Shown here: in pieces, positions 1 to 64,000 of the stretch | Numbering within the stretch: the stretch's first letter is position 1 | Layout: every line of letters starts with the position of its first letter | Source: Terracidiphilus sp. | GTDB taxonomy: Bacteria > Acidobacteriota > Terriglobia > Terriglobales > Acidobacteriaceae | Assembly (NCBI GenBank): GCA_049522975.1 | Contig: JBEKNI010000012.1 | Location: forward strand, 29,920 to 93,919 | Direction: 5' to 3' | DNA length: 64,000 nucleotides | Notes under the pieces: generated by a model | The model's input: the letters and a program-made list of their open reading frames with translations, nothing else | Databases searched by the model: none | What the model was told of the DNA's origin: nothing | Translations under genes and position numbers: made by a program

Positions 1-20
1 GGTGCCCCTCAATCCTGTCT

Positions 21-74
21 GTCATCCTGAGCGGAGTTTGGCGTGTTCTTTGCGACAAACGGAGTCGAAGGACC
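21..74. repeat. REP-like palindromic repeat, family A (GTCATCCTGAGC...GAAGGACC)
   Basis: Shorter copy with the same ends at 33142-33177; both intergenic. Confidence 0.7.
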
Positions 75-85
75 CGCTTCTCGTA

Positions 86-132
86 GGGTGCCCCACCCTC
101 GCGACGTTCTTGTTTTTGTCGCTAGGGTGGGA
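86..132. repeat. REP-like hairpin repeat, family B (GGGTGCCCC-led)
   Basis: GGGTG + CCCACCCT..AGGGTGGG stem; same layout at 33066-33113; related GGGTGCCCC hairpins at 24220-24660, 26566-26600, 27392-27428, 33018-33051. Confidence 0.7.
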
Positions 133-144
133 TACAGGGCTCCC

Positions 145-182
145 AAAAACAAAACGGCCCGAATCCTCTCCGGACCGGGCCG
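145..182 (-). terminator. Intrinsic terminator (candidate attenuator terminator)
   Basis: Minus-strand RNA: CGGCCCG/CGGGCCG 7-bp stem extended by G-U and UCC/GGA pairs, followed by UUUUGUUUUU. Confidence 0.8.
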
Positions 183-205
183 CCTGACTTCAAGATCGGT
201 TGCGT

Positions 206-304
206 CTAGCGCATCTGCCTCTCAGGAACCAAACGGACGGGTCCGTAGACCATACACATGCACATGGCCATGACCGCAATTCCGGATTCCCTTGAGTTCC
301 TCAT
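206..304 (-). CDS. Putative Met/Cys-rich leader peptide MRNSRESGIAVMAMCMCMVYGPVRLVPERQMR (alternative start at 271 gives 21 aa)
   Basis: Translated by hand (below the ORF-track cutoff); M-A-M-C-M-C-M run; stop lies 23 nt before the terminator; promoter directly upstream. Confidence 0.55.
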   Translation of the reverse strand: MRNSRESGIAVMAMCMCMVYGPVRLVPERQMR

Positions 305-311
305 TGTTAGC

Positions 312-341
312 AGTATTCACGGTAGGCGGGGCAAATGTCAA
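312..341 (-). promoter_or_regulatory. Sigma70-type promoter TTGACA-N18-AATACT
   Basis: Perfect -35 at 336-341, 4/6 -10 at 312-317; predicted TSS near 305, adjacent to ATG 304. Confidence 0.5.
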
Positions 342-383
342 ACAAAAACCGAAGCCGCGACGCCCCGAAAGCATATTCTTGGT

Positions 384-971
384 ATGAAGATGGCAATACA
401 AATACCCAAAAATCTCTATCCCAACCTGCTGACCGGCTGGAAGTTCCTCCTATCCTTCCGCAAGACGAATTGGTCGCTGGAGGACTACCCCATCCTCCTC
501 AGCAAACAAGGCAATTCCAGTCAGCGCTTGGGCGAAACGGGGCGATGGACTCTCCCCGCCTATAGTGCCCGCATTGTGAACTGGGCTCTGAGCGGCTCCG
601 GCGACACCGCCGAGGAGGCGATGAACAGCCTCGCGAAGGCATTCAATAGCGCCTGCGAGAAACGTCCAGCGATGCCCCGCCCCGGAACCCGCGTCCCGAT
701 TACATTCGCTTCGCAGGAGCGGATTGCGGCGCATTCGGCTTTGACGCAGGAGTTCCTCGAATCCGTGCTGGGACACGGCGAAGCATGGATCTCCGATGAG
801 TCCTCGCTTTGGGACTTCGCGCTGGGGCATTCGCTCGACGATTACTACACCAAGATTCGCTCCCTTTACGGCGTGGATGTCTCCGATATTCCCGGCGGGA
901 ATCTCGCCGAGATACTCGAAAGAATTGCCAAGTCAAAGCAGAAACGAATCGAATCGAGTGGGGAACGCTAG
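384..971 (+). CDS. Hypothetical protein with HicB-like segment
   Basis: ORF 258..971, start moved to MKMAIQ; YSARIVNWALSGSGDTAEEAMNSL resembles the HicB N-terminal fold. Confidence 0.65.
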   Translation: MKMAIQIPKNLYPNLLTGWKFLLSFRKTNWSLEDYPILLSKQGNSSQRLGETGRWTLPAYSARIVNWALSGSGDTAEEAMNSLAKAFNSACEKRPAMPRPGTRVPITFASQERIAAHSALTQEFLESVLGHGEAWISDESSLWDFALGHSLDDYYTKIRSLYGVDVSDIPGGNLAEILERIAKSKQKRIESSGER

Positions 972-1010
972 TCCCTAGTCCCTATTCCCTAGTCCCTAGT
1001 CCCTAGTCCC
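969..1010. repeat. Heptamer tandem repeat (TAGTCCC)x6, one unit TATTCCC
   Basis: Read directly; contains the stop codons of both convergent genes. Confidence 0.95.
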
Positions 1011-1599
1011 TGCCCCACACGTATGCCCCCGCCTGCGGCAGCCCGATATGCGCCAGCACGCGGTAGACAAACTGCCGCGCCATCTCGGTCGAGTCTTGGG
1101 GCAAGTTGTAGAAGGCCGGGATGCACGGGAAGATCACCGCGCCGGCCTCGGCCGCCAGCGTCATATTCCGCAGATGAATGAGATTGAAGGGCGTCTCCCG
1201 CACGCAGAGAATCAGCGGCCGCCGCTCCTTGAGCGTCACGTCCGCCGCCCGCGCAATCAGCGAGTTGGCCAGCCCATGCGCAATCGCCGCCAGCGTGCCC
1301 ATCGAGCAAGGCAGAATAATCATGCCATTCGACGGATAACTTCCCGAAGCAATCGCCGCGCCAATATCGTTGTCGGAGTGCTGCACTGTCTTCTCAGGCG
1401 TCGAGCCGAGCAGCTTTTCCACGAGGTCGTTGCGCCTAGAAACGCCCAGCTCCTCGGCCATCACGCGCAGCGAGTTCTCCGAAGCGACAAAATGAACGCG
1501 CTCCACGCGCTCATCCGCCTCCAGCGCGCGCAGCATCTCGCGCCCAAAGACCGCACCCGATGCGCCGGTGATTGCGAGAGTGAGGTTGAATCGGTCCAT
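1003..1599 (-). CDS. ubiX: Flavin prenyltransferase UbiX
   Basis: AITGASGA, ASGSY, PCSMGTLAAIAHG, LKERRPLILCVRETP motifs. Confidence 0.95.
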   Translation of the reverse strand: MDRFNLTLAITGASGAVFGREMLRALEADERVERVHFVASENSLRVMAEELGVSRRNDLVEKLLGSTPEKTVQHSDNDIGAAIASGSYPSNGMIILPCSMGTLAAIAHGLANSLIARAADVTLKERRPLILCVRETPFNLIHLRNMTLAAEAGAVIFPCIPAFYNLPQDSTEMARQFVYRVLAHIGLPQAGAYVWGRD

Positions 1600-1605
1600 A
1601 GCGAT

Positions 1606-1968
1606 TTAGCGCGCCCTATGCGAAAGCCAAAATACAAGTCCAAGCCAGAATGGCGAACTGGTTAGCAGACATGAGAGCCACAGCCCGAGCCAGAAATGTC
1701 TCTTGGCCCGCGTTCTGGCAAGGACTTCTTCTGTTTGTCTTCCCGCGAGTTCTACAATCCAACCCAACGTGTAACAGACATTTGCCACGAAGCCATAGAA
1801 AAAGATAGTAAGGCCCGTTTCCAACATCGGGGCTCCATCGGCGGAAGGGGCCTTCTGTACGAAATACTCCATTGCAAAAATCGAGGCAATCCCAATCACG
1901 AACAGAATGGCGTTGTAGGGTAACCGGCGAAGCTCCCACCAGCGAATAATCTCCCAACCTGTCACCAA
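1606..1968 (-). CDS. Hypothetical membrane protein
   Basis: 120 aa, three hydrophobic segments, WWELRRLPYN motif. Confidence 0.7.
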   Translation of the reverse strand: MVTGWEIIRWWELRRLPYNAILFVIGIASIFAMEYFVQKAPSADGAPMLETGLTIFFYGFVANVCYTLGWIVELAGRQTEEVLARTRAKRHFWLGLWLSCLLTSSPFWLGLVFWLSHRAR

Positions 1969-2015
1969 CGTCCTCCTATCTACACCTCTTGCTGCCCCAA
2001 GCTGCCGAGGCAGCC

Positions 2016-2640
2016 GCGCCGTAGGCGCAATGGTTATTAGCCCCGCGCTTCAGCGTGGGGTTGTTGACCCTACCCAGACCCCGGAGTCCCGTAGGGACGG
2101 CGCAACCACCGCTCACCCAAACACATAACGCTCATCGTACACGATTCCGCAATTGCGCAAAAGCGCGACAAATTCCTGCTCAAAATCGCGCTTGCGATGA
2201 TGCTCTTCCTGATTCTGAATGTACTCCTTCACCACCTCAATCTGCGAGGGGCTGACGCTGAATGCTCCGTATCCCTCCTGCCAGGAAAATCCCTCTCCCA
2301 TCCACCGGGAAGAGCTTCCTTTGAGCTTCTGAACCGCATGGGCAAGGGAACACGGTGCCGGCAAGTCAAATAACAGATGAACGTGATTAGCCGTTCCGCC
2401 AGCGGCAATGAGCGAAAAGCCCTCGCCGCGCGCAATGCCGCCCAGGTAGGCATAAAGTTCGGCTATGCGGGCGGCAGGGATGAGCGAGCGGCGCTCTTTG
2501 GTGCTGAAGACGCAATGAATCAAATTGCACGCGTACGTGTGGGCCATGATGCACCGTCCCTACAGGACTCCCATCTTATCAATTGCGATCTCCCACCCCA
2601 CGTTGAAACGCGGGGCTAATAACCACTGCGCCTACGGCGC
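2016..2640. mobile_element. REPtron-like element: Y1 transposase flanked by inverted REP doublets
   Basis: 2016-2060 vs reverse complement of 2596-2640 match 42/45; 2083-2104 vs reverse complement of 2550-2571 match 20/22; no tnpB. Confidence 0.8.
2113..2547 (-). CDS. tnpA: IS200/IS605-family (HUH/Y1) transposase
   Basis: HCVFSTKER, HUH motif NHVHLL, WQEGYGAFSVS, catalytic Tyr in EYIQNQ. Confidence 0.92.
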   Translation of the reverse strand: MAHTYACNLIHCVFSTKERRSLIPAARIAELYAYLGGIARGEGFSLIAAGGTANHVHLLFDLPAPCSLAHAVQKLKGSSSRWMGEGFSWQEGYGAFSVSPSQIEVVKEYIQNQEEHHRKRDFEQEFVALLRNCGIVYDERYVFG

Positions 2641-2647
2641 GGATCCT

Positions 2648-3049
2648 CTATTGGACTTCGCCGCTGTTTTCCTTCCACCCCTCCAGCATCTTCGAGTATT
2701 CGTCCGAATGCCCAATAGCCAGAAACCGCTTCATCTCCTCGAATGCCAGATCGCGTTCTCCCGCGCTCCAGAGTATCCGAAACAGCAGCAGCGAAACCCT
2801 CTCCGACGCAGGCTCCAATCGCACAGCCAAGCGCCCCTCTTCAATCGCCTCGCGATGCCGCCCGCCGCGCGACAGAACCCAGCCCAAATAACTGTGGCCA
2901 AGCGCCAGCCCTGGAAACTCCTCCACCACCGCCGTCAGAATCTGCGTGGCAAAATCCGAGTCGCCGTTCTCATCCGACTCCACTGCCTGACGGATCACTT
3001 CCATCAGCCGCCGTAGATCGTCCTCTTCGAGTTGGTTCATCCGCGTCAC
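2648..3049 (-). CDS. TPR-like hypothetical protein
   Basis: 133 aa, helical TPR-like pattern (HSYLGWVLSRGGRHREAI); overlaps the purB stop. Confidence 0.65.
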   Translation of the reverse strand: MTRMNQLEEDDLRRLMEVIRQAVESDENGDSDFATQILTAVVEEFPGLALGHSYLGWVLSRGGRHREAIEEGRLAVRLEPASERVSLLLFRILWSAGERDLAFEEMKRFLAIGHSDEYSKMLEGWKENSGEVQ

Positions 3050-4356
3050 TCGCCGAGAACGCGCTTGAAGATTGCATCCACATTACCTAACTGCCGCGTG
3101 TAATCGAAGGTCCGCGCCAGCTTTTCCGGGCTCAGCAGCGCGCTGATCGCCGTATCCCGAGCAACTTCGTTGCGGAAAACCAAATCTTCCTTCCACGCGC
3201 GCATCGCGTGAGCCTGCACCAGCCGGTAAGCCTCCTCGCGCAACATTCCCGCCTCGGCCAGGTCCAGCAGCAACTGCCCGCTGAAAATTAATCCGCCGGT
3301 CGATTCGAGGTTCTTCTTCATCCGCTCCGGATAAACCAGCAACCTGTCGATCAGGTCGATCGTCTTGGCCAACAGATAGTCCACCAGGATCGTCGAGTCC
3401 GGAAAAATGACGCGCTCGACCGAAGAGTGCGAAATATCCCGCTCATGCCACAGCGGAATGTTCTCAAACGCCGCCTGCGCATTGCCGCGCAGCACGCGCG
3501 CCAGTCCGCTGATCTGCTCCGATGTGATCGGATTCTTCTTGTGCGGCATCGCCGAGGAGCCTTTTTGCTTTTCGCTGAAGTACTCCTGCGCCTCGCGCAC
3601 CTCGGTACGCTGCAGATGCCTGACCTCGACAGCGATCTTGTCCAGAGTGCTGCCTATAATCGCCAGCGTGGAGATATACGCCGCGTGCCGGTCGCGCTGG
3701 ATCACCTGCGTGGCCACCGGCGCCGGCTTCAGGCCCAGCCGCGCGCAGATGCGCTCCTCGTGCTCCGGCTTCAGGTGGCCAAAGGTCCCCACCGCGCCCG
3801 AGAGCTTACCGACACGCATATCCTCAGAAGCCGCGTCGAAGCGAGTCAGGTTGCGCTCCATCTCGGCGTACCAGTTGAGCAGCTTCAGGCCGAAGGTCGT
3901 CGGTTCCGCATGAATCCCGTGGGTCCGCCCAATCGTCGGCGTCTGCTTGAACTCGACGGCGCGCCGCCTCAGCACGGCCAGCAGTTCCACCAGGCCGGAG
4001 CGAATCAGCACCGAGGCCTCTTTCACCTGCAGCGCCTGCGCCGTATCCACAATGTCATTCGAGGTCAGCCCGTAATGCAGCCAGCGCGATTCGGCTCCAA
4101 GCCCCTGCGCGGTCAGGCTCTCGGCCACCGCGGTGGTGAAGGCGATCACGTCGTGCTTCACCTCGGCCTCGATCTCCTGCACGCGGGCCGCCGAGCAGCT
4201 TGCCTTTGTCGCAATGGCCTCCGCCGCCGCGCTCGGAATCACGCCATCCTCGGCCAGCACGGTGCTCGCCGCCGACTCCACCTCAAGCCAGCAGCGGTAC
4301 TTCTTCTCTTCGGTCCAGATGCGGCCCATCGCCGCGCGGGTATAGCGTTCGATCAA
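3046..4356 (-). CDS. purB: Adenylosuccinate lyase
   Basis: MIERYT start, HYGLTSNDIVD, GRTHGIHAEPTTFG, signature GSSAMPHKKNP. Confidence 0.97.
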   Translation of the reverse strand: MIERYTRAAMGRIWTEEKKYRCWLEVESAASTVLAEDGVIPSAAAEAIATKASCSAARVQEIEAEVKHDVIAFTTAVAESLTAQGLGAESRWLHYGLTSNDIVDTAQALQVKEASVLIRSGLVELLAVLRRRAVEFKQTPTIGRTHGIHAEPTTFGLKLLNWYAEMERNLTRFDAASEDMRVGKLSGAVGTFGHLKPEHEERICARLGLKPAPVATQVIQRDRHAAYISTLAIIGSTLDKIAVEVRHLQRTEVREAQEYFSEKQKGSSAMPHKKNPITSEQISGLARVLRGNAQAAFENIPLWHERDISHSSVERVIFPDSTILVDYLLAKTIDLIDRLLVYPERMKKNLESTGGLIFSGQLLLDLAEAGMLREEAYRLVQAHAMRAWKEDLVFRNEVARDTAISALLSPEKLARTFDYTRQLGNVDAIFKRVLGE

Positions 4357-4425
4357 GGGAAGCTCCTTGCCAGAGCCGCATTCCGCGGCCCTGCCCCAAC
4401 TCTCGATTGTACGAGCCGAACGCCT

Positions 4426-4683
4426 TCAGCCGCGAGGAATCCCCAGCTTCTCGTGCAGCTCATCCACCAGCAGCCCGCGCCCCGGCTTGTAGGGCTGGAA
4501 CCACTCGCCGTCGATCACCAGTTGCGGCACCGCCCGCTTGCCCACCCGGCGCACCAACTCGGCCGAGGCCTCCCGGTCCTTGTCGATGTCGATCTCGGTG
4601 TATTCGATCCCGTGAGATTCGAGGAACTTCCGCGCCGCCCGGCAATCCCCACACCAGGAGACCCCATACATTTCAACTTTCAT
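4426..4683 (-). CDS. Glutaredoxin family protein
   Basis: WCGDC CxxC motif, EIDIDKD, AVPQL. Confidence 0.85.
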   Translation of the reverse strand: MKVEMYGVSWCGDCRAARKFLESHGIEYTEIDIDKDREASAELVRRVGKRAVPQLVIDGEWFQPYKPGRGLLVDELHEKLGIPRG

Positions 4684-4723
4684 GCGCTCATTCTACCTGT
4701 TTTCGCTGCTACCATCAGGAACA

Positions 4724-5209
4724 ATGACCGCCGATGAAATCAAAACTTTGCTGAAACTGGAACCGCTCCCGGTCGAGGGCGGCTTCTTCCGCCGGACCTA
4801 TACCTCCAGAGACGCCGTGGAGCTTCCGCGCGGCCCGCGCCCAGCCGGTACGGCGATCTACTATCTGCTGGAGCCGGGCAGCTTCTCCGCGATGCACCTC
4901 CTCGCCTCTGACGAGATCTATCATTTCTATCTCGGAGACTCTGTGGAAATGCTCCAGCTCTTCCCCGACGGCAGCTCCGCTGTCTTCACTCTTGGACAGG
5001 ATTTGGCGTCAGGCCAGCAGGTGCAACTCGTCGTTCCCGCCGGCGTCTGGCAAGGCGCGCGCCTCGTCGGCAGGGGCAAAGCAGCCCTGCTCGGCTGCAC
5101 GGTAACTCCCGGCTTTGACTTCGCCGATTACCGCAGCGGGAGTGCGGAAGAACTCATTGGGAAATGGTCTGCGCAGGCCGAACGGATCAAGGCGCTGACT
5201 CGGACCTGA
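4724..5209 (+). CDS. Cupin superfamily protein (DUF985-like)
   Basis: LEPLPVEGGFFRRTY, TAIYYLL, DEIYHFYLGD, VPAGVWQ, CTVTPGFDFAD; start moved from 4682. Confidence 0.88.
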   Translation: MTADEIKTLLKLEPLPVEGGFFRRTYTSRDAVELPRGPRPAGTAIYYLLEPGSFSAMHLLASDEIYHFYLGDSVEMLQLFPDGSSAVFTLGQDLASGQQVQLVVPAGVWQGARLVGRGKAALLGCTVTPGFDFADYRSGSAEELIGKWSAQAERIKALTRT

Positions 5210-5306
5210 ACGAACATTGTGCTGTATGGAGCTTCCGTCCGTCTAAACCTGACAGCGAGATGATGGCGTGGATCAACGAAGAATGTGCATGAGTGTGGAG
5301 GACCGG

Positions 5307-5744
5307 ATGAGACTCCTGGCTGCAACCCTGATTGCCTTTCTTTGCAGCATTGCGTTTTCGCAAGAAGCGCATTCAGTTGCAATTCAGCGCATCGAACATG
5401 CAAGTGTCTTCGCATTTGGCGGGACCGGATACGCAGGAGTCACTTCGCAAGGTGAAAAAGACTTTCGAACTATTCTTTCCCAGCCATCCAGCGTCGCCGA
5501 AGTTGACTTCGAAAGGATTTATGCGAGCGGCAATTCAGAAGCAAAGAGTTATGCGCTCGCAGGGATCAGGGAACTCGATCAGGCGCATTTCAAGGTACTC
5601 TTGGAATCGCTAAATGGATCAAATGAAAAGGTCGTGACTATGGAAGGGTGCATCATTGAGGATCGCCCTCTAATTAAGGTTGCCCAAGACATCAACTCTG
5701 GACGATATGATTTCTGGCTAAAGCCTCAAAAGCAATCGCATTGA
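5307..5744 (+). CDS. Hypothetical exported protein
   Basis: GGAGG RBS, signal-peptide-like N-terminus, lower GC than neighbours. Confidence 0.7.
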   Translation: MRLLAATLIAFLCSIAFSQEAHSVAIQRIEHASVFAFGGTGYAGVTSQGEKDFRTILSQPSSVAEVDFERIYASGNSEAKSYALAGIRELDQAHFKVLLESLNGSNEKVVTMEGCIIEDRPLIKVAQDINSGRYDFWLKPQKQSH

Positions 5745-5784
5745 GGAACTCACAAGAATGTGCATCATGAGTGCATGAAATACG

Positions 5785-6234
5785 TTACCGCCGCTCACGA
5801 AAGAAACTTCGCAGTAGCTCCGCCGATTCCTCGGCGAGAACCTCCTGCTCCACCTGCATCTGGTGGTTGAGTTGCGGATGGTTGAGCACGGAAAGCACCG
5901 AGCCAGCCGCGCCAGCCTTGGGATCGGCAGCGGCAAAGACCAGCCTGTCCACCCGCGCATGAATCATCGCCCCGGCGCACATGGCACACGGCTCCAGCGT
6001 AACGTAAAGCGTGCAGCTGGGCAGCCGGTAGTTTCTCAGCGCCGCGGCCGCCGCGCGCAGGGCGACGATCTCCGCGTGAGCGGTAGGGTCCAGGTCGCGC
6101 AGCACTCGATTCTGCCCGCGCGCGACGATCTCTCCCTCGCGCTCGACCACCGCCCCAATCGGCACCTCGCCAGCCTCCCCGGCCAGGCGGGCTTCATCGA
6201 GCGCGGCTTGCATCGCCTCTTGATCGTCGATCAT
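5785..6234 (-). CDS. tadA: tRNA adenosine(34) deaminase
   Basis: EVPIGAV, DPTAHAE, TLEPCAMCAGA, DPKAGA. Confidence 0.95.
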   Translation of the reverse strand: MIDDQEAMQAALDEARLAGEAGEVPIGAVVEREGEIVARGQNRVLRDLDPTAHAEIVALRAAAAALRNYRLPSCTLYVTLEPCAMCAGAMIHARVDRLVFAAADPKAGAAGSVLSVLNHPQLNHQMQVEQEVLAEESAELLRSFFRERR

Positions 6235-7349
6235 GGCTTTAATGGTAGCGCCGCAGGCTGCTGCTGGGTCATGCAGTGCAGTGTACCCAAACCCCAGACC
6301 AAATCGACAGAGTGAATGCCTATGAATTCGCGGCCCGGAAATACCTCCGCCAGAATCTTCAGCGCCACGCGGTCGTTGGGATCGTGGAAGGTGGGAACCA
6401 GCACGAGTTCGTTAGCAATATAGAAGTTGGCATAGCTCGCCGGCAGCCGTTGGCCGCTAAAAACCACCGGCCTGGGCAGCGGTAACTCGACTATGTCAAA
6501 TTGCTTTCCGTCGAGCGTGCGAGCGGCCTTGAGCCGGACGAGGTTCTCGGACAGCGGCGCATGGTTGGGGTCGCTTGTATCCGGCTCGACGGCGGCGACG
6601 ATGGTCGTGGGTGCAACGAAACGCGCGATGTCGTCGATGTGGCCATGCGTGTCGTCTCCGGCGATGCCGCGATTGAACCAAATCACCTGATCGATGCCAA
6701 GATAGTCGTGAAAGGCCCGCTCAAGTTGCGCGCGGCTGACGCCGGGATTGCGCTCTTGCACCTCGCTGAGCAGACACTCCTCTGTGGTGAGCATAATCCC
6801 CGCGCCGTTGGTGTCGATGGAGCCGCCTTCCAGCACCAGCCGCTGCCGAAAGCCGTCCGCCAACTCGACTTCAGGCTGCCACTCGGGCAGGCCAAGCAGC
6901 CCGGCCACGCGCCCCGGAACCTGGTCGTCCAGCCGCCAGTCATCGTATTTGGCCCAGCCGTTGAAGCGCCAGTTGGTAATAGCTACCCTGCCCTCGCTGT
7001 TACGAACAAAGATCGGCCCCGAGTCGCGCATCCAACTGCGGTCGGTGGGCCACAGGTGGAAACTCACACGGTCGAGATTCGCTCCCGCCCGCTCTAGGAT
7101 TCCGCGCACGCGCCGCTCGGCCTTCGCGTCCTCGACCAGAAGATGCACTAATTCCCGCGCGGCCAGCAGGCGCAGAATCTCCGCGTAGAGCCACGGGATT
7201 GCCTGAAACTTACCCGGCCAGTCCTCAGGATTGTGCGGCCAAGCAAGCCAGGTAGCTTCGTGCGGCTCCCACTCGGCGGGCATGTGGTAGCCCCGCTCAC
7301 ACGGCGTAGCTGTTGGTGCAAAAGAGGCAGCCCCCTCAAAACTATTCAT
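6231..7349 (-). CDS. aguA: Agmatine deiminase
   Basis: MPAEWEPH, WMRDSGP, LEGGSID, DDTHGHIDD, GLGTLHCMTQQ. Confidence 0.95.
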   Translation of the reverse strand: MNSFEGAASFAPTATPCERGYHMPAEWEPHEATWLAWPHNPEDWPGKFQAIPWLYAEILRLLAARELVHLLVEDAKAERRVRGILERAGANLDRVSFHLWPTDRSWMRDSGPIFVRNSEGRVAITNWRFNGWAKYDDWRLDDQVPGRVAGLLGLPEWQPEVELADGFRQRLVLEGGSIDTNGAGIMLTTEECLLSEVQERNPGVSRAQLERAFHDYLGIDQVIWFNRGIAGDDTHGHIDDIARFVAPTTIVAAVEPDTSDPNHAPLSENLVRLKAARTLDGKQFDIVELPLPRPVVFSGQRLPASYANFYIANELVLVPTFHDPNDRVALKILAEVFPGREFIGIHSVDLVWGLGTLHCMTQQQPAALPLKP

Positions 7350-7359
7350 CTTTGAGCCT

Positions 7360-7956
7360 TCATCCTTTGCGAAACGACTGCTCCATCTGAATCATGACGG
7401 GCATAGCTGGATTGCGTACAACATCGAATCCCATTCGCTGGAGCTCATCCAAGATCCGTTGAGCCTCAATGCACTTCAATCCCGTAAGACATGTGATCTT
7501 CTTACCCTTCGCAATGAATCCCAAAGATGCAGGACTGAACAGAGGCTCCGCGGCTATATATTGAATTCGCCTGATATCTTCTTTCGCAAAAGATCGAGTA
7601 AGTTTCGCCTTTCCCCAACGCATATGGGTCAAACGAATTGATTCCCCAGTGCATTGCAGATCAATTACCATTGGGTAAAGCACCCGCAAAGCCCAGATCA
7701 GCGGGCAGGCAGCCCAAAAGAACGTGAAAGCTAAATCCCAAGCACCAGTAGTCCCTCGCCACATCAGTGCAAAACTCTCAACAAGCAGAACACAAGTTAA
7801 AGCTATGCCGAAGGAGAGAATCAAGGCCCGTTTCCTTCTTCTGCGCGGATCATAGGCCGTTACATCCCTCTTCACAATCAACTCGTCTGGCTTCACCGTG
7901 ATGCGGAATCCCCAGGAAGCCAGCGTCTCGCTCGTATCGGTTTCCACACTTGCCAA
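7360..7956 (-). CDS. Hypothetical membrane protein
   Basis: 198 aa, two TM segments, AT-richer than the flanking agu genes. Confidence 0.65.
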   Translation of the reverse strand: MASVETDTSETLASWGFRITVKPDELIVKRDVTAYDPRRRRKRALILSFGIALTCVLLVESFALMWRGTTGAWDLAFTFFWAACPLIWALRVLYPMVIDLQCTGESIRLTHMRWGKAKLTRSFAKEDIRRIQYIAAEPLFSPASLGFIAKGKKITCLTGLKCIEAQRILDELQRMGFDVVRNPAMPVMIQMEQSFRKG

Positions 7957-7991
7957 TGCCCGCCCCCTTTCGCGCTATCCTCCCGCCGCCT

Positions 7992-8927
7992 TTATTCTCC
8001 GTCCGCAGGCCACACATTCACCGGATCGAGAAATCGCTGTGTGATCGGCGCGTAAGCGTCGATCCGCCGGTCGCGCAAAAAGGGCCAGTTGCGGCGCGTC
8101 TCTTCAATCAGCCCCAGGTCGATCTCGCCGATCAGAATCTCCTCGGCATCGTGCGAGGCCTTGGCGATGACCCGGCCAAAGGGATCGGCCAAGAAGCTGC
8201 CGCCCCAGAACTCCAGCCCCGGCCCCGTAGCACGATTTCCTAAAACGTCGCCGTGCTCCATGCCGACGCGATTCACTCCCGCCACATAAACGCCGTTGGC
8301 AATGGCGTGCGAGCGTTGAATCGTCTGCCACGCCTCATATTGCGCCGTGCCAAACTCGTCCTTCTCCGCCGGATGCCAGCCGATGGCCGTTGGATAAAAG
8401 AGCGCCTCGGCGCCCTGCAATGCCGTCAGCCGCGCGGCTTCCGGATACCATTGGTCCCAGCAGACCAGCGTGCCCACCCGGCCAAAATCTGTATCCACGG
8501 CCTGAAAGCCCAGGTCGCCCGGCGCAAAATAGTACTTCTCGTGATAGAGCGGATCGTCCGGGATGTGCATCTTGCGATAGACGCCGGCGATCTCCCCATC
8601 CGCATTCAAGGTGACCGCCGTGTTGTGGTAAAGCCCCGGCGCGCGCCGCTCGAAGAGCGAGGCGATGACGGCCACCCGCAACTCGCGAGCAACCTCTGCC
8701 AGCTGCGCCGTCGATGGCCCCGGAATCGGCTCGGCCAGATCGAAGAGACGAATATCCTCGCGCTGGCAAAAGTACTGCGAACGAAAAAGCTCCGGCAGGC
8801 AGACGATGTTCGCGCCCAGCCCCGCCGCCTCGCGGATATGCTCCATCGCCGAGGCGAAGTTGGCCTCCGGGTCGGCCCCCATGCGCATCTGCACCAAGCC
8901 CACGTTGTATTTGCGCGTAGTCGTCAT
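7992..8927 (-). CDS. aguB: N-carbamoylputrescine amidohydrolase (nitrilase family)
   Basis: Catalytic E-K-C triad (LPELF, YRKMHIP, LVCWDQWYPE), PTAIGW; operon context with aguA. Confidence 0.9.
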   Translation of the reverse strand: MTTTRKYNVGLVQMRMGADPEANFASAMEHIREAAGLGANIVCLPELFRSQYFCQREDIRLFDLAEPIPGPSTAQLAEVARELRVAVIASLFERRAPGLYHNTAVTLNADGEIAGVYRKMHIPDDPLYHEKYYFAPGDLGFQAVDTDFGRVGTLVCWDQWYPEAARLTALQGAEALFYPTAIGWHPAEKDEFGTAQYEAWQTIQRSHAIANGVYVAGVNRVGMEHGDVLGNRATGPGLEFWGGSFLADPFGRVIAKASHDAEEILIGEIDLGLIEETRRNWPFLRDRRIDAYAPITQRFLDPVNVWPADGE

Positions 8928-9066
8928 CGGCTGAAAACTAACTCTGTCACCATCGACGCCCGTTCAGTTTCGTGGTATCCCAGGTCCCATAACTGGGCCC
9001 CTTCAACAACGCTAGGCAAGGACCTGGGGCGCCTGCTCGGGTGGGCGATTCCCGCAGGATGCGCCG

Positions 9067-9627
9067 CTACTCTTCCAGAATCAGCACGGCAGCGGCAATT
9101 GTCGTTGTCCAGCGCCCGTTCTTGTCACCCACCGCCGATTGCGTCACGTTGCTGGTGCGGACGATCTTGTTGGAGATGCGGTAGATCTCCTTCTTCTCGT
9201 CCCAGCTCTTGTCCGGATCGAACTCCACGTCCAGCGTCGTGGCCAGCATCTCGGCGGCCAACTCCTCGGCGTACTCGCCGGCCTGCTCCTCGGTCTCGCC
9301 GAAGCTGTGATGCTCGCTTAGATAGCCGTAGGTGTTTTTGTCGGCCGGAATGGCCACGCCGATGCTCGACACCAGCAGCCGGTGAGCCTCGCGGGTTGAG
9401 TTCTCCGCGATCACCGCGAAAACTACCTCGCCTGGGTTGACCAGTTTCAGGCCCTCCTTGCGAGGGATCAACTTGCACTGCGGCGGAAAGATGGACGAGA
9501 CGCGCACCAGGTTCTGCGAGGCGATCCCCGCATCCCGAAGCGCCAGCTCAAAGGAGGTCAAACGCTCCTTGTGTTTGCCTACGCCCTTGGTGAAAAACAG
9601 CTTCTTCGGGACCATGCTTTTTCCCAA
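9067..9627 (-). CDS. pdaD: Pyruvoyl-dependent arginine decarboxylase
   Basis: [23 protein letters not shown] autocleavage Ser-Ser site; start at 9627 (TTG) or 9615. Confidence 0.92.
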
Positions 9628-9869
9628 TTTCTATGTGTCCTCCATGTCCTTGAAAATCGTCAGCTAGATACAACCTTACCGCATGAGTTTATCGCATCCG
9701 GGCGGGTTGGAACAGAGCATCGGCGAGTTTTATCTCACATTCACAAGACAAGGCGTCCTTCCGGCGCGGATCACGGCTCCAACCTGGCGCCATGCCGGCA
9801 ATCTGCGCCTTCTCAGCCTGCGCTCCCATGCTCTCTCTGCTACACTGCGAATTGTTTCCTCCATTCGCC

Positions 9870-11447
9870 ATGAAACAAGGCACGGCAATCATCATCGGAG
9901 CAGGCCCCGCCGGACTCACCGCCGCCATCGAGCTCCAGCGGACTTCGGCCATCAAGCCCATTCTGCTGGAGGCGAGCCAGGAGATCGGCGGCATCTCGCG
10001 CACCATCCGCTACAAGGGCAACCGCATGGATATCGGCGGTCATCGCTTTTTTTCCAAGTCGGACCGCGTCATGCGCTGGTGGCTCGACCTGATGCCCGTC
10101 GAAGCCGGCTCTACCCCGGACGGAGAACTGCGCTACCAGGGCCAGCAGCGCGATATTCCCGCAGCTGCCGCGGCGCCCGATCCGCAGACCGAAGACCTGG
10201 TCATGCTGATCCGTCAGCGCAAAAGCCGCATCTATTTCTTGCGCCGCTTCTTCGACTATCCCATCAGCCTGACCGCGGCCACCTTTAGGAACATGGGCCT
10301 GGCCCGCACCGTGCGTTGCGGCGCGAGTTATATGCGCTCGGCGCTGCTGCCCCAGCGCGAAGAGAAATCCCTCGAGGATTTCATTATCAACCGCTTCGGC
10401 AAGCAGCTTTACCTGACCTTCTTCAAATCGTATACCGAAAAGGTCTGGGGCGTGCCATGCGATCAGATCAGCGCCGAATGGGGCGCACAGCGCATCAAAG
10501 GACTCTCCTTGAAAGGCGTGGTGACGCACTTCTTCAAGAAGACCTTCGGCCGAAAAGAGTCAGGCGGCATTGCTCAGAAGGAGACTGAGACCTCGCTGAT
10601 CGAAAAGTTTCTCTATCCCAAGTTAGGTCCCGGCCAGCTTTGGGAACATGCCGCCGGCTTGGTCGAAAAGGGCGGCGGCGAGATCCATTTAGGCATCAAT
10701 ATCGACCGCATCAACGTGGCAGCAAACAAGGTGCTCTCGGTCGAGGGAGTCAACGGCGCCGGAGAACGTCGGACTTATGCGGGCGATTACTTCTTTTCCA
10801 CTATGCCCGTCCGCGATCTTGTTAGCGCTATCTCCGCGCCTGTCCCCACTGAGGTGACTGAAGTTAGCGACGGTCTCATGTATCGCGACTTCATTACTGT
10901 CGGCCTGCTCGCCCGCAAACTCACGGTGACGGAGAAGGACGGCTCACCGCTCAAGGATAACTGGATTTACATTCAGGAACCCGACGTAATGGTTGGCCGT
11001 CTGCAGATCTTCAATAACTGGAGCCCATGGCTGGTCGGCTCTCAAGATAAGGTCTGGATCGGCCTGGAGTATTTCTGCAACGAAACCGACCCGTTATGGA
11101 AGTTATCCGACGAGGAGATGGCGAAATTCGCCGTCGAGGAGATCGCCCGGATCGGCATTCTCAAGGCCGAGGATGTCGAGGATTCCCACGTCGTCCACGT
11201 TCCCAAGACTTATCCGGCCTACTTCGGAAGTTATGACCGCTTTGATGTTGTCCGTAATTATCTCGACGGCTTTGAGAATCTCTTTCTCGTGGGCCGCAAC
11301 GGAATGCATAAATATAACAATCAGGACCACTCCATGCTGACCGCCATGACCGCCGTCGAGAACATCCTCAACGGCGTGACCACCAAAGACAACATCTGGG
11401 CCATCAACACCGAGATGGAGTATCACGAGGAAAAGGCGGAGAAGTGA
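9870..11447 (+). CDS. FAD/NAD(P)-dependent oxidoreductase (protoporphyrinogen oxidase/UDP-galactopyranose mutase-like fold)
   Basis: IIGAGPAGL Rossmann motif, [25 protein letters not shown]; start moved from 9792. Confidence 0.85.
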
Positions 11448-11464
11448 GCCGCACGAAGATCATA

Positions 11465-11494
11465 TTGCAATCCCTGAATCCCAGATGGTAGCCT
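11465..11494 (+). promoter_or_regulatory. Candidate sigma70 promoter for icd, TTGCAA-N18-TAGCCT
   Basis: Visual match 40 nt upstream of the icd start. Confidence 0.4.
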
Positions 11495-11534
11495 TTTGCT
11501 CTAACCAAAGTGGAGAAAGGGTGCCTCAAAACCG

Positions 11535-12935
11535 ATGCAAGCCACCTATAACGGCCTGGAACTGCCGCAAGACGGCCAACCGATCGAGTATCTCAACGGG
11601 CAGATGCAAGTCCCCGATCATCCAATCATCCCCTTCATCGAGGGCGACGGCACGGGACGCGACATCTGGAAGGCCTCCGAGCGGGTCTTCGACGCCGCGG
11701 TCGAGAAGGCCTACGGCGGCCGGCGCGCCATCCGCTGGTTTGAGATCTTCGCCGGCGAAAAGGCCTTCCGCCGCTTCGGCGCATGGCTGCCCGACGATAC
11801 CGTGGCCGCGGCGCGCGACCTGAGAGTCTCCATCAAGGGACCGCTGACCACTCCGGTCGGCGGCGGCATCCGCTCGCTGAACGTGGCTCTGCGCCAGATT
11901 CTCGACCTCTACGCCTGTGTGCGGCCCGTCAAGTACTACCAGGGCGTTCCCAGCCCCGTGAAGCACCCTGAGCGGGTGGACATCGTGATCTTTCGCGAGA
12001 ACACCGAGGATGTTTACGCGGGCATCGAGTTCAAAGAGGGCTCCGCGGATGCCGCAAAGCTGATCTCATTTCTGAATGACGATCTCCTGTCCAAAACCAA
12101 GAAAAAAGTTCGCGCTGACTCCGGCGTAGGCATCAAGCCGATCTCCATCTTTGGCTCGAAGCGACTGGTCCGCTACGCCATCCGCGCCGCCATTGAGCAA
12201 GGCCGCAAGACCGTCACGCTGGTCCACAAGGGCAACATTCAGAAGTTCACCGAGGGGGCCTTCCGCGAGTGGTGCTACGAGGTCGCCCAGCAGGAGTTCC
12301 GCGCCCAGACCGTCACCGAGCGCGAGAGCTGGATTCTGGCCAACAAGGACGCCAACCCCGGACTCACCATCGAGCAGAACGCAGCCCTCATCGAGCCCGG
12401 CCTTGAAATGGCCAATCAGGCTTACCAGGATGCGGTCTGCGCGGAAGTCAAGGCCGTCCTCGAATCCATCGGCCAGAGCCACGGCAACGGCGCGTGGAAG
12501 TCGAAGGTGCTCATCAACGACCGCATCGCCGACTCGATCTTCCAGCAGATCATCATCCGCCCCGAGGACTACAGCGTGCTGGCGACAACCAATTTGAATG
12601 GCGACTACATCTCCGACGCCGCGGCGGCGCAGGTGGGTGGCCTCGGCATCGCGCCCGGCGCAAACATCGGCGATGGTTATGCCGTCTTCGAGGCCACCCA
12701 TGGCACCGCTCCCAAGTATGCCGACAAGGACGTCATCAATCCCGGCTCGGTTATTCTCTCCGGCGTCATGCTACTGGAGTTCATCGGCTGGAAAGAAGCC
12801 GCCAAACTGATCGAAGCCGCAATGGGAAAAACCATTCAGCAGAAGTTTGTCACCTATGATTTCGAGCGCCAAACCGCCGGCGCAACCAAAGTCGGCACCA
12901 GCGAATTCGCCACCCGCATCATCGGAAACATGTAG
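11535..12935 (+). CDS. icd: NADP-dependent isocitrate dehydrogenase
   Basis: [49 protein letters not shown]. Confidence 0.97.
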
Positions 12936-12938
12936 CGA

Positions 12939-12970
12939 CAGTTGTCAGTTGTCAGTGATCAGTTGTCAGT
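12939..12970. repeat. Heptamer tandem repeat (CAGTTGT)x4.5
   Basis: Read directly; inverted counterpart at 13109-13133. Confidence 0.9.
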
Positions 12971-12974
12971 CTTC

Positions 12975-13089
12975 GCTTTGTAACAGGGCACGGCTTTAGT
13001 CGTGCCGAAGAATTCAATTCAAGGCAACCGGGCCTTAGCCCCTGTGGGAACGACCAACATGCAGCCGAGCTTAATCAGAAGCTCACTAG
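12975..13089. mobile_element. Left-truncated copy of the IS5-like MITE
   Basis: GGGCACG(G/A)CTTTAGTCGTGCC and TTAGCCCCTG blocks as in 38383-38510; right end TTAATCAGAAGCTCA followed by CTAG. Confidence 0.65.
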
Positions 13090-13108
13090 CGCCGCACAGG
13101 AGATAATC

Positions 13109-13133
13109 ACTGACAACTGACTACTGACAACTG
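13109..13133. repeat. Heptamer tandem repeat (ACTGACA-type), reverse complement of 12939-12970
   Basis: Read directly. Confidence 0.9.
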
Positions 13134-13161
13134 GAAGAACGATTCCCCAAGGAGGAATGTA

Positions 13162-14088
13162 ATGCGCAAGAAAGTAAGCATTATCGGCGCCGGCAATGTT
13201 GGCTCAACCGCGGCACACTGGCTCATGGCCAAGGAACTGGCCGATGTGGTGATGATCGACGTGGTCGAGGGCGTGCCGCAGGGCAAGGCGCTGGACCTGC
13301 TCCAGGCGCTTCCCATCGAACGCTCCGACGTACACATCACCGGCTCCAACGATTACGCCGACACCGCCAACAGCGACATCGTGATCATCACCGCCGGCCT
13401 CCCCCGCAAGCCCGGCATGAGCCGCGACGACTTGCTGCATACCAACTTCAAAATCATGACCGATGTGGTCAAGAATGTGGTTGCCTATTCGCCCGAGTCG
13501 GTTCTCATCGTCGTCTCCAACCCGCTGGACGCGATGGTGCAGGCCGCCTATAAACTCTCCGGCTTCAACCGCGAGCGCGTCCTCGGCATGGCCGGCGTGC
13601 TCGATTCCGGCCGCTTCAAGAGCTTCATCGCCGAGGAGCTGCAGGTGAGCGTAGAGAACATGAGCTGCCTGGTTCTGGGCGGCCACGGCGACATGATGGT
13701 GCCGCTGGTTCGCTACACCACCGTCGCCTCCATTCCCATCACCGAATTGCTCTCCAAGGAGCGCATCGACGCCATCGTCCAGCGCACCCGCGAGGGCGGC
13801 GGCGAGATTGTGAAGCTGCTGAAGACCGGCAGCGCCTACTACGCGCCGGCGGCGGCGGCCGTCGAGATGGCCGAGGCCATCCTCAAGGACAAGAAGAAGA
13901 TTCTTCCCTGCGCGGCTTACCTGGACGGCGAGTACGGCGTCAACGGCTACTACATGGGCGTGTTATGCAAACTGGGCGCGGCCGGACTGGAGCAGATCGT
14001 CCAGATCAAGCTCAATGAGGAAGAGCGCGCCGCCTTCATGAGAAGCGCCGCCGCCGTCAAGGAGCTCTGCGACGTCATCGGCGTCTGA
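13162..14088 (+). CDS. mdh: Malate dehydrogenase (LDH-like)
   Basis: [44 protein letters not shown]; adjacent to icd. Confidence 0.96.
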
Positions 14089-14231
14089 AGCCGCGCGAAT
14101 TCAAGCCAATCAAACGCGCAGGGCAGTCCGCGCGGCCCTTCGGCGTCTTTCTCCATCCATGGATGGAGAGATTCCTACTCCCATCTGCGGATGTGTGCGC
14201 CGCAGCCACCCGTCATGCTCAATGCATCGAC

Positions 14232-15092
14232 ATGAAAAGGCTTCCCCTTTCCCTGTTTTTCCTGCTGATCTCTGCCAGTTTGCACGCTCAAAGCGATCCA
14301 GCGAGCGCCGCCTCAGGCGGCTTCTACAACCGATGGGCGGCTCGTACCAACGCCATCCAATCCAAGCAGCCCGGTTGGGCTGTCCCGCTTGTCACGACTT
14401 ACACGGGACTCTTTCAGGTGGTGCGCACCGACATCCTCCGCCAGGTCGCGCCGGCCCTCACCACCACCTGGAACTTCGACAACAGCAAGGGCGTCAACCT
14501 GATTCTTTGCGACCGCGCCGAAGTCGCGGTTAACCTGCCGCCCTACATCCAGCACAACTCCAAGGCCAAGGATGGCGCGGGCGATATGTCCTTCCTCGGC
14601 AAGATCCGCATCGCGAGCGGCAACGCCCAGCACGGCAGCTACACGCTGAGCGCCTTTGCTCTGGCCACCATCCCCACCGGCAGCTATAAGAATGGCTCGA
14701 CCGACGCCAGCGTCGCGCCCTCCGTGGGCGCGGGCAAGGGCTTAGGCAACTTCGATGTGCAATCGACGATCGGCGCAACGCTGCCTACCGGCAAGCCGGC
14801 CATCACTACCGCCGGCCGTCCAATAGCGTGGAATACCGCGGCGCAATACCACTTCGGCAAGCTCTTCTGGCCGGAGGTCGAGAGCAACGCCACCTTCTAC
14901 AAAGGAGGAACGAACGACGGTAAGACACAGGAGTTCCTTACCCCCGGACTCATCGTGGGCAAGTGCGGATTGCATCCCTCCGACCCCAAATCGCGCCCCG
15001 GCCTCGCCGTCGGCGCGGGGATGCAGATCGCCGCCAGCCACTTTCACACCTTCAACCACGGGCTGGTGCTGACGGCGCGATGGATCTTCTGA
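14232..15092 (+). CDS. Putative outer-membrane beta-barrel protein
   Basis: Signal peptide MKRLPLSLFFLLISASLHA, amphipathic strands, C-terminal aromatic ARWIF. Confidence 0.65.
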   Translation: MKRLPLSLFFLLISASLHAQSDPASAASGGFYNRWAARTNAIQSKQPGWAVPLVTTYTGLFQVVRTDILRQVAPALTTTWNFDNSKGVNLILCDRAEVAVNLPPYIQHNSKAKDGAGDMSFLGKIRIASGNAQHGSYTLSAFALATIPTGSYKNGSTDASVAPSVGAGKGLGNFDVQSTIGATLPTGKPAITTAGRPIAWNTAAQYHFGKLFWPEVESNATFYKGGTNDGKTQEFLTPGLIVGKCGLHPSDPKSRPGLAVGAGMQIAASHFHTFNHGLVLTARWIF

Positions 15093-15093
15093 G

Positions 15094-16002
15094 CTATCGC
15101 TTCACAAACTCCACCACTCTGGGTCCGACCCGGTCAGCGCATTGCATCTGTGCCAAGTGTCCGCAGCCGGCAAAGACATCGAAGTCCGACTGCGGCGCCA
15201 GGCGGTGCATCGTCTCGCCCTGACTGAGCGGCGCAATATGGTCCTCGGCGCCCCACACAATCAGCACCGGCATCGTCAGCGCCGGCAGCAGCTTGTCGGT
15301 GGTGTCCTTGCCGGTGAGCATCGTAGCCACCGCCCGATGAACCACCCAGGCGCGGTCATTCGAGAAGCGCAGGATGTCCCGCGCGATGAAGCCCGGCACC
15401 CTGGGAGGATTGGGCATCAACAGTGCGTCCAGTTGTTCCAGTTCGGCGTGCGTCGTGGGCGTAAACAGCCGCGTATTCCAGGTGGGCTTCTCGTTGAGAC
15501 CGACCGCGTCGAAGAGGATCAGCCGGCGCACCCTCTCCGGATGCCGGCTGGCCACAATCTCGGCGATCCAGCCCCCCATCGAGGTGCCGCCCAGATTCAC
15601 TTGCTTCAACCCTAGCGCATCCAGCAGTCCCACGACCACCTCGGCCTGATCCGACACGGAATAGGAGAAATCAGCGGGTTTCTCGCTTCGTCCGAAGCCG
15701 GGCAGATCCACCAGATAAACGCGAAAACCGGCCTTGGTCAGCCGGGGCGCCAGGTTTTGCCACTCCTCCGCGCTCCCGCCCAGCCCGTGCACCAGCACAA
15801 TCGCCGGCCCGCCGCGCGGCCCTTCGGCAAGATAATGCACCCGATGGCCCGCAATCAGAACCGAACGGCTCTCCACGCCCGCGAGAAACTCCCCCAGATA
15901 CGCGCCTTCATTGAAGTAGCTGACCGGCCGCGCCCAGAAACCAATCCCGGCAACCGCAATCAGCACGCCCAAAATCCACAACAGCCTCTTGATCGCCTTC
16001 AT
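15094..16002 (-). CDS. Alpha/beta-fold hydrolase, N-terminal membrane anchor
   Basis: VHGLGG, nucleophile elbow GTSMGG, catalytic D (AEDH) and H (CGHL); ATGA overlap with the Nudix gene. Confidence 0.9.
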   Translation of the reverse strand: MKAIKRLLWILGVLIAVAGIGFWARPVSYFNEGAYLGEFLAGVESRSVLIAGHRVHYLAEGPRGGPAIVLVHGLGGSAEEWQNLAPRLTKAGFRVYLVDLPGFGRSEKPADFSYSVSDQAEVVVGLLDALGLKQVNLGGTSMGGWIAEIVASRHPERVRRLILFDAVGLNEKPTWNTRLFTPTTHAELEQLDALLMPNPPRVPGFIARDILRFSNDRAWVVHRAVATMLTGKDTTDKLLPALTMPVLIVWGAEDHIAPLSQGETMHRLAPQSDFDVFAGCGHLAQMQCADRVGPRVVEFVKR

Positions 16003-16463
16003 CGGCCCTCTCGCAATTCGTCCGCTAGCGCCTGCGCCCGCTGCCAACCCGCTTCGATAACCCGCACAGTGACCGGGTCGAGGCGCAGCGCGCTGTGGCT
16101 ATTCCACTCCGCCCGCTCCACCCAGCGCACCGCATCCGCGTCGCTGGCTGCCTGCAATGTGCCGCCCGCCGCGCGGCACAGGTAATCCGCAATCACATAA
16201 TGGTAGCGGACGCGTTTATCTTCCCGATGAATACGATCCAGCAACTCGATCAGTTCGATGGGTTCGACCGCTAGCCCGGTCTCTTCCCTCACCTCGCGCT
16301 TCACTCCGTCGATGAGCGATTCACCCAGCTCGAGCATTCCGCCCGGCAGCGACCACTGGCCCTTGAGCGGCTCGCGTCCGCGCCGCACCAGCAGCACCCG
16401 GCCCCGCTCGACCACCACCGCGCCCACCCCCACCAGCGGCGCCGCGGGAAATTCCCTCTCCAT
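15999..16463 (-). CDS. NUDIX hydrolase
   Basis: Nudix box GGMLELGESLIDGVKREVREETGL. Confidence 0.92.
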   Translation of the reverse strand: MEREFPAAPLVGVGAVVVERGRVLLVRRGREPLKGQWSLPGGMLELGESLIDGVKREVREETGLAVEPIELIELLDRIHREDKRVRYHYVIADYLCRAAGGTLQAASDADAVRWVERAEWNSHSALRLDPVTVRVIEAGWQRAQALADELREGR

Positions 16464-16508
16464 GATTCCTCCACATTCGGCCCAGGGCCGCTCACGGAAC
16501 CAAGAATC

Positions 16509-17393
16509 TTATCGGGAACAGAGTATCTTGTGCGCTTCCGCTTCGGCGTCCGCCGTTGACCGCGCCAGAATCGTATACGTGGTGGTCCGCTCGACGCTGT
16601 CGCCAGCGCTCAGCGTCGCCAGAGGGCCCATGGCCTCCAATTCGACATAAGGCAGCGGGTCGGGGTTGGTGTAGACCTCCGTCACGCAGCCGCCGTCGGG
16701 ATACTCTCCCGGCCCCGGCTCCGCGTCGATCCGAACCACGCAATTCGGCCCCACCCAGGCCATGCTGGTCGCATCCGAGCCGATCTTCACACACGCGCTA
16801 GGATGGCGCGCGAGCGAGAGCAACCCGGCCTCAATCCGCAGCCCCTCCGGCTCCGTCTCCATCAAACGCACGTAGCCATCCGCGAACTTCGACTGCTCCG
16901 GGAGCGGAACAAAAACGCGCTCCGGCTCCCGCATCTGGGTGATGCTCCATACGCCCACACGCACCGGCGTTCCAGCGATCTTGCGATACTCGGTCCTGAT
17001 CCGCAGAACGGGCTGCTCGGCATCCACTTCCACATGGCGCACAACTTGAATGCCAAATCCCGGATCGACGGGCGAGGTCAGCATCACGCCGCGCCCGGCG
17101 GCAACCGCCTCGACGGGCCGCGAATCGAAGCCCACCGGCGGCGGCCACTCGCGGCCTTGAAACTCCGGCCAGGCCGACTGCGGCGCCGGCCAGCACTTGT
17201 CTCCGCCGAAGTTGATCCACTCCTGCGAGGCCGCGTCATGGAGCCGGCCGTCCAGCTCGCGATTCTCCCAGAAGGCGCCCTCCTCCTCGCCCCTGAGGCG
17301 CAACTGCATCACACGTCCGATGGCGGGAACCACGAAGGCTTCCACGCTCCCGTTGGCGATCCGGTAGCAATTCGCCCAGCCATGATATTCCAC
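16509..17393 (-). CDS. DUF4380-like (galactose mutarotase-like fold) protein
   Basis: GW..CYRIANG..EAFVVPAIGRV, WINFGGDKCWPAPQ, YVELE pattern recognised from memory. Confidence 0.7.
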   Translation of the reverse strand: MEYHGWANCYRIANGSVEAFVVPAIGRVMQLRLRGEEEGAFWENRELDGRLHDAASQEWINFGGDKCWPAPQSAWPEFQGREWPPPVGFDSRPVEAVAAGRGVMLTSPVDPGFGIQVVRHVEVDAEQPVLRIRTEYRKIAGTPVRVGVWSITQMREPERVFVPLPEQSKFADGYVRLMETEPEGLRIEAGLLSLARHPSACVKIGSDATSMAWVGPNCVVRIDAEPGPGEYPDGGCVTEVYTNPDPLPYVELEAMGPLATLSAGDSVERTTTYTILARSTADAEAEAHKILCSR

Positions 17394-17409
17394 GTTAGAC
17401 CTTGCCTCC

Positions 17410-17462
17410 GGGGCTAAAGCCCAGGGTTGATCTTATTGGCGTTGTGCTGGGGCTGAAGCCCC
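17410..17462. repeat. REP-like doublet GGGGCTAAAGCCC / GGGGCTGAAGCCCC
   Basis: Two short hairpins; related GGGGCTTCAGCCC at 31440-31452. Confidence 0.6.
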
Positions 17463-17484
17463 AGCCTCCCTCCGAAGCCAAGCT

Positions 17485-19425
17485 TCAGATGGCCTCTTTC
17501 AATGCCGCCTTGTCTGTCTCCACCTCGCGTTCGTTCAGGTGGTTGTACCAGGTGAACTTCAAAATCACCGAAGTCACCAGAACCACGCCCAGGGCGATGG
17601 TTAAGCGGTCGAACTCCTTGAGCACGATGTACAAGGGCAGCGTAACCAGTGTCACTTGCCAGATGATGCCGATGACAATGTTGAACATGTCGAGGAAGAA
17701 GTCCGTGTTCTTCTTGAACTCCGGCTCTTCGGCTAGAACCTTCTTCAGCACCGGTCCCCAGAATCCCCACGGCCGCACGCGGCGATAGAAGTCCATCAGC
17801 ACTTCATCCGATTCCGGCTGGGTCAGCAGCGTGCCCAGCAGGCAGCCCGCCAACGAAATGGCCACCACCAACGGGAAGATGATCGTTACGGTCATGTTGA
17901 TGGAATAGGTTGCCAGAAGCCACTTCACCCACGGCACATTCGCCATGATCGCAGGCATGGTGAGCGCGGAGGCGATGCCGCTCGCCATTCCCCAGAAGAA
18001 CCCGTAACCGTTAAAGCGCCACCAGTACCACTTCAGCACGTTGGCCGCGGTGTAGCCGCCCCACAGGCCGGAGACGATCCATATCACCACCGAGTTGACC
18101 GAAGTGACATTCCAGCCGATGATCACGCCGACCAGGATCACGGTAAAGGAAGAGAGATAGCTCAGGCGGACGTAGGTTTTCGGCGCCGCATTGGGATTGA
18201 TGTAGCGCTTGTAAATGTCGTTGACAAAGTACGGCGGCGCCGCGTTCACCGTGCCCGCGAAGTTGGACATGAAGGCCGCCAGCAGGCCGGCGATCAGGAA
18301 GCCGAGCAGGCCGGCCGGAACGAATTGACCCAGAGCCATCGGCAGCACCATCTCGAAGTCCAGGTGCGGCATCGAGCGGATGCTGCTGTTGAAATACACC
18401 GCCGCCAGCACGGTAAGCCCGATGACCAGAAAATACCGCGGGAAGGTCAGCACCACATTGACCCAGCCGCTTAGCATCGAGGCCTCGCGGGGATTCTTCG
18501 AGGAGAGCACGGCCTGCATGTCGTAATTCGGAGCCGGGCCGGCGGCCGAGATCAGGATACCCTTGAAGAGCAGCATCATGACAAAGAAGCCGAAGAGGCC
18601 ATACCCATCCTTGGCGATCTGGTCATTGGCGGCCGGAAGCAGCGTTGACCAGTCCAGGCCGATATGCCAGCCGAAAAAGACGTTGTCCCAGCCGGCGGGC
18701 ACCACCTTGTGCAGCGCGTCCGGGGCTACCTTCATCATGGCGATGATGCCCACCGCGAACGATGCGATGGCCAGAATGCAGAATTGCACCACGGCGGTGA
18801 AGACCACGCTGATCATGCCGCCCTTGATCACGTAAATCGATGTGAGGCAGATCAGGACCAGCGCATAAACGTTGGGCGAATCCAGGTGCACCAGCCAGGG
18901 CACGATATGCCCGCCCGAAAGCCCCCAGAGATGAAGCGTGCAGGAAAGATCCCAGGGCAGAAACTCGGCGGCGAATTTGCCGATCCCCTTAAATCCGTAA
19001 GTGAAGAATCCGATGATGCTGACGAAGGCGTAGATCACCACGATCAGGTGCGCCAACTGCGCGCCACGCCCGACGCCGAAGCGCGTCTTCATCCATGCCG
19101 CCCCGGTCATCACATTCGAACGCCGCAGCCACGACGAGAGATAGACCATCTGGAAGATCTGGTTGAAGGTCGGCCAAAGCCAGGGAATCCAGATGCTCTT
19201 CAGCCCGTAGACGAACATCCAGGAGACCAGCAGCATGGTGCCGCTGACATCGAACATCCCCGATGCGTTGGAGACGCCCAGCACATACCAGGGTATTCTG
19301 TTCCCGCCCAGAAAGTAGTTCTGAATGTTCTGCGATGCGCGCTTTGAAACCCAGTAGCCTACCAGCACCATGCTCACCAGGTAGACCAGGATGATAACGA
19401 TGTCAACAACGTGAAGGTGTAACAT
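17485..19425 (-). CDS. Sodium:solute symporter (SSS family), probable oligosaccharide importer
   Basis: YFLGG..IPW, SNASGMFD, many TM helices, GLLAAFMS; glycan-catabolism context. Confidence 0.9.
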   Translation of the reverse strand: MLHLHVVDIVIILVYLVSMVLVGYWVSKRASQNIQNYFLGGNRIPWYVLGVSNASGMFDVSGTMLLVSWMFVYGLKSIWIPWLWPTFNQIFQMVYLSSWLRRSNVMTGAAWMKTRFGVGRGAQLAHLIVVIYAFVSIIGFFTYGFKGIGKFAAEFLPWDLSCTLHLWGLSGGHIVPWLVHLDSPNVYALVLICLTSIYVIKGGMISVVFTAVVQFCILAIASFAVGIIAMMKVAPDALHKVVPAGWDNVFFGWHIGLDWSTLLPAANDQIAKDGYGLFGFFVMMLLFKGILISAAGPAPNYDMQAVLSSKNPREASMLSGWVNVVLTFPRYFLVIGLTVLAAVYFNSSIRSMPHLDFEMVLPMALGQFVPAGLLGFLIAGLLAAFMSNFAGTVNAAPPYFVNDIYKRYINPNAAPKTYVRLSYLSSFTVILVGVIIGWNVTSVNSVVIWIVSGLWGGYTAANVLKWYWWRFNGYGFFWGMASGIASALTMPAIMANVPWVKWLLATYSINMTVTIIFPLVVAISLAGCLLGTLLTQPESDEVLMDFYRRVRPWGFWGPVLKKVLAEEPEFKKNTDFFLDMFNIVIGIIWQVTLVTLPLYIVLKEFDRLTIALGVVLVTSVILKFTWYNHLNEREVETDKAALKEAI

Positions 19426-19566
19426 TCCTCTCCTCAATGCCCGCGGGCAGGTTCTCTCCGCTCTCCGCGGGAGATGAACAACTAATTCTTGCGCCGGCCT
19501 CTGCCGGTTTGATTACGGCCTCGCGTCGGCAATCCGCCGCCGGATTGCCGGTGGAGGGACTCACAA

Positions 19567-21330
19567 CTAAAGCTCGCCAGCCAACAAGAATACCAGCGAA
19601 GCCTGCCAGTTGATGCAGATTTCGTTGGTCGTATACGAACCAGCCGCATCGGCATAGACCTTGGCCGGCGGCAAGCCCTTGGGCAGCGCATTCGACACCG
19701 AATCGCCGCGCCCCGCATTCGGCCCCCCCGACAGCAACCCCGGCCACGGCCCCGGCTGCTTACCCGATCCGCTCGGCCGGTGATGCGGATGCTGGAACGA
19801 ATGTTCCCCCACATGCGTCACCCACGAAAGCGAAAACGTATTCCGCCCCAGCAGATAATGCAGATTGTCCCGCGCCGCGTCCACGAAGCCGGGGTCCGGC
19901 TGCAACACGTTGGCGATCAGCAGCTCCTCGCCATACTCCGCCGCAATGCCATTCGACCCCCAAACATAATCCTTCGCCTGCAAACTCACATGATAAGGAT
20001 TGGCGCCGGTCCGCTCCACGATCGCGCGCGCCGCCGCCAGGGTCCGCTCCCGGATCGCGGCCGAGGCCCCGGGATCTGCTCCCTTGCGCGCGGAGAGGAC
20101 ATAAGTCCACAGCCCCATCGGCCCCAACGTTCTCCAGTTCTCCGCCGCGGCCGAATCCAGCCAGGGAAGATAATGCGCATAATTCTTCACGAAGAATTCG
20201 TTGTACTCCGCCTCGCCGGTCGTGCGCCAAAGCTCCGCCGCCGCCCACAGCCGCTCGTCCCGGCAGTCCGAATCGGCGTAGATCCCCGTGGCAATCCCTG
20301 GCGGATCCTTGCTGAAGAAAACATTGGGATACTTCTCGGTCCACTCCCAGGCCCGTTGCGCCGCCTCCAGCGCCCGCGCCGCGAACTTCGCATCGTAGGG
20401 CTGGTAGACCCGGGCCGCAATCGCCGCCGCCGCCGCCAGATCCGCGGTTGCGCAGGTGCTCTTGTAAGGCGCCGATCCGGTCCCAACCACCTCAGTGGTT
20501 TCCTTATCGTTCTCCGGTGCAATGAAGCCCTGAAAGTGCGTAGTGGTCTGCTTATGCCACGCGCCCCCATCGGCATCCTGCATCTTCAGCATCCACTCCA
20601 GCTCCCAGCGAGCCTCATTCAGAATGTCCGGCGTGCCGTTGCCCGACTCCGGAATCTTCAGCGAAATCTCCTCGATCTTTTTCCCGTAAATCTCCCAGGT
20701 CCAGAGTAGCGTGCCCACTGTAACTCCGGAGGTCACCATGTAGCGGCCGTAATCCCCCGCATCGTGCCAGCCGCCGGCATTGTCCCATGGCCCCTTGGCG
20801 CCCGAACTCGCGTGGAACTCCCCATGCAGGTGGCAGGCCGGATGCGAGTAGCCGGGAAACTCCGGCCCCATATCCACCGCCGTCCCGCAGCGCTGCCCGT
20901 GAAAGCCGCGCATGGCCATGTAGTAGGTGTGCTCGAAGACATGCGCGCCGATATCGAAATCCCAACTCCGCCCCACTCCGGGAACCTCCAGGTAGTACCG
21001 TCCCGGCTGTTGGAAGGCGGAGAAATCGGCGGTCTGCACCTGATCGCCGGAGTTCGCATCGGTCTCGGCAGGCCCTAGCTTGCCTTTGAAGACCACGGAA
21101 TCATCGCTGGAGCGCCGGACTTCAAAAGCAGTTGCCCGCGCGCTGACCAGCGCCACATTGGGCCCGTCGAGCGGATAGCCCACCTGATCCACCTTGATCG
21201 CTAAACTCGCGGTTGCCGCCCCCTGCGCAAGAGCAACGGGGCAAAACAGAAGGCCGGCCGCAACCACAGACGTCAGCAACTCCCGGCCAGCTTGCACGCT
21301 TCTTGAGGATAAGAACACAGAAAATTCCAT
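19567..21330 (-). CDS. Glycoside hydrolase family 9 with N-terminal Ig-like (CelD-type) domain
   Basis: KVDQVGY, GGWHDAGDYGRY, HPHHRPS, NEICINWQA catalytic motifs. Confidence 0.93.
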   Translation of the reverse strand: MEFSVFLSSRSVQAGRELLTSVVAAGLLFCPVALAQGAATASLAIKVDQVGYPLDGPNVALVSARATAFEVRRSSDDSVVFKGKLGPAETDANSGDQVQTADFSAFQQPGRYYLEVPGVGRSWDFDIGAHVFEHTYYMAMRGFHGQRCGTAVDMGPEFPGYSHPACHLHGEFHASSGAKGPWDNAGGWHDAGDYGRYMVTSGVTVGTLLWTWEIYGKKIEEISLKIPESGNGTPDILNEARWELEWMLKMQDADGGAWHKQTTTHFQGFIAPENDKETTEVVGTGSAPYKSTCATADLAAAAAIAARVYQPYDAKFAARALEAAQRAWEWTEKYPNVFFSKDPPGIATGIYADSDCRDERLWAAAELWRTTGEAEYNEFFVKNYAHYLPWLDSAAAENWRTLGPMGLWTYVLSARKGADPGASAAIRERTLAAARAIVERTGANPYHVSLQAKDYVWGSNGIAAEYGEELLIANVLQPDPGFVDAARDNLHYLLGRNTFSLSWVTHVGEHSFQHPHHRPSGSGKQPGPWPGLLSGGPNAGRGDSVSNALPKGLPPAKVYADAAGSYTTNEICINWQASLVFLLAGEL

Positions 21331-21406
21331 CTCTGCCGATTCGCTTCCCGGTGCGTTCAGGCTATCTTTTTGGAAACACCAAATCTTCGCACATTCCCCC
21401 GAAGCT

Positions 21407-21420
21407 TGGCAACGGTTTCC
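21407..21420. promoter_or_regulatory. Candidate LacI-family operator TGGCAACGGTTTCC
   Basis: 8/10 match to TGNAANCGNTTNCA, in the divergent GH9/GH94 intergenic region. Confidence 0.35.
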
Positions 21421-21427
21421 GTCGCCC

Positions 21428-21515
21428 GCGCCGTAGGCGCAGCGGTTGTTAGCCCCGCGCTTCAGCGTGGGGTTGGCGAAACCAATAATTCAACCGGAGT
21501 CCCGGAGGGACGGCG
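21428..21515. repeat. Solo copy of the tnpA-flanking REP doublet
   Basis: GCGCCGTAGGCGCA..CCCCGCGCTTCAGCGTGGGG..GGAGTCCCGGAGGGACGG, colinear with 2016-2104. Confidence 0.9.
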
Positions 21516-21668
21516 TCCATGCCCCGCGCCCTTTTAACGTCTTTGCGTGAAGTTCGGAAAGACACAAACCGGCAGCGGCTCCCCTGAAATTCAAACTTCT
21601 ACTGCCACCCCGGCAAAGTCCCCAAATCCACCTCTTCCCTGCTGCCCGAAACTACTCGCCAATCCCGT

Positions 21669-21698
21669 TTGATAAGGCTCCGATCCGCAGTCTATACT
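21669..21698 (+). promoter_or_regulatory. Sigma70-type promoter TTGATA-N18-TATACT for the GH94 gene
   Basis: 5/6 match at both boxes, 37 nt upstream of the start. Confidence 0.6.
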
Positions 21699-21735
21699 GA
21701 CTTGGCTGTACGTTTTCCTTGAGGGAGCTCCCACT

Positions 21736-24180
21736 ATGAAGTATGGATTTTTCGACGACCAGAAGCGCGAGTACGTGATTACCCAACCCGACACCCCCCT
21801 GCCCTGGATCAATTACCTTGGCTGCCAGGCATATTTCGGCATCATCTCCAACACCGCGGGAGGCTATTCGTTCTATCGCGACGCCCGCCTGCGCCGGCTC
21901 ATCCGCTACCGCTACAACAACGCGCCCTTCGACTTCGGGGGCCGTTACATCTACCTGCGCGACGATGCATCCAAGGAATTCTGGTCCCCCTCCTGGCAGC
22001 CCACCCGCCACGAGCTCAAAGACTACACCTGCCGTCATGGCATGGGCTACACCACCATCGGCTCGGAATACGCCGGCATCGAGGCCCACACCCGCTACTT
22101 CGTGCCCCTCGACGAGAACCTCGAAATCTGGCAGCTCACCGTGACCAACAAGCGGTCAACCAAGGCTTCCATCTCCGCCTTCGCCTCCATTGAATTCTGC
22201 CTCTGGGATGCCCAGGACGACTCCACCAACTTCCAGCGCAACTTCTCCATCGGACAGGTCGAGGTCGAAGACGGCGTCATCTACCACAAGACCGAGTACC
22301 GCGAGCGCCGCGACCACTTTGCCTACTTCGCCACCTCCGCCAAAGGCGGCGCATTCGACACGCAGCGCGACGTCTTCCTCGGCCATTATCGCGGCTGGGA
22401 TTCCCCCGCCACCGTCGAAGCCGGCCAGCTTACCGGCTCCATCGCCCACGGCTGGGCGCCCATCGGCGCGCATCAGGCCAAGCTAGAACTGGCGCCGGGT
22501 GAAACCCGCCAGATCGTCTTCGTCCTCGGCTATCACGAAAATCCCGTGGCCGATAAATTCGACCCTCCCGGCTCGCAGATCGTCAACAAGAAGACGGTCA
22601 AGCCCACCATCGCCAAGTACCTTGACCCCAAGCAAGCCGACGCGGCCTTCGAGAAGCTGCGCCTCTACTGGGACAGCCTGCTCGGCATCTTCCAGGTCGA
22701 TACCCCCGACGTGCACACCAACCGCATGGTCAATATCTGGAATGCCTACCAGTGCATGGCCACCTTTAATATGTCGCGCTCGGCGTCGTTTTATGAGTCC
22801 GGCATCGGCCGCGGCCTGGGCTTCCGCGACTCCAATCAGGACCTGCTCGGCTTTGTCCACATGGCCCCGGCCCGCGCCCGCGAACGCATCGTCGATCTGG
22901 CCGCCACCCAACTGCCCACCGGCGGCGCTTACCACCAGTACCAGCCCCTCACCAAGCGCGGCAACAACGACGTAGGCAGCGGCTTCAACGACGATCCGCA
23001 CTGGCTCATCATCGGCGTCTCCGCCTACATCAAGGAGACCGGCGACTGGGGCATCCTCGACGAACCCGTCCAATACGACAATCAGCCGGGGTCGGAGACC
23101 CCGCTCTACGAGCACCTGCAGCGCAGCTTCCAATACACCCTCGACCGCCTTGGGCCGCATGGCCTTCCGCTCATCGGCCGCGCCGACTGGAACGACTGCC
23201 TCAATCTCAACTGCTTCTCCGACACTCCCGGCCAGAGCTTCCAGACCACCACCAACAAAGACGGCAAGGTAGCCGAATCGGTCTTCATCGCCGGCCTCTT
23301 CGTCCACGCCGGTCAGGAACTAGCCGCAATCGCCAAGCATCGCGGCCTCGATGCCGAGGCGGCAAAGTATCTCGGCGAAGTCGAAAAAATGGATCAGGTC
23401 GTCCGCAAGCATGGTTGGGACGGCGAATGGTTCCTGCGCGCCTACGACGACTTCGGCGCCAAGATCGGCTCCAACGAGTGCGAGGAAGGCAAGATATTCA
23501 TCGAGACCAACGGCTACTGCGTGCTGGCCGGCATCGGCCTCGAAGACGGCCTGGCCGCCAAAGCCCTCGAGTCCACCCGCAAGCATCTGGCCACCAAGCA
23601 CGGCATCGTCCTGCAGCAGCCGGCCTACTCCCGCTACTACCTCAACCTCGGCGAAATCTCCTCTTACCCGCCGGGATACAAGGAGAACGCCGGCATCTTC
23701 TGCCACAACAACCCCTGGGTCATCATCGCCGAGACGCGCCTGGGCCACGGCGACGAGGCGCACGACTACTACAGCCGCATCAACCCCTCGGCCCGCGAAG
23801 AGATCAGCGACCTGCATCGCTGCGAGCCCTACGTCTACGCGCAGATGATCGCCGGCCGCGACGCACCCACCCACGGCGAGGCCAAGAACTCCTGGCTCAC
23901 CGGCACGGCCGCCTGGAACTACTACGCCATCGCGCAGTGGATTCTCGGCATCCGCACCTCGCTAGAGGGCTTGGAAATCGCCCCGGTCATTCCCAAGAGT
24001 TGGCCCGGCTTCACCGCCAGCCGCACCTACCGCGGAGTGGTCTACAAGATCACCATCGAGCGCCAAGGCGACGGCAACCAAATCGCCCTGACGGTAGACG
24101 GCGCGCCAGTAGCCGGCAACGTAGTCCCCCCTCCCACCGACGGAAGAAAGGAAGTAACAGTCAAAGCAATTCTTAGCTAA
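21736..24180 (+). CDS. cbp: GH94 cellobiose phosphorylase
   Basis: MKYGFFDD..REYVIT, NMSRSASFYESGIGRGLGFRDSNQD (cellobiose-phosphorylase type rather than chitobiose type), ADWNDCLN, SWLTGTAAW. Confidence 0.9.
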   Translation: MKYGFFDDQKREYVITQPDTPLPWINYLGCQAYFGIISNTAGGYSFYRDARLRRLIRYRYNNAPFDFGGRYIYLRDDASKEFWSPSWQPTRHELKDYTCRHGMGYTTIGSEYAGIEAHTRYFVPLDENLEIWQLTVTNKRSTKASISAFASIEFCLWDAQDDSTNFQRNFSIGQVEVEDGVIYHKTEYRERRDHFAYFATSAKGGAFDTQRDVFLGHYRGWDSPATVEAGQLTGSIAHGWAPIGAHQAKLELAPGETRQIVFVLGYHENPVADKFDPPGSQIVNKKTVKPTIAKYLDPKQADAAFEKLRLYWDSLLGIFQVDTPDVHTNRMVNIWNAYQCMATFNMSRSASFYESGIGRGLGFRDSNQDLLGFVHMAPARARERIVDLAATQLPTGGAYHQYQPLTKRGNNDVGSGFNDDPHWLIIGVSAYIKETGDWGILDEPVQYDNQPGSETPLYEHLQRSFQYTLDRLGPHGLPLIGRADWNDCLNLNCFSDTPGQSFQTTTNKDGKVAESVFIAGLFVHAGQELAAIAKHRGLDAEAAKYLGEVEKMDQVVRKHGWDGEWFLRAYDDFGAKIGSNECEEGKIFIETNGYCVLAGIGLEDGLAAKALESTRKHLATKHGIVLQQPAYSRYYLNLGEISSYPPGYKENAGIFCHNNPWVIIAETRLGHGDEAHDYYSRINPSAREEISDLHRCEPYVYAQMIAGRDAPTHGEAKNSWLTGTAAWNYYAIAQWILGIRTSLEGLEIAPVIPKSWPGFTASRTYRGVVYKITIERQGDGNQIALTVDGAPVAGNVVPPPTDGRKEVTVKAILS

Positions 24181-24219
24181 CTTTTCTCCGGGTTTTTCGG
24201 GGATCAAACCATAATAACT

Positions 24220-24409
24220 GGGTGGCCCCGGTCCCTCGCCTTTGGGGACCGGGGGGTAAGACTCACATTTCACTGACGACGGATTCACAATTGGAATATC
24301 CTTGCGGCGTATGAGAGGCGAAAGAGGAAGGCAACTGCCCGAGTGGATACGCTACCGGCAGTTGGGCTCCTCCTCCCCGGTCCCCAAAGGCAAGGGACCG
24401 GGGGCACCC
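24220..24409. repeat. REPIN-like inverted doublet of family B REPs
   Basis: 24220-24254 vs reverse complement of 24375-24409 match 33/35. Confidence 0.85.
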
Positions 24410-24449
24410 TCAACTCGTTAATACGCTGTATGAGACCAGGGCCACCCGC

Positions 24450-24542
24450 CTAACCGTGGACGGCGCGCCCGTCGCGGGAAATGTCGTGCCTCCTCCAACA
24501 GACGGAAGGAAGGAAGTTACAGTCAAGGCGATTCTCAGCTAA
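24450..24542 (+). pseudogene. Orphan duplicate of the last 30 codons plus stop of the GH94 gene
   Basis: Encodes LTVDGAPVAGNVVPPPTDGRKEVTVKAILS*, identical to 24088-24180; 18 nt differences, all synonymous third positions. Confidence 0.95.
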
Positions 24543-24546
24543 GGGA

Positions 24547-24700
24547 TTCCCCGGTCCCCAAAGGCGAGGGACCGGGGGCACCCTAAACCTGACAGAATCC
24601 CTTTTGAGACCGGGGCCACCCGCCGGATTCCCCGGTCTCAGACCGAGACCTGGGGCACCCTCCCGCTCATCGCGATAGCGCTGCGATGAACGGGGCACAG
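24547..24700. repeat. Cluster of family B REP hairpins plus a CCCGCTCATCGCG..CGATGAACGGGGCAC repeat
   Basis: The last repeat matches the reverse complement of about 37523-37562. Confidence 0.75.
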
Positions 24701-24758
24701 ATTCAAGACACAGGGTGGTTTTTCGAGTATGATGAGCGGGCCACCTGCCCACCTGCCG

Positions 24759-25280
24759 TCACTTCTTTACGGTTCGTACTGGCAGTGCACGAATGTTGTC
24801 GGAACTGCCGCTGTGGGTGTGGACGGAACTGCCATTGACGAAGACGAAGAAGAATGCCTCGGACGAATTGCCCGTGGTATCTGATGACCAGATAGGATCG
24901 CAGGTGAGCTGGATGAGATTCGTAATGAGACGCAGCGGATATTTTGTATCGCACGGATCTGGTCGCCACTGCCGCCCGGGTTGCCACTGCTCAGCGTCGT
25001 ACAGGCCACTAAGCTCGGATATGGTCGGCATACGCCAATCGGAATACCCACCACCACGATAGCTTTCGGAGTATTTCTTCGCATCGTACCAGTTGATTGT
25101 GCTGCCATTGTCCTTCGCGGCCCACATCAGGCCAGTCTTGGTATCGGTGACTGTCCCGTTCTTATTGTCAACAAATCGCTCGGCGGCGAAACTGCACAGC
25201 CCGAGCACGGATGAAAGAGCCCCTACTAGAAGGAACCGGCGGAGTCTTGACTGCATTGCTGACCTCTCTGAACTTCCCAT
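24759..25280 (-). CDS. Exported DUF1566 (Lcl C-terminal-like) protein
   Basis: Signal peptide; FVDNKNGTVTDTKTGLMW, WYDA, DWRMPTISEL, ALPVR. Confidence 0.88.
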   Translation of the reverse strand: MGSSERSAMQSRLRRFLLVGALSSVLGLCSFAAERFVDNKNGTVTDTKTGLMWAAKDNGSTINWYDAKKYSESYRGGGYSDWRMPTISELSGLYDAEQWQPGRQWRPDPCDTKYPLRLITNLIQLTCDPIWSSDTTGNSSEAFFFVFVNGSSVHTHSGSSDNIRALPVRTVKK

Positions 25281-25379
25281 GGCAGATGGAGTCCGTTGAT
25301 ATAAAGATCAACGGCGTGACCACGCAGGGTCAAACGCATGACGTTGAGGTTTGTAATTGATTGAGGGGAATGTTGGCAG

Positions 25380-25682
25380 ATGATATTTGACAAGTACCAA
25401 GCCCCTCCGAGCCGAGAGGAGCGAGGAGGAGCCAAGCAGGATGCAGAAGAATACCTGCGTCTATGGAAGAAGCGAGCGTTGTATGCGACGGCGGCATTCC
25501 TTCTGAGCTGCGCGTCAGTGTCCGTCTTCTTGGAGGGGCATCCGCTGCACGTTTACTGGGAATCGTTCGGCAAGTACCTGGTGCTTCTTTCGATGGCGTT
25601 ACTGATCCCCTTCGTGATCAGTGTGGGGGTGGCTATCGATTCGTGGTTCTTCCTACGTGCTTTGAGGAAGGACAAACTGTAG
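25380..25682 (+). CDS. Hypothetical membrane protein
   Basis: GAGGGG RBS, two TM segments. Confidence 0.65.
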   Translation: MIFDKYQAPPSREERGGAKQDAEEYLRLWKKRALYATAAFLLSCASVSVFLEGHPLHVYWESFGKYLVLLSMALLIPFVISVGVAIDSWFFLRALRKDKL

Positions 25683-25759
25683 GCGGGGTGGCCACGGTCC
25701 CAATGACCCAATTCATCCATAAAAAGCGGGTGCCTGTCACCGGGTAACCGATGAAGCTT

Positions 25760-26089
25760 TCATTTCGCGCCCGAAGCTCGTTTATACTCATCCGTCTCGC
25801 GGATGGACACGTAACCATCCGGCAACTCATCGCCAGGATCAGGTGCATTTTGGGTTGGCCGGTCCAAGATCGCAAGCGCTCGTGAAATGCGTGCCGCGGT
25901 TGGCTTCGGTCGAGTTGCCAGCCATTCTTCGTGCTGGAGATGCACAACCTTCTCTGCCACGGCAACATTGATGAATTGATTGAGAGAGACACCCTCTTTG
26001 AGCGAAAAATCCTCGGCCGCCCTCCGCACGGAGGGCATGAGCCGGAGCGGGAATTTAGCGACTGCGCTCTTCTTCGAATTAGCTGGCAT
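25760..26089 (-). CDS. Putative antitoxin (RHH/HicB-like DNA-binding)
   Basis: FPLRLMPSVRRAAEDFSLKEGVSLNQFINVAVAEK; start overlaps the PIN gene end. Confidence 0.85.
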   Translation of the reverse strand: MPANSKKSAVAKFPLRLMPSVRRAAEDFSLKEGVSLNQFINVAVAEKVVHLQHEEWLATRPKPTAARISRALAILDRPTQNAPDPGDELPDGYVSIRETDEYKRASGAK

Positions 26090-26528
26090 GAACGGATTCC
26101 ACCTTTCTAAAAGCAATCAAAAAGTCCTTCGGGGTCAACACTGGAATCCCGAACTGTTCCGCCGCCGCCCCAAAATCCTTGATGTTGTTCGTCACAACCG
26201 CATCGGCTTGACCGTGAATCGCAACATCCAGAACCATGTCGTCGTTTTCGTCCTGGGAGAGCGGTCTATGCTTGATCCGCACCAAAACCGGAGCCGCTAT
26301 GGCTTCCAGCATTTCTATGATGGCTTCCGCATCTTCCGATCTTCTCCCGGATGCCGTAATGTGCTGCGGACGCAGAGCCACATCCCGATATTCGCAGACA
26401 AGATTGTAATCCATCAGCAACGTCAGCCTTCCAATCGCTGCTAACCGGACAATTTCAGCGGCAGCCCCAGTGCTTGAACGAATTGCGCTGATTAGGGCTG
26501 CGGTATCGAGTACGACTTTCACAGTCAT
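26079..26528 (-). CDS. PIN-domain putative toxin
   Basis: VVLDTAALISA, DENDDMVLDVA, VTNNIKDF acidic PIN residues. Confidence 0.9.
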   Translation of the reverse strand: MTVKVVLDTAALISAIRSSTGAAAEIVRLAAIGRLTLLMDYNLVCEYRDVALRPQHITASGRRSEDAEAIIEMLEAIAAPVLVRIKHRPLSQDENDDMVLDVAIHGQADAVVTNNIKDFGAAAEQFGIPVLTPKDFLIAFRKVESVHAS

Positions 26529-26721
26529 ATGATACCACAGGTGACCCCATCCTTGGCGCTGTTCGGCAGGTGCCCCCTGTCCCTCGCTTTTTGGGACACG
26601 GATGGAAGCGCCACGCTGCCCAAACCGCCGCCCGCCGGTGATCGGTCAGCACTTTCTTTTTGCCGAGAATACGGATAGTATGTATTTATATGTATCGTTG
26701 CGCATTTCCTTTGGGTGAGGT

Positions 26722-26979
26722 ATGAAAATGCAGGTCATTAGCGCCTCCGATCTGGCACGCAACACGAGCGCCATCCTGGAACGCATTCTCACGGGCGAAA
26801 CGGTCCGTGTGATGCGGAATCGCACTGAAATAGCCCATATTGTTCCCGCGAAGCGAACCATGACCGCTGCGCAAGCCATCGCTGGCCTGGAAGGAAAGTT
26901 AACTCCTGCCCAGAGCGATTCCTGGCTCAAGGACAGCCGTGGAGACTTCGATGAAGAGGTTCTGAATCCGTGGGGATGA
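26722..26979 (+). CDS. Phd/YefM-family antitoxin
   Basis: ISASDLARN..ILERI..GETVRVMRN..IAHIVP. Confidence 0.85.
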   Translation: MKMQVISASDLARNTSAILERILTGETVRVMRNRTEIAHIVPAKRTMTAAQAIAGLEGKLTPAQSDSWLKDSRGDFDEEVLNPWG

Positions 26980-27374
26980 TCTTCGACACTTCTATCTGGG
27001 TAGGGCTGGCCAGCGGGCAAATGCTCAGTCAGGCCGTACTCAACGCTGCCGGAGACGAGCAGGTCTACATTTCAGCCATTTCGCTCGGAGAGTTGAGCTT
27101 TGGCGTCGAATCGTGCGGCGATCCGGCAACACGGATGCTGCGCAACCGCTACCTGCGCAGTTTGGAACAGCGGCCCGTTCTCGATGTTACTTCCCTAACT
27201 GCCTCCGCCTTCGGCATCCTGGCTGCCTTCATGAAGCAGTCGGGCCGGTCACCGAGAACACGGGTCAACGACATCTGGATAGCTGCCCAGGCAATGGAGA
27301 ATGACTATGCTCTATTAACCGCTAACCTCAAGGATTTTGAGGGCCTCCCTGGCTTGCGAGTCTCTTGTCCGTGA
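26976..27374 (+). CDS. vapC: VapC-like PIN ribonuclease toxin
   Basis: IFDTSIW, ISAISLGEL, NDIWIAAQA, LTANLKDF; ATGA overlap with the antitoxin. Confidence 0.9.
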   Translation: MIFDTSIWVGLASGQMLSQAVLNAAGDEQVYISAISLGELSFGVESCGDPATRMLRNRYLRSLEQRPVLDVTSLTASAFGILAAFMKQSGRSPRTRVNDIWIAAQAMENDYALLTANLKDFEGLPGLRVSCP

Positions 27375-27391
27375 ATAGCTGGACTGCCGGC

Positions 27392-27466
27392 CTCCCCGGT
27401 CCCCAAAAGCGAGGGACCGGGGGCACCCATGACTTGTTAGAACGCTGTATGAGACCAAGCCCACCC
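27392..27466. repeat. 75-bp direct repeat of 24373-24447
   Basis: 65/75 identity, including the non-palindromic spacer ACGCTGTATGAGACCA. Confidence 0.85.
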
Positions 27467-27613
27467 GGCCCAGGTCTGACCATCCTCAAACTAGGCACCT
27501 AATGTCTTGACACTGATGGATGGATTTTTCGCTCCCGAGGCCAGAGGCGTAGAATCGCTGTTAGCGCGAATTCTGTGTCCGTCACGGCGCGTCGAAGTTT
27601 ACGGAGCATCCCT

Positions 27614-28669
27614 TTGTACATCGCCAGCGAACAGCGTTACGACACCATACAATACCGCCGCTCGGGCAAGAGCGGCCTGCGCCTGCCGGCCATCTCCCTC
27701 GGCCTCTGGCACAACTTCGGCGGCGTCGACGCCTTCGAGAACAGCCGCGCCATGGTCCGCCGGGCCTTCGATCTGGGCATCACCCACTTCGATCTGGCCA
27801 ACAACTACGGCCCTCCCCCCGGCAGTGCCGAGTCGAACTTCGGCGAGATTCTCCGCCTCGACCTCAAGCCGCACCGCGACGAGCTGATCGTCAGCACCAA
27901 GGCCGGCTATACCATGTGGGACGGCCCTTACGGCGACTGGGGATCGCGCAAGTACCTATTGGCGAGTCTGGATCAGAGCCTGAAGCGCATGGGCCTGGAG
28001 TACGTGGACATCTTCTACTCCCATCGCCCCGATCCGAATACCCCCATCGAGGAGACCATGGCCGCCCTCGATCAGGCGGTCCGCTCCGGCAAGGCCCTCT
28101 ACGCCGGCATCTCCAACTACGATCCGGCCCAGACCGCCGCCGCCGTCCGAACCCTGCGCATCTGCGGCACAACCTGCCTCATCCACCAGCCCAAGTACTC
28201 CATGTTCAATCGCTGGGTCGAGAATGGCCTGCTGGACGTGCTGGGCGAAGAGGGCGTCGGCGCCATAGCCTTCTGTCCGCTGGCCCAGGGCCTGCTCACC
28301 GACCGCTATCTGAAAGGCATCCCGGAGGGCTCGCGCGCCTCCAAGCCGCACGGCTTCCTCAAGAAGAACGACATCGACGAGCATCGCCTAATTCAGATTG
28401 GCGCATTGAACGAGATCGCCGCCGGGCGCGGCCAGTCGCTGGCGCAGATGGCCCTGGCCTGGGTGCTGCGCGACCCCCGGATGACTTCGGCCCTGATCGG
28501 GGCCAGCCGCGTCGAGCAGATCGAGCAGAATGTAGCCGCGCTCGCCAACCTCAGCTTCACCGCCGCGGAGTTGACCCGTATCGACGCGATTCTGAACCGC
28601 ACCGCCGACAATGCGGCCGCCGTAGCCGATGCGGGAGCACCAGCTACGGCGCAGTATCGTCTGGCTTAA
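27614..28669 (+). CDS. gpr: Aldo/keto reductase, L-glyceraldehyde 3-phosphate reductase type
   Basis: YRRSGKSGLRLPAISLGLWHNFG, FDLANNYGPPPGSAE, STKAGY; TTG start with GGAG RBS. Confidence 0.9.
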   Translation: MYIASEQRYDTIQYRRSGKSGLRLPAISLGLWHNFGGVDAFENSRAMVRRAFDLGITHFDLANNYGPPPGSAESNFGEILRLDLKPHRDELIVSTKAGYTMWDGPYGDWGSRKYLLASLDQSLKRMGLEYVDIFYSHRPDPNTPIEETMAALDQAVRSGKALYAGISNYDPAQTAAAVRTLRICGTTCLIHQPKYSMFNRWVENGLLDVLGEEGVGAIAFCPLAQGLLTDRYLKGIPEGSRASKPHGFLKKNDIDEHRLIQIGALNEIAAGRGQSLAQMALAWVLRDPRMTSALIGASRVEQIEQNVAALANLSFTAAELTRIDAILNRTADNAAAVADAGAPATAQYRLA

Positions 28670-28836
28670 CCTGGGATATTTATCGCTATAGTCCTTTATC
28701 GTCCTTTGCCTGTTACGGTACTCTGTGCTGTCTCAAAAAGATTAGGTCATACTACAGTGGCGCGGCAGCGGCGCGCTTCGCAGAGGAATGAAATCCGGCC
28801 GGCAAGCACCGGCAAGCCAGCAAAGGAGAAATCGCC

Positions 28837-29514
28837 ATGAGAAAGATCATTGCCGCTAACCACGTCACGCTCGACGGCATCATACAGTCGGGCGGAGGGC
28901 CGCGGGAGGATCCAAGAGGAGGCTTCACGCAAGGGGGTTGGCAAGTGCCATTCAGATCGCCGGATGGCTTCGCCGCGTTGCTTGAGATCATGTCCCGTGA
29001 GTTCGACCTGCTTTTGGGGCGCCGCACCTACGAGATGTTCGCGGCGCACTTTCCCTATGCCGGCGATCATCCCGTCGCGAACGCCTTCAACAAGGCAGCG
29101 AAATACGTCGTCACCAACAGCCTGGACAGATTCGACTGGGTGAACACACATCGCCTGAGCGGCGATGCCGTTGACCAGGTCCGCCGGCTGAAGGCATCCG
29201 ACGGACCTGAATTGCACATCGTGGGCAGCAGCGAACTGCTTCAGACCCTGATCGCCGCACAACTGATCGACGAGTTCCGCGTCTGGATCTACCCGGTCGT
29301 CCTCGGCAAGGGCAAGCGGCTCTTTGAAGAGGGCGTGCCGCCGCTTGCTCTCACCCTGGTGGAGTCGCGCCCCACATCCAAGGGCGTCCTCCTGAACACG
29401 TATCGCACGGTCGGCCCTTTCTCAACCGGATCGCCTCAACCCGACAATCCGTCTGAAGCGGAACTGACGCGCCGAAAGAAATTGGCGGCCGAGGATACGT
29501 CGGCTTCATCGTAG
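28837..29514 (+). CDS. Dihydrofolate reductase-like (RibD C-terminal family) protein
   Basis: VTLDGIIQ, LLGRRTYE, GSSELLQTL, LIDEFRVWIYPVVLGKGKRLF. Confidence 0.9.
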   Translation: MRKIIAANHVTLDGIIQSGGGPREDPRGGFTQGGWQVPFRSPDGFAALLEIMSREFDLLLGRRTYEMFAAHFPYAGDHPVANAFNKAAKYVVTNSLDRFDWVNTHRLSGDAVDQVRRLKASDGPELHIVGSSELLQTLIAAQLIDEFRVWIYPVVLGKGKRLFEEGVPPLALTLVESRPTSKGVLLNTYRTVGPFSTGSPQPDNPSEAELTRRKKLAAEDTSASS

Positions 29515-29713
29515 AGCGCGTGCGTCTGTTATTGGCCGGGCGCATCGCGGAATGACCGCTGCTGGACGAGGGAAGCTGCGGTTCATTGTCGCGCAATGGG
29601 TTCTTTACAATCCCAGCCCTCCCCTTCTTTTCGCGCACCTTGCGATAAGGGTGATGATCCGAAAAGGTATTTCCAGATGACTTATGAACATCAATGAAAG
29701 GAGAACAATCGCA

Positions 29714-30139
29714 ATGCGCCAAACATTTCTTTCACGATCAGTAGTTATCACCGTGCTATTTCTCATCGTGACGTCCACTTGTCGGGCAAACTGGATTTGT
29801 TGCGAGGGTGATGAATGGCTGAGATGGGATGCACAGACACGTAGTGTCTACGTTCGCGCATATACATGGGGCTATTCCGAAGGCTATACCAGCGGCTGCC
29901 ACAATGGCCTAGTAGCGTCCAAACCTGAAATGAACGGATCTTATACAATGGAGGCCTCAAAGCGGTGTTCCGAAAGCGCGTCGGTCACGAGTCGAGATTC
30001 GTCCCATTTCGCCGACCGGATCACGGAGTTTTATCAAAAATATCCGCAACAGAGGTTTTTGAGAATATCAGATATTCTCTTAGGTTTGTATGCGGGGAAG
30101 ACGCTTGAAGAAATACATAACAGCTTTCCGAAGAAATAA
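29714..30139 (+). CDS. Hypothetical exported protein
   Basis: AGGAG RBS, signal peptide, low GC. Confidence 0.65.
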   Translation: MRQTFLSRSVVITVLFLIVTSTCRANWICCEGDEWLRWDAQTRSVYVRAYTWGYSEGYTSGCHNGLVASKPEMNGSYTMEASKRCSESASVTSRDSSHFADRITEFYQKYPQQRFLRISDILLGLYAGKTLEEIHNSFPKK

Positions 30140-30231
30140 AATGCATCGGCCCAACAGCAGAATGCAACCCAAAACAATGTGCCGCCCGGCAAGGTATACT
30201 TTTCCCGGCGGCACTTCAAGGAGGCGCGCAC

Positions 30232-31455
30232 ATGCAAGACCTGCGGCAGAAAGTGGAAACGGAGTTGCTCTCCGACATCCTGCCCTTCTGGCTCAAATAC
30301 TCCATCGACGACGAATTCGGAGGCTTTCGCGGCCAGATCACCAACGACCTGGTCATCAATCCACACGCCAACAAGGGGCTGATCCTCAACGCCCGCATCC
30401 TGTGGACCTTTTCCAAGGCCTTCCGCGTCTACCGCGCCCCAATCTATCTGGCCACCGCCCGCCGCGCCTACGATTACCTCACCCGCTACTTCTGGGATGC
30501 GGAGTTTGGCGGCGTCTACTGGATGCTCGATTACCTCGGCAAACCCCACGACACCAAGAAGCGCATCTACGGGCAGGCCTTCACCGTCTACTCGCTGGCC
30601 GAGTACTACCACGCCAGCGGCGACGCCGATGCGCTGGAAAAGGCCTTGCGCATGGTTCGCTCCATCGAGTCCTCGGCCCACGATGCCGCGCGCGGCGGCT
30701 ACTTCGAGACCTACGAGCGCGACTGGACCTTGGCCCTGGACCAGCGCCTCAGCGCAGTGGACATGGACGAAAAGAAGTCCATGAACACTCACCTCCATCT
30801 GCTGGAGGCCTACGCCACGCTGCTGCGCTTCCATGAAGACCCCACCGTCCGCCTGCGCCTCCGCGAGATGATCGAGATCTTTCTCGGCCGCATCATCAAC
30901 TCCGCCACCAGCCACTTCATTCTCTTCTTCGACGAAGAGTGGCATCCGCGCTCCGGCAAAATCTCCTTCGGCCACGACATCGAGGGAAGCTGGCTCCTCT
31001 GCGAGGCCGCGGAGATCCTCGGCGACCCCGCCCTCCTGGCGCGCGTCCGCCAGATCGCGGTCAAGATGGCCGAGGCCGTCTACGAGCAGGGCCTCGACAG
31101 CGACGGCGGCCTGCTCTACGAAGCCGACCCCACCGGCATCATCGACAGCGACAAGCATTGGTGGCCGCAGGCCGAGGCCGTCGTCGGCTTCCTCAACACC
31201 TACCAGTTGACCGGCCAGCAGCGCTTTCTCGATGCCGCGGAAAAAAGCTGGGCCTTCATCGACAAATTCATCATCGATCACAAGCATGGAGAATGGTTCT
31301 GGCGCGTCTCCAAGGCCGGTGTGCCCAGCACGGAGCAATACAAAGTCGATCCCTGGAAGTGTCCCTACCACAACGGACGCGCCTGCTTTGAGGTGATGGA
31401 GCGGCTCGACGCCGCCAAGGCCTCTCAAACTGGTAGGTCGGGGCTTCAGCCCTGA
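30232..31455 (+). CDS. Cellobiose 2-epimerase (AGE family)
   Basis: ILNARILWTFS, KSMNTHLHLLEAY, SFGHDIEGSWLL, WWPQAE, WKCPYHNGRAC. Confidence 0.93.
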   Translation: MQDLRQKVETELLSDILPFWLKYSIDDEFGGFRGQITNDLVINPHANKGLILNARILWTFSKAFRVYRAPIYLATARRAYDYLTRYFWDAEFGGVYWMLDYLGKPHDTKKRIYGQAFTVYSLAEYYHASGDADALEKALRMVRSIESSAHDAARGGYFETYERDWTLALDQRLSAVDMDEKKSMNTHLHLLEAYATLLRFHEDPTVRLRLREMIEIFLGRIINSATSHFILFFDEEWHPRSGKISFGHDIEGSWLLCEAAEILGDPALLARVRQIAVKMAEAVYEQGLDSDGGLLYEADPTGIIDSDKHWWPQAEAVVGFLNTYQLTGQQRFLDAAEKSWAFIDKFIIDHKHGEWFWRVSKAGVPSTEQYKVDPWKCPYHNGRACFEVMERLDAAKASQTGRSGLQP

Positions 31456-31518
31456 CATCGAGGCCAGCAGTAACAGCAGGGCTTTCTTGATTGCTGCGTA
31501 AGGAATGCCCTGGTAGCC

Positions 31519-31610
31519 GCGCCGGAGGCGCAGTGTTAGTTAGCCCCGCGCTTAAGCGTGGGGAAAGAGGATTCCACACGGGAGCTCCGGAGTCCCGTAG
31601 GGACGGTGCA
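31519..31610. repeat. Second solo copy of the tnpA-flanking REP doublet
   Basis: GCGCCGGAGGCGCA..CCCCGCGCTTAAGCGTGGGG..GGAGTCCCGTAGGGACGGTGCA. Confidence 0.9.
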
Positions 31611-31721
31611 GGACATTTCTTTTTGCAGGACTCAATAGCCCCCGAGATACGCTTTTAGGAACTTCCGAAACATCACGACCAAGCCGGAGAACCCGGCCGT
31701 CAAAACCAACGGAGAAGACCG

Positions 31722-32975
31722 ATGACTGAAGCTCAATTCAAAAAAGCTGTGCAGAATCTCTTCAAGCAGCAGGAAAAGCTGCTTGCCCAACGCAACCGCA
31801 TCGCCCCAGGCGGCAACGGCGTCTACGACCGCTACAAGAATCCCGTGCTCACCGCCGCCCACGCGCCCATCTTGTGGCGTTACGACCTCAACCAGAAGAC
31901 CAATCCCTTCCTGTTGGAGCGCATCGGCATCAACTGCACCTTCAACGCCGGCGCAATTCTGCACGAAGGCAAATTCCTAGTTGCGGCGCGCGTCGAGGGC
32001 GTGGACCGCAAGTCCTTCTTCGCCATCGCCGAAAGCCCCAACGGCATCGACAACTTCCGCTTCTGGGATTACCCCATCCTCATGCCGGAGACCGCCGATC
32101 CCGACATCAACGTCTACGACATCCGCCTGGTCAAACACGAGGACGGCTGGATCTACGGCCTCTTCTGCACCGAACGCAAGGACCCCAAGACTCCCGAGTG
32201 GGACACCTCATCGGCCGTCGCGGCCTGCGGCATCGCGCGCACCAAAGACTTAAAGACCTGGGAGCGCCTCGCCGACCTCAAATCCAAGTCTCCGCAGCAG
32301 CGCAACGTCGTGTTGCATCCCGAATTCGTCGATGGCAAATACGCCTTCTACACCCGCCCGCAGGACGACTTCATCCTGGCCGGCAAGGGCGGCGGCATCG
32401 GCTGGGGACTCTCGGAGAGCATCGAGAACGCCGTCGTCGACGAGGAGATCATCCTCGACAACCGCGAGTACCACACCATCCAGGAGGTCAAGAACGGCCT
32501 CGGCCCGGCGCCCATCAAGACCGCCAAGGGCTGGCTGCACTTGGCCCATGGCGTCCGTAACACAGCCGCCGGCCTTCGCTACGTCCTCTATCTTCTGCTT
32601 ACCGACCTGAAGCAGCCCTGGGTCGTCACCCACAAGCCGGCCGGCTACTTCATCGCGCCGCAGGGCGACGAGCGCGTCGGCGATGTCTCCAACGTGGTCT
32701 TCAGCAACGGCTGGATCGAGCGCAAGAACGGCGATGTCCTGATCTACTACGCCTCCTCCGACACGCGCCTGCACGTAGCCACCAGCACCGTTGATAAGCT
32801 GCTGGATTACGTTGTGAACACGCCGCCCGATCCGCTGCGCAGTTATGCCTGCGTCGAACAGCGCTGCGAACTCATCAAGAAGAACCTCAAGCTGCTCGAC
32901 AAGAAGAAGGCCCCCGTCGCCAAGCCGCGCAAAGCCAAGAAAGCCGCCAAGCCAGCCAAGGTGAAGAAGAAGTAA
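31722..32975 (+). CDS. mgp: 4-O-beta-D-mannosyl-D-glucose phosphorylase (GH130)
   Basis: [50 protein letters not shown]; follows the epimerase. Confidence 0.92.
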
Positions 32976-33017
32976 GCATCAACAGCCTTAAATCCTTTTC
33001 ACCGTTTCTACACTGTG

Positions 33018-33177
33018 GGTGCCCCAGGTCCCTCGCATTTGGGGACCTGGGAGTCCACGAACCTTGGGTGCCCCGCCTTCGCCGCGTTCCTGTTTTTTGC
33101 GGCGAAGGCGGGGCACCCATATCGATAGTTTCTTATAGCTTGCCATCCTGAGCGGAGAGCAGCGGAGTCGAAGGACC
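33018..33177. repeat. Composite cluster of family B and family A REP hairpins
   Basis: Three adjacent palindromes after the mgp stop. Confidence 0.75.
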
Positions 33178-33303
33178 TTAGTTCGCTTTTCGTCGTCCTG
33201 GGAGGTCACGGCGCCAGCACTCCGGTGTTATACTCGCTTCCATTAAGCGTTCGTTCTGCTACCTTCAGTTCATGCCCCGAGATGAGGAAGGCGAGTCAGG
33301 CTT

Positions 33304-34566
33304 ATGGAACGAATCGAGAAGACGGTTTTCATCAGCTACCGCCGCACCAACATACCCTGGGCGCTCGCCATCTTCCAAAACCTCCATCAAAACGGGTATG
33401 ACGTCTTCTTCGACTACAGCGGAATCGCCAGCGGCGACTTTGAGCAGGTCATCCTCGGCAACATCACGGCGCGGGCGCATTTCCTCGTCCTGCTCACCCC
33501 CTCCGCCTTGGATCATTGCGGTGAGCCGGGAGATTGGCTGCGCCGCCAGATCGAAACGGCTCTCGACAGCCGGCGCAACATCGTGCCGCTGATGCTGGAG
33601 AGCTTCGACTTTGGCTCGCCCAAGATCGCCGGCCAGCTCTCCGGCAAGCTGGCCGCGCTCAAGCAATACAACGGGCTGAGCATTCCGCCCGATTACTTTC
33701 TGGAGGCCATGAGGCGCCTGCGCGAGAGGTTCCTGAATCTCCCGGTGAAGGCAGTGCTGCATCCAGCGTCGCCGCCCGCGCGGCGAGCGGCTGCGAAACA
33801 GAAAGCCGCGGCCGCCGCGGCCCCGCCGGTCAAAGAAAAGGAATTGACGGCGCAGCAATGGTATGAGCGGGGCCTTGTTGCCACAGATATTGATGAAAGA
33901 CTCCGTTTCTATGGCGAGGCAATTCGCCTCAAACCAGACTACGTGGAAGCGCTTCTTTGGCGGGGCGTTGCGCTTCACACACTAAAGGGCGACACGGAGG
34001 GCGCCGTCGAACATTACAACGAGGCAATCCGCCTCAAGCCGGACTTTGCGGAAGCGTTTCAATCCCGGGGAATCGCGCGCACCGACAAAGACGATCTTGA
34101 AGGAGCACTTAAGGACTACAACGAGGCCATCCGGCTCAAGCCTGGACTTGCGGAAGCATTTGTCTGCCGAGGCAACGCGGTCAAAACGCTAGGCGATCTT
34201 GAAGGTGCACTTAAGAACTACAACCAGGCCATCCGGCTCAAGCCTGGACTTGCGGAAGCATTTGTCTGTCGAGGCAACACGGTCAAAGCGCTCGGCGATC
34301 TTGATGGGGCCCTCAAGGATTATAACGAGGCGATTCGTCTTAAGCCGCATCTTGGCGAGGGCTTTATTTGCAGGGCCATTTTGCTCCAAGGTCAAGGCGA
34401 CCTTGAAGGAGCGCTCAGCGATTACGATGAGGCCATCCGGCTCAAACCAGACCTCGCGGCTGCCTTCCAATACCGGGCTACTACGCGCGACGCCATGGGC
34501 GACAAAGATGGCGCGCGCACTGATTACTATGAAGCAACGCGGCTTGGGTATAAACCAAAAGCTTAA
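33304..34566 (+). CDS. TIR domain plus TPR-repeat protein
   Basis: VFISYRR..GYDVFFD TIR N-terminus; about 7 TPRs of pattern GA..DYNEAIRLKP. Confidence 0.92.
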   Translation: MERIEKTVFISYRRTNIPWALAIFQNLHQNGYDVFFDYSGIASGDFEQVILGNITARAHFLVLLTPSALDHCGEPGDWLRRQIETALDSRRNIVPLMLESFDFGSPKIAGQLSGKLAALKQYNGLSIPPDYFLEAMRRLRERFLNLPVKAVLHPASPPARRAAAKQKAAAAAAPPVKEKELTAQQWYERGLVATDIDERLRFYGEAIRLKPDYVEALLWRGVALHTLKGDTEGAVEHYNEAIRLKPDFAEAFQSRGIARTDKDDLEGALKDYNEAIRLKPGLAEAFVCRGNAVKTLGDLEGALKNYNQAIRLKPGLAEAFVCRGNTVKALGDLDGALKDYNEAIRLKPHLGEGFICRAILLQGQGDLEGALSDYDEAIRLKPDLAAAFQYRATTRDAMGDKDGARTDYYEATRLGYKPKA

Positions 34567-34702
34567 TTACGGACCCTTTCGCGGGTGCCGGTCGCCCCAG
34601 CTCCCGATTCTGCGACCTGGGATTCCACCTGGGGGATCGAGCCGGCCCCGCAAGGGACCGGCTCGAAGGGGGAAGGAATCGTCGCATCGCAGTCTGCTTG
34701 AT

Positions 34703-35737
34703 TCAATAGATCGTTACGCTCTGCGTCGGTGATTGGCTGGCTGAGAATCCTATTGATGGGATGTATTCCGCGTAGATCGAAATTGTCCCCGCGGAGAACG
34801 GAGCAAAGGCTTGGGAATATGCAATACCGCCGCTCAACGCGGCATAATATTGCGCAACACCATTGATGTAGAACGCAACCAGGCCTCCCGGCTCAACTGA
34901 ACCGCTTTCCGGACTCACCAGGGCATAGAGATAGTAGGACTCGCCAGGATTCAGCGGACCTCCCGGAGAGATGAATAGCGCTGTGGTTGTGGCGACATTC
35001 GGGTTGATAACGACGTTTATACCGATGCTTGCACAGCTTCCGGAGAATGCAGACGTTGACGGCGTGTAGCATGCCGTGATCGTGAAGCCTCCCGCCGTTC
35101 CCGGAGCCGTTCCCGAGTAAGTGGCAGTGCCGTTTGCCAACTGCACCGTTTGCTGAATTCCGGGACCGGTGAAGGTCACACTCCCTGTTGGCGTGGTGCT
35201 GCCGCTTGTAGGAGCCACCATGGCAATGACGTTGTAGCTCTCGTCAGTATCCAGTGAACCGCTTGGACTTTGGTACAGAGTTGTTGTTGTTGAAACAGAA
35301 CTGACATTGGGCGTGCATGAGAGGTACGCCCCTAGTGAACCCCCGGATGATGTTGCCGTGAGGCTGCACGTGTATCCTGCCTCGAGGTTTGGAAGTGGAT
35401 AAGTTTCGGTAGTCGAGGAGTCGGTGCACATTGGATCTCCATATTGAGAACCGGCTCCATTGCTAGTGCTGTTGGTTACATAGGACAAGGATGTTGGTCC
35501 GTTTAAAGGAATGGGGGTGCCTCCGCCCGCGGGTGTATAGGTGCTGACGTTGTAGGAACCTACATCGCTCCATACCTGAAGAAAACATTCTTCATAAGTA
35601 GGTCCGATGCTGGTGTATTGCAAAGTTCCGCCGCCGGAGACGGAGATGCTTGACTGCGCCGCGGCCAGGCCGGTGGCGAGCACGATGAGTACAATCAGAC
35701 ACGCAAGTTTGCGTGCAGGGGAGCTAAGAGTAACCAT
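34703..35737 (-). CDS. Exported protein with two C-terminal Ig-like (Big_3_5-type) domains
   Basis: GGAGG RBS at 35737, signal peptide, TTPTGSVTF..LANGTATY Ig pattern. Confidence 0.8.
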   Translation of the reverse strand: MVTLSSPARKLACLIVLIVLATGLAAAQSSISVSGGGTLQYTSIGPTYEECFLQVWSDVGSYNVSTYTPAGGGTPIPLNGPTSLSYVTNSTSNGAGSQYGDPMCTDSSTTETYPLPNLEAGYTCSLTATSSGGSLGAYLSCTPNVSSVSTTTTLYQSPSGSLDTDESYNVIAMVAPTSGSTTPTGSVTFTGPGIQQTVQLANGTATYSGTAPGTAGGFTITACYTPSTSAFSGSCASIGINVVINPNVATTTALFISPGGPLNPGESYYLYALVSPESGSVEPGGLVAFYINGVAQYYAALSGGIAYSQAFAPFSAGTISIYAEYIPSIGFSASQSPTQSVTIY

Positions 35738-36233
35738 TGAAAATCCTCCATGAATGACCGTAGTTTGTGTTTGTTGTTGGTTGCGCACGTTTTCAGTGGG
35801 ACAAAACGCGCAATTTTTCAACCATCGAAACTATAAATGCCCTAAATCCGGAGAGTCAAATGAATAAATGGGCAAAATTTGTGACTATTGTGCATAAATA
35901 TTTGCTCTAAAGAGTGAGTTTATATATTACTTTAGTCATCATACTATTTGGCTGTATGTTTTCGGCCGGGGCCTCAGGTCCCGATTCAGCGACCTGGGAT
36001 TCCACCAACCCCAACACCGGCCGGCTATGGAAGGGCGCAGCTTCAGCCGCGCCGTAGATCGCCCAAAAAACGAAGCCGGGATCTACGGCTTGGGGAACCA
36101 CTCGTTTCGGAGGGGGCAGGAGGTTTAACCCTCGCATGAAGCCAACAATTAAATCGCCTCTGTATCAGGACACGACTGCTAGGGCCTTAGCCCCTGAGGC
36201 AGCGCCTGATATGCAGCCAAACTCAATCAGAGG

Positions 36234-37517
36234 CTAGAGTATGTCCTTCAACTTGAGCCTGATCTGCTGTGACGAGTTATGGCGCTGGATGGTAAGGGTA
36301 ACGACGGTCCCGGCGGGTTGGAGGAATGCGGGGTCAGCGCAGTACCAGTTGTATTGGAGTGGGCGGTTGTCGATCGAAAGAATGTGGTCCCCCACTTTGA
36401 TACGCGCCTTGCTGGCCGGGCTGCGGGGATAGACCCCATCTACAATGAGCGCGCTTCCGCTATCGGCCGGGCTCAACATAAGTCCAGTCTGGTTGTAGAC
36501 TGTCGGCGGGTCCCAGTGAGAGGTCTTCTCAAGGAAGATGGCCCGGTGCCGCCAATCGATCGTGAACGTGAACCTTCTTAGAACTGCATTGCCGATTGTG
36601 CCGGCAAATTGGCTTTGGTCGCCACTATCGTAGAATTCGCCGACGATCTCAGGCACGCACGCTGCGCCGAGACATAGGGTCTTGATGCGGTCAAGCTTGG
36701 CGGGGGGAGCATCGCCGCCAGCTCCTCCGGAAAACACCCCGTGGTAGTAGTAGTGAAATAGATGCTGCGGAAGATGGTACCGCTGCGCGAACCAGTGGTT
36801 GATGCCGATACCAATGTTGTCGGTGCCTCCGGTATCGAGGACGAAATCCCCCGGAATCTTGCCGATGCTGCCATGAACCGCAAGCCCCCGGCCATCCGGC
36901 AGCAGTTCGAGTTTCTCTCCAATTCCGTTGTAGACGAACCGGGCAGGATCGTAGAAAGTGAGCTGATGGTGCTCATTGTCCGCTTTGACAATCAGACGGA
37001 TCATCAGCTCGTAGCCCACCGCTCCGACGATGCCTGTGTTCGGCAGAGGCATGGGGATGGAGTAGAAGGTCTGACCGGTGAGCGTGAGATCTCCGATGCG
37101 AAGCTCATCGGCGCGATAAGGCTTGGCTTCGAGTTTGCCGCCGATGCCCCACATCTCCGCCTTATCGCCGCTAGGAGTCAAGCCAAGTTGTGCGATCACT
37201 TCGGGGTTCAGGACATTGACGGCTGCGCCAGTATCGAAAAAAAGCTTGAAAGGTCCCTTGCCGTTGATCGTTGCTTCAATGATGCTCTGCTCGCTGAGGG
37301 CAATGGTGGTTTGCCCTGAGGAACCGAAGTGGAAGTCGCGCGGGGTGGATTGACAAAAAGCAGAGGGAGAAAAGAGCACCACAAGGAGCGGGCTGATCGC
37401 GAAACGAAAGGGGGCGCGTATTTGCACGTTGGCCGGCTCCAGAATCCGGCATTTGAGCGCCATTCTATCAAAGGCAGCTGGCCCGTTCATCCGCCCCGAA
37501 GAATCACTATGAGCCAT
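36234..37517 (-). CDS. Twin retropepsin-like aspartyl protease with C-terminal PDZ domain
   Basis: FFDTGA and VLDTGG motifs, GTIGNAVLRRF, SPASKARIKVGDHILSID; start uncertain. Confidence 0.85.
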   Translation of the reverse strand: MAHSDSSGRMNGPAAFDRMALKCRILEPANVQIRAPFRFAISPLLVVLFSPSAFCQSTPRDFHFGSSGQTTIALSEQSIIEATINGKGPFKLFFDTGAAVNVLNPEVIAQLGLTPSGDKAEMWGIGGKLEAKPYRADELRIGDLTLTGQTFYSIPMPLPNTGIVGAVGYELMIRLIVKADNEHHQLTFYDPARFVYNGIGEKLELLPDGRGLAVHGSIGKIPGDFVLDTGGTDNIGIGINHWFAQRYHLPQHLFHYYYHGVFSGGAGGDAPPAKLDRIKTLCLGAACVPEIVGEFYDSGDQSQFAGTIGNAVLRRFTFTIDWRHRAIFLEKTSHWDPPTVYNQTGLMLSPADSGSALIVDGVYPRSPASKARIKVGDHILSIDNRPLQYNWYCADPAFLQPAGTVVTLTIQRHNSSQQIRLKLKDIL

Positions 37518-38172
37518 GGGAAGCTGTGCCCCGTTCATCGCAGCCCGATCGCGATGAGCGGGCGGATGGACCAGCTCCGACCGATTAGATTGCGTGCCCC
37601 ATCTCCGTATTCTCGGACATGGGAGACCATGAATTTCAAACCGTCAGCGGGTATCCGGATTTCTTCGTCCCCCTTGCACATAATTTCTCTCCCCGCGCCG
37701 ACAATAGGACCAGTTGCAAATCCGAGGCCCTGATGACCACCGTCCAATCTCCAACGTCTGCAATCCTGGTCCATAGTCCCTCTGTCCCTAGTCCCATTTT
37801 TCCGCCCCTTTTCCCTTTTTCTTCTCCCAAAAATTCGGGTACCCCACCCCCCAACCCTGTGGAAATCTTTTTTTGACCCGTCTATGTCTCATAACTTGCA
37901 CGAAATAAAACAGCTTAGTTTTTAGCGATGTTGACGAATCAGTAACCTCAAACCCCTGATTTTGGCTACTTTTCGACCCAAAAAGGCCTCGTATTCGCTA
38001 AAAATAGCCCTTTTTTCGCCAATTCCGTGGCCTGTCTCTGGCTCTTCAGGTATGGAAGGCCACGTGTCCTGATCCGCCTTGAAGACGATCCGGCGACTGA
38101 CCTGCTTCCCCGCGCTCCGCCCATTGCACCCTTCGTCTCCGGCGTATCATCAAAGAGGAATGGGAGAAGGCC

Positions 38173-38382
38173 TTGGCCGAATTCAAACTGCGCATTGATG
38201 AAATGCACTGCGGCTCCTGCATCGGCCGCGTCACGCAGGCGCTTGCCTCGGTCGAGGGAGTTGTAGTCAACGAAGTCCGCATAGGCGAAGCGCGGCTCAA
38301 TTCCAACCTCGATCCAGCGCCCATCGATCCAGCCATCGCCGCTCTGGCCGAGGCTGGCTTCTCGGCGCGCCTGGAAGCCTAA
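38173..38382 (+). CDS. copZ: Heavy-metal-associated chaperone (CopZ-like)
   Basis: IDEMHCGSC metal-binding motif, 69 aa, upstream of a P1B ATPase. Confidence 0.85.
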   Translation: MAEFKLRIDEMHCGSCIGRVTQALASVEGVVVNEVRIGEARLNSNLDPAPIDPAIAALAEAGFSARLEA

Positions 38383-38510
38383 GGAAGTTCTGATTAAGTC
38401 GGCTTTGTATCAGGGCACGACTTTAGTCGTGCCGCAAAGGCCGCAAAATCAACGCGGGCTTTAGCCCCTGAGGGAACGCTCAACGTGTAGTGAAGTTAAT
38501 CAGAGGTTTC
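38383..38510. mobile_element. 128-bp MITE with IS5-like ends and CTAA target duplication
   Basis: 15-bp TIR matching 12/15 (GGAAGTTCTGATTAA / TTAATCAGAGGTTTC); CTAA at 38379-38382 and 38511-38514. Confidence 0.75.
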
Positions 38511-38522
38511 CTAAGCCAACCG

Positions 38523-40781
38523 ATGCCCTCGTCTTCAACAGAATCGCTGTCTCTGCCCGTTCTTGGCATGAGTTGCGCCTCTTGCCAGCATCACGTGGAA
38601 GCGGCCCTGCGCGCGACGGCCGGAGTCGAATCCGCGCGCGTCGATCTGATGGCCCATCGCGCCAGTGTGGTCTTCGATCCGGCAATCGCCAAGCCAGTGC
38701 AACTCGTCGAAGCCATTCGCTCAGCCGGTTATGACGCCGTGCTTCCGCGCACCGATGCTTCTTCCGGCAAAGCAACCTCCGATGCGCTTGCAGCCGGAGC
38801 CGAGCGCAAGGCTTATTCCACGCTCATCGCCGGCGCAGCGGCGATGCTGCTGTCCATGCCTCTGGGGGCTGAGATGGGCACGCTCGACCACGCTCTGATG
38901 CGCGTCTTCCCTTGGTTCTACGCGCTGTCGCCGGTGCTGCTGCGCTGGTCTCTGCTGATTCTGACTGCGGGGATGATGGCCTGGGCTGGCCGCGGCATCT
39001 ACCTGAGCGCGGCGCGCGGCCTGCGCCACGGCACTACGAATATGAACACGCTGGTCAGCCTGGGAACCGGCACGGCGTTTCTTTACTCCGCTTATGCCAC
39101 CATCTGGCCCGCGGCTGGACGACAGGTCTATTTCGACGCGATCCTGCTGATTCTCGGATTTCTTCTCTTGGGCAAGAGCCTGGAAGGCCGTGCCAAACGC
39201 CGCGCCCTGGCCGCGCTCGACTCGCTCTCACGCCTGAAGCCGGCCACCGCGCGCCGCATTCGCGACGGCATCGAAACCGTCGTCCCGCTCGAAGAGATTG
39301 AGCCGGGCGAGAGTGTGCTGGTCTTGCCGGGAGAACGCTTCCCCGTGGACGCAACGATTCTCTCTGGCCGCACCACCGTGGACGAATCGATGCTCACCGG
39401 CGAGGCGACGCCGCTCGACCGCCAGCCAGGAGGGCGCGTCCTGGCCGGCTCGCTCAACTACGAAGGCGCGGTGGTTTGCCGGGCCGAGTCGCTGGGTGAG
39501 GCCACGGTGCTGGCGCAGATCACTCGCATGGTCTCGCAGGCGCAGGGCTCGCGCGCGCCCATGGAACGATTGGCCGACCGCGCCAGCGCGATCTTCGTGC
39601 CCGTCGTACTGGCGCTGGCCGCGCTCACCTTTATCGTCTGGCTCGCCGCCGCGCACTCGCTCGATATGGCCCTGGCCTCGACCGTCGCCGTACTGGTCAT
39701 CGCCTGCCCGTGCGCCATGGGCCTGGCCGTTCCCGCCGCGCTCACCGTGGCCGTGGGGCGCGGCGCGCAGATGGGCGTCCTCTTCAAGGGCGGCGAGGCG
39801 CTGGAGCGGCTGGCTCGGCTCGCCCCGTTGGACGCAATCGTACTCGACAAGACCGGAACGCTCACTGTGGGAAGGCCAGTTCTGGAGGCCGTGCATCCAC
39901 TCGGGGACTCGACTGAAGGAGATTTGTTACGCATTGCCGCCGCCGCCGAGGAGCGGTCGAACCATCCACTGGCCCACGCAATTATCGATGCAGCCCGTGC
40001 TCACGGACTCGTCTGGCAACCCGCCGATGACGTGCAGGTTCTCCCCGGCCGCGGCCTGACCGCCAAGGTCGAGGGCCACGAATGCCTGCTAGGCAATGAA
40101 TCGCTCTTCAAGGAGTTCTCGATCCCGCTGCCGGAAGGGATTGCGCCGCCGGAGTCCGGCGTGACGCGCCTGTGGATGGCTCTGGACAGCGTGCCCGCAG
40201 GCTACTTCGACGCCCGCGACGCGCTGCGCCCGGATGCCGCCCAAGCCGTGGCCGCACTGCGGAGCGCCGGTCTCCGCGTGCTGATGCTGACCGGCGACTC
40301 GGCCGCGGCAGCGGCACCTATTGCGCAACAGGCTGGCATTGCCGAAGTTGAAGCCGGACTCGACCCGGTCGCCAAGCTGGCCCGCATTCGCGCCCTGCAA
40401 CAGAGCAGCTTGCGCGTGGCCATGGTGGGCGACGGCATCAACGACGCAGCCGCCCTGGCCCAGGCTGACGCGGGCATCGCCATGGGAACCGGCGCCGATC
40501 TGGCTCAGGAGGCCGGCGATGTGCTGCTGCTGCGTGCGCGGCCTTCCGCCATTCCCGCCGCGCTCGGCCTAGCCCGCTCCACTCTCCGCGTGATGCGCCA
40601 GAACCTCGCCTGGGCCGCGGGCTACAACCTGCTCGGCATTCCCCTGGCCGCGGGCGCGCTCTATCCCAGCTTTCACATTTTGCTAAGCCCCTGGCTGGCC
40701 GCCGCCGCCATGGCGCTCAGTTCGGTCAGCGTACTGGCCAACAGCCTGCGGCTGCGAGGCTGGAAGCCGGCCAATGGATAA
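38523..40781 (+). CDS. copA: Cu(I)-type heavy-metal P1B ATPase
   Basis: MSCASC, CPC, DKTGT, TGDS, GDGIND, YN and MALSS motifs; start moved out of the MITE. Confidence 0.93.
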   Translation: MPSSSTESLSLPVLGMSCASCQHHVEAALRATAGVESARVDLMAHRASVVFDPAIAKPVQLVEAIRSAGYDAVLPRTDASSGKATSDALAAGAERKAYSTLIAGAAAMLLSMPLGAEMGTLDHALMRVFPWFYALSPVLLRWSLLILTAGMMAWAGRGIYLSAARGLRHGTTNMNTLVSLGTGTAFLYSAYATIWPAAGRQVYFDAILLILGFLLLGKSLEGRAKRRALAALDSLSRLKPATARRIRDGIETVVPLEEIEPGESVLVLPGERFPVDATILSGRTTVDESMLTGEATPLDRQPGGRVLAGSLNYEGAVVCRAESLGEATVLAQITRMVSQAQGSRAPMERLADRASAIFVPVVLALAALTFIVWLAAAHSLDMALASTVAVLVIACPCAMGLAVPAALTVAVGRGAQMGVLFKGGEALERLARLAPLDAIVLDKTGTLTVGRPVLEAVHPLGDSTEGDLLRIAAAAEERSNHPLAHAIIDAARAHGLVWQPADDVQVLPGRGLTAKVEGHECLLGNESLFKEFSIPLPEGIAPPESGVTRLWMALDSVPAGYFDARDALRPDAAQAVAALRSAGLRVLMLTGDSAAAAAPIAQQAGIAEVEAGLDPVAKLARIRALQQSSLRVAMVGDGINDAAALAQADAGIAMGTGADLAQEAGDVLLLRARPSAIPAALGLARSTLRVMRQNLAWAAGYNLLGIPLAAGALYPSFHILLSPWLAAAAMALSSVSVLANSLRLRGWKPANG

Positions 40782-42738
40782 TGGTGCAGTTTCCGAATAA
40801 ACGAGGAGCCGACCCGGGCTTCTCAAATCATGTCGATCATAAACGCCTCCCGGTTCGGATTCCGGTGTCAAACCATCCTTGGCTCCCTGCTCATGTGTTA
40901 ATAAGGTCTAACAATTGGGTTTTGCGGTGTCTAATGAATTAGGGCTTCCAAGAGAGATTTCGTATCGCAGGAGGTTTCTCCATGCACCGCTGCTTTGTAG
41001 TTGCGATCTTCTTCCTGCTTACCCTCCACGCTGGAGCGATTCCAGTGCCGCGCGGTCTGGACACCTGTCCCACGCTACAGGCCTGTCTGGGTCTGTTGGA
41101 CAAGGTTGTGCCATTGCAAGATGACGGAGAAGGCAGCAACAGCGAGGTACTCGCACGGGACCTGCAGCGCTTTGGAGAACCGGCAAAGCAGGAGCTGTTA
41201 AGACGAGCGGTCGGAACTCATGCCGGCTGGCGCAATGTCGCCGGTGCGATCCTGGCAGACTGGGACACATAGACTGCTGAGGACGTTCCGGCACTCCGCG
41301 AAGCCTTACACAAGGAACCGGGCGGCTGGGTCGCACGGCCCCTTTGGCAAATTGGCACACCGGACGCGATCCGCATTCTTGCTGAGGATCTGTCCGCAGA
41401 AGATGAAATGGGGAACCAGACGGAGTTTGCCCTTATAAAGCTTGGTGCCAAGGCCGTTCCATTTCTGATGCCACTTCTTGAAGACGACAAGAAATCAATG
41501 CTGGCGGCCCAGGTTATCTCCGAAATGAATCCTCTCCCGCTTGCTTATCTTGACCCCTGGATAGCCAAAGCACTGGATACGCGGAAGCCTGCCAGAGAGC
41601 GTTTGGCAGCGCTGCGCGGTATTGCTGCCCTGGGCCCGGCCGCAGAGAGGCCAAGCGAAGCGCTTCACGTGTTGCTTTCAGACAGTGACCCGAAAGTTCG
41701 AGAGCAAGTGTCTGAGACGCTCAAGGCCGTGCGAGATCCAATTGTGGTTGAGCGATTGGCAAAGGCCTGCCAACCCCAGGCCCCCCAGTTTGATTCTGTT
41801 GCGTTGAATTCTGCCTTGTGTCTGCGCGAGATTGCTGAATTCGGTCCGGCGGGCCGTGCGGCAGGCGAATCGCTCACGCCGTTTCTGCTCTCGGCAAATG
41901 GAGCGGAGCGAGCCTACGGCATTCTAACTCTTGGCTTCATTGACTATGCTCCAGCAACACCTCAAATCGAACAGGCGCTGGATGCGGAGGACTGGCGAGT
42001 TGTTTATGCAGCAATTCGAGCTGTCGGGTGGCTTGGAGACACAAATGCGACGACTGAACTGGACAACCTGGCATCAAGTTTCTGGCTAGCAGAACTGAAG
42101 AAAGACGCGGCTCAGGTGGCAGTGGCACTGCGCTCTTCGCGGGGAAGGGTGGAACGAGGTTCCTGGGAAGTCTTGAATCAGGGAGAGAGGCAGGATCCCG
42201 CTTGGGTGATAACCGAGGGAGTTCGTGGTCAAAGATCTTCGTGTCCGAGCAATCGATGGCAGTGGCAGAACGAAACGTTCACGATTCACTCGGGCAAGGA
42301 CGAGACAGCACACAGTTTGAGATTCCGGAATGGCAACCTCTGGGGCGAGTTGGTGGGAACCGACCACGGTGAGTGGGGCGGCACCCTCACCTGGATTCCT
42401 GCACGGGGTCAACCCGAAGTCTTGGATCGAGACAATGTCCGCGGAATGGACTATGACAACGATGGCGCAATTGTACTGTTCGGTTTGGCGCACATGGGCT
42501 TCAACTTCGGCTATGCACTCAAAGTGAGCCGGAATGCCGATGGAACTTGGACTCAGACTGAAGTTGCACGCTTGCCCGGGGAGCCAGAGTGGTGGACGAG
42601 GCTCAATTTGGATCGTGTAGCGGTACTGGCGGGGAACAAGGTGGTGGTCTTCTCTCCGAGAGAGGGAATTCTCGGGGTAGCATCTTGCGCGTCCAAATAA
42701 TCCAATGAGTGGCATCGGCTATACGGAAACTGCCCCGC
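40781..42738. mobile_element. Inverted-repeat-bounded single-gene cassette 1
   Basis: GGTGCAGTTTCCGAA at 40783-40797 and TACGGAAACTGCCCC at 42722-42736; TA at equal offset outside both ends. Confidence 0.6.
40982..42700 (+). pseudogene. Exported HEAT-repeat protein interrupted by an in-frame TAG at 41270-41272
   Basis: ORFs 40982..41272 and 41408..42700 share a frame; reading through gives DWDT*TAEDVPALREAL with no other stop. Confidence 0.85.
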
Positions 42739-42786
42739 TATTCGCCAATGCACCGAACGCCCCAGCGCGATAAACTAGCTTTAATC

Positions 42787-45141
42787 GTGCGCATCCTAAC
42801 CCGCTACATTCTCGGCGAAATCCTCTCCCACGCGCTCATCGGATGCGTGATCTTCACCTTCATCCTCTTCATGAAGGAACTGCCCCGCATTCTGGAGATG
42901 GTGGTTCACAACGCCTCCACTTTCATCAGCGTGGTCCAGGTGGTGCTCTACACTCTGCCCAACTTCTTCATGGTCACGATTCCCATGGCGGTGCTGGTGG
43001 GCGTGCTGTTGGGCTTGAGCCGCCTGGCCGCCGACAGTGAGATCATCGCCATGCGCGCCTCCGGCTTGGGCATCGGCTACTTTGTGCGCGTGGCCTCCGT
43101 GGTGGCCGTAGGCGGCACGCTGCTGGGGCTGGCCAACTCCCTTTATCTGGCTCCGCGCGCCAATCAGGGCATTCTGGAGATGGAGAAGGCCCTGGCCATG
43201 CAGGCCTCCTACGAGATCGAGCCGCGTGTCTTCGATGAGGATTTTCACAACGCCGTTCTCTATGTGCAGGATGTGCGCTCAGGAACCGGCGCGGCCAACT
43301 GGCGTCAGGTGTTCATGGCCGACACCACGGATCCCGCCAATCCGCAGATCATCACCGCCGCCTCGGCTATTGTGGCCAACGACTCCACCAATGATCCCAG
43401 CCCGCAGTTGCTCATGCGGCTGCGCGACGGATCTCGACAGGAGACGGTAGCCGGCCAGCCGCAGCAGTACAACATCTCCACTTTCAACTTCACCGATATG
43501 CCTTTGGCCGCCGGCCAGCAGAGCGAGGAACACCTCGGCCGCCTGGACACGGACATCTACGCCATGCCCATGAGCGAATTGCGGGAACGCAGCCGTTCGC
43601 CCGGCGGCAAGCGGTTCCTGATCGAGATTCACAAGCGCTTCTCCTACCCCGCGGCCTGCCTGGTGCTGATGCTGGTCGCAGTTCCCCTGGGCGTAACCTC
43701 GCGGCGCGGCGGCAAGAGCTTCGCCTGGATCTTCACCATTCTGCTGGTCTTCATCTATTACCTGCTCTCCTCGACCGGCATCGCCCTGGGCAAGCAGAAC
43801 TGGATTTCAGCATTCTTTGCAGTCTGGTCGGCCAACCTGATCTTCGCCACTGGCGGTTTCTTCCTGCTCTGGCAGATGGCCTCGGGCGGCCGCGTTCTGA
43901 GTGCGATCGCCGCCTGGACCTCGCGCTTCCAGAGGCCCAAATCCGCCGTCCCGGCTAAACCCCTCGCCGCCCCGCTCGGCAGCCTCCTAAGCAGGTTTCA
44001 ACCGCGCTCCCAGCGCGCCAAGGCCCGCAATGTCTTCCCGCGCATCCTCGATGAATACGTGGTCCGCGAGTTTCTCGGCATCTTCGTGCTGGTGCTGGCC
44101 GGCTTTGTCATGCTCATGCTGGTCTTCACCTTCTTCGAAGATATAAAGGATATCCTGCAACGCAACATTCCGCTCTCCACAGTAGGCGAGTATCTGATCA
44201 ATCTCACCCCGGATATGCTCTACCAGATCACGCCCCTGGCCGTGCTGATCGCCGTGCTGGTCACCTTCGGCGTGCTCAACCGCAACTCGGAGATCATCGC
44301 CATGAAGGCCACGGGCATCAGCCTTTACCGGCTCGTCGTGCCCATTGTCTCCATCTCCGCCGTTCTGGCCGTCGCCCTCTTCCTCTTCGACCAGTTCTAT
44401 CTGCCCCAGGCCAACCGCAGGCAGGAGGCTCTGCATAACATCATCAAAGGACGCCCGCCGCAAACCGTCCTGCACCCCGAGCAGAACTGGATCTTCGGCC
44501 AGCCCCATCACGGCGAGCCCGGCCGCATCTTCTATTACCAGTTCTTCGATCCCAAGCGCGACGAATTCGCCAATCTCTCCATCTTTGAATTCGACCCCTC
44601 CACCTTTGCGCTCTCGCGCCGCATCTTCGCCGCCCGCGCGGTCTGGGATGCCGGAACCGGCGCGTGGAGCTTCCTAAACGGCTGGCAGCGCGACATCTCA
44701 GGCGCTAACGTCACCGAGTATCGTCCTTTCCTGAAGACCTCCTTCGCGGAGATTCACGAAGACCCCGGCTACTTCAAGAAGGAAAGCCTGCAAGCCCAGG
44801 AGATGAACTTTGGCCAGTTGGACCGCTACATCAGCGACCTGCGCCAGAGCGGCTTTGACACCATGCGCCTGCGCGTCGAGCTGTGGCACAAGCTCGCCTA
44901 TCCGCTCATGGCGGTTGTTATTGCGGTGCTGGCCATTCCATTTGCGCTCTCCATGGGCCGCCGAAGTTCGCTCACCGGCATCGCCGTGGCCATCGCCGTC
45001 ACTCTCGCCTACATCGTCTTCAGCGACCTCTTCGAGGGGCTGGGCACCGTGAACTACCTGCCCGCCGCCATGGCCGCCTGGGCCTCCGATCTCCTCTTCG
45101 GGCTGGTCGGCGGCTATCTCCTGCTGAAAACGCCGACGTAA
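42787..45141 (+). CDS. lptFG: Fused LptF-LptG LPS export permease
   Basis: Two tandem YjgP/YjgQ units (RILTRYILGE..DSEIIAMRASG; RILDEYVVRE..NSEIIAMKATG); GTG start. Confidence 0.92.
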   Translation: MRILTRYILGEILSHALIGCVIFTFILFMKELPRILEMVVHNASTFISVVQVVLYTLPNFFMVTIPMAVLVGVLLGLSRLAADSEIIAMRASGLGIGYFVRVASVVAVGGTLLGLANSLYLAPRANQGILEMEKALAMQASYEIEPRVFDEDFHNAVLYVQDVRSGTGAANWRQVFMADTTDPANPQIITAASAIVANDSTNDPSPQLLMRLRDGSRQETVAGQPQQYNISTFNFTDMPLAAGQQSEEHLGRLDTDIYAMPMSELRERSRSPGGKRFLIEIHKRFSYPAACLVLMLVAVPLGVTSRRGGKSFAWIFTILLVFIYYLLSSTGIALGKQNWISAFFAVWSANLIFATGGFFLLWQMASGGRVLSAIAAWTSRFQRPKSAVPAKPLAAPLGSLLSRFQPRSQRAKARNVFPRILDEYVVREFLGIFVLVLAGFVMLMLVFTFFEDIKDILQRNIPLSTVGEYLINLTPDMLYQITPLAVLIAVLVTFGVLNRNSEIIAMKATGISLYRLVVPIVSISAVLAVALFLFDQFYLPQANRRQEALHNIIKGRPPQTVLHPEQNWIFGQPHHGEPGRIFYYQFFDPKRDEFANLSIFEFDPSTFALSRRIFAARAVWDAGTGAWSFLNGWQRDISGANVTEYRPFLKTSFAEIHEDPGYFKKESLQAQEMNFGQLDRYISDLRQSGFDTMRLRVELWHKLAYPLMAVVIAVLAIPFALSMGRRSSLTGIAVAIAVTLAYIVFSDLFEGLGTVNYLPAAMAAWASDLLFGLVGGYLLLKTPT

Positions 45142-45145
45142 CGGC

Positions 45146-45588
45146 AAGGTGCAGTTTCCGAAGCGGCGGCGATCCGCACATGATCTCCATCCAACTTGAA
45201 AGGAGTTTCCATCTAACTGCGGCTGGGCTATAATCATCTGCGATATGATCGCGATGGTTGGAAAGATTGATCGGACCGTCGGTGACACCCTAGGTGCCGC
45301 CATTTTCTACTTCTTGCTCTTTTGGCGTACCTTCAAAAGTAATCCCGGAAACAGAGTGGTGGAGTGCGGAGTCATCACGCTCACGGTATTTTTCGCAATG
45401 CTTATGTTTGTTAAACCCGGCGATATTCCGGATTGGCTGTTCTTGCTCTGGTTGATATTAGTCGTTCTGCTTTGTTTCTCAACCTTATTTTTTGTTGCGC
45501 AACGTGCTTATAACGCATTCCGACACCGTAAAGACACATGATCTGCGCCATCCTGGGCGGATGACCGGATAACCGGAAACTGTACCAG
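45146..45588. mobile_element. Inverted-repeat-bounded single-gene cassette 2
   Basis: GGTGCAGTTTCCGAA at 45148-45162 (identical to the cassette 1 left end) and ACCGGAAACTGTACC at 45572-45586; TA only at the right. Confidence 0.55.
45245..45541 (+). CDS. Hypothetical membrane protein (cassette cargo)
   Basis: 98 aa, three hydrophobic segments, low GC. Confidence 0.65.
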   Translation: MIAMVGKIDRTVGDTLGAAIFYFLLFWRTFKSNPGNRVVECGVITLTVFFAMLMFVKPGDIPDWLFLLWLILVVLLCFSTLFFVAQRAYNAFRHRKDT

Positions 45589-45641
45589 TATCTCGTAAGA
45601 CCGTCATTTGGCGAACGACTCAAAATCTGATAATCGCTTCT

Positions 45642-45876
45642 ATGACAACCAGGGCCATCACCGTCACCGGTGCCGCGCGCAACTTCGCTGATCGCGTCAA
45701 TCGCGCCTCCTACCAGTGGCATGACCTTCGTGCTGCACACGAACGGCGTGCCTGTGGCCAGGATTGTGCCTGAAGAGCAAAAACCGCGCACTGCCCGGAT
45801 CGCCATTCGCATATGCCACTCGGCTGCCGCATCCTACGGTTCGCCTTCGCCCGTTCCCGCCAGATCCGAACCGTGA
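45642..45876 (+). pseudogene. Frameshifted Phd/YefM-family antitoxin
   Basis: MTTRAITVTGAARNFADRVNRASYQ, one extra T at 45717, then GMTFVLHTNGVPVARIVP; no toxin downstream. Confidence 0.8.
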
Positions 45877-45877
45877 T

Positions 45878-46283
45878 TCACCGTAATGATGGCCGTGCCA
45901 AGCTGATCGGCAAACAACCCACAGTGCACACACAATCATTGCTCGGCGGGTAACTGGCCACCCAAGGCGAATTTGAGTTTCCCCACTTGATTGCATGGTT
46001 CGTGGCCCAATGATACAGTTCCGCACGCCCATCTACCCCGCCGGGATACCGGATTGGCGTGATGCCCACGACGCGCAGCGATGAAAACACTCGCTGATTC
46101 ATTCAGTTCGCATCCGTAATCTCCGCATCCGAGCCGACGTGCTCCTGGTCAGCAGATTCACGTCTTGGTCTCGTCCGCGGCGACGCTGACCTTGACCTGG
46201 GCAAGCCCCGAATAACCGCGCAAAAAGAGCGCCGCACCGGCAAAAAAATCATAACGGCAACTCACAGGATGAAAGTTCTTCAT
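45878..46283 (-). pseudogene. Probable relic of the N-terminus of an exported TIM-barrel glycoside hydrolase
   Basis: Signal-like 41-aa ORF 46158..46283, then a broken frame reading GITPIRYPGG..AELYHW, resembling the RYPGG..D.YHW motif of clan GH-A enzymes. Confidence 0.45.
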
Positions 46284-46331
46284 TCGCGTTTCCCGGATTC
46301 TCTCTCCAGGCGAATCGCCCGCTTTCCCGAC

Positions 46332-46371
46332 GCGGAATGGCGGACGGGAGCCTTCCCGTCCGCCATTCCGC
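46332..46371 (-). terminator. 18-bp perfect hairpin 12 nt after the stop of the NHL/Ig gene
   Basis: GCGGAATGGCGGACGGGA-gcct-TCCCGTCCGCCATTCCGC; no U-tract, so it may instead be a stabiliser. Confidence 0.55.
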
Positions 46372-46383
46372 AGCTTCAGCTTC

Positions 46384-49300
46384 TTACTTCACCGTCAAGC
46401 TGAATGTCGTCGTCTGGGTCACATTGTTCGCGCTGCTGCTGGCGCCGCCGCCGGCAGTCGGAGCCGTTGCGACGGCAGTAATTGTTACCGTCGATGAGCC
46501 GGACGGCGTCGTGAAAATGTCGCTGCCGGTCCCGCAAGCAGCCACTCCCGCCAGAGATGCGAGCAAAATGCAACCCGCCGCGCATTGCATCAACAGCCGC
46601 CGCCTAGCATTCCTGTTGCTTGCCAGACCGAAGAGGCTCAGGCCCAGCAACAGGCCGCTCCACCAGAAGATCCCGGTCGGCGTCACAATCGGGGCTTGAT
46701 TGACCAGCACCGTGAGCTTGGTCTGAAGGGGAGGAACAACCGTCGGCGAACTGCCACTCTGTTGCGCCAACACAAGCACATCCGGAATGAACTGGCAGGT
46801 TGCATGCGCGGGCAATCCGCTGCACGAGAAATCCACCGTTCCCGAGAAGGCGGATTCCGATGTCGCGGTGATCGTCATGGAGCCGGGATTTGTGGCCGAC
46901 GAATTAACGCTGGTCGCGGTCTGCGTCAAGACAAACGTGGGAATGGCAATGATCAATGGCACGGCCGCCGATGCAGATGAGGTATAATTCGCGTTTCCAC
47001 CGTAGGTGGCCACAACATTGTAATTTCCCGCCGCCAGTGCAGTCGGCCCGGTCGTAGTCAGCACCGCCGTATACGTCGTGGTCGGGTTCGTGGTCGAGCC
47101 CGAGGTCTGGCCAACTAGATACGCAGTGCCCAGCGTCGTGCCTCCGCTGGAGAAAACCACCGGCCCGGAAAGCGCCCCGGAGATTGACGGAACCACCGTG
47201 GCGGTCATCACCACCGTATCGCAGGTATTGGTGGAGTTGGGCGGTTCGGCGGAGGTCGGATCCGCCGCGCAGGCCACAAGCGATAGCGTTGTTGCCGACG
47301 TGGCCGGCACAATCTCCACGATCAGCACGTCGGAGGTCTTCGACCCGTAGTTGGTGTCGCCCTGGTACTGAACCGTAACGGAATGGCTGCCTCCGCTCAG
47401 ACCGGAAAGAACAATCGATGCCGCGCCGGTGGAGTCGAGCGTCTGCACCCCATAGTAGTTGTCATCGACGTAGAACTGTACATCTCCGGTTGGAGTGGCT
47501 CCGCTGCCGCTCTTGGGGGCAACGGTTGTCTGAACTGTGACCGAACTGCCGTAGGTGGCGTTCCCGCTGGGGGCTGTCTGCGCCAGCGTGATCGTGACCT
47601 GCGGCAGGCTCTCTCCGTATCCGGTCAGCAACAGCGAGGGAGAGGCGGTATTCTGAGCGCCGGTCGCTAAGTCGACTGTATAGCTCTCCGTCCCGACTTG
47701 CGTGGGCGTGAAAGTAGCCTCCAGCGTGCAACTGTAGCCGACTGCCAGCGTGTCGCCCGCAGTGCATCCATCGCTGGAGGCGGGCGATATCGAGAATTGC
47801 GATCCGGAAGGAAAGGCCGGATAGAGGGGCGAAGCCAGAGCCAACCCCACCTGGCCGGAACTGGAAAGGACTGCCGTATCCGAGGTGCTGGTGTTCACCT
47901 TTCCAAAGTTGACCGTCCCTGAGGTCCGGTTCAGAGCATATGCTGCCGCATTGGCGCTGTCGGTCGCATAGACGTTTCCAAAAGCATCCAGCGCAACCGC
48001 GTACGGGCTGAGGATGGATTTGGCGCTGCTGACGACGGTCTGGTCGCTTCCCGCCAGCACTCCGTTTTCATTCGGTACACGCCAGATCCGGCCAGAGCCG
48101 TCGTCGGCGATCAGCACGCTTCCCGAACCGTCTACCGCCAGGCTCGTCGGATTCTCCAGGTTGCTGCCCACATTGCTGATGACTCCATCGGCGGACTCGA
48201 CCACGTTGCCTTTGTCTGCCACGTAGACCGTGTAGTTGGCGTCAACCGCCACTGCCGTCGGGGCGTTGAGATTCGGAATCGGCAAAACCGTCGTCAATCC
48301 GCTGGTTAACAATCCGCTGGGCTTGGCAAAGGCAAGCACATCGTTGCCGCCGGCCTCGGGAATGTACAGCGTGCCGCTCAGGTCCACCGCCAACTGGCCG
48401 GGCGACTGCAGATTGTTCAGAAGGGTGCTCTGCGATGCAGTGCTCAGAACGCCCCCGTTGCTCGGGACCACCACTACGCGATCATTGCCCGTATCGGAGA
48501 TGTACAGGTTGCCTGCCGCGTCGGTCGCCACACCACCCGGCGCCTTCAGGCCGCTTCCTACCGAAGTACCTGCGCCGGAGCCTCCCGCGTATTCATAGAC
48601 GGCATTCGCGCCGGCATCGGCAACAAAAACGTTGCCCGCTGCGTCCACGGCCACCGCGTCCGGTGTCTTCAACCCGCTGCCGATTGTAGTCAGCGTTCCA
48701 GGATCGACCGTGATCGCCTGACCGGTTCCAACGCCGGACAGGGTGATAGGAACCGCATCCCCGGCCGAGTCCGTAAGGGTCAGGATCGCGCTGCGCAGTC
48801 CCGGCTCAGCCGGCGTGAATTGAACGACAACCGTGCAGAAGGTGCCGGCCGCATTGGAAGTTGCCGGGGCACCAATCACGCAGGTGCCGGCATTCGTGCC
48901 GGTCACAATGGAAAACTCCGACGAGGGCACACCCGCAACAGTGACGGAACTGGATTGAAGCGTGATCGGAGTCGAGCGGTTGAAAGTCAGAGTCAGCGTC
49001 GCCGGTGCGCTGGTGGAACCGAGGGCGGTGGCGGGAAACGACGCATTTCCCACTGTGTACTTGTAGATGGTGTTGTAGTCAACCGTCTGGAAGATATTGC
49101 CATGCAGATCCACCGCAACGCCGATATCGCTGATATTCCATGGCCCGGCATAACCGGGATAGGAGCATTGCACCGTCGTATTGTTCGGTCCAGCGCAATA
49201 GGAGACGGTGTCCAGCGGGAAGACCATGAACATATCGGCGGGATTCAGCGCGCCGTTCTCCAGAGGTATCTCGTAGATGCCTCCATTGACGGTGCCCGCG

Positions 49301-50337
49301 GTCTTGCTTGTCTTCCCGTTGTCGGTCACGTAGAGGTTGCCGGCTTGATCGAATGCCACGCCCTGCGCGTCGATAAAGCCCGGAATGGCCTTCACGGTTT
49401 GCGCGCCTGGAGTGCCTGCCACAATTTCCCATACCGTGTTTGAATTATTCGCTACGAAGATATCGTCCGCGGCGTCCACGGCAATCGAATCGATGTAGTT
49501 CTGGTCCTTATTCGTAGGAGTCCCAGGGTCGCTGAATTGGTACACCTGAACCGGGGGCGCGCCGGAGTAGTTGCACTCCACGCTGCACTCAAAAATATTC
49601 GGCCCCCCGTTGCTATCGCTAAAGGTGGCCATGAAGCTGTTGCCCGCCGGGTCAAAGGCCAGCGCAGCAAGCTGATAGTAGCCTCCAACCAGCGAATTGG
49701 TGTCAGTCCCCGCAAGGTCCACAACTCCCGGAGCGTAATAATAGACCGGAAAGTCGTAGGAGCAGGCGGAGGTCGAGGTCAGCGTCACGACCCCGTTGTT
49801 CACCGTGCCCGTGCAAACCGGGGGAACGGGCGGCGCGCCGCCGCTATAGCTGGACCCGTTGACCGGATTGGTGAAGGACGTATATTTGCCGTTTATATAC
49901 GGGATCATCGTTGTGACGCTTGAATACAGCTCGGAAACGATCAGGTTTCCATAGGGGTCCACCGCAACCGCACCGGTATGGCCGCTGCTATCCGAGAAGT
50001 AGAGATTCACGTAGGGAACCGACCCGGTGACCGGGTTGAAGGAATTCATCCCGCTGGCCGGAAACTCGGTGACGGCGTTCGAGTTATACCCGCCAATGAA
50101 CAGATCGCCGAATTTGTTGACTGCCAGCGTTCCAAATCCAGCACCTTGCAACACCGGCGTGCCCGGCGGCGGAACCCACTGCGTAAGCGTGGTCTGCGTC
50201 GTCGCCACAAACGGCGGCGTATTCTGCGCCAAGCAGTTGTTCCCCGGCAGAAACATCCAGGCGAACAAAAGCATGACTAGCGCGCTTGCGGCGCATACCG
50301 GCCTATCCCGCAATACATCAGCACAATCCATCGGCAT
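46384..50337 (-). CDS. Large exported NHL-repeat/Ig-like surface protein A with C-terminal 2-TM plus lipobox-like tail
   Basis: AGGAG RBS at MPMD, signal peptide, many P..VAVD..GN.(F/Y)(V/I)AD repeats, Big_3_5-type TPTGDVQF domains. Confidence 0.9.
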   Translation of the reverse strand: MPMDCADVLRDRPVCAASALVMLLFAWMFLPGNNCLAQNTPPFVATTQTTLTQWVPPPGTPVLQGAGFGTLAVNKFGDLFIGGYNSNAVTEFPASGMNSFNPVTGSVPYVNLYFSDSSGHTGAVAVDPYGNLIVSELYSSVTTMIPYINGKYTSFTNPVNGSSYSGGAPPVPPVCTGTVNNGVVTLTSTSACSYDFPVYYYAPGVVDLAGTDTNSLVGGYYQLAALAFDPAGNSFMATFSDSNGGPNIFECSVECNYSGAPPVQVYQFSDPGTPTNKDQNYIDSIAVDAADDIFVANNSNTVWEIVAGTPGAQTVKAIPGFIDAQGVAFDQAGNLYVTDNGKTSKTAGTVNGGIYEIPLENGALNPADMFMVFPLDTVSYCAGPNNTTVQCSYPGYAGPWNISDIGVAVDLHGNIFQTVDYNTIYKYTVGNASFPATALGSTSAPATLTLTFNRSTPITLQSSSVTVAGVPSSEFSIVTGTNAGTCVIGAPATSNAAGTFCTVVVQFTPAEPGLRSAILTLTDSAGDAVPITLSGVGTGQAITVDPGTLTTIGSGLKTPDAVAVDAAGNVFVADAGANAVYEYAGGSGAGTSVGSGLKAPGGVATDAAGNLYISDTGNDRVVVVPSNGGVLSTASQSTLLNNLQSPGQLAVDLSGTLYIPEAGGNDVLAFAKPSGLLTSGLTTVLPIPNLNAPTAVAVDANYTVYVADKGNVVESADGVISNVGSNLENPTSLAVDGSGSVLIADDGSGRIWRVPNENGVLAGSDQTVVSSAKSILSPYAVALDAFGNVYATDSANAAAYALNRTSGTVNFGKVNTSTSDTAVLSSSGQVGLALASPLYPAFPSGSQFSISPASSDGCTAGDTLAVGYSCTLEATFTPTQVGTESYTVDLATGAQNTASPSLLLTGYGESLPQVTITLAQTAPSGNATYGSSVTVQTTVAPKSGSGATPTGDVQFYVDDNYYGVQTLDSTGAASIVLSGLSGGSHSVTVQYQGDTNYGSKTSDVLIVEIVPATSATTLSLVACAADPTSAEPPNSTNTCDTVVMTATVVPSISGALSGPVVFSSGGTTLGTAYLVGQTSGSTTNPTTTYTAVLTTTGPTALAAGNYNVVATYGGNANYTSSASAAVPLIIAIPTFVLTQTATSVNSSATNPGSMTITATSESAFSGTVDFSCSGLPAHATCQFIPDVLVLAQQSGSSPTVVPPLQTKLTVLVNQAPIVTPTGIFWWSGLLLGLSLFGLASNRNARRRLLMQCAAGCILLASLAGVAACGTGSDIFTTPSGSSTVTITAVATAPTAGGGASSSANNVTQTTTFSLTVK

Positions 50338-50447
50338 CGTTTTTCTCCTGATCTCCATGTCCGTCCGTCGCCCTTTCTCCCGCCCTTGCTCTTGAATCGA
50401 TCTGCGGCAAGCCAGCCTACCGCAGATCACGCTCTTCGCCGCCTGCG

Positions 50448-53400
50448 TCAGAAGCTGTACTTCATGCTGATTTCCATCACCCGGCGGCCCACTTTATAGG
50501 GCGTAATGCCGAACTGCGAGTTATATTGGATCGCTTGCGTCGGGTCGTAGTTGGCTGGGTTGATAAAATCCAAAGTCTCCTGGTTGGGCGAGACATTGGA
50601 AAACGTCACCAGTGGATGATTCAGGAAGTTGAAGGCCGCGCCGCTGATCTGAAACGTCTGGCGATCGTTCAGATGAAAGTCCTTGCGCACCGTCAAATCC
50701 GATTGGAAGTAGCCCGGCCCGTGGATGTACGGATAAATCAACTTCCCATTGCCAGTCCCGATCTGCGGCAGGGCGAAGCAGTTGCCATTGATGTACTGAT
50801 GCGCTTTCAGATTCGAGCGCGGGTCGCAGGTCAGCAGCGGCTGGAGCGATACATCCGGCGTGCCCAGGAATACGATACTTGAAACATTGGTTGGGTTGAC
50901 GCCGCCATTGACAAAGTTTCCGGGAATCGAACCGGGGCCGAGCTGCCCTTCCAGGCCGAAGTTCGTTCCATAGCTGGTTGCCTGCAGGTTGGGACCGCTC
51001 TGGTAGCCCGTATAGCCGGAGATCTCCCAATTGTTCGCCGCCGCCCCCAGAACCCGGTTGCCGTGTATATGCGAACCCAGGGCCACGACGTACCAGACAT
51101 TGAAGATATGCGAGCGATCATAGGCCAGCGGACCGTAGTCGTTCCATACATTGAAGGAATCGCCCGGATTCCCGTTGTTGTAACCGCCGCGAACGCCCAT
51201 GGCCTTGCTCCAGGTGTAGTTTGCTCCGTAGGTGAGCCACCCCTTCGACCTGTTCCAGGTGACCTGCAAGCCGTTGTAGTTCGCGAAAAGCTTATGCGCC
51301 TCCAATTGCAGTTGTCCGTAGAGCGGGTACGGTCTCCAATCATTGATGGAAGGCACCGTCAATGTGGGATTTCCGCCCATGCCTTGCAGGGACGGGGGAG
51401 ACCACGTGGTTCCAGCGTACGGATTCGGTCCCAGCTGCCAGTAAAACTGGTTGGTCGTTGAATTGAGTTTGATGGTAACGACCTCCTGAGCGGGATCGGG
51501 CTGAAAAAGGCCATTCGGCTTGATCGCATTCACGTTATCCACCGTGATCCCGCCATTGCTGCCATCGTTCAGAATCGAGTTGCTGTTATTGCCCACATAC
51601 CCGATGGCCAGCGTCGTGCCAAACAACTGCTGAGTCAAGGTCAGGCTGTAGGTCGCCGTCAGCGGCTGCTTGTGGTCGGAGGGATCAAATCCGAATAGAC
51701 CGGTCGTTCCCAGCGAACTCAACACCACGGACGGGTCGCTCGGATTCAACTTCAGGCTGCCCAGATAGCCCAGCGTCAGCCCATTGCTGTTGCCCACGTA
51801 ACCGATGGTGGAATAAGGATTCGTCACCGATATGGTTCTCTGCCCGGTGGAAACCGCCAGCGCGTTGGCAACGTCGTTCCAGTTGTCGTGGAAGCGATAC
51901 CATCCATAGCCGCCGCTTATTACGGTCTTCCCGTTTCCGCGGATATCCAGGGAAAAGCCGGCGCGCGGATCAAGGAAGAGCGGCGTCACCGTCTGCCCGG
52001 AATTCGGTGTGGACGAGTCTCCAGCTAGCGAGTGCCACCGGAAGCCCGGCAGCGGATGGGCCGCCGTGGGGGCCGAGTCTGTCGCCGCCCAGGCCTGATA
52101 GTCCGCCGGAATCCAGACCGGAATACCAACTTTATGCGCATCCTGCCACTCGCCCTCATGCTCCACGCGCAATCCCAATGTCAGAGTCAGGTTCGAGCGC
52201 ACCTTCCAGGAGTCGGTGGCGTAAAACGCCGAACTCCACCAATAAAGGTCGATCTTGGGAAGAGTGTTCGCCTGGAGGTACTTAAAAAATTCGCCTTCCA
52301 GAAAATTGGCCAGGTTGTTGCCCGTCCCGCTTCCGCAGGTGTTGTTACAGGAGTTGTCATAGTTGTACAGTTGCGTGGTCCCGTCAGGAGCAACAGTCGG
52401 AAGCTGGAAACTCGGGTTGACGTAGTAGTTTTGGATGGCGCCGTTGGTGGGGATGCTCCCCGAGTTCGGATAGACGGAATTGTCCATCGCCTTTTCCACG
52501 TTCACGCCGAACTTGAAGGTGTGCTTGCCCCACACCTTGGTCAAGTCGTCGCCGATGCCGGGCGTCATTCTTTTGGTGGTGATTGCCCCGTAGCTGTAGT
52601 CGGGAAACAGGCCGATCGGCAGGCCGTTGTATCCGTAATCGTTCAACGTGGGGAATTGCTTGGTCCCGTTTTCATAGGCGCTCGTATTCAAGCCTGGTTC
52701 GCCCAGCGAGGCGGTTGTCAGTTCGGCCGCGTCGCCGGCGTTGAATAGCTGGTTGACATAGGCCAGCGAAGCGAAGGCCTCGTTGGTCAACGTGGATGAA
52801 AACACCCGCGTCCAATGCAGGGAGGCGCTCTGCGAATTCGTCGATTCTATCGAGCCCCCCGGCAAATTCACGCCGCCCGACGAACCGGAGGCGAAATAGT
52901 AGTTGCCCTGGGGAACGCCGGTGAATCCGCTCTCTATGGTGTACACCCCGTAGATCTTGCTTAGCTCGCTCTGGGCAAAGTCAATTCGCCCGTGCGCCGT
53001 CCACAAATCGTTATTCACCAGGTTGTTCTTGATGAAATTGTAGCCATTCTGGTTCGCCTGTCCGTCCGGATTCGTGCTGGTGACTCCAACATTCGGCGAC
53101 GGCAACAGCTTCATGATGGTCAGAGCGGCTTTGTCAAGATACGGAGCCATGCAGCCGTTCGTGGGAGAGCTGTAGGCGTTGGTGCAGTTGATATGGACGC
53201 CGCCGGCGTCTTGTCCGGGTCCGGGAACCAGTCCCTCTGTGGGAACAGCGGTTACGGCGCTCCACAGGCCATAGCAGGGCCCCGTCAGACCGCATGGAGT
53301 CACCGAGCATGTGTCATCGTTGCACTCGGACGCTGCTCCGGGGGGAAGGTATTTCTGAATTTGCGCGGGACTGAGATCCCCTTTCAACATGCTCGGCGTC

Positions 53401-54497
53401 GGCACCACGGCGTGGTAGATCGCCTGGCCAGGGTTGTTGTACGAGTAGACATTCCGCTGCGCATAATCCTCCGCCTGCGCGAAGAAGACCAGTCTGCCGC
53501 TGTGGTTGAAATTCTTGCCCGGAAATCTGAGCGGACCGCCCAGGGTCGCGCCCGGATAGATGTACCGGTCGTCCGGCTTTTTCAGGTGCCCGCTCGGGTC
53601 CAATCCAGCCACCAAGGCATCGGTCGCATTCATTTGATAGGTCCGGCCATGCAGGTAGAGCGTTCCGTGGATTGTCGAACCGCCCGACTTGCCGACCGCG
53701 TTGATCACCACCGGACCGTTCGCCGTGTCCGCGCCGAAGTTCGACTGCTCCACCTTCACCTCGGCCGTCGTGTCGGTATTGACGGTCTGCGTGCTGCCGC
53801 TGTAACTGCCAGGGTCGTTCAGGTTGATGCCGTCCGAGCGCACGCTCACGCCGTTGACGGGCGACCCGCTCATCGCGTAGTTGCCGCTTCCGCCCGTTAT
53901 CGTTACCTGGCCTGGATCGTAGGTGGTGTTGCTTGCCGAATTACTACTAAACGATCCGCTACCGGTGTTGATCGCCGAGCCGGGAAGTAGCTTCATCAAT
54001 TCGGTGACGTCGCGGCCTTCCGTCGACAGGTGCGCCAATTGTGCGGCGGTGATCAGGTCGCTCCGCTCGCCCGTCTCCAGAACACTGGACACATCGGCGT
54101 TCACGGTCACCGTGATCGTCTCGACGCCGGGAACCATCTTGACGGAACTCAGCGTGCGCGCGTCGCCTGGATCAAGGTGAATCCCCTTCTGCACATTCAC
54201 CTCAAAGCCCTGAGCCTTCACCGTCACCGTGTAATCGCCTGAATCGAGCGAGGAAAAACTGAAGATGCCCACGCCATTCGTCTTTACGGTGCGAAGGAAT
54301 CCGTTCGACTGGTTCTTCGCCGTCACCGTTGCTGCAGGAATCACGGCTCCGGTTTGGTCCGAGACCACCCCGCTCAAGGACGCGGTGATCGTCTGCGCCA
54401 GGAGCGGTCTTTGCCCAATGCCTGCCAGAACCAAAATCAAAAGACCCAGGCTTACCCAGGTTGACGTACCTTTACTCGACCACGGCCTCAAAATCAT
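50448..54497 (-). CDS. Oar-like TonB-dependent receptor (CarboxypepD_reg N-terminus), copy 1
   Basis: SLSGVVSDQTGAVIPAATVT, EVKVEQSNFGAD, GKSGG, LTLGLRVEH, DPRAGFS, terminal MKYSF. Confidence 0.93.
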   Translation of the reverse strand: MILRPWSSKGTSTWVSLGLLILVLAGIGQRPLLAQTITASLSGVVSDQTGAVIPAATVTAKNQSNGFLRTVKTNGVGIFSFSSLDSGDYTVTVKAQGFEVNVQKGIHLDPGDARTLSSVKMVPGVETITVTVNADVSSVLETGERSDLITAAQLAHLSTEGRDVTELMKLLPGSAINTGSGSFSSNSASNTTYDPGQVTITGGSGNYAMSGSPVNGVSVRSDGINLNDPGSYSGSTQTVNTDTTAEVKVEQSNFGADTANGPVVINAVGKSGGSTIHGTLYLHGRTYQMNATDALVAGLDPSGHLKKPDDRYIYPGATLGGPLRFPGKNFNHSGRLVFFAQAEDYAQRNVYSYNNPGQAIYHAVVPTPSMLKGDLSPAQIQKYLPPGAASECNDDTCSVTPCGLTGPCYGLWSAVTAVPTEGLVPGPGQDAGGVHINCTNAYSSPTNGCMAPYLDKAALTIMKLLPSPNVGVTSTNPDGQANQNGYNFIKNNLVNNDLWTAHGRIDFAQSELSKIYGVYTIESGFTGVPQGNYYFASGSSGGVNLPGGSIESTNSQSASLHWTRVFSSTLTNEAFASLAYVNQLFNAGDAAELTTASLGEPGLNTSAYENGTKQFPTLNDYGYNGLPIGLFPDYSYGAITTKRMTPGIGDDLTKVWGKHTFKFGVNVEKAMDNSVYPNSGSIPTNGAIQNYYVNPSFQLPTVAPDGTTQLYNYDNSCNNTCGSGTGNNLANFLEGEFFKYLQANTLPKIDLYWWSSAFYATDSWKVRSNLTLTLGLRVEHEGEWQDAHKVGIPVWIPADYQAWAATDSAPTAAHPLPGFRWHSLAGDSSTPNSGQTVTPLFLDPRAGFSLDIRGNGKTVISGGYGWYRFHDNWNDVANALAVSTGQRTISVTNPYSTIGYVGNSNGLTLGYLGSLKLNPSDPSVVLSSLGTTGLFGFDPSDHKQPLTATYSLTLTQQLFGTTLAIGYVGNNSNSILNDGSNGGITVDNVNAIKPNGLFQPDPAQEVVTIKLNSTTNQFYWQLGPNPYAGTTWSPPSLQGMGGNPTLTVPSINDWRPYPLYGQLQLEAHKLFANYNGLQVTWNRSKGWLTYGANYTWSKAMGVRGGYNNGNPGDSFNVWNDYGPLAYDRSHIFNVWYVVALGSHIHGNRVLGAAANNWEISGYTGYQSGPNLQATSYGTNFGLEGQLGPGSIPGNFVNGGVNPTNVSSIVFLGTPDVSLQPLLTCDPRSNLKAHQYINGNCFALPQIGTGNGKLIYPYIHGPGYFQSDLTVRKDFHLNDRQTFQISGAAFNFLNHPLVTFSNVSPNQETLDFINPANYDPTQAIQYNSQFGITPYKVGRRVMEISMKYSF

Positions 54498-54573
54498 CCC
54501 TTCCTCCATTCAACTCTTCTGCCATCCAGCGAGCGCTGGCGTTGCGGCGATCCTTCGATCCTTCAATTCCCGA

Positions 54574-54585
54574 GGTATCGTTACC
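54574..54585. promoter_or_regulatory. Imperfect palindrome GGTATCGTTACC, candidate operator
   Basis: 10/12 palindromic with central CG, between the predicted promoter and the receptor start. Confidence 0.35.
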
Positions 54586-54618
54586 GAAGCAACAACAAAA
54601 AACTTTTTTGAACAGACG

Positions 54619-54648
54619 TTTATAGCCCGGACTAGCGCGGGTTGTCAA
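54619..54648 (-). promoter_or_regulatory. Sigma70-type promoter TTGACA-N18-TATAAA
   Basis: 6/6 and 5/6 matches upstream of receptor 1. Confidence 0.65.
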
Positions 54649-54963
54649 GGACCGGAAGTTCGACATGGGATTGCCCCATGGCTGACAAAAGCGCTCAGGA
54701 CCCCAGATGGATGAAGATTCCCTGCCCACGCTTCCATTGGCCTTGCCGGATCAAAGGGGCCGGCCAACCAACCTTCATGGAATGAAGAGCTTCCGCCGAA
54801 TCTCTCGCGGCCGCCATTCCTCCCCAGCGACAGAGGCCTTTGAAAGGCCCGCCTCACTCCCAAGCCTCGAATCCCCGCGCAACGCGCCAACTGCAAACTT
54901 CTGCGCCTTCTCACTGAGAGCGGCCGTTCTGCCCGGCTCCGCCCGAAATCCCCGCTCCAATCC

Positions 54964-57900
54964 TCAGAAATTGAATCTCGCCGAAACCTCCATGACGCGC
55001 CTGCCGGTCTTGAATCCCGCATAGCCGAAGCATGGTGAATCGACTACGCTGCAACTGGCGCCGTTATTACTCCCGTGCTGGAGCTTAACCGAAGAAAAAT
55101 CCGGCCCGCTCATCTCCAGGTTCGCCTCGTTTCCATAGCGCGAGTTGAACGAGGTGATGGGATGGTTGAGAAAATTGAAGGCGGAGACGCGAAACTCAAG
55201 GTTCTTCTTTTCGGCCAGCAAAAGCCGCTTCTGCAGCGTCAGGTCCGAGGCGAAATAATGGGGCCCGCGAATATAGCCCAGGTTTGCCGGCCCATTCTGC
55301 CCATAAGGCGCTACTCCAAAACAGTTGCCATTGACGAATTGATTCTTTTGGAGATGGGCTGTCGGATTGCAAGTCAGCGTTGGCATCACCAACATATCTG
55401 GAGTTCCCAGCAGCGTTATATTGTTGATGCTCAACGCCGTCGGGGCGGAGGGCGGCCCGACAAAACCGCCCAGACCTAGATTCGGACTGGACACCGCCTG
55501 CATATTGGGACCACTCTGCACGTTGGTGATGCCGCTGAGAAACCATCCGTTGATCACGCCGTTCAGGACACGGCCCCGGCGGAAGAGGGCGCCTTCGTCA
55601 TACGAGTATTGCGCGTTGAATACATTCGTCCGGTCGAAGGCCAGCGGACCGTAATCCGCGCGCAGATTGGTTGCATCCGTGGTCCCGCCGTTGTTGTACG
55701 CGCCGCGCACTCCCAGGGCCTTGCTCCAGGTGTAGTTGAAGCCATAATTCAAGCGCCCCTTCTGCCGGTTCCAACTGCTCTGCAGGGCATTGTAATTGGC
55801 CCAGGTGATGTGCCGCGGAACCAGAATCCATTGGTAGAACGGGAAAGGCCGATAGTCATCCTCCTGAGCAGCCCCGTTGTTTGAATTGAAAACCTGGCCA
55901 TAGTATGAACTTTGAGGGTTTGGATCCGGCTGGAAGAGGCCGCCCAACGGAATAGTGTTGACGTTCTGAATATCCACCGGGATCGTCGTGGAAGCCGTAT
56001 CGGTCAGCAGATACTCGCTTTGGTTGCCCACATAGGCAACCTCGAATGCCGAACTCCAGGGCGCTCGCTGCGAGATCGTGAAGCTGTAGGTCATGGTCAG
56101 AGGCTGCTGGTCGTCCGACGGATCAAGCGCCGAAATCGAGTTTCCGTTGGCTTGGTAGACGCCGCTGGGGGCATTTTGCACGCCCGCCAAACTGATCCCG
56201 GATCCGCCGGCTTGGCGAGTGATCACTCCCTGGGAGGTTCCCGCAGCCGCCGCAAAGTCGTTCCAGGAGTCGTGGCTGCGGTACATTCCCCATCCGCCGC
56301 GCAACACCGTCTTGCCCGTGCCGAAGAGGTCGTAGGCCAAGCCGAAGCGCGGAGAGACGAATGCGATTCGCGTCTTGTCGCCGGACAATGGAACGCTGGG
56401 CAGAACCAGGGGATAAATATCGCTGCCTTTCCCCTTCCCATGCCTGCGCACACCTGGCATATTTGTGACGGGAGTGGTGGCCGTGGGAGCGTCTTCGGCA
56501 TACCACTTCGGGCTGAATACCGCAATGCCCTGTCCGTGAGAATCCGTCCAGGCTCCCAGATGATCCAAGCGCACGCCCAGATCCACGGTCAGCCGCTTGC
56601 TCGCCTTCCAGGAATCCTGCGCAAACCCCGATAATGTCCAGTAGTAAATATTCGTCGAAGGATTGAAGTTCTGCTGGGTGAACGAATCGACATCTCCCAG
56701 CATGAAATCGGCCAGGTAATTGGCTCCGCACCCTGCAAAGTGGCATTGCGCCGTATAATGTGTGCCGGCCGCATCGGTAAAGCTCCCCGCTGGAACATAG
56801 TAATTCCAGATCTGGCCGTTGGTCTCCGGGCTGAGATCCGTTTGGTTTGCGGTATCGCGCTCGATGTACGCTCCAAACTTCAGGGAGTGGGACTTGAGCA
56901 GGAAATTGAAGTTGTCGCCCGCCGAGGGAATGAACTTCTTCGAGATATACCGGCCATTGCTGAAGTCCGGTGTAATGGCCAGAGGCAGGCCATCGGAGCC
57001 ATAGTCGGCCAGTTGCGGAATATCGTCGGAACCGCAGTAGGGACACGCCGTGGTGCGGGTGTAGATGCCGTTGTAGGGATAGTTCCATGTGCTCTTGAGC
57101 AGCTTGCTCGGGTCTCCGGAGTAAAAGTACTGGCCGACGTAGGAGACCGATCCGGACACTTCATTGGTGGCCCGCGCGCTGAAGATATGCGAGTAATTGA
57201 GACTGGCTGTGTTCGATGTTGTCGAACTGGTGATCTTGCCCGGCGTATCGATGCCGCCCATATACGAATTGCCGCCCGAAGGAGAGTAGTAGATCTGCTC
57301 CGGAACGCCGGTCGTGCGCCCGTATTCGGTGTTATAAACCCCATAGACCTTGTTATTGTCATTGGCGGCTATATCCACGCGCGCGCGAACCTGGAACAAA
57401 CCAGGATTATTCAGATTCAGAGTGCGCCAGTTGTAGCCGTTCACCGTGGGACCGGTCGGCAACGGCATTTCGGCTTTCAGCAAAGCCGCGGCGCCTGGAT
57501 CGAAACTCCCGGCGCCGTTAAGGAATTGACCGCCCGTGCTGCCAACGGTGCTGATTGTTCCGTCGGATGTGAACGGCTCTGCGCAGACATGATAGTACTG
57601 GGTGAGCGAATCCGGGGTCGTGTCGCTGGCCGTGCAGTGGGCTGTGATCGTCGCTTCATCCTTGCCCAGATAATTCGCCAATTCGGCCTGCGAGAAGTTG
57701 CCCTGCCGCATGCCCGGCTCGCCGCTGGCAAACTTCACATTCGTGCTCTGGTCCGTGGGCACCAGCGCGGCGATCAACGAGTTCAGCGGCGAACCGTAGG
57801 AATACACGTTGCGCTGCACATAGTCTTCGCCGCCTACGTTGAAGACCACTTTCTTGTTGCTGTTGAACTTGCTCCCGGGGATCTTCACCGGGCCGCCGAC

Positions 57901-58809
57901 ATTGAATCCGGGGTAGATGTATCTGTCCGGAATCTGCGGCAGTTGCTCGTATTTCATGAACCAGTCTTCGGAGTTCAACTGCGAGGTGCGGGCGAACCCG
58001 TACACCGTCCCGTGGTACTCCGAGCTGCCCGACTTGCCGACCACCGTAATCACCGTCGGCCCCTTGGCCGAGTCCGCGCCAAAGTTCGATGTCTCGATCT
58101 TTACCTCGGCGACCATGTCCATGTTTACAGTTTGCGTCTGATCGCTTTCATTGCCCGGATCGGTTACGTTCGCGCCATCGGAAATCACGCTTGCCCCATT
58201 GCCTGGAGCGCCATTGCCAACATAGTTCGACAGGCCGTTTCCGCCTGTGCCCACCACCGATGGATCGGAGCCAATCCCGTTGTTCAGCCCGTTCTGCAGA
58301 ATCGCGAAGCCTGGCTGCGTCTTCAGCAACTCGCTCACATCCCGGCCTACCGTCGAAAGCCTCTTCATGTCCGCCGCGGTGATCAGCGTGCTGCGCTCGC
58401 TGGTATCGATGACCTCGTTTTCCGCCGTCACCGTCACCGATGCGCTCACGCTGCCCACCCTAAGGCTGATGATCGGCAGGGTGCGCGTATCGTTCGGATG
58501 GAGTTCGATGCCGCTCTCCGTGTAAACGCCGAAACCGACGCGTTCCACCCTCAGCGTATAGACCCCCGTGGGAACCGCGCTGAACTGGTATACGCCCTCG
58601 CTGTTGGTTTTCGTTTTACGAGTGTCCTTGGTTGCCTCGTTGACCAGCGTGACGATAGCCTCGGGCACCCGCGCGCCAAATGTATCGGCGACAATTCCGC
58701 CCAGCGACGCATTTACGGTTTGGCCTGCCGCCGGCCGAAGAAGCATGGTTGCGCCGAGCAATAGAATCACCACCTGGAGAAGAAGCGAACGCATTGAGAG
58801 TCTCATCAT
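54964..58809 (-). CDS. Oar-like TonB-dependent receptor, copy 2
   Basis: Signal peptide from MMRLSM (alternative start 58932 overlaps the upstream stop); paralogous motifs to copy 1; terminal ARFNF. Confidence 0.93.
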   Translation of the reverse strand: MMRLSMRSLLLQVVILLLGATMLLRPAAGQTVNASLGGIVADTFGARVPEAIVTLVNEATKDTRKTKTNSEGVYQFSAVPTGVYTLRVERVGFGVYTESGIELHPNDTRTLPIISLRVGSVSASVTVTAENEVIDTSERSTLITAADMKRLSTVGRDVSELLKTQPGFAILQNGLNNGIGSDPSVVGTGGNGLSNYVGNGAPGNGASVISDGANVTDPGNESDQTQTVNMDMVAEVKIETSNFGADSAKGPTVITVVGKSGSSEYHGTVYGFARTSQLNSEDWFMKYEQLPQIPDRYIYPGFNVGGPVKIPGSKFNSNKKVVFNVGGEDYVQRNVYSYGSPLNSLIAALVPTDQSTNVKFASGEPGMRQGNFSQAELANYLGKDEATITAHCTASDTTPDSLTQYYHVCAEPFTSDGTISTVGSTGGQFLNGAGSFDPGAAALLKAEMPLPTGPTVNGYNWRTLNLNNPGLFQVRARVDIAANDNNKVYGVYNTEYGRTTGVPEQIYYSPSGGNSYMGGIDTPGKITSSTTSNTASLNYSHIFSARATNEVSGSVSYVGQYFYSGDPSKLLKSTWNYPYNGIYTRTTACPYCGSDDIPQLADYGSDGLPLAITPDFSNGRYISKKFIPSAGDNFNFLLKSHSLKFGAYIERDTANQTDLSPETNGQIWNYYVPAGSFTDAAGTHYTAQCHFAGCGANYLADFMLGDVDSFTQQNFNPSTNIYYWTLSGFAQDSWKASKRLTVDLGVRLDHLGAWTDSHGQGIAVFSPKWYAEDAPTATTPVTNMPGVRRHGKGKGSDIYPLVLPSVPLSGDKTRIAFVSPRFGLAYDLFGTGKTVLRGGWGMYRSHDSWNDFAAAAGTSQGVITRQAGGSGISLAGVQNAPSGVYQANGNSISALDPSDDQQPLTMTYSFTISQRAPWSSAFEVAYVGNQSEYLLTDTASTTIPVDIQNVNTIPLGGLFQPDPNPQSSYYGQVFNSNNGAAQEDDYRPFPFYQWILVPRHITWANYNALQSSWNRQKGRLNYGFNYTWSKALGVRGAYNNGGTTDATNLRADYGPLAFDRTNVFNAQYSYDEGALFRRGRVLNGVINGWFLSGITNVQSGPNMQAVSSPNLGLGGFVGPPSAPTALSINNITLLGTPDMLVMPTLTCNPTAHLQKNQFVNGNCFGVAPYGQNGPANLGYIRGPHYFASDLTLQKRLLLAEKKNLEFRVSAFNFLNHPITSFNSRYGNEANLEMSGPDFSSVKLQHGSNNGASCSVVDSPCFGYAGFKTGRRVMEVSARFNF

Positions 58810-58928
58810 GATCGGCACCGGCCTTCCCTGAGTTTGCTTTTGCTGCTCTATCTCTGGCTCGCATACTGGATTCGGCACTGTAGCGAGCTTCCTTGTTCGT
58901 GCGCTGGGTGCAACTCCGCTGGCTGTCA

Positions 58929-61900
58929 TCATTGCACCGTCAGCGCGATCTGAGCCGTCTGCGTGACCGTGACGGACGTGGTCGCGCTGCTCGCGTAACT
59001 TCCATTGACAACCAGCGAGACGGTCTTTTGTCCCTTTGGCGTAACCCCGATCAGAGTATTGCCGCAGCCAGTCGCCGTCATTGCGCCAACGCCGCCGCAC
59101 AGCAGCAGGATCAAAAGCATCCATCCGCGATATTTCTTCCGCAGCCTGCGCCGCGCGAGTCCCAGGGGGGTAAGCAGCAGCAATGCCAGGAAAACAGGCA
59201 AGCTATTGCCTTTCCCCGGCATTCGCAACTCTCCAACTGGCGGCTGGGGGTGGTTTGGCACCTGATCCGAGAGAATTTCTACGGTTATCAACTGCGGATA
59301 GCCGCTGAACAGTTCTTGTCCCTCGCCTACCGGGTTGTTCCCATTCAAGCCTTCACTGCCCGCGGCAAAGGTGAAAGCGCAGGCGGAGTTGGCTGGCAAT
59401 CCCGAGCACGTCGCTACGATGCCGCCTTGAAAGCCGGCCACCGAAGTCACGGTAAACGTCAGGCTGCCCGGCGTTCCCGCCGTCACGGTCAGGTTGGCCG
59501 TGGAAGGCGTGATGGTGAATGTCTCCGGACTGACGATCAGCGTCGTGGCGCCAGACTGAGAAGCGGCGTAGTTCAGATCCCCGCCGTAGGATGCGACGAT
59601 GTTCAAAGTGCCCGCGGGCAGCGTGGTAGTGGTTAGCGCGGCGACATAGTTAAGTTGAGGAGGACTCCCCACCGAAACCGGAAGCACCGGCGCGCTGCCA
59701 AGCACCGTGGTACCACTTAGAAACGTAACGGTGCCGGTAGGGCCGGGCGTGAGAAAGGGAGATACTATGGCCGTCAGCGTGACGCTGCTTCCCGTCGCCG
59801 CGCTGAGCGGATTGGTTGCCACGCCGGTGATGGCCAGCGCGCTCGCGGTTGGCACTTGCGCCACCGTCAGCGTGGCCGCGGAGAGCGTGCTGCACGATTC
59901 ATAGTCGCTGTTGCCGCTGTAGGAGGCCGTAATTGCGTGGCTTCCTCCCGACAATCCGGTCAGCATAAACGTGGCGATTCCCGTCGCGGAGACGGAGGAC
60001 GATCCTTGCACCTGCCCATCGACGCTGAAGGTCACCGTCCCGGTCGGCGCTCCGAGCGAGAACCCGCCTGTTGCAGTCAGCGTAGCTGTCACCGTCACCG
60101 TCTGGCCGAAGACCGAGCTTCCGCTCGCGGGCGAAGTCACGGCAACCGAAAGCTGTGTGGGCAACAGGTTGGCTCCCTTGCCCGCCAGCACAAGCGTTGA
60201 AGTAGTGACAGCTGAACTGGAGAAGGTCAGCGTCTCCTGATTGGTTCCCGGCTTGGTTGGCGAGAAGACGGCGCTCACAGTGCAATCAAAACCCGGCCCC
60301 AGGGTTCCCGAGGATTCGCAGCCGCCCGATGACGGGCTGCTGACAGTAAAGCTGCTCGTATCTCCGGCCGAGGTATAAAGCGATGCCCCAAAGGTCAGCG
60401 TCTGATTTCCCGTATTCCCGATCGTCGCCGTCTCCGAACCGCTCGATTCTCCAAGATTAAAGAACCCGAACTGGAGGTATCCCTCCGTGCGCACGATCTG
60501 CTCAACCAGTTGGCCGGCGGCATCGGAGACATAGAGATCGCCATTGGAATCGATGGCCACTGCGTATGGGTTTGCAATCCCCGCGCCAACATTGATCGCG
60601 CCGGTGGAATCCAGCGTTCCGCTCTCGTTCGGGACGCGGATGACCCGCCCGTTTCCCGTATCCGCGATGTAGAGGCTGCCCGACGCGTCGATGGCAATTC
60701 CGCTGGCCGCGTTCAGGGTGGTGATGATCTGTTGCTGTGTTCCGCTCCAGGCCTGAACTTCATATGCGGTGTCCTGGTCGACGATGAAGGCATCGCCGGC
60801 CATATCGGTGGTCACGGCCAGAGGCGCGGTAAAGTTGGAGCCGACGGTTGCGGCTAACGCCGAATCCGGCATGCCTCCCGTGTTGGGCAGCCGCCAGACC
60901 TTCTTGTTGCCGCTATCCGCGATATACAGATTCCCGCCCGCATCGACGCTCAATCCTGCCGGCCCTGAGGTTCCCGAATACAGCACAACCTGGCTGGCAT
61001 TCGAAATGGTGCTGTTCACCACCGGCACTTCCACCACTCTGCCGTTGCCCGCGTCGGCGATGTAGACGTTGCCCGCCCCATCGACGGCCACGCTGGAGGG
61101 TCCTTTCAAACCGCTACCTATAGTAGCCAGCAGCGTTCCGGCTAGCGAGTATTCGTAAACCGCGGAGGCTGCGCTGTCGGCAACGTATACATTCAGCGCG
61201 TTGTCGATGGCGATGCCCTCCGGAGATTGCCATTTGCCAACGATTGGCGTAACCGTGCCCGGATCGACGCTCTGCGCCGCACCCAGCCCGGCTCCGTAAA
61301 GATATCCGGTCGCAATCGGGGCTCCCGTCGAATCAGCAAGAACCACCGCTCCCGATTGTGTCCCGGCGGCGCTGGGAGTATATGTCACGGTCACGCTGCA
61401 ACTCGATCCCTGGACCTGCGCGGTGCCCACGGCGCATGCTCCGGTTCCCCCGGCGGCAAGCGCAAAGGAACCGCCGGCGGGCAAGGCGGAGATGCTCGCG
61501 GGAGTGGCAGTGGCCGCGGCGTTGAAGGTGAAATTGAGAGTGAGCGCGGCGCTAGGTTTGCCCACCGCCAGCGAACCGAGGTTGGCGCTCCAGAGGTTCA
61601 TCTCGTCAATCGTTGTGGCGCCGTCCGTCGTGCCCCCCGGGGGGGGAATGTTGGGGTTGTAACTGCTGTAGTAGATGTTGCCCAGCTGATCCACCGACAC
61701 TCCATTGCCGGAGTAGAGATAGCCGAGGGTATACTGCTGCGCCGTATCCAGCGCGCCGTTCACATTCGGAATCTCGACCAGCCGGTCATAGCCCGTTGTC
61801 ACGCCCCCGGTGGTCACGCTTTGGTCGGTGATGATGAGATTCCCAAAAGCATCCACGCCCACGCCGGCAGGCGCAGTCACGCTGACATTCAGTATGGAAC

Positions 61901-62705
61901 TGGCTGGCGGCTTCGTGCCAGCCGCAACGCTAGAGCCGGCCGCGAAATAGTAGACGTTGACGCCGTTGGCATAATACACATTGCCTGTTGAATCGACCGC
62001 CATCTGGCCCTGGTACGCCCCGATCGTGCCGAATGGCAATTGGTCCGCGATCAGCACGACATCGTCTGGCTGATTGGTCTCGATCGAGTTAGCCGGAATC
62101 ATGAAAATCCGATGGTACCGGGAACCCGTATCGACATTGTCTTCGCCGTCCATAACATACAGATTGCCGCTGGCGTCTAAGCCAACCTCGTCCGGCTGCA
62201 TATAGTAGCCGGTAGCATTGCCGCCACTGCTACTGAGTGCAAGGCAATCGCCTGTGAGCGCGGCCGGATACGTCGGGCAGGAAGAAAGGCTGGATTCTAT
62301 CTGATTCGCTTGATAGCTCCCGCTGATGTAGGGAATCACGATGATCTCGCCAGGATAATAGTCTTTGGCCACATAAAGATTGTTGGAAGTGTCGACCGCC
62401 ATGCCTTTCAAGCTGTCCGCGGCGTAGTTGGCGGTGGTTGTATACGTAAGCAAGAGGATCGGAGTCGGATTGCCGGGCACGAGTTCGTAGACGTATCCCT
62501 CGTAGATTCCATTGGCGGGCTTCACATTCTGGTTCACACTATCCACGTAGAACAGATCGCCCAGGCTGTTCACCGCCATATGGTGGGTGTTGGTCAAAAG
62601 CGCGGGAACCAGCGTCTGGCTCGAGCTGACCACCACTGCCGGCGCCTGCGCGCTTGCAGCCGCGGCCCAGCAAAACAACAGAAAAACCGTCAGCGATAAA
62701 GCCAT
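58929..62705 (-). CDS. Large exported NHL-repeat/Ig-like surface protein B with C-terminal 2-TM plus lipobox-like tail
   Basis: Signal peptide MALSLTVFLLFCWAAAASA, NHL repeats, Ig domains; same architecture as protein A. Confidence 0.9.
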   Translation of the reverse strand: MALSLTVFLLFCWAAAASAQAPAVVVSSSQTLVPALLTNTHHMAVNSLGDLFYVDSVNQNVKPANGIYEGYVYELVPGNPTPILLLTYTTTANYAADSLKGMAVDTSNNLYVAKDYYPGEIIVIPYISGSYQANQIESSLSSCPTYPAALTGDCLALSSSGGNATGYYMQPDEVGLDASGNLYVMDGEDNVDTGSRYHRIFMIPANSIETNQPDDVVLIADQLPFGTIGAYQGQMAVDSTGNVYYANGVNVYYFAAGSSVAAGTKPPASSILNVSVTAPAGVGVDAFGNLIITDQSVTTGGVTTGYDRLVEIPNVNGALDTAQQYTLGYLYSGNGVSVDQLGNIYYSSYNPNIPPPGGTTDGATTIDEMNLWSANLGSLAVGKPSAALTLNFTFNAAATATPASISALPAGGSFALAAGGTGACAVGTAQVQGSSCSVTVTYTPSAAGTQSGAVVLADSTGAPIATGYLYGAGLGAAQSVDPGTVTPIVGKWQSPEGIAIDNALNVYVADSAASAVYEYSLAGTLLATIGSGLKGPSSVAVDGAGNVYIADAGNGRVVEVPVVNSTISNASQVVLYSGTSGPAGLSVDAGGNLYIADSGNKKVWRLPNTGGMPDSALAATVGSNFTAPLAVTTDMAGDAFIVDQDTAYEVQAWSGTQQQIITTLNAASGIAIDASGSLYIADTGNGRVIRVPNESGTLDSTGAINVGAGIANPYAVAIDSNGDLYVSDAAGQLVEQIVRTEGYLQFGFFNLGESSGSETATIGNTGNQTLTFGASLYTSAGDTSSFTVSSPSSGGCESSGTLGPGFDCTVSAVFSPTKPGTNQETLTFSSSAVTTSTLVLAGKGANLLPTQLSVAVTSPASGSSVFGQTVTVTATLTATGGFSLGAPTGTVTFSVDGQVQGSSSVSATGIATFMLTGLSGGSHAITASYSGNSDYESCSTLSAATLTVAQVPTASALAITGVATNPLSAATGSSVTLTAIVSPFLTPGPTGTVTFLSGTTVLGSAPVLPVSVGSPPQLNYVAALTTTTLPAGTLNIVASYGGDLNYAASQSGATTLIVSPETFTITPSTANLTVTAGTPGSLTFTVTSVAGFQGGIVATCSGLPANSACAFTFAAGSEGLNGNNPVGEGQELFSGYPQLITVEILSDQVPNHPQPPVGELRMPGKGNSLPVFLALLLLTPLGLARRRLRKKYRGWMLLILLLCGGVGAMTATGCGNTLIGVTPKGQKTVSLVVNGSYASSATTSVTVTQTAQIALTVQ

Positions 62706-62909
62706 TCCCCGCTTCCCGCCGCCCGGAAGCCCCATTCTGTCTGCACGAACGCCACAACCGCTATGCGCTCTTCCACCGCGTGTCCAGAAAACCTTGAATT
62801 CTCCCACGTCCTGCCTCCAAAAAATCGCCCTGTCTCTTCCCCTGCCATCGCATCTTCCGCGCCCCATCCATTTTAGATTCTGAGCGCAACATCTGCCAGC
62901 GACCGTACT

Positions 62910-62923
62910 TGTAAGCGTTTTCC
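62910..62923. promoter_or_regulatory. Candidate LacI-family operator TGTAAGCGTTTTCC
   Basis: 9/10 match to TGNAANCGNTTNCA, just downstream of the predicted TSS. Confidence 0.55.
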
Positions 62924-62934
62924 TAGCAACAGAA

Positions 62935-62964
62935 ATGATAGGACGGCTGAAATGTCGTTGTCAA
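62935..62964 (-). promoter_or_regulatory. Sigma70-type promoter TTGACA-N18-TATCAT
   Basis: 6/6 and 5/6 matches upstream of protein B. Confidence 0.65.
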
Positions 62965-63185
62965 TCCAAAACCATCCGGAAAGCACACTTGCGGCCGGGG
63001 TTCCCCGAAATCCTCCGGCCTTCCTGCTTGGTCTTCGTTGATCTGAAGACCGTTCAGCCTGCCAGGCCTGAAATAAACAGATTGCGGGAGATCTTTGCGG
63101 CCATGCCTCCCGTGGCCGTCCAAGCCCTCGCCGCAATCCGTTGAAGAAAATCTCCTTGCTGGGGACCTTTTCTTTGCCACCAATA

Positions 63186-63221
63186 CAAGGGGGCCTCTCC
63201 ATCTGTGGAGAGGCCCCCTTG
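63186..63221 (-). terminator. 16-bp perfect hairpin downstream of protein C
   Basis: CAAGGGGGCCTCTCCA-tctg-TGGAGAGGCCCCCTTG; weak U-tract. Confidence 0.6.
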
Positions 63222-63243
63222 GTTTCGTGAGGGTTTGTGAGTC

Positions 63244-64000
63244 CTATTTGTGCACAGTCAGTGTGAAGTCGGCTGACTTTACCAGCGAAGGCGTGGTGGA
63301 CGTGGCGGTTACCTTCACCGTCGTTGTACTGAAGGTCGGCGACCACTGCGCGCCGCAGCCGGTGAACAGACCCAGGCCGATCGCGCTGATTGCCAGCACA
63401 AGCAGCATCTGCAAGCGGCGGCGCTTCTTGAAGCCCAGGAAGCAGCACAGAGCTGCCGCCAGCGTCGCCCCTGGAACCAGCGGGTTGGAGTTGGAGCGGG
63501 CCACAATCGAGTTTGCCGTCGTAGCGATCGTGACCGACGCTGAAATGGGCTGTGACCCAGTAGGCGTGATGGTTACCGCGGGGCACGTTGCGCCGTCAGG
63601 CAATCCCGAGCAGGTAAAGGTGATACTCGACGGGAAAGTGGGATCTGGCGCGATCGTTGCCGTCACCGTGCCGCTTTGTCCGGCTGTGATATCGAGCGAT
63701 GTCGGAGTGATCCTAAACGTGAAGTTCGGTGGGATTGAGCTGATGACGTAGGTGGCCGTTGCGACCGTGCTTGCAGTGTAACCCGCCTCCACGGCAATGG
63801 CCTTGACGTTATAGGTTCCGGGGTTGGCTAACGCAATGGCGCCCGTGTACTTGCTTGAGCCGGTTGTCGGCGTCGAGCCGTCTTTGGTGTAGTAGATCGT
63901 CGCTCCCGCCGTGGTCGTGCTGAGAGCTACAGTGGTTGCCGTCCCATAATACGTGCCGCCCGGGATGCTGAACGTGGGTGTGGCAACCGTGCCGAGAGAA
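63244..64000 (-). CDS. C-terminal part of exported surface protein C (CHB_HEX_C/Fn3-associated and Ig domains, same tail); 5' end outside the window
   Basis: Open frame runs to the window edge: VATPTFSIPGGTY..ATIYYTKDGSTPT, then a CSGLP Ig domain and 2-TM-FTGC tail. Confidence 0.9.
   Translation of the reverse strand, partial: SLGTVATPTFSIPGGTYYGTATTVALSTTTAGATIYYTKDGSTPTTGSSKYTGAIALANPGTYNVKAIAVEAGYTASTVATATYVISSIPPNFTFRITPTSLDITAGQSGTVTATIAPDPTFPSSITFTCSGLPDGATCPAVTITPTGSQPISASVTIATTANSIVARSNSNPLVPGATLAAALCCFLGFKKRRRLQMLLVLAISAIGLGLFTGCGAQWSPTFSTTTVKVTATSTTPSLVKSADFTLTVHK

Follow-up and report, generated by a model that had tools for sequence, protein, structure and literature searches.

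A candidate methionine/cysteine leader-peptide attenuator ahead of metY–metX in Terracidiphilus (Acidobacteriota)

Textbook accounts have methionine biosynthesis controlled by SAM riboswitches, T-boxes or the protein repressors MetJ, MetR and McbR. Attenuation by a leader peptide is known from the Trp, His, Leu, Thr, Phe and Ile/Val pathways, and for Cys there are leader ORFs that control translation. What, then, is the role of a short ORF crowded with Met and Cys codons that sits between a promoter and an intrinsic terminator ahead of a methionine operon? The ORF lies in the genome of Terracidiphilus sp. (Acidobacteriota; Terriglobia; Terriglobales; Acidobacteriaceae), a soil bacterium (assembly GCA_049522975.1), on the minus strand of a 64,000-nt stretch of contig JBEKNI010000012.1 (positions 29,920–93,919, forward strand), hereafter the window. 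Its anatomy, its gene context and the conservation of its codons and of three alternative RNA folds are apparent from this genome and its relatives. Judged from these sequences, the element is most probably a ribosome-mediated (leader-peptide) transcription attenuator of the metY–metX operon.

A promoter scan placed a -35 hexamer, TTGACA, at 336–341 and a -10 hexamer, AATACT (GATACT in most relatives), at 312–317 of the minus strand, with a spacer of 18 nt. The pair is the only sigma-70-like match in window 1–1200, for which shuffled sequences average 0.4. The ATG of the small ORF (sORF), at 304–302, lies 7 nt past the -10 box and opens a reading frame (206–304, minus strand) of 32 codons and a UAG stop, encoding MRNSRESGIAVMAMCMCMVYGPVRLVPERQMR. 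The putative regulatory run at 251–271 (minus strand) reads AUG GCC AUG UGC AUG UGU AUG (M-A-M-C-M-C-M), that is, four Met and two Cys in seven codons. When 4000 random 480-nt windows from the same genome were searched, an ORF of 15–45 codons with at least four Met/Cys in seven codons was found in 31, one with at least five in three and one with at least six in none; the combination of at least four Met/Cys with a promoter upstream was found in none of the 4000.

The next gene on the minus strand is metY, which encodes homocysteine synthase. Its start codon is 51 nt left of the window edge and ~195 nt past the terminator (ORF at 7870–6569 of locus L009), and its product scores 744 bits against the homocysteine synthase equivalog NF006096 (cut-off 726). 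Behind it lies metX (NF001209, 378 bits; cut-off 331). The distance from the sORF start to metY is 355 nt in this genome and 224–339 nt in relatives. The rest of the metY 5' untranslated region within the window (1–144, minus strand) holds two dispersed REP-like repeats, at about 135–86 and 77–17, which belong to a set of about 40 copies genome-wide; the attenuator element itself is present as one copy in the genome. Evidence of transcription comes from RNA runs in the form of assembled metatranscriptome contigs, which give neither 5'/3' ends nor usable depth. Such contigs from relatives link the end of the sORF and the terminator with the start of metY, and a single exact 116-nt contig reaches across the terminator. 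The region is therefore transcribed, and some molecules do read through. The original prediction had described the TTGACA-N18-AATACT promoter, the 32-codon ORF and its M-A-M-C-M-C-M core, all of which are present at the coordinates given above, and had staked most on a Met/Cys-related gene lying next on the minus strand, beyond the window. That gene proved to be metY, followed by metX.

How far is this arrangement conserved? At each of the 30 Terracidiphilus loci examined the element is single-copy and stands upstream of metY. The 29 same-genus loci parsed all retain TTGAC and, after it, a -10 box, and all have 6–7 nt between the -10 box and the ATG. The sORF ATG is always in frame with the Met/Cys run, and changes in sORF length (+6, +12 and -6 nt) are all in frame, with 30–36 codons in 27 of the 30 loci. 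Nearly all 30 genus sequences retain the run's first two Met codons and its first Cys codon; across the genus the two Cys codons alternate between UGC and UGU, and the flanking AUG codons are fixed.

A wider census covered 108 distinct upstream regions of close metY orthologues from Acidobacteriaceae. An sORF with at least four Met/Cys in seven codons occurs in 94 of the 108, and one with at least five in 77. A promoter (TTGAC and a -10 box) precedes 83 of the 94 Met/Cys sORFs, and the AUG there lies 4–9 nt past the -10 box, the spacing expected of a leaderless mRNA; the sORF mRNA is probably leaderless, with its 5' AUG at or adjoining the predicted transcription start. A hairpin and then a U-run follow 88 of the 94 sORFs. 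The census yielded 93 distinct peptides with a median length of 32 aa and medians of 4 Met (start excluded) and 3 Cys. Their flanks are unrelated between genera, and only the M-x-M-C-M-type run persists. The element was also found ahead of metY in all seven loci fetched from other Acidobacteriaceae genera. A covariance-model (CM) search of the order's other family found no convincing element, and two distant metY homologues from that family (54–55% identity) have no such sORF. Close metY is absent from many Acidobacteriaceae genomes. A genome-wide scan for leader peptides before terminators (His, Trp and Leu runs) returned only noise besides the metY element. Separately, a promoter-anchored genome scan gave one further candidate, a poorly conserved Cys-rich sORF on contig C31.

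The leader RNA has three mutually exclusive, conserved folds: a 1:2 ‘protector’ hairpin, a 2:3 antiterminator and a 3:4 terminator. Region 1 (272–296, minus strand; RNA nt 9–33) is the 5' strand of the protector. Region 2 (219–249, minus strand; RNA nt 56–86), which contains CGGACC at 245–240, is both the 3' strand of the protector and the 5' strand of the antiterminator. The 1:2 hairpin has a dG of -32.2 in a fold of RNA nt 1–96 and carries the Met/Cys run at its apex; on alignment A1, made with MAFFT and blind to structure, it comprises 30 pairs with 82% of cells paired and 14 pairs compensatory, a result matched by 0/500 shuffles. The antiterminator extends over RNA nt 56–138 (window 249–167), ~80 nt, with a dG of -34.2. 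Its apical hairpin, UGCG-CUAGA-CGCA at 201–213 (minus strand), has the sORF stop codon inside the loop, and its three G-C pairs are invariant in 30/30 sequences while the loop length varies. Its 3' strand, region 3 (167–200, minus strand), includes the invariant GCAACCGAUCUUGAAG, and the 3' part of this region is also the 5' half of the terminator. For 2:3 the paired fraction of cells on A1 is 88%, and slid controls reach no more than 41%; compensatory changes occur in 17 of 26 pairs across 88 distinct CM-aligned sequences, a result that none of 500 shuffles equals on any of five measures. When a stalled ribosome was mimicked by masking the 5' part and omitting region 4, region 3 paired with region 2 in 30/30 sequences. 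Of 12 leaders from other genera, 11 follow the same hairpin logic despite unrelated primary sequence. The invariant GCAACCGAU is the antiterminator 3' strand; pairing of it with the 5' CGGAAUUGCG or with the terminator 3' half was considered and rejected on inspection, such pairing being broken in L011 and in GGAUGCGGG variants.

The intrinsic terminator, predicted as a GC stem with a U-tract and confirmed here, occupies 145–185 (minus strand). The full stem-loop runs from 185 to 152 (dG -23.2 kcal/mol) with the U-tract GUUUUGUUUUU at 155–145, and the terminator scan reported a stem at 177–155 plus TTTTGTTTTT. The helix is nearly invariant across relatives (92% of cells paired), and the terminator is present in the full-length minimum-energy fold of 29/30 relatives. 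A good U-tract past the stem is missing in six of the 30 genus sequences (L027, L032, L036–L039), and termination there may therefore be weak or factor-assisted. With the 5' part masked, the terminator-containing fold is stabler at equilibrium (-42.1 kcal/mol) than the antiterminator alone (-34.2 kcal/mol). Therefore, the switch must be kinetic (co-transcriptional), as in the classical attenuators. RNAalifold applied to the whole alignment recovered short helices only because the three folds compete, and sub-windows mimicking the individual states were needed. As to the antiterminator, the original prediction had paired CGGACC (245–240) with GGUCCG (176–171). The pairing is real, but its supposed extent of 6–7 bp is not, these nucleotides being the base of the ~80-nt hairpin. 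As had been anticipated, relatives keep the sORF with its Met/Cys codons and the terminator; they keep the antiterminator pairing too, and folding of the alternative RNA states recovered antiterminator and terminator alike, both conserved. The protector hairpin and the spread over several Acidobacteriaceae genera had escaped that first reading.

From this arrangement we infer where transcription would start, where a ribosome would stall and how the operon would respond to the supply of Met and Cys. Transcription would begin at or adjoining the A of the sORF AUG, and a ribosome would translate at once. With Met- and Cys-tRNA plentiful, the ribosome would pass the run, unwind region 2 (codons 19–29) and finish at the stop codon, in what would otherwise become the apical loop of the antiterminator; region 3 would therefore be free for region 4, the 3:4 terminator would form and a transcript of ~155 nt would end at the U-tract. 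With charged Met-tRNA (probably Cys-tRNA too) scarce, the ribosome would stall on the run (RNA nt 34–54), covering region 1 and leaving region 2 free. Region 2 could then pair with region 3 as it emerges, and the antiterminator so formed (about -34 kcal/mol) would block the terminator and allow RNA polymerase to continue into metY–metX. If there were no translation at all, 1:2 would pair (about -32 kcal/mol) and the terminator would form, giving superattenuation.

This scheme raises a mechanistic question, namely how Met codons could report Met starvation if the mRNA is leaderless and its own initiation needs fMet-tRNA. Met starvation should also lower fMet-tRNA, which would mean less leaderless initiation and superattenuation, a response in the wrong direction. 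A ribosome whose A site held the last AUG of the run would also overlap part of region 2 at its 5' end. The Cys codons may be sensors in their own right. The genome encodes its own cysK–cysE, so there is no obvious need of MetY for cysteine, and no Cys/Met sORF was found upstream of cysK–cysE in this genome.

Could something other than the charging of tRNA set the position of the ribosome? The same three-hairpin switch might be operated by the nascent peptide, M-x-M-C-M arresting the ribosome from within the exit tunnel upon SAM, methionine or homocysteine. In favour of this reading, the motif is alternating rather than a homopolymer and is conserved in the 93 distinct peptides, and the residues G-P-V-R and E-R-x-M-R downstream of the run are conserved within the genus. 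However, these downstream residues sit in regions 2 and 3, where RNA pairing already explains their conservation, and they are not conserved in other genera. Furthermore, a wide range of residues occurs at the x positions (A, C, S, R, Q, P, H, G and W), and a biosynthetic operon needs arrest at low metabolite, opposite to the known metabolite-induced arrests. Nascent-peptide arrest is an improbable explanation on this evidence. There is likewise little likelihood that M-x-M-C-M is an arrest module reading a sulfur metabolite, with the ~155-nt RNA and the peptide also acting in trans; if true, such a module would be a bacterial counterpart of nascent-peptide metabolite sensing in methionine biosynthesis.

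It is quite improbable that the element is a general translation-stress sensor like the ermC, whiB7 and topAI upstream ORFs, its Met and Cys codons carrying no amino-acid-specific meaning. Any stall within RNA nt 34–54 would indeed free region 2, and the Met/Cys codons are few compared with the seven His codons in hisL. Nevertheless, the element is single-copy and stands only ahead of metY, and the enrichment is specific to the two sulfur amino acids and survives turnover of the remaining peptide.

An undescribed metabolite-binding riboswitch (e.g. for SAM) might control the terminator, with the ORF being incidental. metY/metX operons are under SAM riboswitches in many phyla, and control of this kind has been described for the metY/metX operon of Xanthomonas (PMC6230763). 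The leader was unmatched in Rfam at E up to 10, with window 1–3000 and a 421-nt slice as queries, and at gathering score in 20 loci, and no covariance model of a SAM riboswitch or T-box matched it. SAM-I (RF00162) is absent genome-wide in a search whose positive controls worked; in the genome-wide search for SAM-II (RF00521) the positive controls themselves were silent. The Rfam His, Leu, Thr, Trp and Phe leader families had no match in window 145–341, the sole Leu_leader match (E 0.91, window 1980–2066) being unrelated to the element. Three simple competing hairpins account for all the conserved nucleotides and there is no conserved internal-loop or junction core. Other genera keep the codon run and the hairpin logic, not the sequence, and the frame, start and length of the ORF are conserved. 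A riboswitch is very improbable in the light of these observations.

Least probable of all is an independent small gene, a Met/Cys-rich micropeptide or small RNA merely neighbouring metY: the promoter, ORF and terminator do make a complete unit of ~155 nt, and trans activity of an attenuator RNA and a leader peptide is on record for rnTrpL and peTrpL in Sinorhizobium (PMC7298713), but linkage to metY is strict (same strand and orientation, within 200–355 nt, at more than 100 loci), conservation of the peptide across genera does not extend beyond the run, and the conserved antiterminator would be purposeless in a stand-alone gene. A trans role could exist alongside attenuation.

If metY–metX is controlled by leader-peptide attenuation, Met/Cys specificity would be added to the classic mechanism, and sulfur amino-acid synthesis would be regulated without a SAM-I riboswitch in an abundant, poorly studied soil phylum. 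A full-text literature search did not find leader-peptide attenuation with Met or Met/Cys specificity described, and the amino-acid specificity, Met and probably Cys too, is probably new; the attenuator would be a leaderless one in Acidobacteriota. The element would also offer a compact part (~160 nt) with which to build Met/Cys-responsive control, and a rule for annotating dozens of sORFs that now lack annotation.

The classical leader-peptide attenuators of amino-acid operons include trpL, hisL, leuL, thrL, pheL and ilvL of E. coli and Salmonella, the trp and ilvB leaders of Actinobacteria (PMC1262725) and the hisS leader of Firmicutes (PMC2965389). The metY element resembles them in having a short ORF rich in end-product codons and an intrinsic terminator before the first structural gene, and in its exclusive 1:2, 2:3 and 3:4 hairpins, the choice between which would be set by ribosome position. 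It differs from them in specificity, with Met codons interleaved with Cys; in codons that alternate (M-x-M-C-M) at the 1:2 apex instead of forming a homopolymer run; in being apparently leaderless and in the phylum Acidobacteriota; and in an unusually long antiterminator (~80 nt) with the stop codon in its apical loop.

The leaderless polycysteine sORFs of mycobacteria (Ms5788A and the Cys regulon) act by translational attenuation [Canestrari et al., bioRxiv 10.1101/834739]. In their case experiments excluded transcription termination, and it is the Shine-Dalgarno region of the following gene with which the Cys tract pairs (10.1101/834739). The metY element shares with them an ORF, probably leaderless here, 5' of a sulfur-metabolism operon, and Cys codons that presumably sense charged tRNA. 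Unlike them, it has a conserved terminator and antiterminator more than 60 nt before metY, and it is Met-dominated, its Cys codons being interleaved and not consecutive. Elsewhere the same genes are served by SAM riboswitches (SAM-I/S-box, SAM-II and others) and Met T-boxes, which produce the same terminator/antiterminator output from a 5' leader. They sense SAM or uncharged tRNA directly, through an RNA aptamer or specifier, whereas the proposed sensor of the metY element is a translated ORF.

On the minus strand of the window, a TTGACA-18 nt-AATACT promoter (341-312), located by a promoter scan, leads into a short ORF (sORF) whose ATG (304-302) lies 7 nt past the -10 box. Nothing else in the first 1200 bases matches a sigma-70-like promoter; shuffled sequence yields a mean of 0.4 matches. 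The sORF, present in the ORF list (304..206, minus strand), has 32 codons and the product MRNSRESGIAVMAMCMCMVYGPVRLVPERQMR. It is followed on the same strand by a terminator, a G+C-rich hairpin (stem 185-152, dG -23.2 kcal/mol) with the tail GUUUUGUUUUU and a U-tract to 145. In the RNA fold, CGGACC (245-240) pairs with GGUCCG (176-171). The original prediction, made without searches, had named the promoter, the 32-codon ORF at 206-304, the GC stem with U-tract and this complementarity, and all four are there.

Several other features lie nearby. A second terminator-like hairpin (368-349, minus) stands immediately ahead of the -35 box, where the minus strand has no gene for it to terminate, and a divergent ORF (384-971, plus, 195 aa, MKMAIQIPKNLY...) with no Pfam match adjoins the leader promoter. 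About six copies of a tandem heptamer, (GGGACTA)n (968-1010, minus), are placed exactly where this ORF and a convergent ubiX-like gene (1599..1003, minus) end; a similar GGGACC-type repeat codes for the odd ..GTKGPENEGTKGPENEGTKGP.. tail of a lysyl-tRNA-synthetase-like ORF 7 kb leftwards. Two inverted matches to the Acido-Lenti-1 RNA (RF01687, gathering score 37; 2015-2060, minus, 37.6 bits, and 2596-2641, plus, 34.8 bits) flank an IS200-like transposase ORF (2113-2547), which suggests that this Rfam ‘sRNA’ motif represents the terminal hairpins of an IS200/REPtron element.

The main prediction, whose failure had been named as one refutation of the reading, was that a sulfur-amino-acid gene lies beyond the left edge, and this is what was found. 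In the 4.59-Mb assembly from which the window is taken (contig C12, 29920-93919), the next minus-strand ORF leftwards begins 51 nt outside and is metY. Its product is a Cys_Met_Meta_PP protein that scores 744 bits with the NCBIfam equivalog ‘homocysteine synthase’ (NF006096, cut-off 726) and also matches the OAH/OAS sulfhydrylase subfamily. Directly after it comes metX, encoding homoserine O-acetyltransferase (NF001209, 378 bits against 331). Two dispersed REP-like repeats (about 17-77 and 86-135), belonging to two palindromic families with about 40 genome copies, are inserted in the metY 5' UTR, between the terminator and the metY start codon, and extend the sORF-to-metY distance to 355 nt here versus 224-339 nt in relatives.

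Most public sequencing runs in which this stretch occurs are metagenomes from peat or soil; a few are metatranscriptomes, available as contigs. The contigs include an exact 116-nt contig across the terminator (86-201) and an exact 136-nt contig inside metY, and contigs of relatives connect the end of the sORF and the terminator with the beginning of metY. These contigs establish, in a qualitative sense, that the leader is transcribed and that some molecules read through. In peat metatranscriptomes the contig depth summed over the REP-like repeats is very high, with many organisms probably contributing to it.

By blastn, 32 of 36 same-genus genomes carry the element, each as a single copy, and the genomes of the neighbouring family gave no match. 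The original prediction had proposed to look for a conserved sORF plus terminator in relatives, and the element stands ahead of metY at all 30 same-genus loci fetched. A TTGAC-N-GATACT promoter followed by ATG after 6-7 nt is found at 29 of them; the locus missed by this pattern, L016, has an equal layout by eye. The ORF from the leader ATG has 30-36 codons at 27 loci, most of these ending in ..ER.MR-stop, and the usual insertions and deletions within it (+6, +12 and -6 nt) preserve the frame. At the other three loci (L014, L029 and L036) a new stop codon or a 1-nt frameshift past region 2 makes the ORF shorter, which shows that the C-terminal residues of the peptide are themselves dispensable. 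The core V-M-A-M-C-M-C-M is nearly invariant, its two Cys codons alternating between UGC and UGU. Six genus members have poor U-tracts.

Folding the whole alignment yields only fragments, because several folds compete. When sub-windows imitating the successive states were folded, three long, mutually exclusive structures emerged, so that the two RNA states foreseen, antiterminator and terminator, were joined by a further hairpin. The strands of these structures are termed regions 1-4, and RNA nucleotides are counted from the AUG (window position = 305 - nt). Hairpin 1:2 (nt 9-33 with nt 60-86; dG -32.2 here, -29 to -43 in relatives) carries the Met/Cys run (nt 34-54) at its apex. On the structure-blind MAFFT alignment, its 30 pairs are 82% paired versus at most 48% in slid controls, with compensatory changes in 14 pairs (25 cells), a level reached by 0 of 500 shuffles. 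Antiterminator 2:3 (nt 56-86 with nt 105-138, dG -34.2) places the stop codon in the apical loop UGCG-CUAGA-CGCA and accounts for the otherwise puzzling invariant GCAACCGAUCUUGAAG past it. All 30 sequences adopt it in folds where the 5' part is masked to imitate a ribosome halted on the run and region 4 is left out as still untranscribed. On the MAFFT alignment it is 88% paired versus at most 41% when slid. Among 88 distinct leaders aligned with a covariance model (CM), an alignment biased towards structure as the MAFFT one is not, compensatory changes affect 17 of 26 pairs (85 cells), and 0 of 500 shuffles match the observed value on any of five measures. One example, in L027, L032 and L037, converts GGACCC/GGGUCC to GGAUCC/GGAUCC. 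Terminator 3:4 is 92% paired, almost invariant and part of the full-length minimum-energy fold of 29 of 30 sequences. The anatomy, context, conservation and covariation of the leader are thus matters of observation.

The geometry fits the classical attenuator model. A ribosome that stalls with its A site on Met codon 1, 2 or 3 of the run, or on a Cys codon, would cover roughly nt 22-60, that is, region 1 without region 2; 2:3 would then form and the polymerase would read through. An unhindered ribosome would traverse region 2 and stop in the antiterminator apical loop, allowing 3:4 to form, and with no ribosome 1:2 would form, again leaving 3:4. The last AUG of the run is 6 nt from GGACCC in 30-, 32- and 34-codon variants alike. 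Even with the 5' end masked, the terminator-containing fold is the more stable at equilibrium (-42.1 versus -34.2), so that in this model the decision must be kinetic. The transcription start, the ribosome stalling and the response to amino-acid supply are our inferences. Methionine starvation should also lower the charging of initiator tRNA, which matters for a leaderless mRNA.

A CM built from the genus alignment and searched against 301 genomes of the order matches 30 of 32 own-genus genomes and, weakly, five loci from four further genera of the same family. Each of these five weak matches sits immediately ahead of metY and has its own leaderless-looking sORF in which unrelated flanks surround a run of like kind (e.g. 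MSSHFNFVLTMAICMCMHTG..., MLIARHVGSVRRAMCMCMCMRGG..., MKKMSQFGIVCCMCMCMRDG...), and two more genera are alike (MFDVAHNTTMAMCTIIMCMRR..., MNSTIQSTVMCMSMRMQMCIRG...). The gaps in this search arise because close metY is absent altogether from many Acidobacteriaceae genomes. A census of 138 distinct metY upstream regions found at least four Met/Cys in 7 codons in 94 of the 108 close orthologues (at least 76.9% identity; mostly Acidobacteriaceae, judged from records naming a lineage) and at least five in 77; for the 30 more distant metY (Blastocatellia, Firmicutes, Chloroflexi and others) the counts are 5 and 2. Of 4000 random 480-nt windows from this genome, 3 attain five or more and none six or more. 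The 94 close-group sORFs encode 93 distinct peptides (medians 32 aa, 4 Met with the start excluded, and 3 Cys); 83 have the promoter-then-ATG layout and 88 a hairpin and U-run behind. Such retention of regulatory codons amid turnover of the remaining peptide is, as a sequence pattern, the signature of a leader peptide. Twelve other-genus leaders of unrelated sequence were folded and 11 show like logic; in the twelfth the terminator was mis-picked by the automated choice.

Some Acidobacteriaceae have instead a Cys-only metY leader ORF of about 30 codons (..ARCC(C)TR.., e.g. ..ARCCCTR..), its ATG 6-7 nt past the -10 box, and Cys/Met-rich short ORFs precede metY in single Gemmatimonadales, Acidimicrobiia and Wenzhouxiangella contigs (loci L085, L086, L096 and L109; L133, L135, L144 and L153). 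Sulfur-codon leader ORFs ahead of metY may therefore be much more widespread.

Among other explanations, a sensor based on nascent-peptide arrest and a sensor of non-specific translation stress are both possible. No known RNA family matches the metY leader, a search with positive controls found no SAM-I riboswitch in the whole assembly, and the leader itself has no SAM-II match at E up to 10. A novel aptamer is unlikely, because simple competing helices fully explain the conserved nucleotides and other genera retain the codons and the logic without the sequence. A stand-alone micropeptide or sRNA would leave the strict metY linkage and the conserved antiterminator unexplained.

The genome has cysK and cysE, adjacent on contig C59, and no leader ORF was found ahead of them. 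The Cys codons of the metY leader may therefore be sensors of the sulfur supply in general, or may reflect an OAS sulfhydrylase side activity of MetY, as its TIGR01326 match suggests; a partly structural role is possible too. A second sORF, Cys-rich (MSKNSQRTMACALCCCICACTGCPLAGAGKADR) and probably leaderless, lies next to a promoter on contig C31 (locus L155, about 3135-2965, minus) with a GC hairpin and T-run behind; downstream are an IS200-type tnpA insertion, a ThiS/SAMP1-like sulfur-carrier gene and a ThiF/MoeZ-like gene. Its DNA is conserved in only 1 of 24 genus relatives, and one possible reading is a cysteine attenuator that controls a protein-thiocarboxylate pathway.

A full-text literature search found no description of a leader-peptide attenuator for methionine genes or in Acidobacteria, a phylum in which predicted attenuators are essentially unannotated (Naville and Gautheret, PMC2965389). 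In Actinobacteria, no RNA structures were seen ahead of Met operons, and the Cys-codon leader ORFs reported lack terminators (Seliverstov et al. 2005, PMC1262725); the poly-Cys leaderless sORFs of mycobacteria affect translation, not termination (Canestrari et al., 10.1101/834739). The proposed mechanism is therefore a classical one, and its novelty lies in the amino-acid specificity, the apparently leaderless start of the mRNA, the architecture of the leader and the phylum concerned.

Follow-up and report, generated by a model that had tools for sequence, protein, structure and literature searches.

Why should an intact gene be followed by a second copy of its own 3' end, which encodes the same peptide in different codons? 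The question is raised by a cellobiose phosphorylase gene of family GH94 (21736..24180, + strand; an intact ORF of 814 amino acids, recognized by homologues named cellobiose phosphorylase, with PF06165 and PF17167). The gene lies in a 64,000-nt stretch of DNA (the window, to which all coordinates without a contig name refer) from Terracidiphilus sp., a peat acidobacterium whose genome (G000) is a 99-contig MAG. A preliminary description of the window, made from the sequence alone, had pointed out the duplicated gene end and offered two explanations: displacement by a divergent allele, or an integrative element of prophage type that restores the gene with a recoded tail.

The two ends of the GH94 gene

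Tail A (24088..24180, +), delimited by sequence comparison, comprises the last 30 codons and the stop codon in use by the gene. Tail B (24450..24542, +) is an orphan copy of 30 codons and a stop codon, and it starts on the last base of a REP unit. Both are translated as LTVDGAPVAGNVVPPPTDGRKEVTVKAILS*, i.e. 30 residues and a stop, and they differ at 18 of 93 nt, every difference being synonymous and at codon position 3 (pS 0.72, pN 0), exactly as first described. None of the 65 non-synonymous sites is changed. If differences fell randomly over the codon positions, all 18 would be found at position 3 with a probability of (1/3)^18 = 2.6e-9. Mismatches begin at base 3 of the alignment, and no identical run exceeds 11 nt, the longest one being internal. 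The two tails are the sole copies in the whole 4.59-Mb genome. A paralogue was considered as the source of the orphan and rejected, the other GH94 genes (on contigs C24 and C3) being merely 35–39% identical.

Tail B lies within no start-codon ORF of at least 30 amino acids and hence cannot be translated by itself. Because the differences are 18 synonymous to 0 non-synonymous while the orphan is untranslatable, the divergence of A and B predates their juxtaposition. Divergence in place is contradicted as well, since an unselected orphan would carry many changes at non-synonymous sites, and it has 0 of 65. The earlier suggestion of long purifying selection, with the orphan a working gene end until recently, is thereby upheld, provided that the end is allowed to have worked in some lineage.

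Orthologues of the gene in seven congeners share 80–87% protein identity. In the tails of the closest relatives, one residue change accompanies 12–15 synonymous changes; the peptide is kept across the clade, and in tails A and B alike the consensus peptide is retained, while synonymous sites turn over fast. Since relatives' tails change about one residue per 12–15 synonymous differences, 0 residue changes for 18 differences is unremarkable, and the recoding that had been proposed loses its basis. Because the peptide is conserved while synonymous sites turn over fast, tails A and B are ordinary alleles of two diverged Terracidiphilus lineages, with no special recoding.

The low GC3 of the tails that had been noticed (16/30 and 18/30, vs 0.74–0.96 along the gene body) is genuine and is common to all relatives (18–20/30). 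In its first half, tail A is like L012 and L013, the closest relatives. Seven unique synonymous GC-to-AT changes fall within its last 37 nt, and GC3 in its last 15 codons is 0.33 vs 0.73 in the relatives. Compared tail by tail, as had been recommended, tail B is closer than tail A to every relative except G024, from which each tail has 30 differences. The closest relatives differ from tail B at 13–15 sites and from tail A at 16–17, and G018 differs at 18 and 24 respectively. In a test for one crossover within the tail, a chimera of bases 1–42 of tail A and bases 43–93 of tail B brought the distance to L012 down to 10 from 15–17. As the breakpoint was chosen by scanning and the informative sites number 18, this result is not decisive.

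The REP/RAYT element and the downstream islet

The GH94 stop codon is followed by a 39-nt spacer (24181..24219, +), the first 13 nt of which are identical to those of L012 and L014. The spacer is homologous to the 38-nt spacer after GH94 in L013, which leads into a full RAYT element. Here it leads into an internally deleted RAYT element of 231 nt (24220..24450, +), RAYT being a Y1 transposase of the IS200-like type. This element consists of an inverted left REP hairpin (24220-24254), a 106-nt core between the REP arms with a RAYT 3' remnant, recognized by homology to a RAYT end on contig C14, and a right REP unit (24374-24450, +), whose end, ...GGGCCACCCGCC, stands directly against the orphan. 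The inverted arms (24220-24261 and 24368-24409) are 88% complementary. Full-length relatives of the element are found at C34:26491-26741 and C7:11457-11636, and homology connects its 3' half with the terminal part of the C14 RAYT gene and with the right REP unit there. The C14 gene (C14:50622-51287), which matches Y1_Tnp with 27.1 bits (cut-off 23), has the same REPs on its flanks. In total, 17 full right units and 36 hairpins of this REP family occur in the genome, and 34 of 61 congeners carry the REP end motif, for which the control gave 0 hits. With its inverted hairpins, its multiple copies and a cognate Y1 transposase, 24220-24450 is classed from sequence as a REP/RAYT (REPIN-type) element, the mobility of which is predicted only.

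As in described REPIN-RAYT systems (PMC3116915, PMC3337134, PMC2817692), a Y1 transposase gene lies between inverted REP hairpins, non-autonomous derivatives occur in many copies, and the elements are extragenic, at gene 3' ends. At least four RAYT homologues are present in this genome, in contrast to those systems, for which one RAYT copy is described as typical. The capture or abutment of a gene 3' end at a REP terminus is also absent from a REPIN review.

The orphan does start exactly at the REP end, as the preliminary description stated. The CGCC microhomology given there did not hold up: the CGCC of the gene is one base offset from that of the REP end, and only 'CC' is shared in register. 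REPs on both sides of the orphan were confirmed. One precedes it at 24374-24450, an inverted one lies at 24220-24261, and another REP unit (24548..24624, +; 82% identical to 24374-24450) begins 5 nt past the orphan stop codon. The latter is followed by a REP hairpin of a second type (24625..24662, +; CCCCGGTCTC...GAGACCTGGGG), such as flanks the RAYT genes of L013 and C34.

Beyond it lies a variable islet. Its first gene encodes an Lcl_C-domain protein (24759..25280, −; PF07603), and a PIN_3 toxin gene (26079..26528, −) and a PIN toxin gene (26970..27374, +) were recognized with Pfam. The islet is closed by a REP unit (27391..27467, +) in direct orientation with 24374-24450 and 86–87% identical to it. 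The next gene, an aldo/keto reductase gene (27575..28669, +; Pfam), directly follows GH94 in the congeners G024, G011 and G002. The 3' flank of GH94 borders a variable islet and, in several species, serves as a REP/RAYT site. No known RNA was found with Rfam in 23500-28000 or at the C34 locus described below, and no tRNA was found in the intergenic DNA searched.

The same architecture at other loci

REP-associated capture of gene ends had been thought unusual; the recommended search for other duplicates beside REP ends found further such loci. On contig C34 of the same genome, 150 coding nt of a uracil-DNA glycosylase (UDG) gene are duplicated with 17 differences (1, 0 and 16 at codon positions 1, 2 and 3) and 0 of 50 residues changed, and the joint is present in a unitig of run X2. 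A further 510 nt downstream of UDG are also duplicated; they belong mostly to a dispersed repeat family, and about 229 nt are specifically allelic. The C34 joint '1610 to 2312' was considered as an allele without the orphan and rejected, since it represents a related locus on contig C65. In a congener (G009, locus L072), 312 nt of a 2-oxoacid dehydrogenase E1 gene tail are duplicated with 8, 2 and 31 differences at the three codon positions and 11 of 104 residues changed. A DUF2204 gene and a REP lie between these copies, and the orphan keeps the gene's own terminator. Der gene tails in the congener G068 are arranged in the same way, and in G067, another congener, a 108-nt non-coding flank, which is in no ORF, is duplicated against a REP end. 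The gene-end orphans of three loci look selected.

Microhomology in register is 2 nt at the GH94 joint and 1–4 nt at the five other loci, mostly 1–2 nt. Four of six loci have a CGCC or GC motif resembling the REP terminus no more than 1 nt from the copy-1 breakpoint. The six have no motif in common in register, however, and the idea that a specific sequence is cut in the gene was rejected. Random positions, taken as a control for the REP-end scan, came from those same repeat-rich loci, which confounded the comparison; the argument rests instead on the exact coincidence of duplication boundary and REP terminus. In three or four genomes, several loci independently place a displaced copy of nearby sequence precisely against the 3' terminus of a REP unit.

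Origin of the orphan end

On balance, the evidence leans towards the orphan being the displaced 3' end of GH94, left as a scar of recombination with a related Terracidiphilus lineage, with the 3' end of a REP unit as the illegitimate joint. Homology would have paired one side of the incoming DNA from that lineage, and the opposite side, the REP 3' end (the right end of the RAYT-deleted element), would have been joined illegitimately 93 nt ahead of the resident stop codon. The outcome would be diverged alleles in tandem, in the order gene body, tail A, spacer, REP element and tail B, with GH94 intact and using tail A, and with tail B a young, unselected remnant. By analogy with L072, where it is the orphan that retains the gene's own terminator, the tail A block is suggested to be incoming and tail B resident. 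A cut in single-stranded DNA, made at the REP end by RAYT or by a nuclease specific for REPs, may be the reason why the donor DNA stopped at that point.

Of the two explanations first offered, displacement by a divergent allele fits best. The recommended scan along the gene revealed a mosaic of co-occurring lineages, in which identity between G000 and L012 ranges from 81% to 100%; at about 23500, P0004 switches from identity with P0003 to identity with P0002. Changes specific to G000 climb toward the tail from 1.0 through 5.2 to 8.6 per 100 nt.

Homology-facilitated illegitimate recombination is known from Acinetobacter, Pseudomonas stutzeri and pneumococcus, and also from E. coli conjugation (PMC3240628). 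Similarly, it combines an anchor of homology on one side with a nearby illegitimate join, and extra or duplicated sequence may result. It differs in that the illegitimate partner here is, time and again, precisely the 3' terminus of a REP unit, and the microhomology of 1–4 nt is weaker than the typical extent of about 3–10 nt, which counts against a recombination scar. Several other findings do so too. Two derived synonymous states (GGA AGR) are common to tails A and B and occur in no relative, a hint that they are related more closely, or in a less straightforward way, than a donor and a recipient would be. Among relatives, the copies of REP-flanked duplications are between 100% and 80% identical, a spread that could instead have come from duplication in place and subsequent divergence or overwriting by another allele. 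No donor lineage or empty-site allele was found in the metagenome runs, where exact tail B occurs in the orphan context only; a scan of metagenome contigs for a donor yielded one contig, of the same species, and exact-protein look-ups of the islet genes led to the same species again. In the merodiploid model, a duplication is reportedly joined at a repeated element and made of identical recipient copies, unlike the diverged alleles here, which are joined at the end of the repeat and not inside it. That partial duplications arise by genetic exchange is reported for transformation-generated merodiploids bridged by repeats (PMC3784515).

The recurrence of this architecture offers a concrete connection, accessible to testing, between REP ends and joints of diverged DNA beside core genes, and it bears on the benefit or harm of REPs and domesticated RAYT transposases to their hosts. 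An orphan gene tail after a REP end is also a simple sequence signature for finding such events in other genomes. Even if the joint were only a fragile site, these loci would remain clean, natural, one-sided recombination scars between lineages of an uncultured soil bacterium.

It is possible, though rather unlikely, that the REP/RAYTs of Terracidiphilus take an active part in gene flow, the REP 3' end, cut by RAYT in single-stranded DNA, being the fixed terminus of mobile cassettes made of a replacement gene tail, cargo and a REP unit. With RAYT cutting at the REP end and at a surrogate site in the gene, a cassette captured from one lineage could enter the homologous gene of a second lineage and leave it again, the process being reversible. 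The two tails would alternate as the functional gene end, and selection would preserve each of them. The recurrence of the architecture agrees with this, with the REP end as a constant right boundary, a gene tail on the left, and nothing, ORF121 or the DUF2204 gene as cargo. So do the apparently selected orphans (0/30, 0/50 and 11/104 residue changes, with third-position bias), the CGCC or GC motif near four of six copy-1 breakpoints and the RAYT genes of the genome. However, the joint expected of an empty site (gene body to tail B, ...CAAATCGCC followed by CTAACCGTGG) and that of a circle (REP end to tail A start, ...CCACCCGCC followed by CTGACGGTAG) were in none of the runs searched. In addition, no exact motif recurs in register among the left breakpoints, the repeated block at C34 is largely dispersed repeat and not cargo, and insertion at the homologous position of a homologous gene needs homology, not a 4-nt target. 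The REPIN review describes no flank capture.

One-ended transposition by IS91/ISCR and the capture of gene fragments by Helitrons are carried out by Y2 rolling-circle HUH enzymes. These elements likewise have one fixed terminus and a variable boundary in host DNA, and they mobilize gene fragments. Flank capture of this kind is known neither for Y1 RAYTs nor for IS200/IS605-type enzymes, which counts against mobile cassettes. If such cassettes were real, they would be a bacterial Y1-transposase counterpart of Helitron and IS91 flank capture and would give REPs a role in acquiring islets.

Tandem duplication in place, from a point in the gene to a REP end, with copies identical at birth and one later overwritten by an allele from another lineage, is judged improbable. 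Young cases in relatives argue for it, namely a perfect 452-nt tandem at REP ends (L092) and others of 93.5% (L133) and 87% (L094), as does the frequent recombination between lineages in GH94. However, the L092 tandem contains no gene tail, and its opposite strand, compared by eye with the RAYT of L013, reads like part of a RAYT gene. Two events would be required per locus, and the first unit (spacer, inverted REP, RAYT remnant and REP) differs in structure from the second (5 nt and REP). Simple duplication in place, without overwriting, would be expected to leave differences over all codon positions, and 18 of 18 are synonymous third-position differences.

Phage 21 and e14 integrate in icd, bring an alternative 3' end and leave an orphan fragment. 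As at GH94, the gene stays intact by means of a replacement 3' end with mostly synonymous changes, and the native end is orphaned downstream. A remnant of such a prophage or integrative element, since deleted to about 270 bp, is very improbable here, since no integrase, att core or prophage was found and a 231-nt REP/RAYT derivative lies between the copies. No integrase or phage gene occurs in 24181-27500, and no integrase or recombinase is found among the ORFs of 24181-28669, in which Lcl_C, PIN_3, PIN and Aldo_ket_red are the only Pfam matches. The repeat boundaries share no identical att core (the longest common run being the internal one of 11 nt), the intervening DNA is wholly explained as a spacer and a multi-copy REP/RAYT family member, and the other loci have REP ends, not att sites.

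A chimeric assembly, in which two strains were joined at REP repeats, had been named as the outcome that would overturn the description, and it is hardly credible, even for a MAG in 99 contigs and with unitigs that break within REP cores: the REP–tail B joint, which has no k-mer common with a gene body, recurs unchanged, with 0 differences, in Logan unitigs of at least eight peat and wetland metagenomes (runs from 2017 to 2025). The unitig 24225-24576, which comprises REP, the unique 106 nt, REP, orphan and REP, shows 0 differences in runs X1, X2 and X3, and read-sized contigs span the joint in X7, X12, X14, X21 and X22. Linkage across the 35-nt REP cores, where the k=31 unitigs break, rests on JGI assemblies. 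Contig Ga0427944_0000094 (102,761 nt) encodes an identical GH94 protein and has the same gene order down to the aldo/keto reductase gene; it is not counted as independent because it may be the MAG's own source contig. Contig Ga0187847_10038463, from a different sample, is colinear with 23945-26550 at 99.9%, across both tails. The three unitigs of the locus are alike in depth. The arrangement is no assembly error, and the REP–orphan joint, present in at least eight runs and two assemblies (one of them possibly the source of the MAG), is fixed in the population.

The two ends of the GH94 gene

The GH94 open reading frame (21736-24180, 814 aa) has homologues named cellobiose phosphorylase that carry PF06165 and PF17167. 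Its last 93 nt, tail A (24088-24180), encode LTVDGAPVAGNVVPPPTDGRKEVTVKAILS*, and the orphan tail B (24450-24542) encodes the same sequence outside every ORF with a start codon. These are the sole copies in the genome (4.59 Mb, 99 contigs). Judging by named homologues, the organism belongs to Terracidiphilus. As the preliminary description had claimed, the tails are protein-identical and differ at 18 bases, every one third-position and synonymous (pS 0.72, pN 0 by the Nei-Gojobori method).

Only one tail was found in each of seven congeners and in the three closest metagenome relatives (loci L012, L013 and L014), which have 86–89% nucleotide identity to GH94 over the gene. The tails of these three loci differ from tails A and B at 13–17 nt but in just one residue; the L012 tail is 14 nt and two residues away from that of L013. 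From these alignments, the tail peptide is conserved in the clade with fast synonymous turnover, and both tails keep the consensus peptide. Given such conservation and turnover, the lack of residue changes alongside 18 synonymous differences is unremarkable. The recoded replacement tail proposed earlier requires no special recoding, as relatives' tails show like synonymous-rich divergence. Divergence after juxtaposition would have altered many non-synonymous sites of an unselected orphan; none of the 65 such sites in tail B has changed, so the divergence is placed earlier. This upholds the earlier view that the orphan was a working gene end until recently. Tails A and B diverged as working gene ends of separate lineages and were joined recently.

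Tail B is closer than tail A to all relatives except the congener G024, from which each differs at 30 positions. Seven synonymous GC-to-AT changes are unique to tail A; they fall in a stretch of 31 nt inside its last 37 nt, with L012-identical sequence on either side. These lineage-specific changes account for the low GC3 (0.33, versus 0.73 in the closest relatives) of the working gene's final 15 codons (24136-24180). GGA AGR codons are common to both tails and absent from every relative. The gene is also visibly mosaic. Identity to L012 is 98–100% at 23581-23895, then 81–91% downstream. Among the metagenome GH94 proteins of L012, L013 and L014, P0004 is the same as P0003 until about 23500 and the same as P0002 thereafter, with the switch at about 23491-23536 (gene nt about 1756-1800). 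Behind this switch lies either a very recent exchange between lineages within GH94 or chimeric assembly of the metagenome contig.

The REP element and the islet

A 39-nt spacer directly follows tail A and shows homology with the sequence around the gene ends of L012, L014 and L013; its first 13 nt are the same in L012 and L014. The adjoining 231-nt element (24220-24450) opens with an inverted REP hairpin, continues with a core of 106 nt and closes with a right REP unit of 77 nt ending GGGCCACCCGCC. Contigs C34 and C7 carry full-length relatives of this element. The 3' half of the element shows homology both to the final part of an ORF of 221 aa on contig C14 and to the REP unit after that ORF. 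The C14 ORF has a match to Y1_Tnp, and the same REPs flank it. By this homology, the element is a REP-associated Y1 transposase (RAYT) element with an internal deletion. In L013, the equivalent place, 38 nt past the stop codon, is occupied by a RAYT element that is intact and belongs to a sister family. The genome has 36 hairpins of the REP family, along with 17 full right units; the terminal motif of the family is present in 34 of the 61 congeners, and controls gave no hits. The genome also contains at least four RAYT (Y1_Tnp-like) homologues (C14, C34, C20) that share 43–60% identity with the L013 RAYT, besides at least two types of REP hairpin. RAYTs are usually described as single-copy. 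An aldo/keto reductase gene directly follows GH94 in the congeners G024, G011 and G002; thus, 24181-27500, closed by a REP unit at 27391-27467, is a variable islet.

Reads from the runs containing the stretch, which are peat and wetland metagenomes, bear out the assembly. Logan unitigs (runs X1, X2, X3) match 23880-24249, 24225-24576 and 24555-25100+ with no differences and at similar depth. The middle unitig runs from a REP through 106 unique nt and a second REP into tail B and reaches the beginning of the following REP, so the REP/tail B joint is present in reads. This joint is also crossed by read-sized contigs in X7, X12, X14, X21 and X22. The unitigs break within the 35-nt REP cores, and linkage over the cores therefore rests on JGI assemblies. 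Contig Ga0187847_10038463, from a different sample, matches 23945-26550 colinearly at 99.9%. Ga0427944_0000094 encodes an identical GH94 protein in the same gene order; given its length of 102,761 nt, against 102,649 nt for C12, it may be the source contig of the metagenome-assembled genome itself.

A metatranscriptome contig (run X5) spans 24228-24486, the REP element and orphan start, with no differences. It suggests that transcription reads through the 3' region of GH94, though it may instead stem from DNA carry-over. One strain matches the window at 99.9% and departs from it abruptly at 26550, just beyond the PIN_3 gene. The departing sequence (L015:1-192) carries a tRNA-like 3' end (GGTTCGAATCCC...CCA), and the break looks like a strain-level rearrangement within the islet.

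Duplicated sequence at other loci

Each ORF tail in the genome was compared with its own 2-kb downstream flank. A search for other synonymous-only 3' duplicates beside the REP had been suggested earlier, and a second case was found at the UDG (uracil-DNA glycosylase) gene (Pfam) on contig C34 (L016:3949-4948, minus strand). The gene-end copy lies at L016:3439-4101, and the orphan block (L016:1605-2311), 1789 nt further on, comprises the last 150 coding nt and downstream sequence. The copies have 17 differences (1, 0 and 16 at codon positions 1, 2 and 3), with 0 of 50 residues changed. The orphan begins exactly past a REP unit ending GGGGCCACCCGCC, and its joint was found in an X2 unitig. The block is bracketed by identical 78-nt REP units, with a RAYT gene 0.4 kb off. 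The co-duplicated downstream DNA is largely a dispersed repeat, so that about 229 nt are specifically allelic. Copies of this ~450–550-nt repeat, 82–92% identical, occur at L016:1605-2043, L016:3346-3825, C65:431-988 and on about 20 other contigs; they contain a G-run and GGGAC(N)AGGGAC repeats and had no Rfam match. On contig C13, the Der (EngA) GTPase 3' end and an orphan (reverse-complement 19165-19350 and 20313-20496) are 83% identical. This orphan is decayed by a 2-nt deletion (frameshift) and residue changes, a class-3 lipase gene (lipase_3) in the opposite orientation has been inserted to separate it from the gene, and no REP is present at the orphan joint.

Five of 110 REP termini fetched from congeners adjoin a copy of nearby upstream sequence. 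At L072 (G009), a 312-nt tail of a 2-oxoacid dehydrogenase E1 gene has 41 differences (8, 2 and 31 by codon position), with 11 of 104 residues changed, mostly conservatively. The copies are separated by a DUF2204 gene and a REP. The orphan retains the gene's terminator-like hairpin, and the insert therefore looks like a block of replacement tail, cargo and REP. At L094 and L095 (G068), a Der tail, a spacer and a REP form a unit that is repeated in tandem, and L133 (G067) has a 108-nt flank at 93.5%. L092:4566-5468 (G068, contig C16) is a perfect 452-nt tandem with each unit ending at a REP terminus; it is either an artefact of assembly or a REP-end duplication of very recent date. Compared by eye with the L013 RAYT, the opposite strand of the L092 repeat resembles a portion of a RAYT gene (FNVWTEEKRVEKL). 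Among six loci, the gene-side breakpoints share no motif in register. Their microhomology with the REP terminus is 1–4 nt, and four of the six have a CGCC no more than 1 nt from the breakpoint.

Origin of the joints

Common to the loci is one illegitimate joint of an exact REP-unit 3' end to an arbitrary point near a core-gene end, and diverged alleles of the gene end stand on both sides of such joints. The orphan is taken as a scar left when diverged alleles recombined. The incoming DNA would pair by homology on one side and the REP end would be joined nearby, duplicating the segment from the joint to the end of homology. At GH94, we infer by analogy with L072 that tail A, the spacer and the element probably came in and that tail B was resident. 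Two rival explanations remain: a mobile, reversibly excising cassette with selection keeping both tails, and a REP-linked tandem duplication that formed in place, one copy being overwritten later by another allele. The evidence is against an integrase element, the shrunken integrative element or prophage of the preliminary description, as no integrase is present between GH94 and the reductase gene at 27575, where the ORFs are Lcl_C, PIN_3 and PIN, and the intervening element is a RAYT-deleted REP element.

Prophages integrate into icd, bringing a replacement 3' end, and this is among the processes closest to recombination between diverged alleles at a REP end. Others are homology-facilitated illegitimate recombination (PMC3240628), repeat-bridged merodiploids arising in transformation (PMC3784515) and REPIN-RAYT biology (PMC3116915, PMC3337134, PMC2817692). 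Gene ends adjoining REP termini are not described in the REPIN review consulted. The orphan tail by itself is an ordinary recombination scar; the part worth pursuing is the repeated use of the REP terminus as a joint. RAYTs act on single-stranded REP DNA, and it is an attractive idea that a RAYT might create the REP end.

Follow-up and report, generated by a model that had tools for sequence, protein, structure and literature searches.

Two single-gene insertions sharing an inverted repeat on either side of lptFG in a Terracidiphilus genome

Introduction

MICs consist of passenger genes lying between IS-type inverted repeats, with no transposase, and target duplications serve as the proof that they have transposed in trans (PMC4337579; see also PMC3913671). 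MIC231 of Bacillus cereus, the TnXax1-derived MICs of Xanthomonas and the qnrD 'mic' resemble the two cassettes described here in that one or more passenger genes lie between IS- or Tn-type inverted repeats, no transposase is present, and target duplications occur. The genomes that hold known MICs also contain an identified autonomous IS or Tn with the same repeats, and known MICs have conserved tips (e.g., GAGGG), whereas the cassettes here have no cognate element that we found, a subterminal repeat, variable tips, duplications of 5 and 7 bp, and two copies.

Several other kinds of element share part of this anatomy. MITEs are non-coding and usually multi-copy, while the transporter IS (tIS) of the ISfinder classes carry their own transposase; both are like the cassettes in being non-autonomous or cargo-bearing, with terminal inverted repeats and target duplications, but the cassettes carry a gene, lack a transposase, and number only two. 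The pdif modules of Acinetobacter plasmids are bounded by 28-bp XerC/XerD sites, are plasmid-borne, and produce no target duplication. They too are transposase-free gene modules with short sites in alternating inverted orientation, although the repeats here are 13 bp long and chromosomal, and duplications are present. Subterminal inverted repeats are reportedly a feature of IS1111-group elements, as Partridge and Hall are said to have described in 2003, and the likeness extends to the position of the repeats, which are set in from each end by a few nucleotides, and by a different distance on the left than on the right; unlike the cassettes, IS1111 elements have a DEDD transposase and specific target sequences, and make no 5-7-bp duplications.

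The locus lies in a 64,000-nucleotide stretch of contig JBEKNI010000012.1, referred to below as the window, from a peat acidobacterium.

Results

Two insertions defined by comparison with relatives

Cassette boundaries (Table 1) were set by alignment to about 110 same-genus loci, without use of any motif. When each cassette was deleted together with one copy of the direct repeat flanking it, GCCAATG (7 bp) for cassette 1 and CGTAA (5 bp) for cassette 2, both junctions aligned gaplessly to relatives; if one mismatch is allowed in each, the duplications can alternatively be read as 8 and 6 bp. Both insertion sites are uninterrupted in relatives, in agreement with the original prediction that the cassettes are insertions. 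Both units are precise insertions of foreign single genes that share an inverted repeat and contain no transposase.

Table 1. Positions, within the window, of the two insertions and the genes around them.
Feature	Position	Strand	Evidence or remark
copA, P-type Cu ATPase	38490..40781	+	Pfam E1-E2_ATPase, HMA, Hydrolase
Left copy of 7-bp target duplication GCCAATG, cassette 1	40770..40776		identical 7-mer at 42744-42750
Cassette 1, 1967 bp	40777..42743	+	absent from copA-lptFG junction in ~100 relatives
Left inverted-repeat arm of cassette 1, GGTGCAGTTTCCGAATA	40783..40799	+	motif match
Captured segment: conserved 60-nt leader and HEAT-repeat gene (40982-42700)	40921..42719	+	84.7% nt identity to L037
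Right inverted-repeat arm of cassette 1, GGGGCAGTTTCCGTATA	42720..42736	-	adjoins end of L037 homology
Right copy of GCCAATG, cassette 1	42744..42750		one copy kept, junction collinear with relatives
Native lptFG fusion gene, GTG 42787, with conserved upstream cgATAAACTA element	42768..45141	+	Pfam LptF_LptG
Left copy of 5-bp target duplication CGTAA, cassette 2	45137..45141		includes lptFG stop codon
Cassette 2, 452 bp	45142..45593	+	inserted relative to lptFG-antitoxin junction of at least 12 relatives
Right copy of CGTAA, cassette 2	45594..45598		repeat of 45137..45141
Ancestral lptFG-downstream spacer, operator AAAATCTGATAATC, frameshifted Phd/YefM-like antitoxin gene (ATG 45642)	45599..45800	+	gapless alignment with L099, L124, L106 and others; ORFs

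Removal of 40777-42750 sets the copA-lptFG spacing to 76 nt, as in five relatives (L106, L083, L108, L112 and L120). The insertion has replaced the last 7 copA codons by Gly-stop, and in-silico excision changes the tail from ...KPANG* to ...KPANAPNAPAR*, matching relatives, with the stop falling at the TAA within cgATAAACT as it does in many of them. These boundaries also settle the nature of the duplication. TA had been proposed as the target duplication, but after excision at TA copA has no stop and GCCAATG stands twice in tandem (GCCAATG...GCCAATG). The suggested link to IS630 and IS427 falls with it, the duplications that restore the ancestral junctions being 7 and 5 bp, and no TA or TNA duplication of the kind expected for those elements abuts the terminal repeats. 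A caveat attached to the original prediction, that removal would fuse copA in frame to lptFG, disappears with the GCCAATG boundaries, which bring back the usual copA tail; because copA regains its normal stop, no later change needs to be assumed.

What remains after removal of 45142-45598 is the TAA, a 23-nt spacer and the antitoxin operator, an arrangement collinear with that of L099, L124 and others. Between the cassettes, lptFG belongs to neither of them, and its upstream element is kept in relatives. The gene had been thought to start at 42709, but relatives align from residue 24-26 and the start is the GTG listed in Table 1, which makes the right arm of cassette 1 intergenic. Exact-protein look-ups of lptFG for other contexts returned nothing on record, and Rfam matched no RNA family across 40600-46400.

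An inverted motif at all four ends

Searching the 4.59-Mb genome for the motif GG[T/G][G/A]CAGTTTCCG returned sites at 40783(+), 42724(-), 45148(+) and 45574(-) and none elsewhere. The four copies form two convergent pairs in alternating orientation. Unpaired sites, which the original prediction had named as a sign that the motif was a regulator box, were absent; both cassette 1 arms lie where it had located them (TAATGGTGCAGTTTCCGAA beginning at the copA stop, position 40779; minus-strand TAGCGGGGCAGTTTCCGTA, 42722-42740), and the second motif-bounded cassette that it had announced nearby corresponds to the pair at 45148(+) and 45574(-).

A 13-bp core is common to the arms. Those of cassette 1 extend to 17 bp and match at 15/17 positions, and those of cassette 2 match at 12-13/13, in both cases above shuffled controls. 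The arms start 6-7 nt inside all four ends with the same geometry in both cassettes, the tip beyond the arm being 6 nt long on the left and 7 nt on the right. Cassette 1 reads tip GATAAT, left arm, 125 bp without assigned origin, HEAT leader and gene, right arm, tip GCTATTC, and cassette 2 reads tip CGGCAA, left arm (45148-45160), ORF region, right arm (45574-45586, minus strand), tip AGTATCT.

The 10-bp core by itself is nothing special, as it occurs 20 times genome-wide, which is the chance frequency, and 10-mers seen three times within 5 kb number 7216 in the real genome against 1049 in shuffled sequence. It is position that makes the motif non-random, for it sits at all four ends of two insertions with independently fixed boundaries, and we estimate the chance probability of an inverted motif at equal offset at all four ends at about 1e-14. 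The motif came in with the inserted DNA. That the similarity arose by chance or through misassembly can hardly be credited: repeated 10-mers are common in 5-kb windows and the source genome is a 99-contig MAG, but four independently bounded ends share the motif, and an assembly artefact is contradicted by six independent assemblies in which the structure of the locus is common at 99.3% identity or more.

It is also very improbable that the insertions entered palindromic hairpins (terminators or REP elements) that already stood behind copA and lptFG, splitting each into two arms. Joined arms would pair 15/17 and 13/13, and REP-type elements and Y1 transposase genes are present in this genome, but the reconstructed empty sites, gapless against relatives, hold no such hairpin and contradict a hairpin target. 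Moreover, the motif is found at neither junction in any relative and is not repeated in its own genome or in about 460 related genomes; its four copies, all at this locus, contrast with the many dispersed copies of REP and BIME elements.

Passenger genes

The HEAT-repeat gene (Pfam HEAT_2) is the sole gene of cassette 1, as first described, but it is not intact. An in-frame TAG at 41270-41272, present in all six assemblies, stands in place of Trp97, where homologues of about 572 aa have W, and the gene is now a pseudogene. The nearest homologue, L037, matches exactly the captured segment of Table 1 and nothing more, and lacks the motif; the gene is absent from the 40 related genomes searched. 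Cassette 2 carries a gene for a 98-aa membrane protein (45245-45541) preceded by a sigma70-like promoter at 45206-45234. This ORF has 23 homologues, and homologues of it occupy other contexts, without the motif. GC content is low, as befits foreign cargo: 0.55-0.57 in cassette 1 versus 0.62-0.72 in the flanks, and 0.475 in cassette 2.

Cargo genes occurring without the motif had been put forward as evidence against the cassette interpretation, and homologues of both cargo genes are indeed motif-free, which is what captured passenger genes would be expected to show. Cassette 2 also occupies this site in a metagenome contig (L134), where its left arm has diverged and its right arm is not recognizable; the element there is likely an orthologue. 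The proposed anatomy of a non-autonomous cargo cassette stands, while the word "family" claims too much for two members and one likely orthologue.

Insertion hot spots and the origin of the motif

The copA-lptFG and lptFG-downstream junctions are insertion hot spots in the genus, with gaps of 0.6-2.5 kb containing varied genes in many relatives, and these other insertions show no terminal inverted repeats above shuffled controls. Such a background is compatible with two unrelated insertions of the illegitimate, end-joining type at staggered breaks, the 13-mer being a protein-binding or regulatory site that travelled along or was locally selected; duplications of variable length fit the fill-in of random staggered breaks, and a plus-strand gene follows each copy of the motif. 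We regard this as unlikely, given that the motif is inverted and at equal offset at all four independently defined ends. It occurs nowhere else in the genome and is therefore not a regulon box.

A local source for the motif was considered as part of the same explanation. Downstream of lptFG lies an ABC-transporter gene whose conserved V-Q-F-P codon run accounts for the slight excess of the motif in the genus, and in more distant relatives the same 13-mer sits inside that gene. An origin from the ABC-transporter gene was dropped because the similarity stops at the 13-mer, with no extended resemblance around it, and because the gene's copy in this genome reads GGGTGCTCTTTCCC.

Search for a partner enzyme and further copies

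The assembled contigs of this genome, where collapsed IS copies in assembly gaps could escape, yielded no transposase gene with these ends, and no autonomous element with these ends was found in about 460 related genomes, 185,579 species genomes and viral contigs. Further cassette copies were likewise absent from this genome, 60 same-genus genomes, 400 same-family genomes and viral contigs. The 185,579 species genomes gave 13 single motif matches, which is the chance level, and the 60 genus and 400 family genomes showed no motif enrichment. In the closest relative (G009), two convergent motif copies stand 9.5 kb apart; this pair was set aside, since it encloses MutS2, ClpB, DLH and TauE and is therefore a chance occurrence. 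Y1_Tnp has 5 matches in the genome, of which one, at 2.2-2.5 kb of the window, was judged unrelated to the cassettes.

The lack of a transposase would suit site-specific recombination modules such as pdif, shufflons or circular cassettes, in which a tyrosine recombinase would recognize the 13-bp arms, the direct repeats would be the crossover core, and circles would integrate or segments invert. The four alternating sites do split the locus into self-contained modules (HEAT; lptFG with its promoter; the small ORF), in the manner of pdif and sfx sites. Tyrosine-recombinase overlaps are typically 5-7 bp, the length of the direct repeats, and joined ends would form an arm palindrome with an 18-20-bp spacer. 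Against this, the two "cores" share neither sequence nor length, and each repeats its local target, as a duplication would and a fixed core would not; the arms stand 6-7 nt away from the direct repeat instead of abutting it; and the empty sites in relatives contain no arm-like sequence. Where a Xer/dif site has 28 bp, with two 11-bp arms around a 6-8-bp centre, and leaves no target duplication, only 13-17 bp are conserved here, and duplications are present. Phage_integrase has 8 matches genome-wide, but no tyrosine recombinase gene was found on this contig, and there are no such sites elsewhere in the genome. We consider recombination of this type quite unlikely.

Discussion

On balance we favor, with some reserve, the interpretation that these are two non-autonomous cargo cassettes of one kind, of MIC type, moved in trans by a transposase not found here. 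What is new is an example, with only two members so far, of a known kind of element. Passenger genes without a transposase lie between the ends (the HEAT gene and the 98-aa ORF), target-site duplications flank them (GCCAATG and CGTAA, twice each), and inverted repeats occur at both ends but start 6-7 nt inside; no autonomous IS or transposon with matching ends was found in the genomes searched.

Between its short inverted repeats, each MIC-type cassette would hold one passenger gene and the promoter belonging to it; the genes were presumably captured at an earlier stage from other Acidobacteriaceae. Cassette 1 lies in the last copA codons and duplicated 7 bp of its target, and cassette 2 follows directly on the lptFG stop codon and duplicated 5 bp. 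A transposase acting in trans would have recognized the repeats, made staggered target cuts and joined the cassette ends. That enzyme may since have been lost, or may never have resided in this genome. The cassettes now look immobile and decaying, with the HEAT gene a pseudogene and the tips not conserved.

Some features fit a MIC poorly. DDE transposases normally need conserved tips, but here the conserved repeat is subterminal and no two of the four ends agree in their outermost 6-7 nt. The duplications are unequal (7 versus 5 bp), the arms are short (13-17 bp), and a transposon family would not usually be spread as two members 2.4 kb apart. The missing transposase, the lack of further copies in the genomes searched and the poorly preserved arms of the L134 element also count against it. 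An unlikely alternative is that Acidobacteria have an undescribed system of transposition or integration whose enzyme recognizes a subterminal 13-bp site instead of the tips, cuts the target with a stagger varying from 5 to 7 bp, and inserts promoter-bearing single genes at the 3' ends of housekeeping genes; if real, it could also explain the many single-gene insertions at both junctions across the genus.

The practical weight of the MIC-type cassettes is modest because there are two members only and one cargo gene is already dead. Acidobacteria are nonetheless a dominant phylum of soil and peat whose mobile elements are poorly described, and this locus gives base-pair-exact before-and-after evidence of single accessory genes slipped between conserved, essential genes (copA, lptFG) without harm. 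The partner enzyme, if found, would define a new IS or MIC family, and might explain why both junctions collect insertions across the genus.

Insertion sites and target duplications

The acidobacterial MAG (4.59 Mb, 99 contigs, 60.5% GC) carries the two cassettes within contig C12, one between copA and the fused lptFG gene and the other downstream of lptFG. Among 60 related genomes the lptFG protein was located at 29 loci besides this one, and in metagenome contigs at 80 loci of the same genus (67-88% amino acid identity); the edges of both inserts were set by alignment with these relatives, without use of the repeat motif. In nearly all loci lptFG is immediately preceded by copA at a distance of 39-200 bp, and the copA tail often ends in APAR followed by a TAA inside cgATAAACTA; the true lptFG start, GTGCGCATCC, comes 10-20 nt after this stop element. 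The longest lptFG ORF in C12 begins at 42709, but the relatives and the conserved cgATAAACTA element point to GTG 42787 as the true start. A -10-like element only about 10 nt upstream of this GTG suggests that the lptFG leader is very short or absent, and the ABC gene has a comparable arrangement, TACAATAAAAC-ATG.

Features of the copA-lptFG region (window positions)
Feature	Position	Strand	Remarks
copA	38490-40781		Pfam E1-E2_ATPase, HMA
Cassette 1	40777-42743		GCCAATG repeat at 40770-40776 and 42744-42750
HEAT-repeat gene	40982-42700		in-frame TAG at 41270-41272
Fused lptFG gene			between HEAT-repeat gene and 98-aa ORF
Cassette 2	45142-45593		452 bp; flanked by CGTAA at 45137-45141 and 45594-45598
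98-aa membrane-protein ORF	45245-45541		
Phd/YefM-like antitoxin gene	from 45642		frameshifted
NHL/Ig protein		minus	1348 aa; last in gene order listed for the locus

Deletion of 40777-42750 gives a copA tail ending in LRLRGWKPANAPNAPAR and the TAA of cgATAAACT, equal to many relatives in length and in its APAR end, with an ANSL-to-GTG spacing of 76 nt that is identical and gapless against L106, L083, L108, L112 and L120. At the other junction, GACCGTCATTTGGCGAACGACTCAAAATCTGATAATC, to the right of 45598, is the ancestral spacer, present in relatives just after the TAA of lptFG, and in-silico deletion of 45142-45598 gives a gapless alignment with a 23-nt spacer, as in related locus L099. The collinearity after excision shows each unit to be a precise insertion, with a target duplication of 7 bp for cassette 1 and of 5 bp for cassette 2; if one mismatch is allowed in each, the duplications can also be read as 8 and 6 bp. 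The TA duplication of the original prediction was wrong, as GCCAATG and CGTAA restore the ancestral junctions, and its caveat that removal would fuse copA to lptFG is settled by excision at the correct boundaries, which restores copA's own stop.

Across the genus (loci L050-L129 and L002-L036 compared), both junctions carry other inserted genes in many relatives and are therefore hot spots. These inserts measure 0.6-2.5 kb and hold differing genes, some on either strand; none has terminal inverted repeats above shuffled controls. The downstream neighbour of lptFG in relatives is an msbA-like ABC-transporter gene or a Phd-type toxin-antitoxin module, which opens with the operator AAAATCTGATAATCTGATT about 23 nt past the lptFG stop; intact Phd/YefM modules lie directly 3' of lptFG in at least 12 relatives. 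Here a Phd/YefM-type remnant occupies 45618-46250, its antitoxin frame broken and its palindromic operator AAAATCTGATAATC short of one base. Synteny breaks to its right, at about 46250-46384, and the msbA-like gene, which in relatives lies 3' of lptFG or of the toxin-antitoxin module, is found on contig C41 (34350-34634), 285 bp from the contig end, indicating a rearrangement or large insertion right of the remnant.

Terminal repeats and mode of insertion

A motif search of window and genome bore out the coordinates and sequences of the original prediction, and with them the paired inverted repeats around the cassettes: GG[T/G][G/A]CAGTTTCCG occurs genome-wide only at 40783(+), 42724(-), 45148(+) and 45574(-), at boundaries set by relatives. 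The statistics implicit in that prediction are weaker than they appeared, since the 10-bp core occurs 20 times across the genome and 10-mers seen three times inside 5 kb are common (7216 cases vs 1049 in a shuffled genome). With uniform base frequencies assumed, we estimate that chance would place a common inverted 13-mer (at most one mismatch) in four independently set 25-nt ends with a probability on the order of 1e-14. Six independent metagenome assemblies, all at least 99.3% identical, carry the in-frame TAG of the HEAT-repeat gene in place of a conserved Trp97 (TGG in all homologues), which rules out an artefact or a sequencing error at the locus. An origin of the pattern by chance or artefact is contradicted.

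Read from the outside inward, the ends of cassette 1 are GATAAT-GGTGCAGTTTCCG (left) and GAATAGC-GGGGCAGTTTCCG (right), and those of cassette 2 CGGCAA-GGTGCAGTTTCCG and AGATACT-GGTACAGTTTCCG. The repeat is thus subterminal, 6 nt within each left end and 7 nt within each right end, and GA(A)TA is common to three of the four tips. The motif was found at neither junction in any relative, and because it is absent from their empty sites the repeats came in with the inserted DNA. The empty-site alignments also contradict an interpretation of the arms as split hairpins. Site-specific recombination of modules would fit the alternating orientation of the sites, but the presumed cores equal the local targets and the empty sites have no arm-like sequence, and we regard it as very unlikely. 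Insertion by end-joining, with the shared motif serving some other role, is improbable.

The exact 13-mer GGTGCAGTTTCCG also occurs about 100 nt into the ABC-transporter coding sequence of L009, L010, L012, L019, L020 and L028, where it encodes (A)-V-Q-F-P; in these more distant relatives the gene comes after lptFG. There is no similarity past the 13-mer and we took the match as coincidence, yet its locus is also that of the cassettes.

Mobile insertion cassettes (MICs) are defined by a passenger gene, shared inverted repeats, no transposase, and target duplications, the last being accepted evidence of transposition in trans (PMC4337579). Cassettes 1 and 2 show this combination, a passenger gene and shared inverted repeats without a transposase, with duplications at sites uninterrupted in relatives. 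We consider it rather probable that both are MICs, which would have been moved in trans by a transposase encoded outside them; our confidence is no higher because there is no cognate element, there are two members only, the tips are unconserved and the repeat subterminal, and the duplications are unequal. Non-autonomous cargo cassettes, as originally proposed, are thus right in kind, while the link to IS630/IS427 was mistaken.

To speak of a family overstated the case, with two members only and no more in the genomes or viral contigs searched. No transposase in the genome was found to lie between related sites in convergent orientation. Tyrosine recombinases gave eight hits, all on other contigs, and Y1 transposases five. 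Neither 60 genus nor 400 family genomes showed enrichment or clustering of the motif, counts equalling a reversed-pattern control. Across 185,579 species genomes the 19-mer GATAMTGGTRCAGTTTCCG matched 13 times, always singly and in unrelated phyla (about 17 expected by chance), and an extended pattern gave zero in viral contigs. In G009, the closest relative, one convergent pair encloses housekeeping genes and is due to chance.

Cargo genes

Sequence comparison shows the cargo of both cassettes to be foreign. The HEAT-repeat gene was not found in 40 related genomes; its family, of proteins of about 572 aa, is widespread in Terriglobales and has a hydrophobic, apparently signal-peptide-like N-terminal segment in the alignment. 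Its nearest relative, on L037 (84.7% nucleotide identity), matches only 40921-42719, a span that begins 60 nt before the ATG and stops at the last base ahead of the right arm, and the motif was not found in L037; other homologues follow rph or AMMECR1 genes, likewise without it. The L037 copy is frameshifted no more than a few codons from the position of the TAG, which may, at a guess, be a sequencing error. The 60-nt stretch 40921-40981 (TTTGCGGTGTCTAATGAATTAGGGCTTCC...) shares 68-85% identity with homologues in unrelated contexts; it is a candidate conserved leader or regulatory element and has no Rfam match.

The small ORF of cassette 2 has 23 homologues, in one lineage between pfkB and a dodecin gene with similarity confined to 45197-45547, and a predicted sigma70-like promoter of its own (TTTCCA-17-TATAAT, 45206-45234). 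Metagenome contig L134 has the 3' end of lptFG together with the leader and small ORF of cassette 2 and a left arm that has diverged, TGTGCAGTTTCCA; a recognisable right arm is absent and the downstream gene differs. L134 is chimeric at its other end (1-1040): tandem repeats, AT-rich (23-39% GC) and ankyrin-like in appearance, meet the acidobacterial DNA there at a short CCGAGAGAAAT in inverted orientation. At 38379-38514, around the copZ stop, lies a MITE-like element with the hairpin CAGGGCACGACTTTAGTCGTGCC; a relative of this element is inserted at L134:1203-1427, between promoter and small ORF inside the putative cassette 2 orthologue. Cassette 2 probably has its orthologue in L134, and the cassette 2 insertion would then be old.

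Follow-up and report, generated by a model that had tools for sequence, protein, structure and literature searches.

The SusC/SusD systems of Bacteroidota PULs place the gene for a TonB-dependent barrel beside that of one dedicated, probably lipid-anchored accessory protein, and the pairs are multiplied and co-diversifying within a genome, close to glycoside hydrolase genes and a regulator that senses sugars. In Bacteroides, the TonB-dependent transporter BtuB is capped by BtuG, a surface lipoprotein with a beta-propeller fold that also captures the ligand (PMC10404256). CUT loci of Xanthomonas and Caulobacter are SusD-free and contain TonB-dependent receptors, including Oar-like receptors, together with carbohydrate-active enzymes and sugar regulators, with no dedicated receptor partner listed in their definition (PMC1790865). 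Oar of Myxococcus xanthus has been implicated in the export of PopC, a protease that lacks a signal peptide (PMC6434023).

We compared these systems with a locus in a window of 64,000 nucleotides (the whole stretch of DNA analyzed) that encodes two barrels, R1 and R2, each beside a large protein with NHL and Ig domains, partners A and B. Our main reading, to which we assign a probability of about 0.6, is a carbohydrate-uptake locus in which an Oar-class transporter is served by one cognate giant accessory protein, the substrate most likely being xyloglucan or a beta-1,4-glucan.

ORF listing and translation gave four large minus-strand ORFs that take up the interval 46384-62867 in the order B, R2, a 455-bp gap, R1 and A, which bears out the mirror-ordered layout of the original prediction. 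Partner B (58929..62735, minus strand) lies within a longest ORF of 58929-62867 and likely starts at 62705 or 62735. Its stop is followed after ~117 bp by the signal-peptide start (MMRLSMRSLL, ~58809) of R2 (54964..58809, minus strand; longest ORF 54964-59124). Beyond the gap lies R1 (50448..54509, minus strand), and the ORF of A (46384..50430, minus strand; start codon uncertain, at 50430, 50358 or 50274) begins 17 bp past the R1 stop. The same B-R2-gap-R1-A-LptFG synteny was found again in a relative, with an A orthologue 69% identical. The cluster extends upstream past the end of the window, first with gene D, of which the 3′ end (63244..64000, minus strand) is included, and then with a GH44 gene on the same strand, in which the contig ends. 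D encodes 2189 aa, in which three propeller modules are combined with a CHB_HEX_C domain and a C-terminal tail like that of A and B. The four genes fill the interval with no SusD-like gene among them, as had been predicted; the SusD families PF07980 and PF14322 matched nothing in the whole 4.59-Mb assembly, with matches in the control genome, and A and B contain no SusD-like domain.

Promoter-like TTGACA sites are present at both promoters of the original prediction. One (TTGACA-18-TATCAT, 62935..62964, minus strand; 11/12 matches) lies upstream of B and the other (TTGACA at 54648-54643, an 18-bp spacer and TATAAA at 54624-54619, minus strand) lies in the R2-R1 gap upstream of R1. The latter is identical in two orthologous gaps, the rest of which has diverged, and is followed downstream by a conserved leader, GGTAACGATACC..CCTCGGGAATTGA. 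A generic promoter scan, however, returned five sites against 6.1 expected from a shuffled control, an absence of excess that leaves only the conserved R1 site carrying weight. The predicted 18-bp hairpin (46371-46334, minus strand) is perfect; it begins 13 nt past the A stop codon, just outside the start of the interval, and has no T-run.

R1 and R2 are, by their domain content, Oar-class TonB-dependent transporters, and their predicted paralogy was upheld by 38% identity over the full length. R2 comprises a signal peptide, a CarboxypepD_reg domain, a TonB-box-like motif, a plug, a PF25183 barrel and a C-terminal Phe, and R1 shares the CarboxypepD_reg domain, TonB-box-like motif, PF25183 barrel and terminal Phe. 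CarboxypepD_reg (PF13620) scored 67.9 bits in R1 and 59.2 bits in R2 (cut-off 32.3), and the barrel domain PF25183 (OMP_b-brl_4) scored 337-349 bits in the two proteins. The plug (PF07715) scored 26.5 bits in R2 (cut-off 23.9) and was unreported for R1, though that region aligns well with R2. TonB-box-like motifs (ETITVTV in R1, SVTVTAE in R2, and ESIVVTA) were picked out by eye and are unscored, and the barrel C-termini (...KYSF, ...RFNF, ...KYNF) end in an aromatic residue. No NCBIfam SusC/RagA model matched R1 or R2 (E ≤ 0.01), and a barrel profile found no sequence relative in the PDB. The loops had been described as Cys-rich, which is an overstatement, with 10 Cys per barrel in ~1300 residues, arranged as five close pairs.

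A and B share one architecture, as predicted, and are 31% identical over the full length (E 3e-127). Their Pfam domains are NHL, SBBP, Big_3_5 and HYDIN/VesB-type Ig. B consists of a signal peptide, an N-terminal NHL-type propeller, Ig, a central six-bladed NHL propeller, Ig/Big_3_5 and a C-terminal tail, and A is likewise built of two NHL-type propellers, Ig domains and a tail. The tail of A (46387..46671, minus strand) contains a TM helix, an Arg cluster, a second helix ending in a lipobox-like VAAC and ~50 residues of beta strand; that of B (58932..59216, minus strand) has the same layout, with the second helix ending in ATGC. This layout was kept in 24/24 aligned partners, and a model of the tail gave two helices followed by two confident strands. 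The NCBIfam ‘lipo-invert’ anchoring domain (NF058595) reached 25.6 bits in A, below its cut-off of 37, and was unlisted for B; a literature search on ‘lipo-invert’, or on NHL, TonB and Acidobacteria together, found nothing. At their N-termini both partners have what reads as a type-I signal peptide (AAASAQA, NCLAQN), and because this signal is combined with a C-terminal membrane/lipobox tail, A and B are best called putative surface proteins. No recognized carbohydrate-binding module was found in the partner. The N-terminal propeller was modelled with AlphaFold2 and compared by Foldseek, and the top 50 matches listed were six-bladed NHL-type propellers (e.g., PknD and Pizza designs). These generic folds did not single out a specific function for the domain.

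The same genome, that of a peat soil acidobacterium, has a third pair (R3-C) on another contig. The three barrels scored 600-770 bits against each other in phmmer, and every other Oar-like barrel scored at most 120 bits. Each has beside it a member of the trio of NHL/Ig/tail proteins that are most similar to each other (3/3). We rejected a general rule by which Oar-like barrels always come with a tail-bearing partner, as only ~4 of ~18 Oar-like barrels and ~4 of ~16 tail proteins in this genome are paired with each other; the more remote NHL/Ig/tail homologues L120, L121 and L126-L133 lack a barrel beside them. Across genomes, we sampled 80 related loci and built a barrel tree with four partner-bearing clades, made up of 19 full-length barrels of other genomes with a same-strand partner and the three pairs described above. 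The partner was kept beside every barrel of these clades wherever flanking sequence exists, the sole exception (L035) being a contig end, with barrel-partner gaps of at most 147 bp. The partner label changed three times on the barrel tree compared to ~18 times in shuffles. The four partner clades correspond one-to-one to the four barrel clades, and barrel and partner divergence were strongly correlated (Mantel r = 0.90; as high in 0/2000 permutations). In the reverse direction, partner homologues that cover the N-terminal propeller adjoin a barrel (L114, L116, L117, L123); this propeller is missing from most unlinked homologues.

The pairing is thus conserved and is not due to chance: the barrel and partner genes have duplicated and been inherited as a unit, diverging in parallel. 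Loss of conservation, one of the outcomes named as refuting the original prediction, did not occur. As far as genomics goes, A and B are dedicated to their own barrels, as that prediction had it, given the three pairs in one genome, the pairing kept wherever flanking sequence exists, the matching clades and the mirror order found again at an orthologous locus. A phylum-wide distribution was not recovered, as strong full-length partner matches among 301 sampled genomes, a survey that scored two candidates per genome and so gives a lower bound, fell only in Acidobacteriaceae. The module is so far confined to this family.

Genes for endo-glucanases or xyloglucanases and for sugar-type regulators neighbor such pairs. 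Within 10 kb of 13 R3/C-type loci we counted GH74 xyloglucanase (8), GH39 (6), GH44 (5) and GH31 (5), and a malectin-domain membrane protein at 12 of the 13; GH1 also occurs beside related pairs, and one metagenomic locus has the gene order GH44-LacI-barrel-partner. The malectin-bearing protein, whose N-terminal domain gave no Pfam match even at E ≤ 1, is a putative regulator, judging from its topology and a motif (VFGR...RLRKRLK) that resembles winged-helix regulators. D-like proteins are also encoded at these loci, as are NHL proteins that have no tail. The R3-C pair of the present genome has no glycoside hydrolase neighbor. A 22-member barrel clade beside the R1 clade lacks the partner altogether, with GH31, GH39 or GH3 directly following most members, and the barrel therefore works without a partner. 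Among the options of the original prediction, import is favored over export because of the glycoside hydrolase and sugar-regulator neighbors, the TonB-box-like motifs and this related partner-less clade.

From these features, the best reading is that each barrel has a co-evolving, probably envelope-anchored accessory protein and that the system may take up xyloglucan or beta-glucan. The partner would be exported via Sec and anchored to the envelope by its C-terminal helix/Arg/lipobox tail, and its two NHL-type propellers and Ig stalk would bind the polymer or oligosaccharide. It would then pass the substrate to its own barrel, which would import it with TonB energy, and periplasmic exo-glycosidases would complete the breakdown. 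B-R2 and R1-A would form two back-to-back modules, with R1-A under its own conserved promoter, in a system working like SusC/SusD or BtuB/BtuG from unrelated parts. Several observations count against parts of this model. The partner has no recognized carbohydrate-binding module and its propellers match generic NHL folds, the locus showed no inner-membrane sugar transporter, and R3-C here has no glycoside hydrolase beside it. The substrate call depends on neighbors that differ between genomes, and the two helices of the tail could hold the partner on the periplasmic side of the inner membrane, which would rule out a surface lid.

The resemblance to SusC/SusD lies in the multiplied, co-diversifying pairs of a barrel and one dedicated accessory protein in a glycan context. 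Unlike SusC, the barrel is Oar-class (CarboxypepD_reg plus PF25183). The partner is made of beta-propellers and Ig domains, whereas SusD is an alpha-helical TPR protein, and its signal peptide is of type I, with the lipobox placed in a C-terminal tail and not at the N-terminus; the gene order is also reversed in one clade. The proposed acidobacterial counterpart of SusCD hence holds as a functional analogy, but fails the SusC and SusD family tests and so far extends to Acidobacteriaceae only; the module would be an analogue of SusCD and not a member. BtuG, in a corrinoid context, has one propeller and serves vitamin B12, whereas the partner, in a glycan context, has two NHL-type propellers and an Ig stalk in ~1300 aa, and BtuG was not among the top 50 Foldseek matches listed for the N-terminal propeller. 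As in CUT loci, a TonB-dependent receptor lies beside carbohydrate-degrading enzymes (GH44 here; GH74, GH44, GH39, GH31 and GH1 in relatives), with LacI or the malectin-domain protein as a candidate regulator at related loci. Unlike in CUT loci, the stretch covered here, which ends in the upstream GH44 gene, revealed no inner-membrane sugar transporter. Oar of M. xanthus belongs to the same subclass, with an N-terminal CarboxypepD_reg extension and a barrel as here, and its plug and TonB box have probable counterparts in R1 and R2; the neighbors here, in contrast, indicate glycan import.

That likeness raises the alternative that the barrel is an outer-membrane translocator carrying its own partner to the surface, by analogy with Oar and PopC. 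Oar is required for the TonB-dependent secretion of PopC, and an arrangement of one barrel per partner or partner tandem, with strict co-diversification, also speaks for it; such proteins are not known to reach the acidobacterial surface in any other way. We nevertheless regard this as improbable. About 12 of the ~16 tail-bearing proteins in the genome have no adjacent barrel, so this tail class needs no dedicated channel, and the related barrel clade persists partner-less beside exo-glycosidases. It is hard to see how a two-propeller protein of ~1300 aa would be threaded through a 22-strand barrel that contains a plug, and PopC itself lacks a signal peptide and is not reported to be paired with the oar gene. 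The broader form, in which Oar-class barrels thread and display their C-terminally lipid-anchored partners as a TonB-powered two-gene surface display that generalizes Oar/PopC, we hold to be a distinctly improbable one.

The partner might instead be transcribed with the barrel yet independent of it, acting on the same polymer at the cell surface as an adhesin or enzyme, and neither joining the barrel in a complex nor feeding it. Its NHL propellers (a lactonase/lyase-type fold class) and Ig repeats resemble those of adhesins or enzyme scaffolds, and the D-like and tail-less NHL proteins neighbor the same loci. However, a one-to-one match of clades with adjacency through at least three duplications exceeds what co-regulation usually preserves, and the N-terminal propeller goes with linkage to a barrel, which makes this reading rather unlikely. 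Two gene families this common in Acidobacteria could also have come to lie side by side by chance, which would fit the ~18 Oar-like barrels and many NHL/Ig proteins of this genome, but all three barrels of the subfamily adjoin the three closest partners, the adjacency is conserved across genera and the clades match. The genome-wide and cross-genome counts led us to reject chance adjacency, and we rate it extremely unlikely. Uptake of a glycan by a barrel with its own accessory protein is the reading we retain.

In soils, Acidobacteria rank with the most abundant bacteria and play a major part in breaking down plant polymers. They are not known to have SusD, and hardly anything is known about substrate acquisition by their many Oar-like TonB-dependent transporters. 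A co-evolving barrel-partner module near xyloglucanase-type genes offers a concrete candidate for the accessory component that is missing. The three cognate pairs in one genome provide a defined cognate/non-cognate set for complex prediction and biochemistry, and at least one cultured carrier exists, Bryocella elongata DSM 22489, whose pair (locus L011) is accompanied by GH1. Should the complex prove real, a function could be assigned to the unusual lipobox tail at the C-terminus, and the solution of a barrel plus a lipid-anchored lid would have arisen independently from unrelated folds.

The region 46384-62867 was occupied by four large minus-strand genes, identified by ORF listing and translation, and the gene content is as originally described. 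In transcription order these are partner protein B (longest ORF 58929-62867; translation from 62735 or 62705 would give a signal peptide), barrel R2 (54964 to about 58809), barrel R1 (50448-54509), separated from R2 by a 455-bp gap, and partner protein A (46384-50430). R1 and R2 are paralogs with 38% identity end to end, and A and B, both with NHL and Ig-type domains, have 31% identity end to end. The loops of the receptors had been called Cys-rich, which was overstated, each barrel containing ten Cys as five close pairs. R1 and R2 are Oar-class TonB-dependent transporters by their Pfam matches. Both matched OMP_b-brl_4 (PF25183; 337-349 bits) and, as an extension at the N-terminus, CarboxypepD_reg (59-68 bits), with an additional Plug match for R2. 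Between extension and plug lie ETITVTV (R1) and SVTVTAE (R2), which resemble TonB boxes (cf. BtuB, FhuA, and FepA). The C-terminal residue is Phe in both and in R3, a third barrel of this subfamily encoded elsewhere in the genome. Family barrels were broken into two or three ORFs at four loci (L044, a Tunturiibacter lichenicola plasmid; L047; L055; L066), possibly as frameshifts or pseudogenes, and the partner adjoining the split barrel of L055 fails the tail pattern.

Each partner is predicted to comprise two NHL-type propellers with Ig domains between and after them. Pfam domains in A and B were NHL, SBBP, Big_3_5 and HYDIN/VesB-type Ig. Foldseek matches of the AlphaFold2 model of A residues 62-472 (pTM 0.81; mean pLDDT 70.6) were six-bladed NHL propellers, e.g., the PknD sensor and Pizza designs, and the central region has the same NHL fold by sequence match, which together argue for two propellers. 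In databases the partner goes under generic names ("sugar lactone lactonase YvrE", "Ig-like domain repeat protein"). The last ~100 residues were kept in 24 of 24 aligned partners. Here a hydrophobic helix is followed by a cluster of Arg residues and then by another helix, which closes with a lipobox-like motif whose Cys is invariant; after this come TP.G and two beta strands predicted with high confidence by AlphaFold2. A scored under the cut-off of NCBIfam NF058595 ("lipo-invert" tail). This tail may be either an outer-membrane lipid anchor or a means of inner-membrane retention, and any lid model depends above all on which of the two applies. About 16 genes in this genome (e.g., C5:46858-51414, C7:78308-81961, C9:72987-75464, C13:25121-28381, C85:2586-5564) encode large Ig-rich proteins with the same tail, most of them not adjacent to barrels; the proteins of one sub-type have G-I-P-A-R-R-R in common and, beyond the Cys, a stretch rich in Gly.

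About 18 Oar-like barrels were detected in the genome by phmmer. R1, R2 and R3 alone scored 600-770 bits against one another, with all other barrels at ≤120 bits. Protein C, which of all paralogs is closest to A and B, is encoded 78 bp downstream of R3 on contig 3, so that with B-R2 and R1-A all three barrels of the subfamily adjoin the three mutually closest partners. Some 12 of the roughly 16 same-tail proteins, and most barrels, are unpaired.

A cross-genome scan, in which each species was represented by a single genome, gave 80 loci. Apart from four, these were titled as Acidobacteriota, and most came from Acidobacteriaceae (Terracidiphilus, Granulicella, Bryocella, Terriglobus, and MAGs). 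Of 62 full-length barrels placed in a tree, 45 formed a clade that held four partner-bearing clades (R3-type, R2-type, L010-type and R1-type), in which 19 full-length barrels of other genomes had a same-strand partner at gaps of ≤147 bp, the sole exception (L035) being cut off by a contig end. A partner also follows the barrel in L034, L041, L048 and L055, where the barrel gene itself is truncated or fragmented. The partner label required 3 changes on the tree against ~18 in shuffles, and the partner tree resolved into four clades whose loci are exactly those of the four barrel clades. Pairwise divergences of barrel and partner were correlated (r = 0.90; 0 of 2000 permutations as high). Shared species history accounts for part of this correlation but not for the match between paralogous clades. 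Gene order was clade-specific, with the partner upstream of the barrel only in the R2 type (L049, L114), and the layout B-R2-gap-R1-A-LptFG-CopA recurred in metagenomic contigs, where the A ortholog is 69% identical. In the reverse test, partner homologs with the N-terminal propeller adjoined barrels (L114, L116, L117, L123), and distant homologs with the central NHL/Ig part only were mostly not barrel-adjacent. In a phylum-wide sample of 301 genomes, with two candidates scored per genome, strong partner matches came only from the organism's own family. The proposal that A and B are dedicated to their own barrels is thus supported at the genomic level by conserved adjacency and matching clades. 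Three loci (L116, L117, L123; other genera and one same-genus genome) have a barrel followed by two tandem partners, both tailed, so that a single module can include several accessory proteins. At two loci (L006:6436-9837, L007:6168-9617) the gene directly upstream of the R1-type barrel encodes an NHL/Ig protein of ~1140 aa that lacks the tail, and this barrel is therefore flanked on both sides by partner-like genes.

The predicted promoter-like site at 62964-62935 and 18-bp hairpin 3' of A were both present, the hairpin (46371-46334) being perfect and lacking a T-run; it may be a REP-type element and not a terminator. A generic promoter scan gave overall no enrichment above shuffled sequences. 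In the R2-R1 gap, TTGACA-18-TATAAA (54648-54619) was invariant across three orthologous gaps that have otherwise diverged and is followed by a conserved leader, and R1-A is therefore very probably transcribed from its own promoter. Within the leader (54560-54600, minus strand), GGTAACGATA(..)CCTCGGGAATTGAAG..ATCGAAGGATCGC was kept in the three gaps. The near-palindrome GGTAACGATACC in the R1 leader could be an operator for a regulator of the LacI type, one of which is encoded next to a related pair in L134.

The module resembles SusC/SusD in logic, and likewise BtuB/BtuG, in which a propeller lipoprotein acts as lid (PMC10404256), and the Xanthomonas CUT loci, which are without SusD (PMC1790865). 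It belongs to neither pair family. SusC and SusD models did not match the module proteins, no SusD-family gene was found in the locus or the 4.59-Mb assembly, and BtuG was absent among the Foldseek top matches listed for the propeller model. The suggested SusCD counterpart thus holds as an analogy and not as family membership. A literature search found no paper on this barrel-partner pairing. Barrels of the sister (outgroup) clade are followed on the same strand by a gene for a secreted all-TPR protein, directly so in L052, L057, L061, L063, L065, L068 and L069 (~680-755 aa when full-length; truncated by the contig end in L068), with shorter TPR proteins (~365-450 aa) in L045 and L072; the TPR query had matches in 7 of 16 loci. 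Pairing a TonB-dependent barrel that has no SusD with a partner made of helical repeats may be a second solution, SusD-like in fold class.

Upstream, the cluster runs on past the window end with D and then a GH44 gene (PDB 3fw6, E = 1e-78), all on the same strand. D (2189 aa; its 3' end at window 63244-64000) has three propeller modules, each of the partner N-terminal type, a CHB_HEX_C/Fn3_assoc domain and the C-terminal tail of A and B; before it lie a 199-aa ORF and the GH44 gene, inside which the contig ends (D, ORF and GH44 together at C12:93163-102647, locus L002). Within 10 kb of 13 R3/C-type loci we found GH74 in 8, GH39 in 6, GH44 in 5 and GH31 in 5, and the GH74 of the one locus checked (L036) matched the xyloglucan hydrolase 2cn2 (E = 1e-145). 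The Bryocella pair is followed by GH1, and one metagenomic locus has the order GH44-LacI-barrel-partner. In 12 of the 13 loci a membrane protein bearing a pair of malectin domains was encoded within 10 kb, and its gene was the divergent upstream one wherever neighbors were listed. The one in this genome (L001:5080-6663, contig 3; 527 aa), divergent from R3, has a cytoplasmic N-terminal domain and a single TM helix, with both malectin domains in the periplasm. Its N-terminal domain had no Pfam match, contains the motif VFGR...RLRKRLK and appears winged-helix-like by eye. This protein is a candidate ToxR-like oligosaccharide sensor of the barrel-partner operon.

Export of the partner through its barrel would follow the precedent of Oar and PopC, Oar being the reference transporter class for R1 and R2 (PMC6434023). 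However, a 22-member barrel clade without partner lies inside the 45-member clade, next to R1 (SH-aLRT 81), with a GH31, GH39 or GH3 gene directly after most barrels and a divergent membrane protein upstream where inspected. Such close relatives persisting without a partner are hard to reconcile with a barrel that exists to export one, and we regard export as improbable. The partner-less clade fits an importer with a losable or replaceable accessory protein. Import is favored over export on genomic context, the glycoside hydrolases and other neighbors pointing to glycans as the cargo. GH74, GH44 and GH31 form the classical xyloglucan enzyme set, and the substrate class is therefore likely to be xyloglucan or a beta-1,4-glucan.
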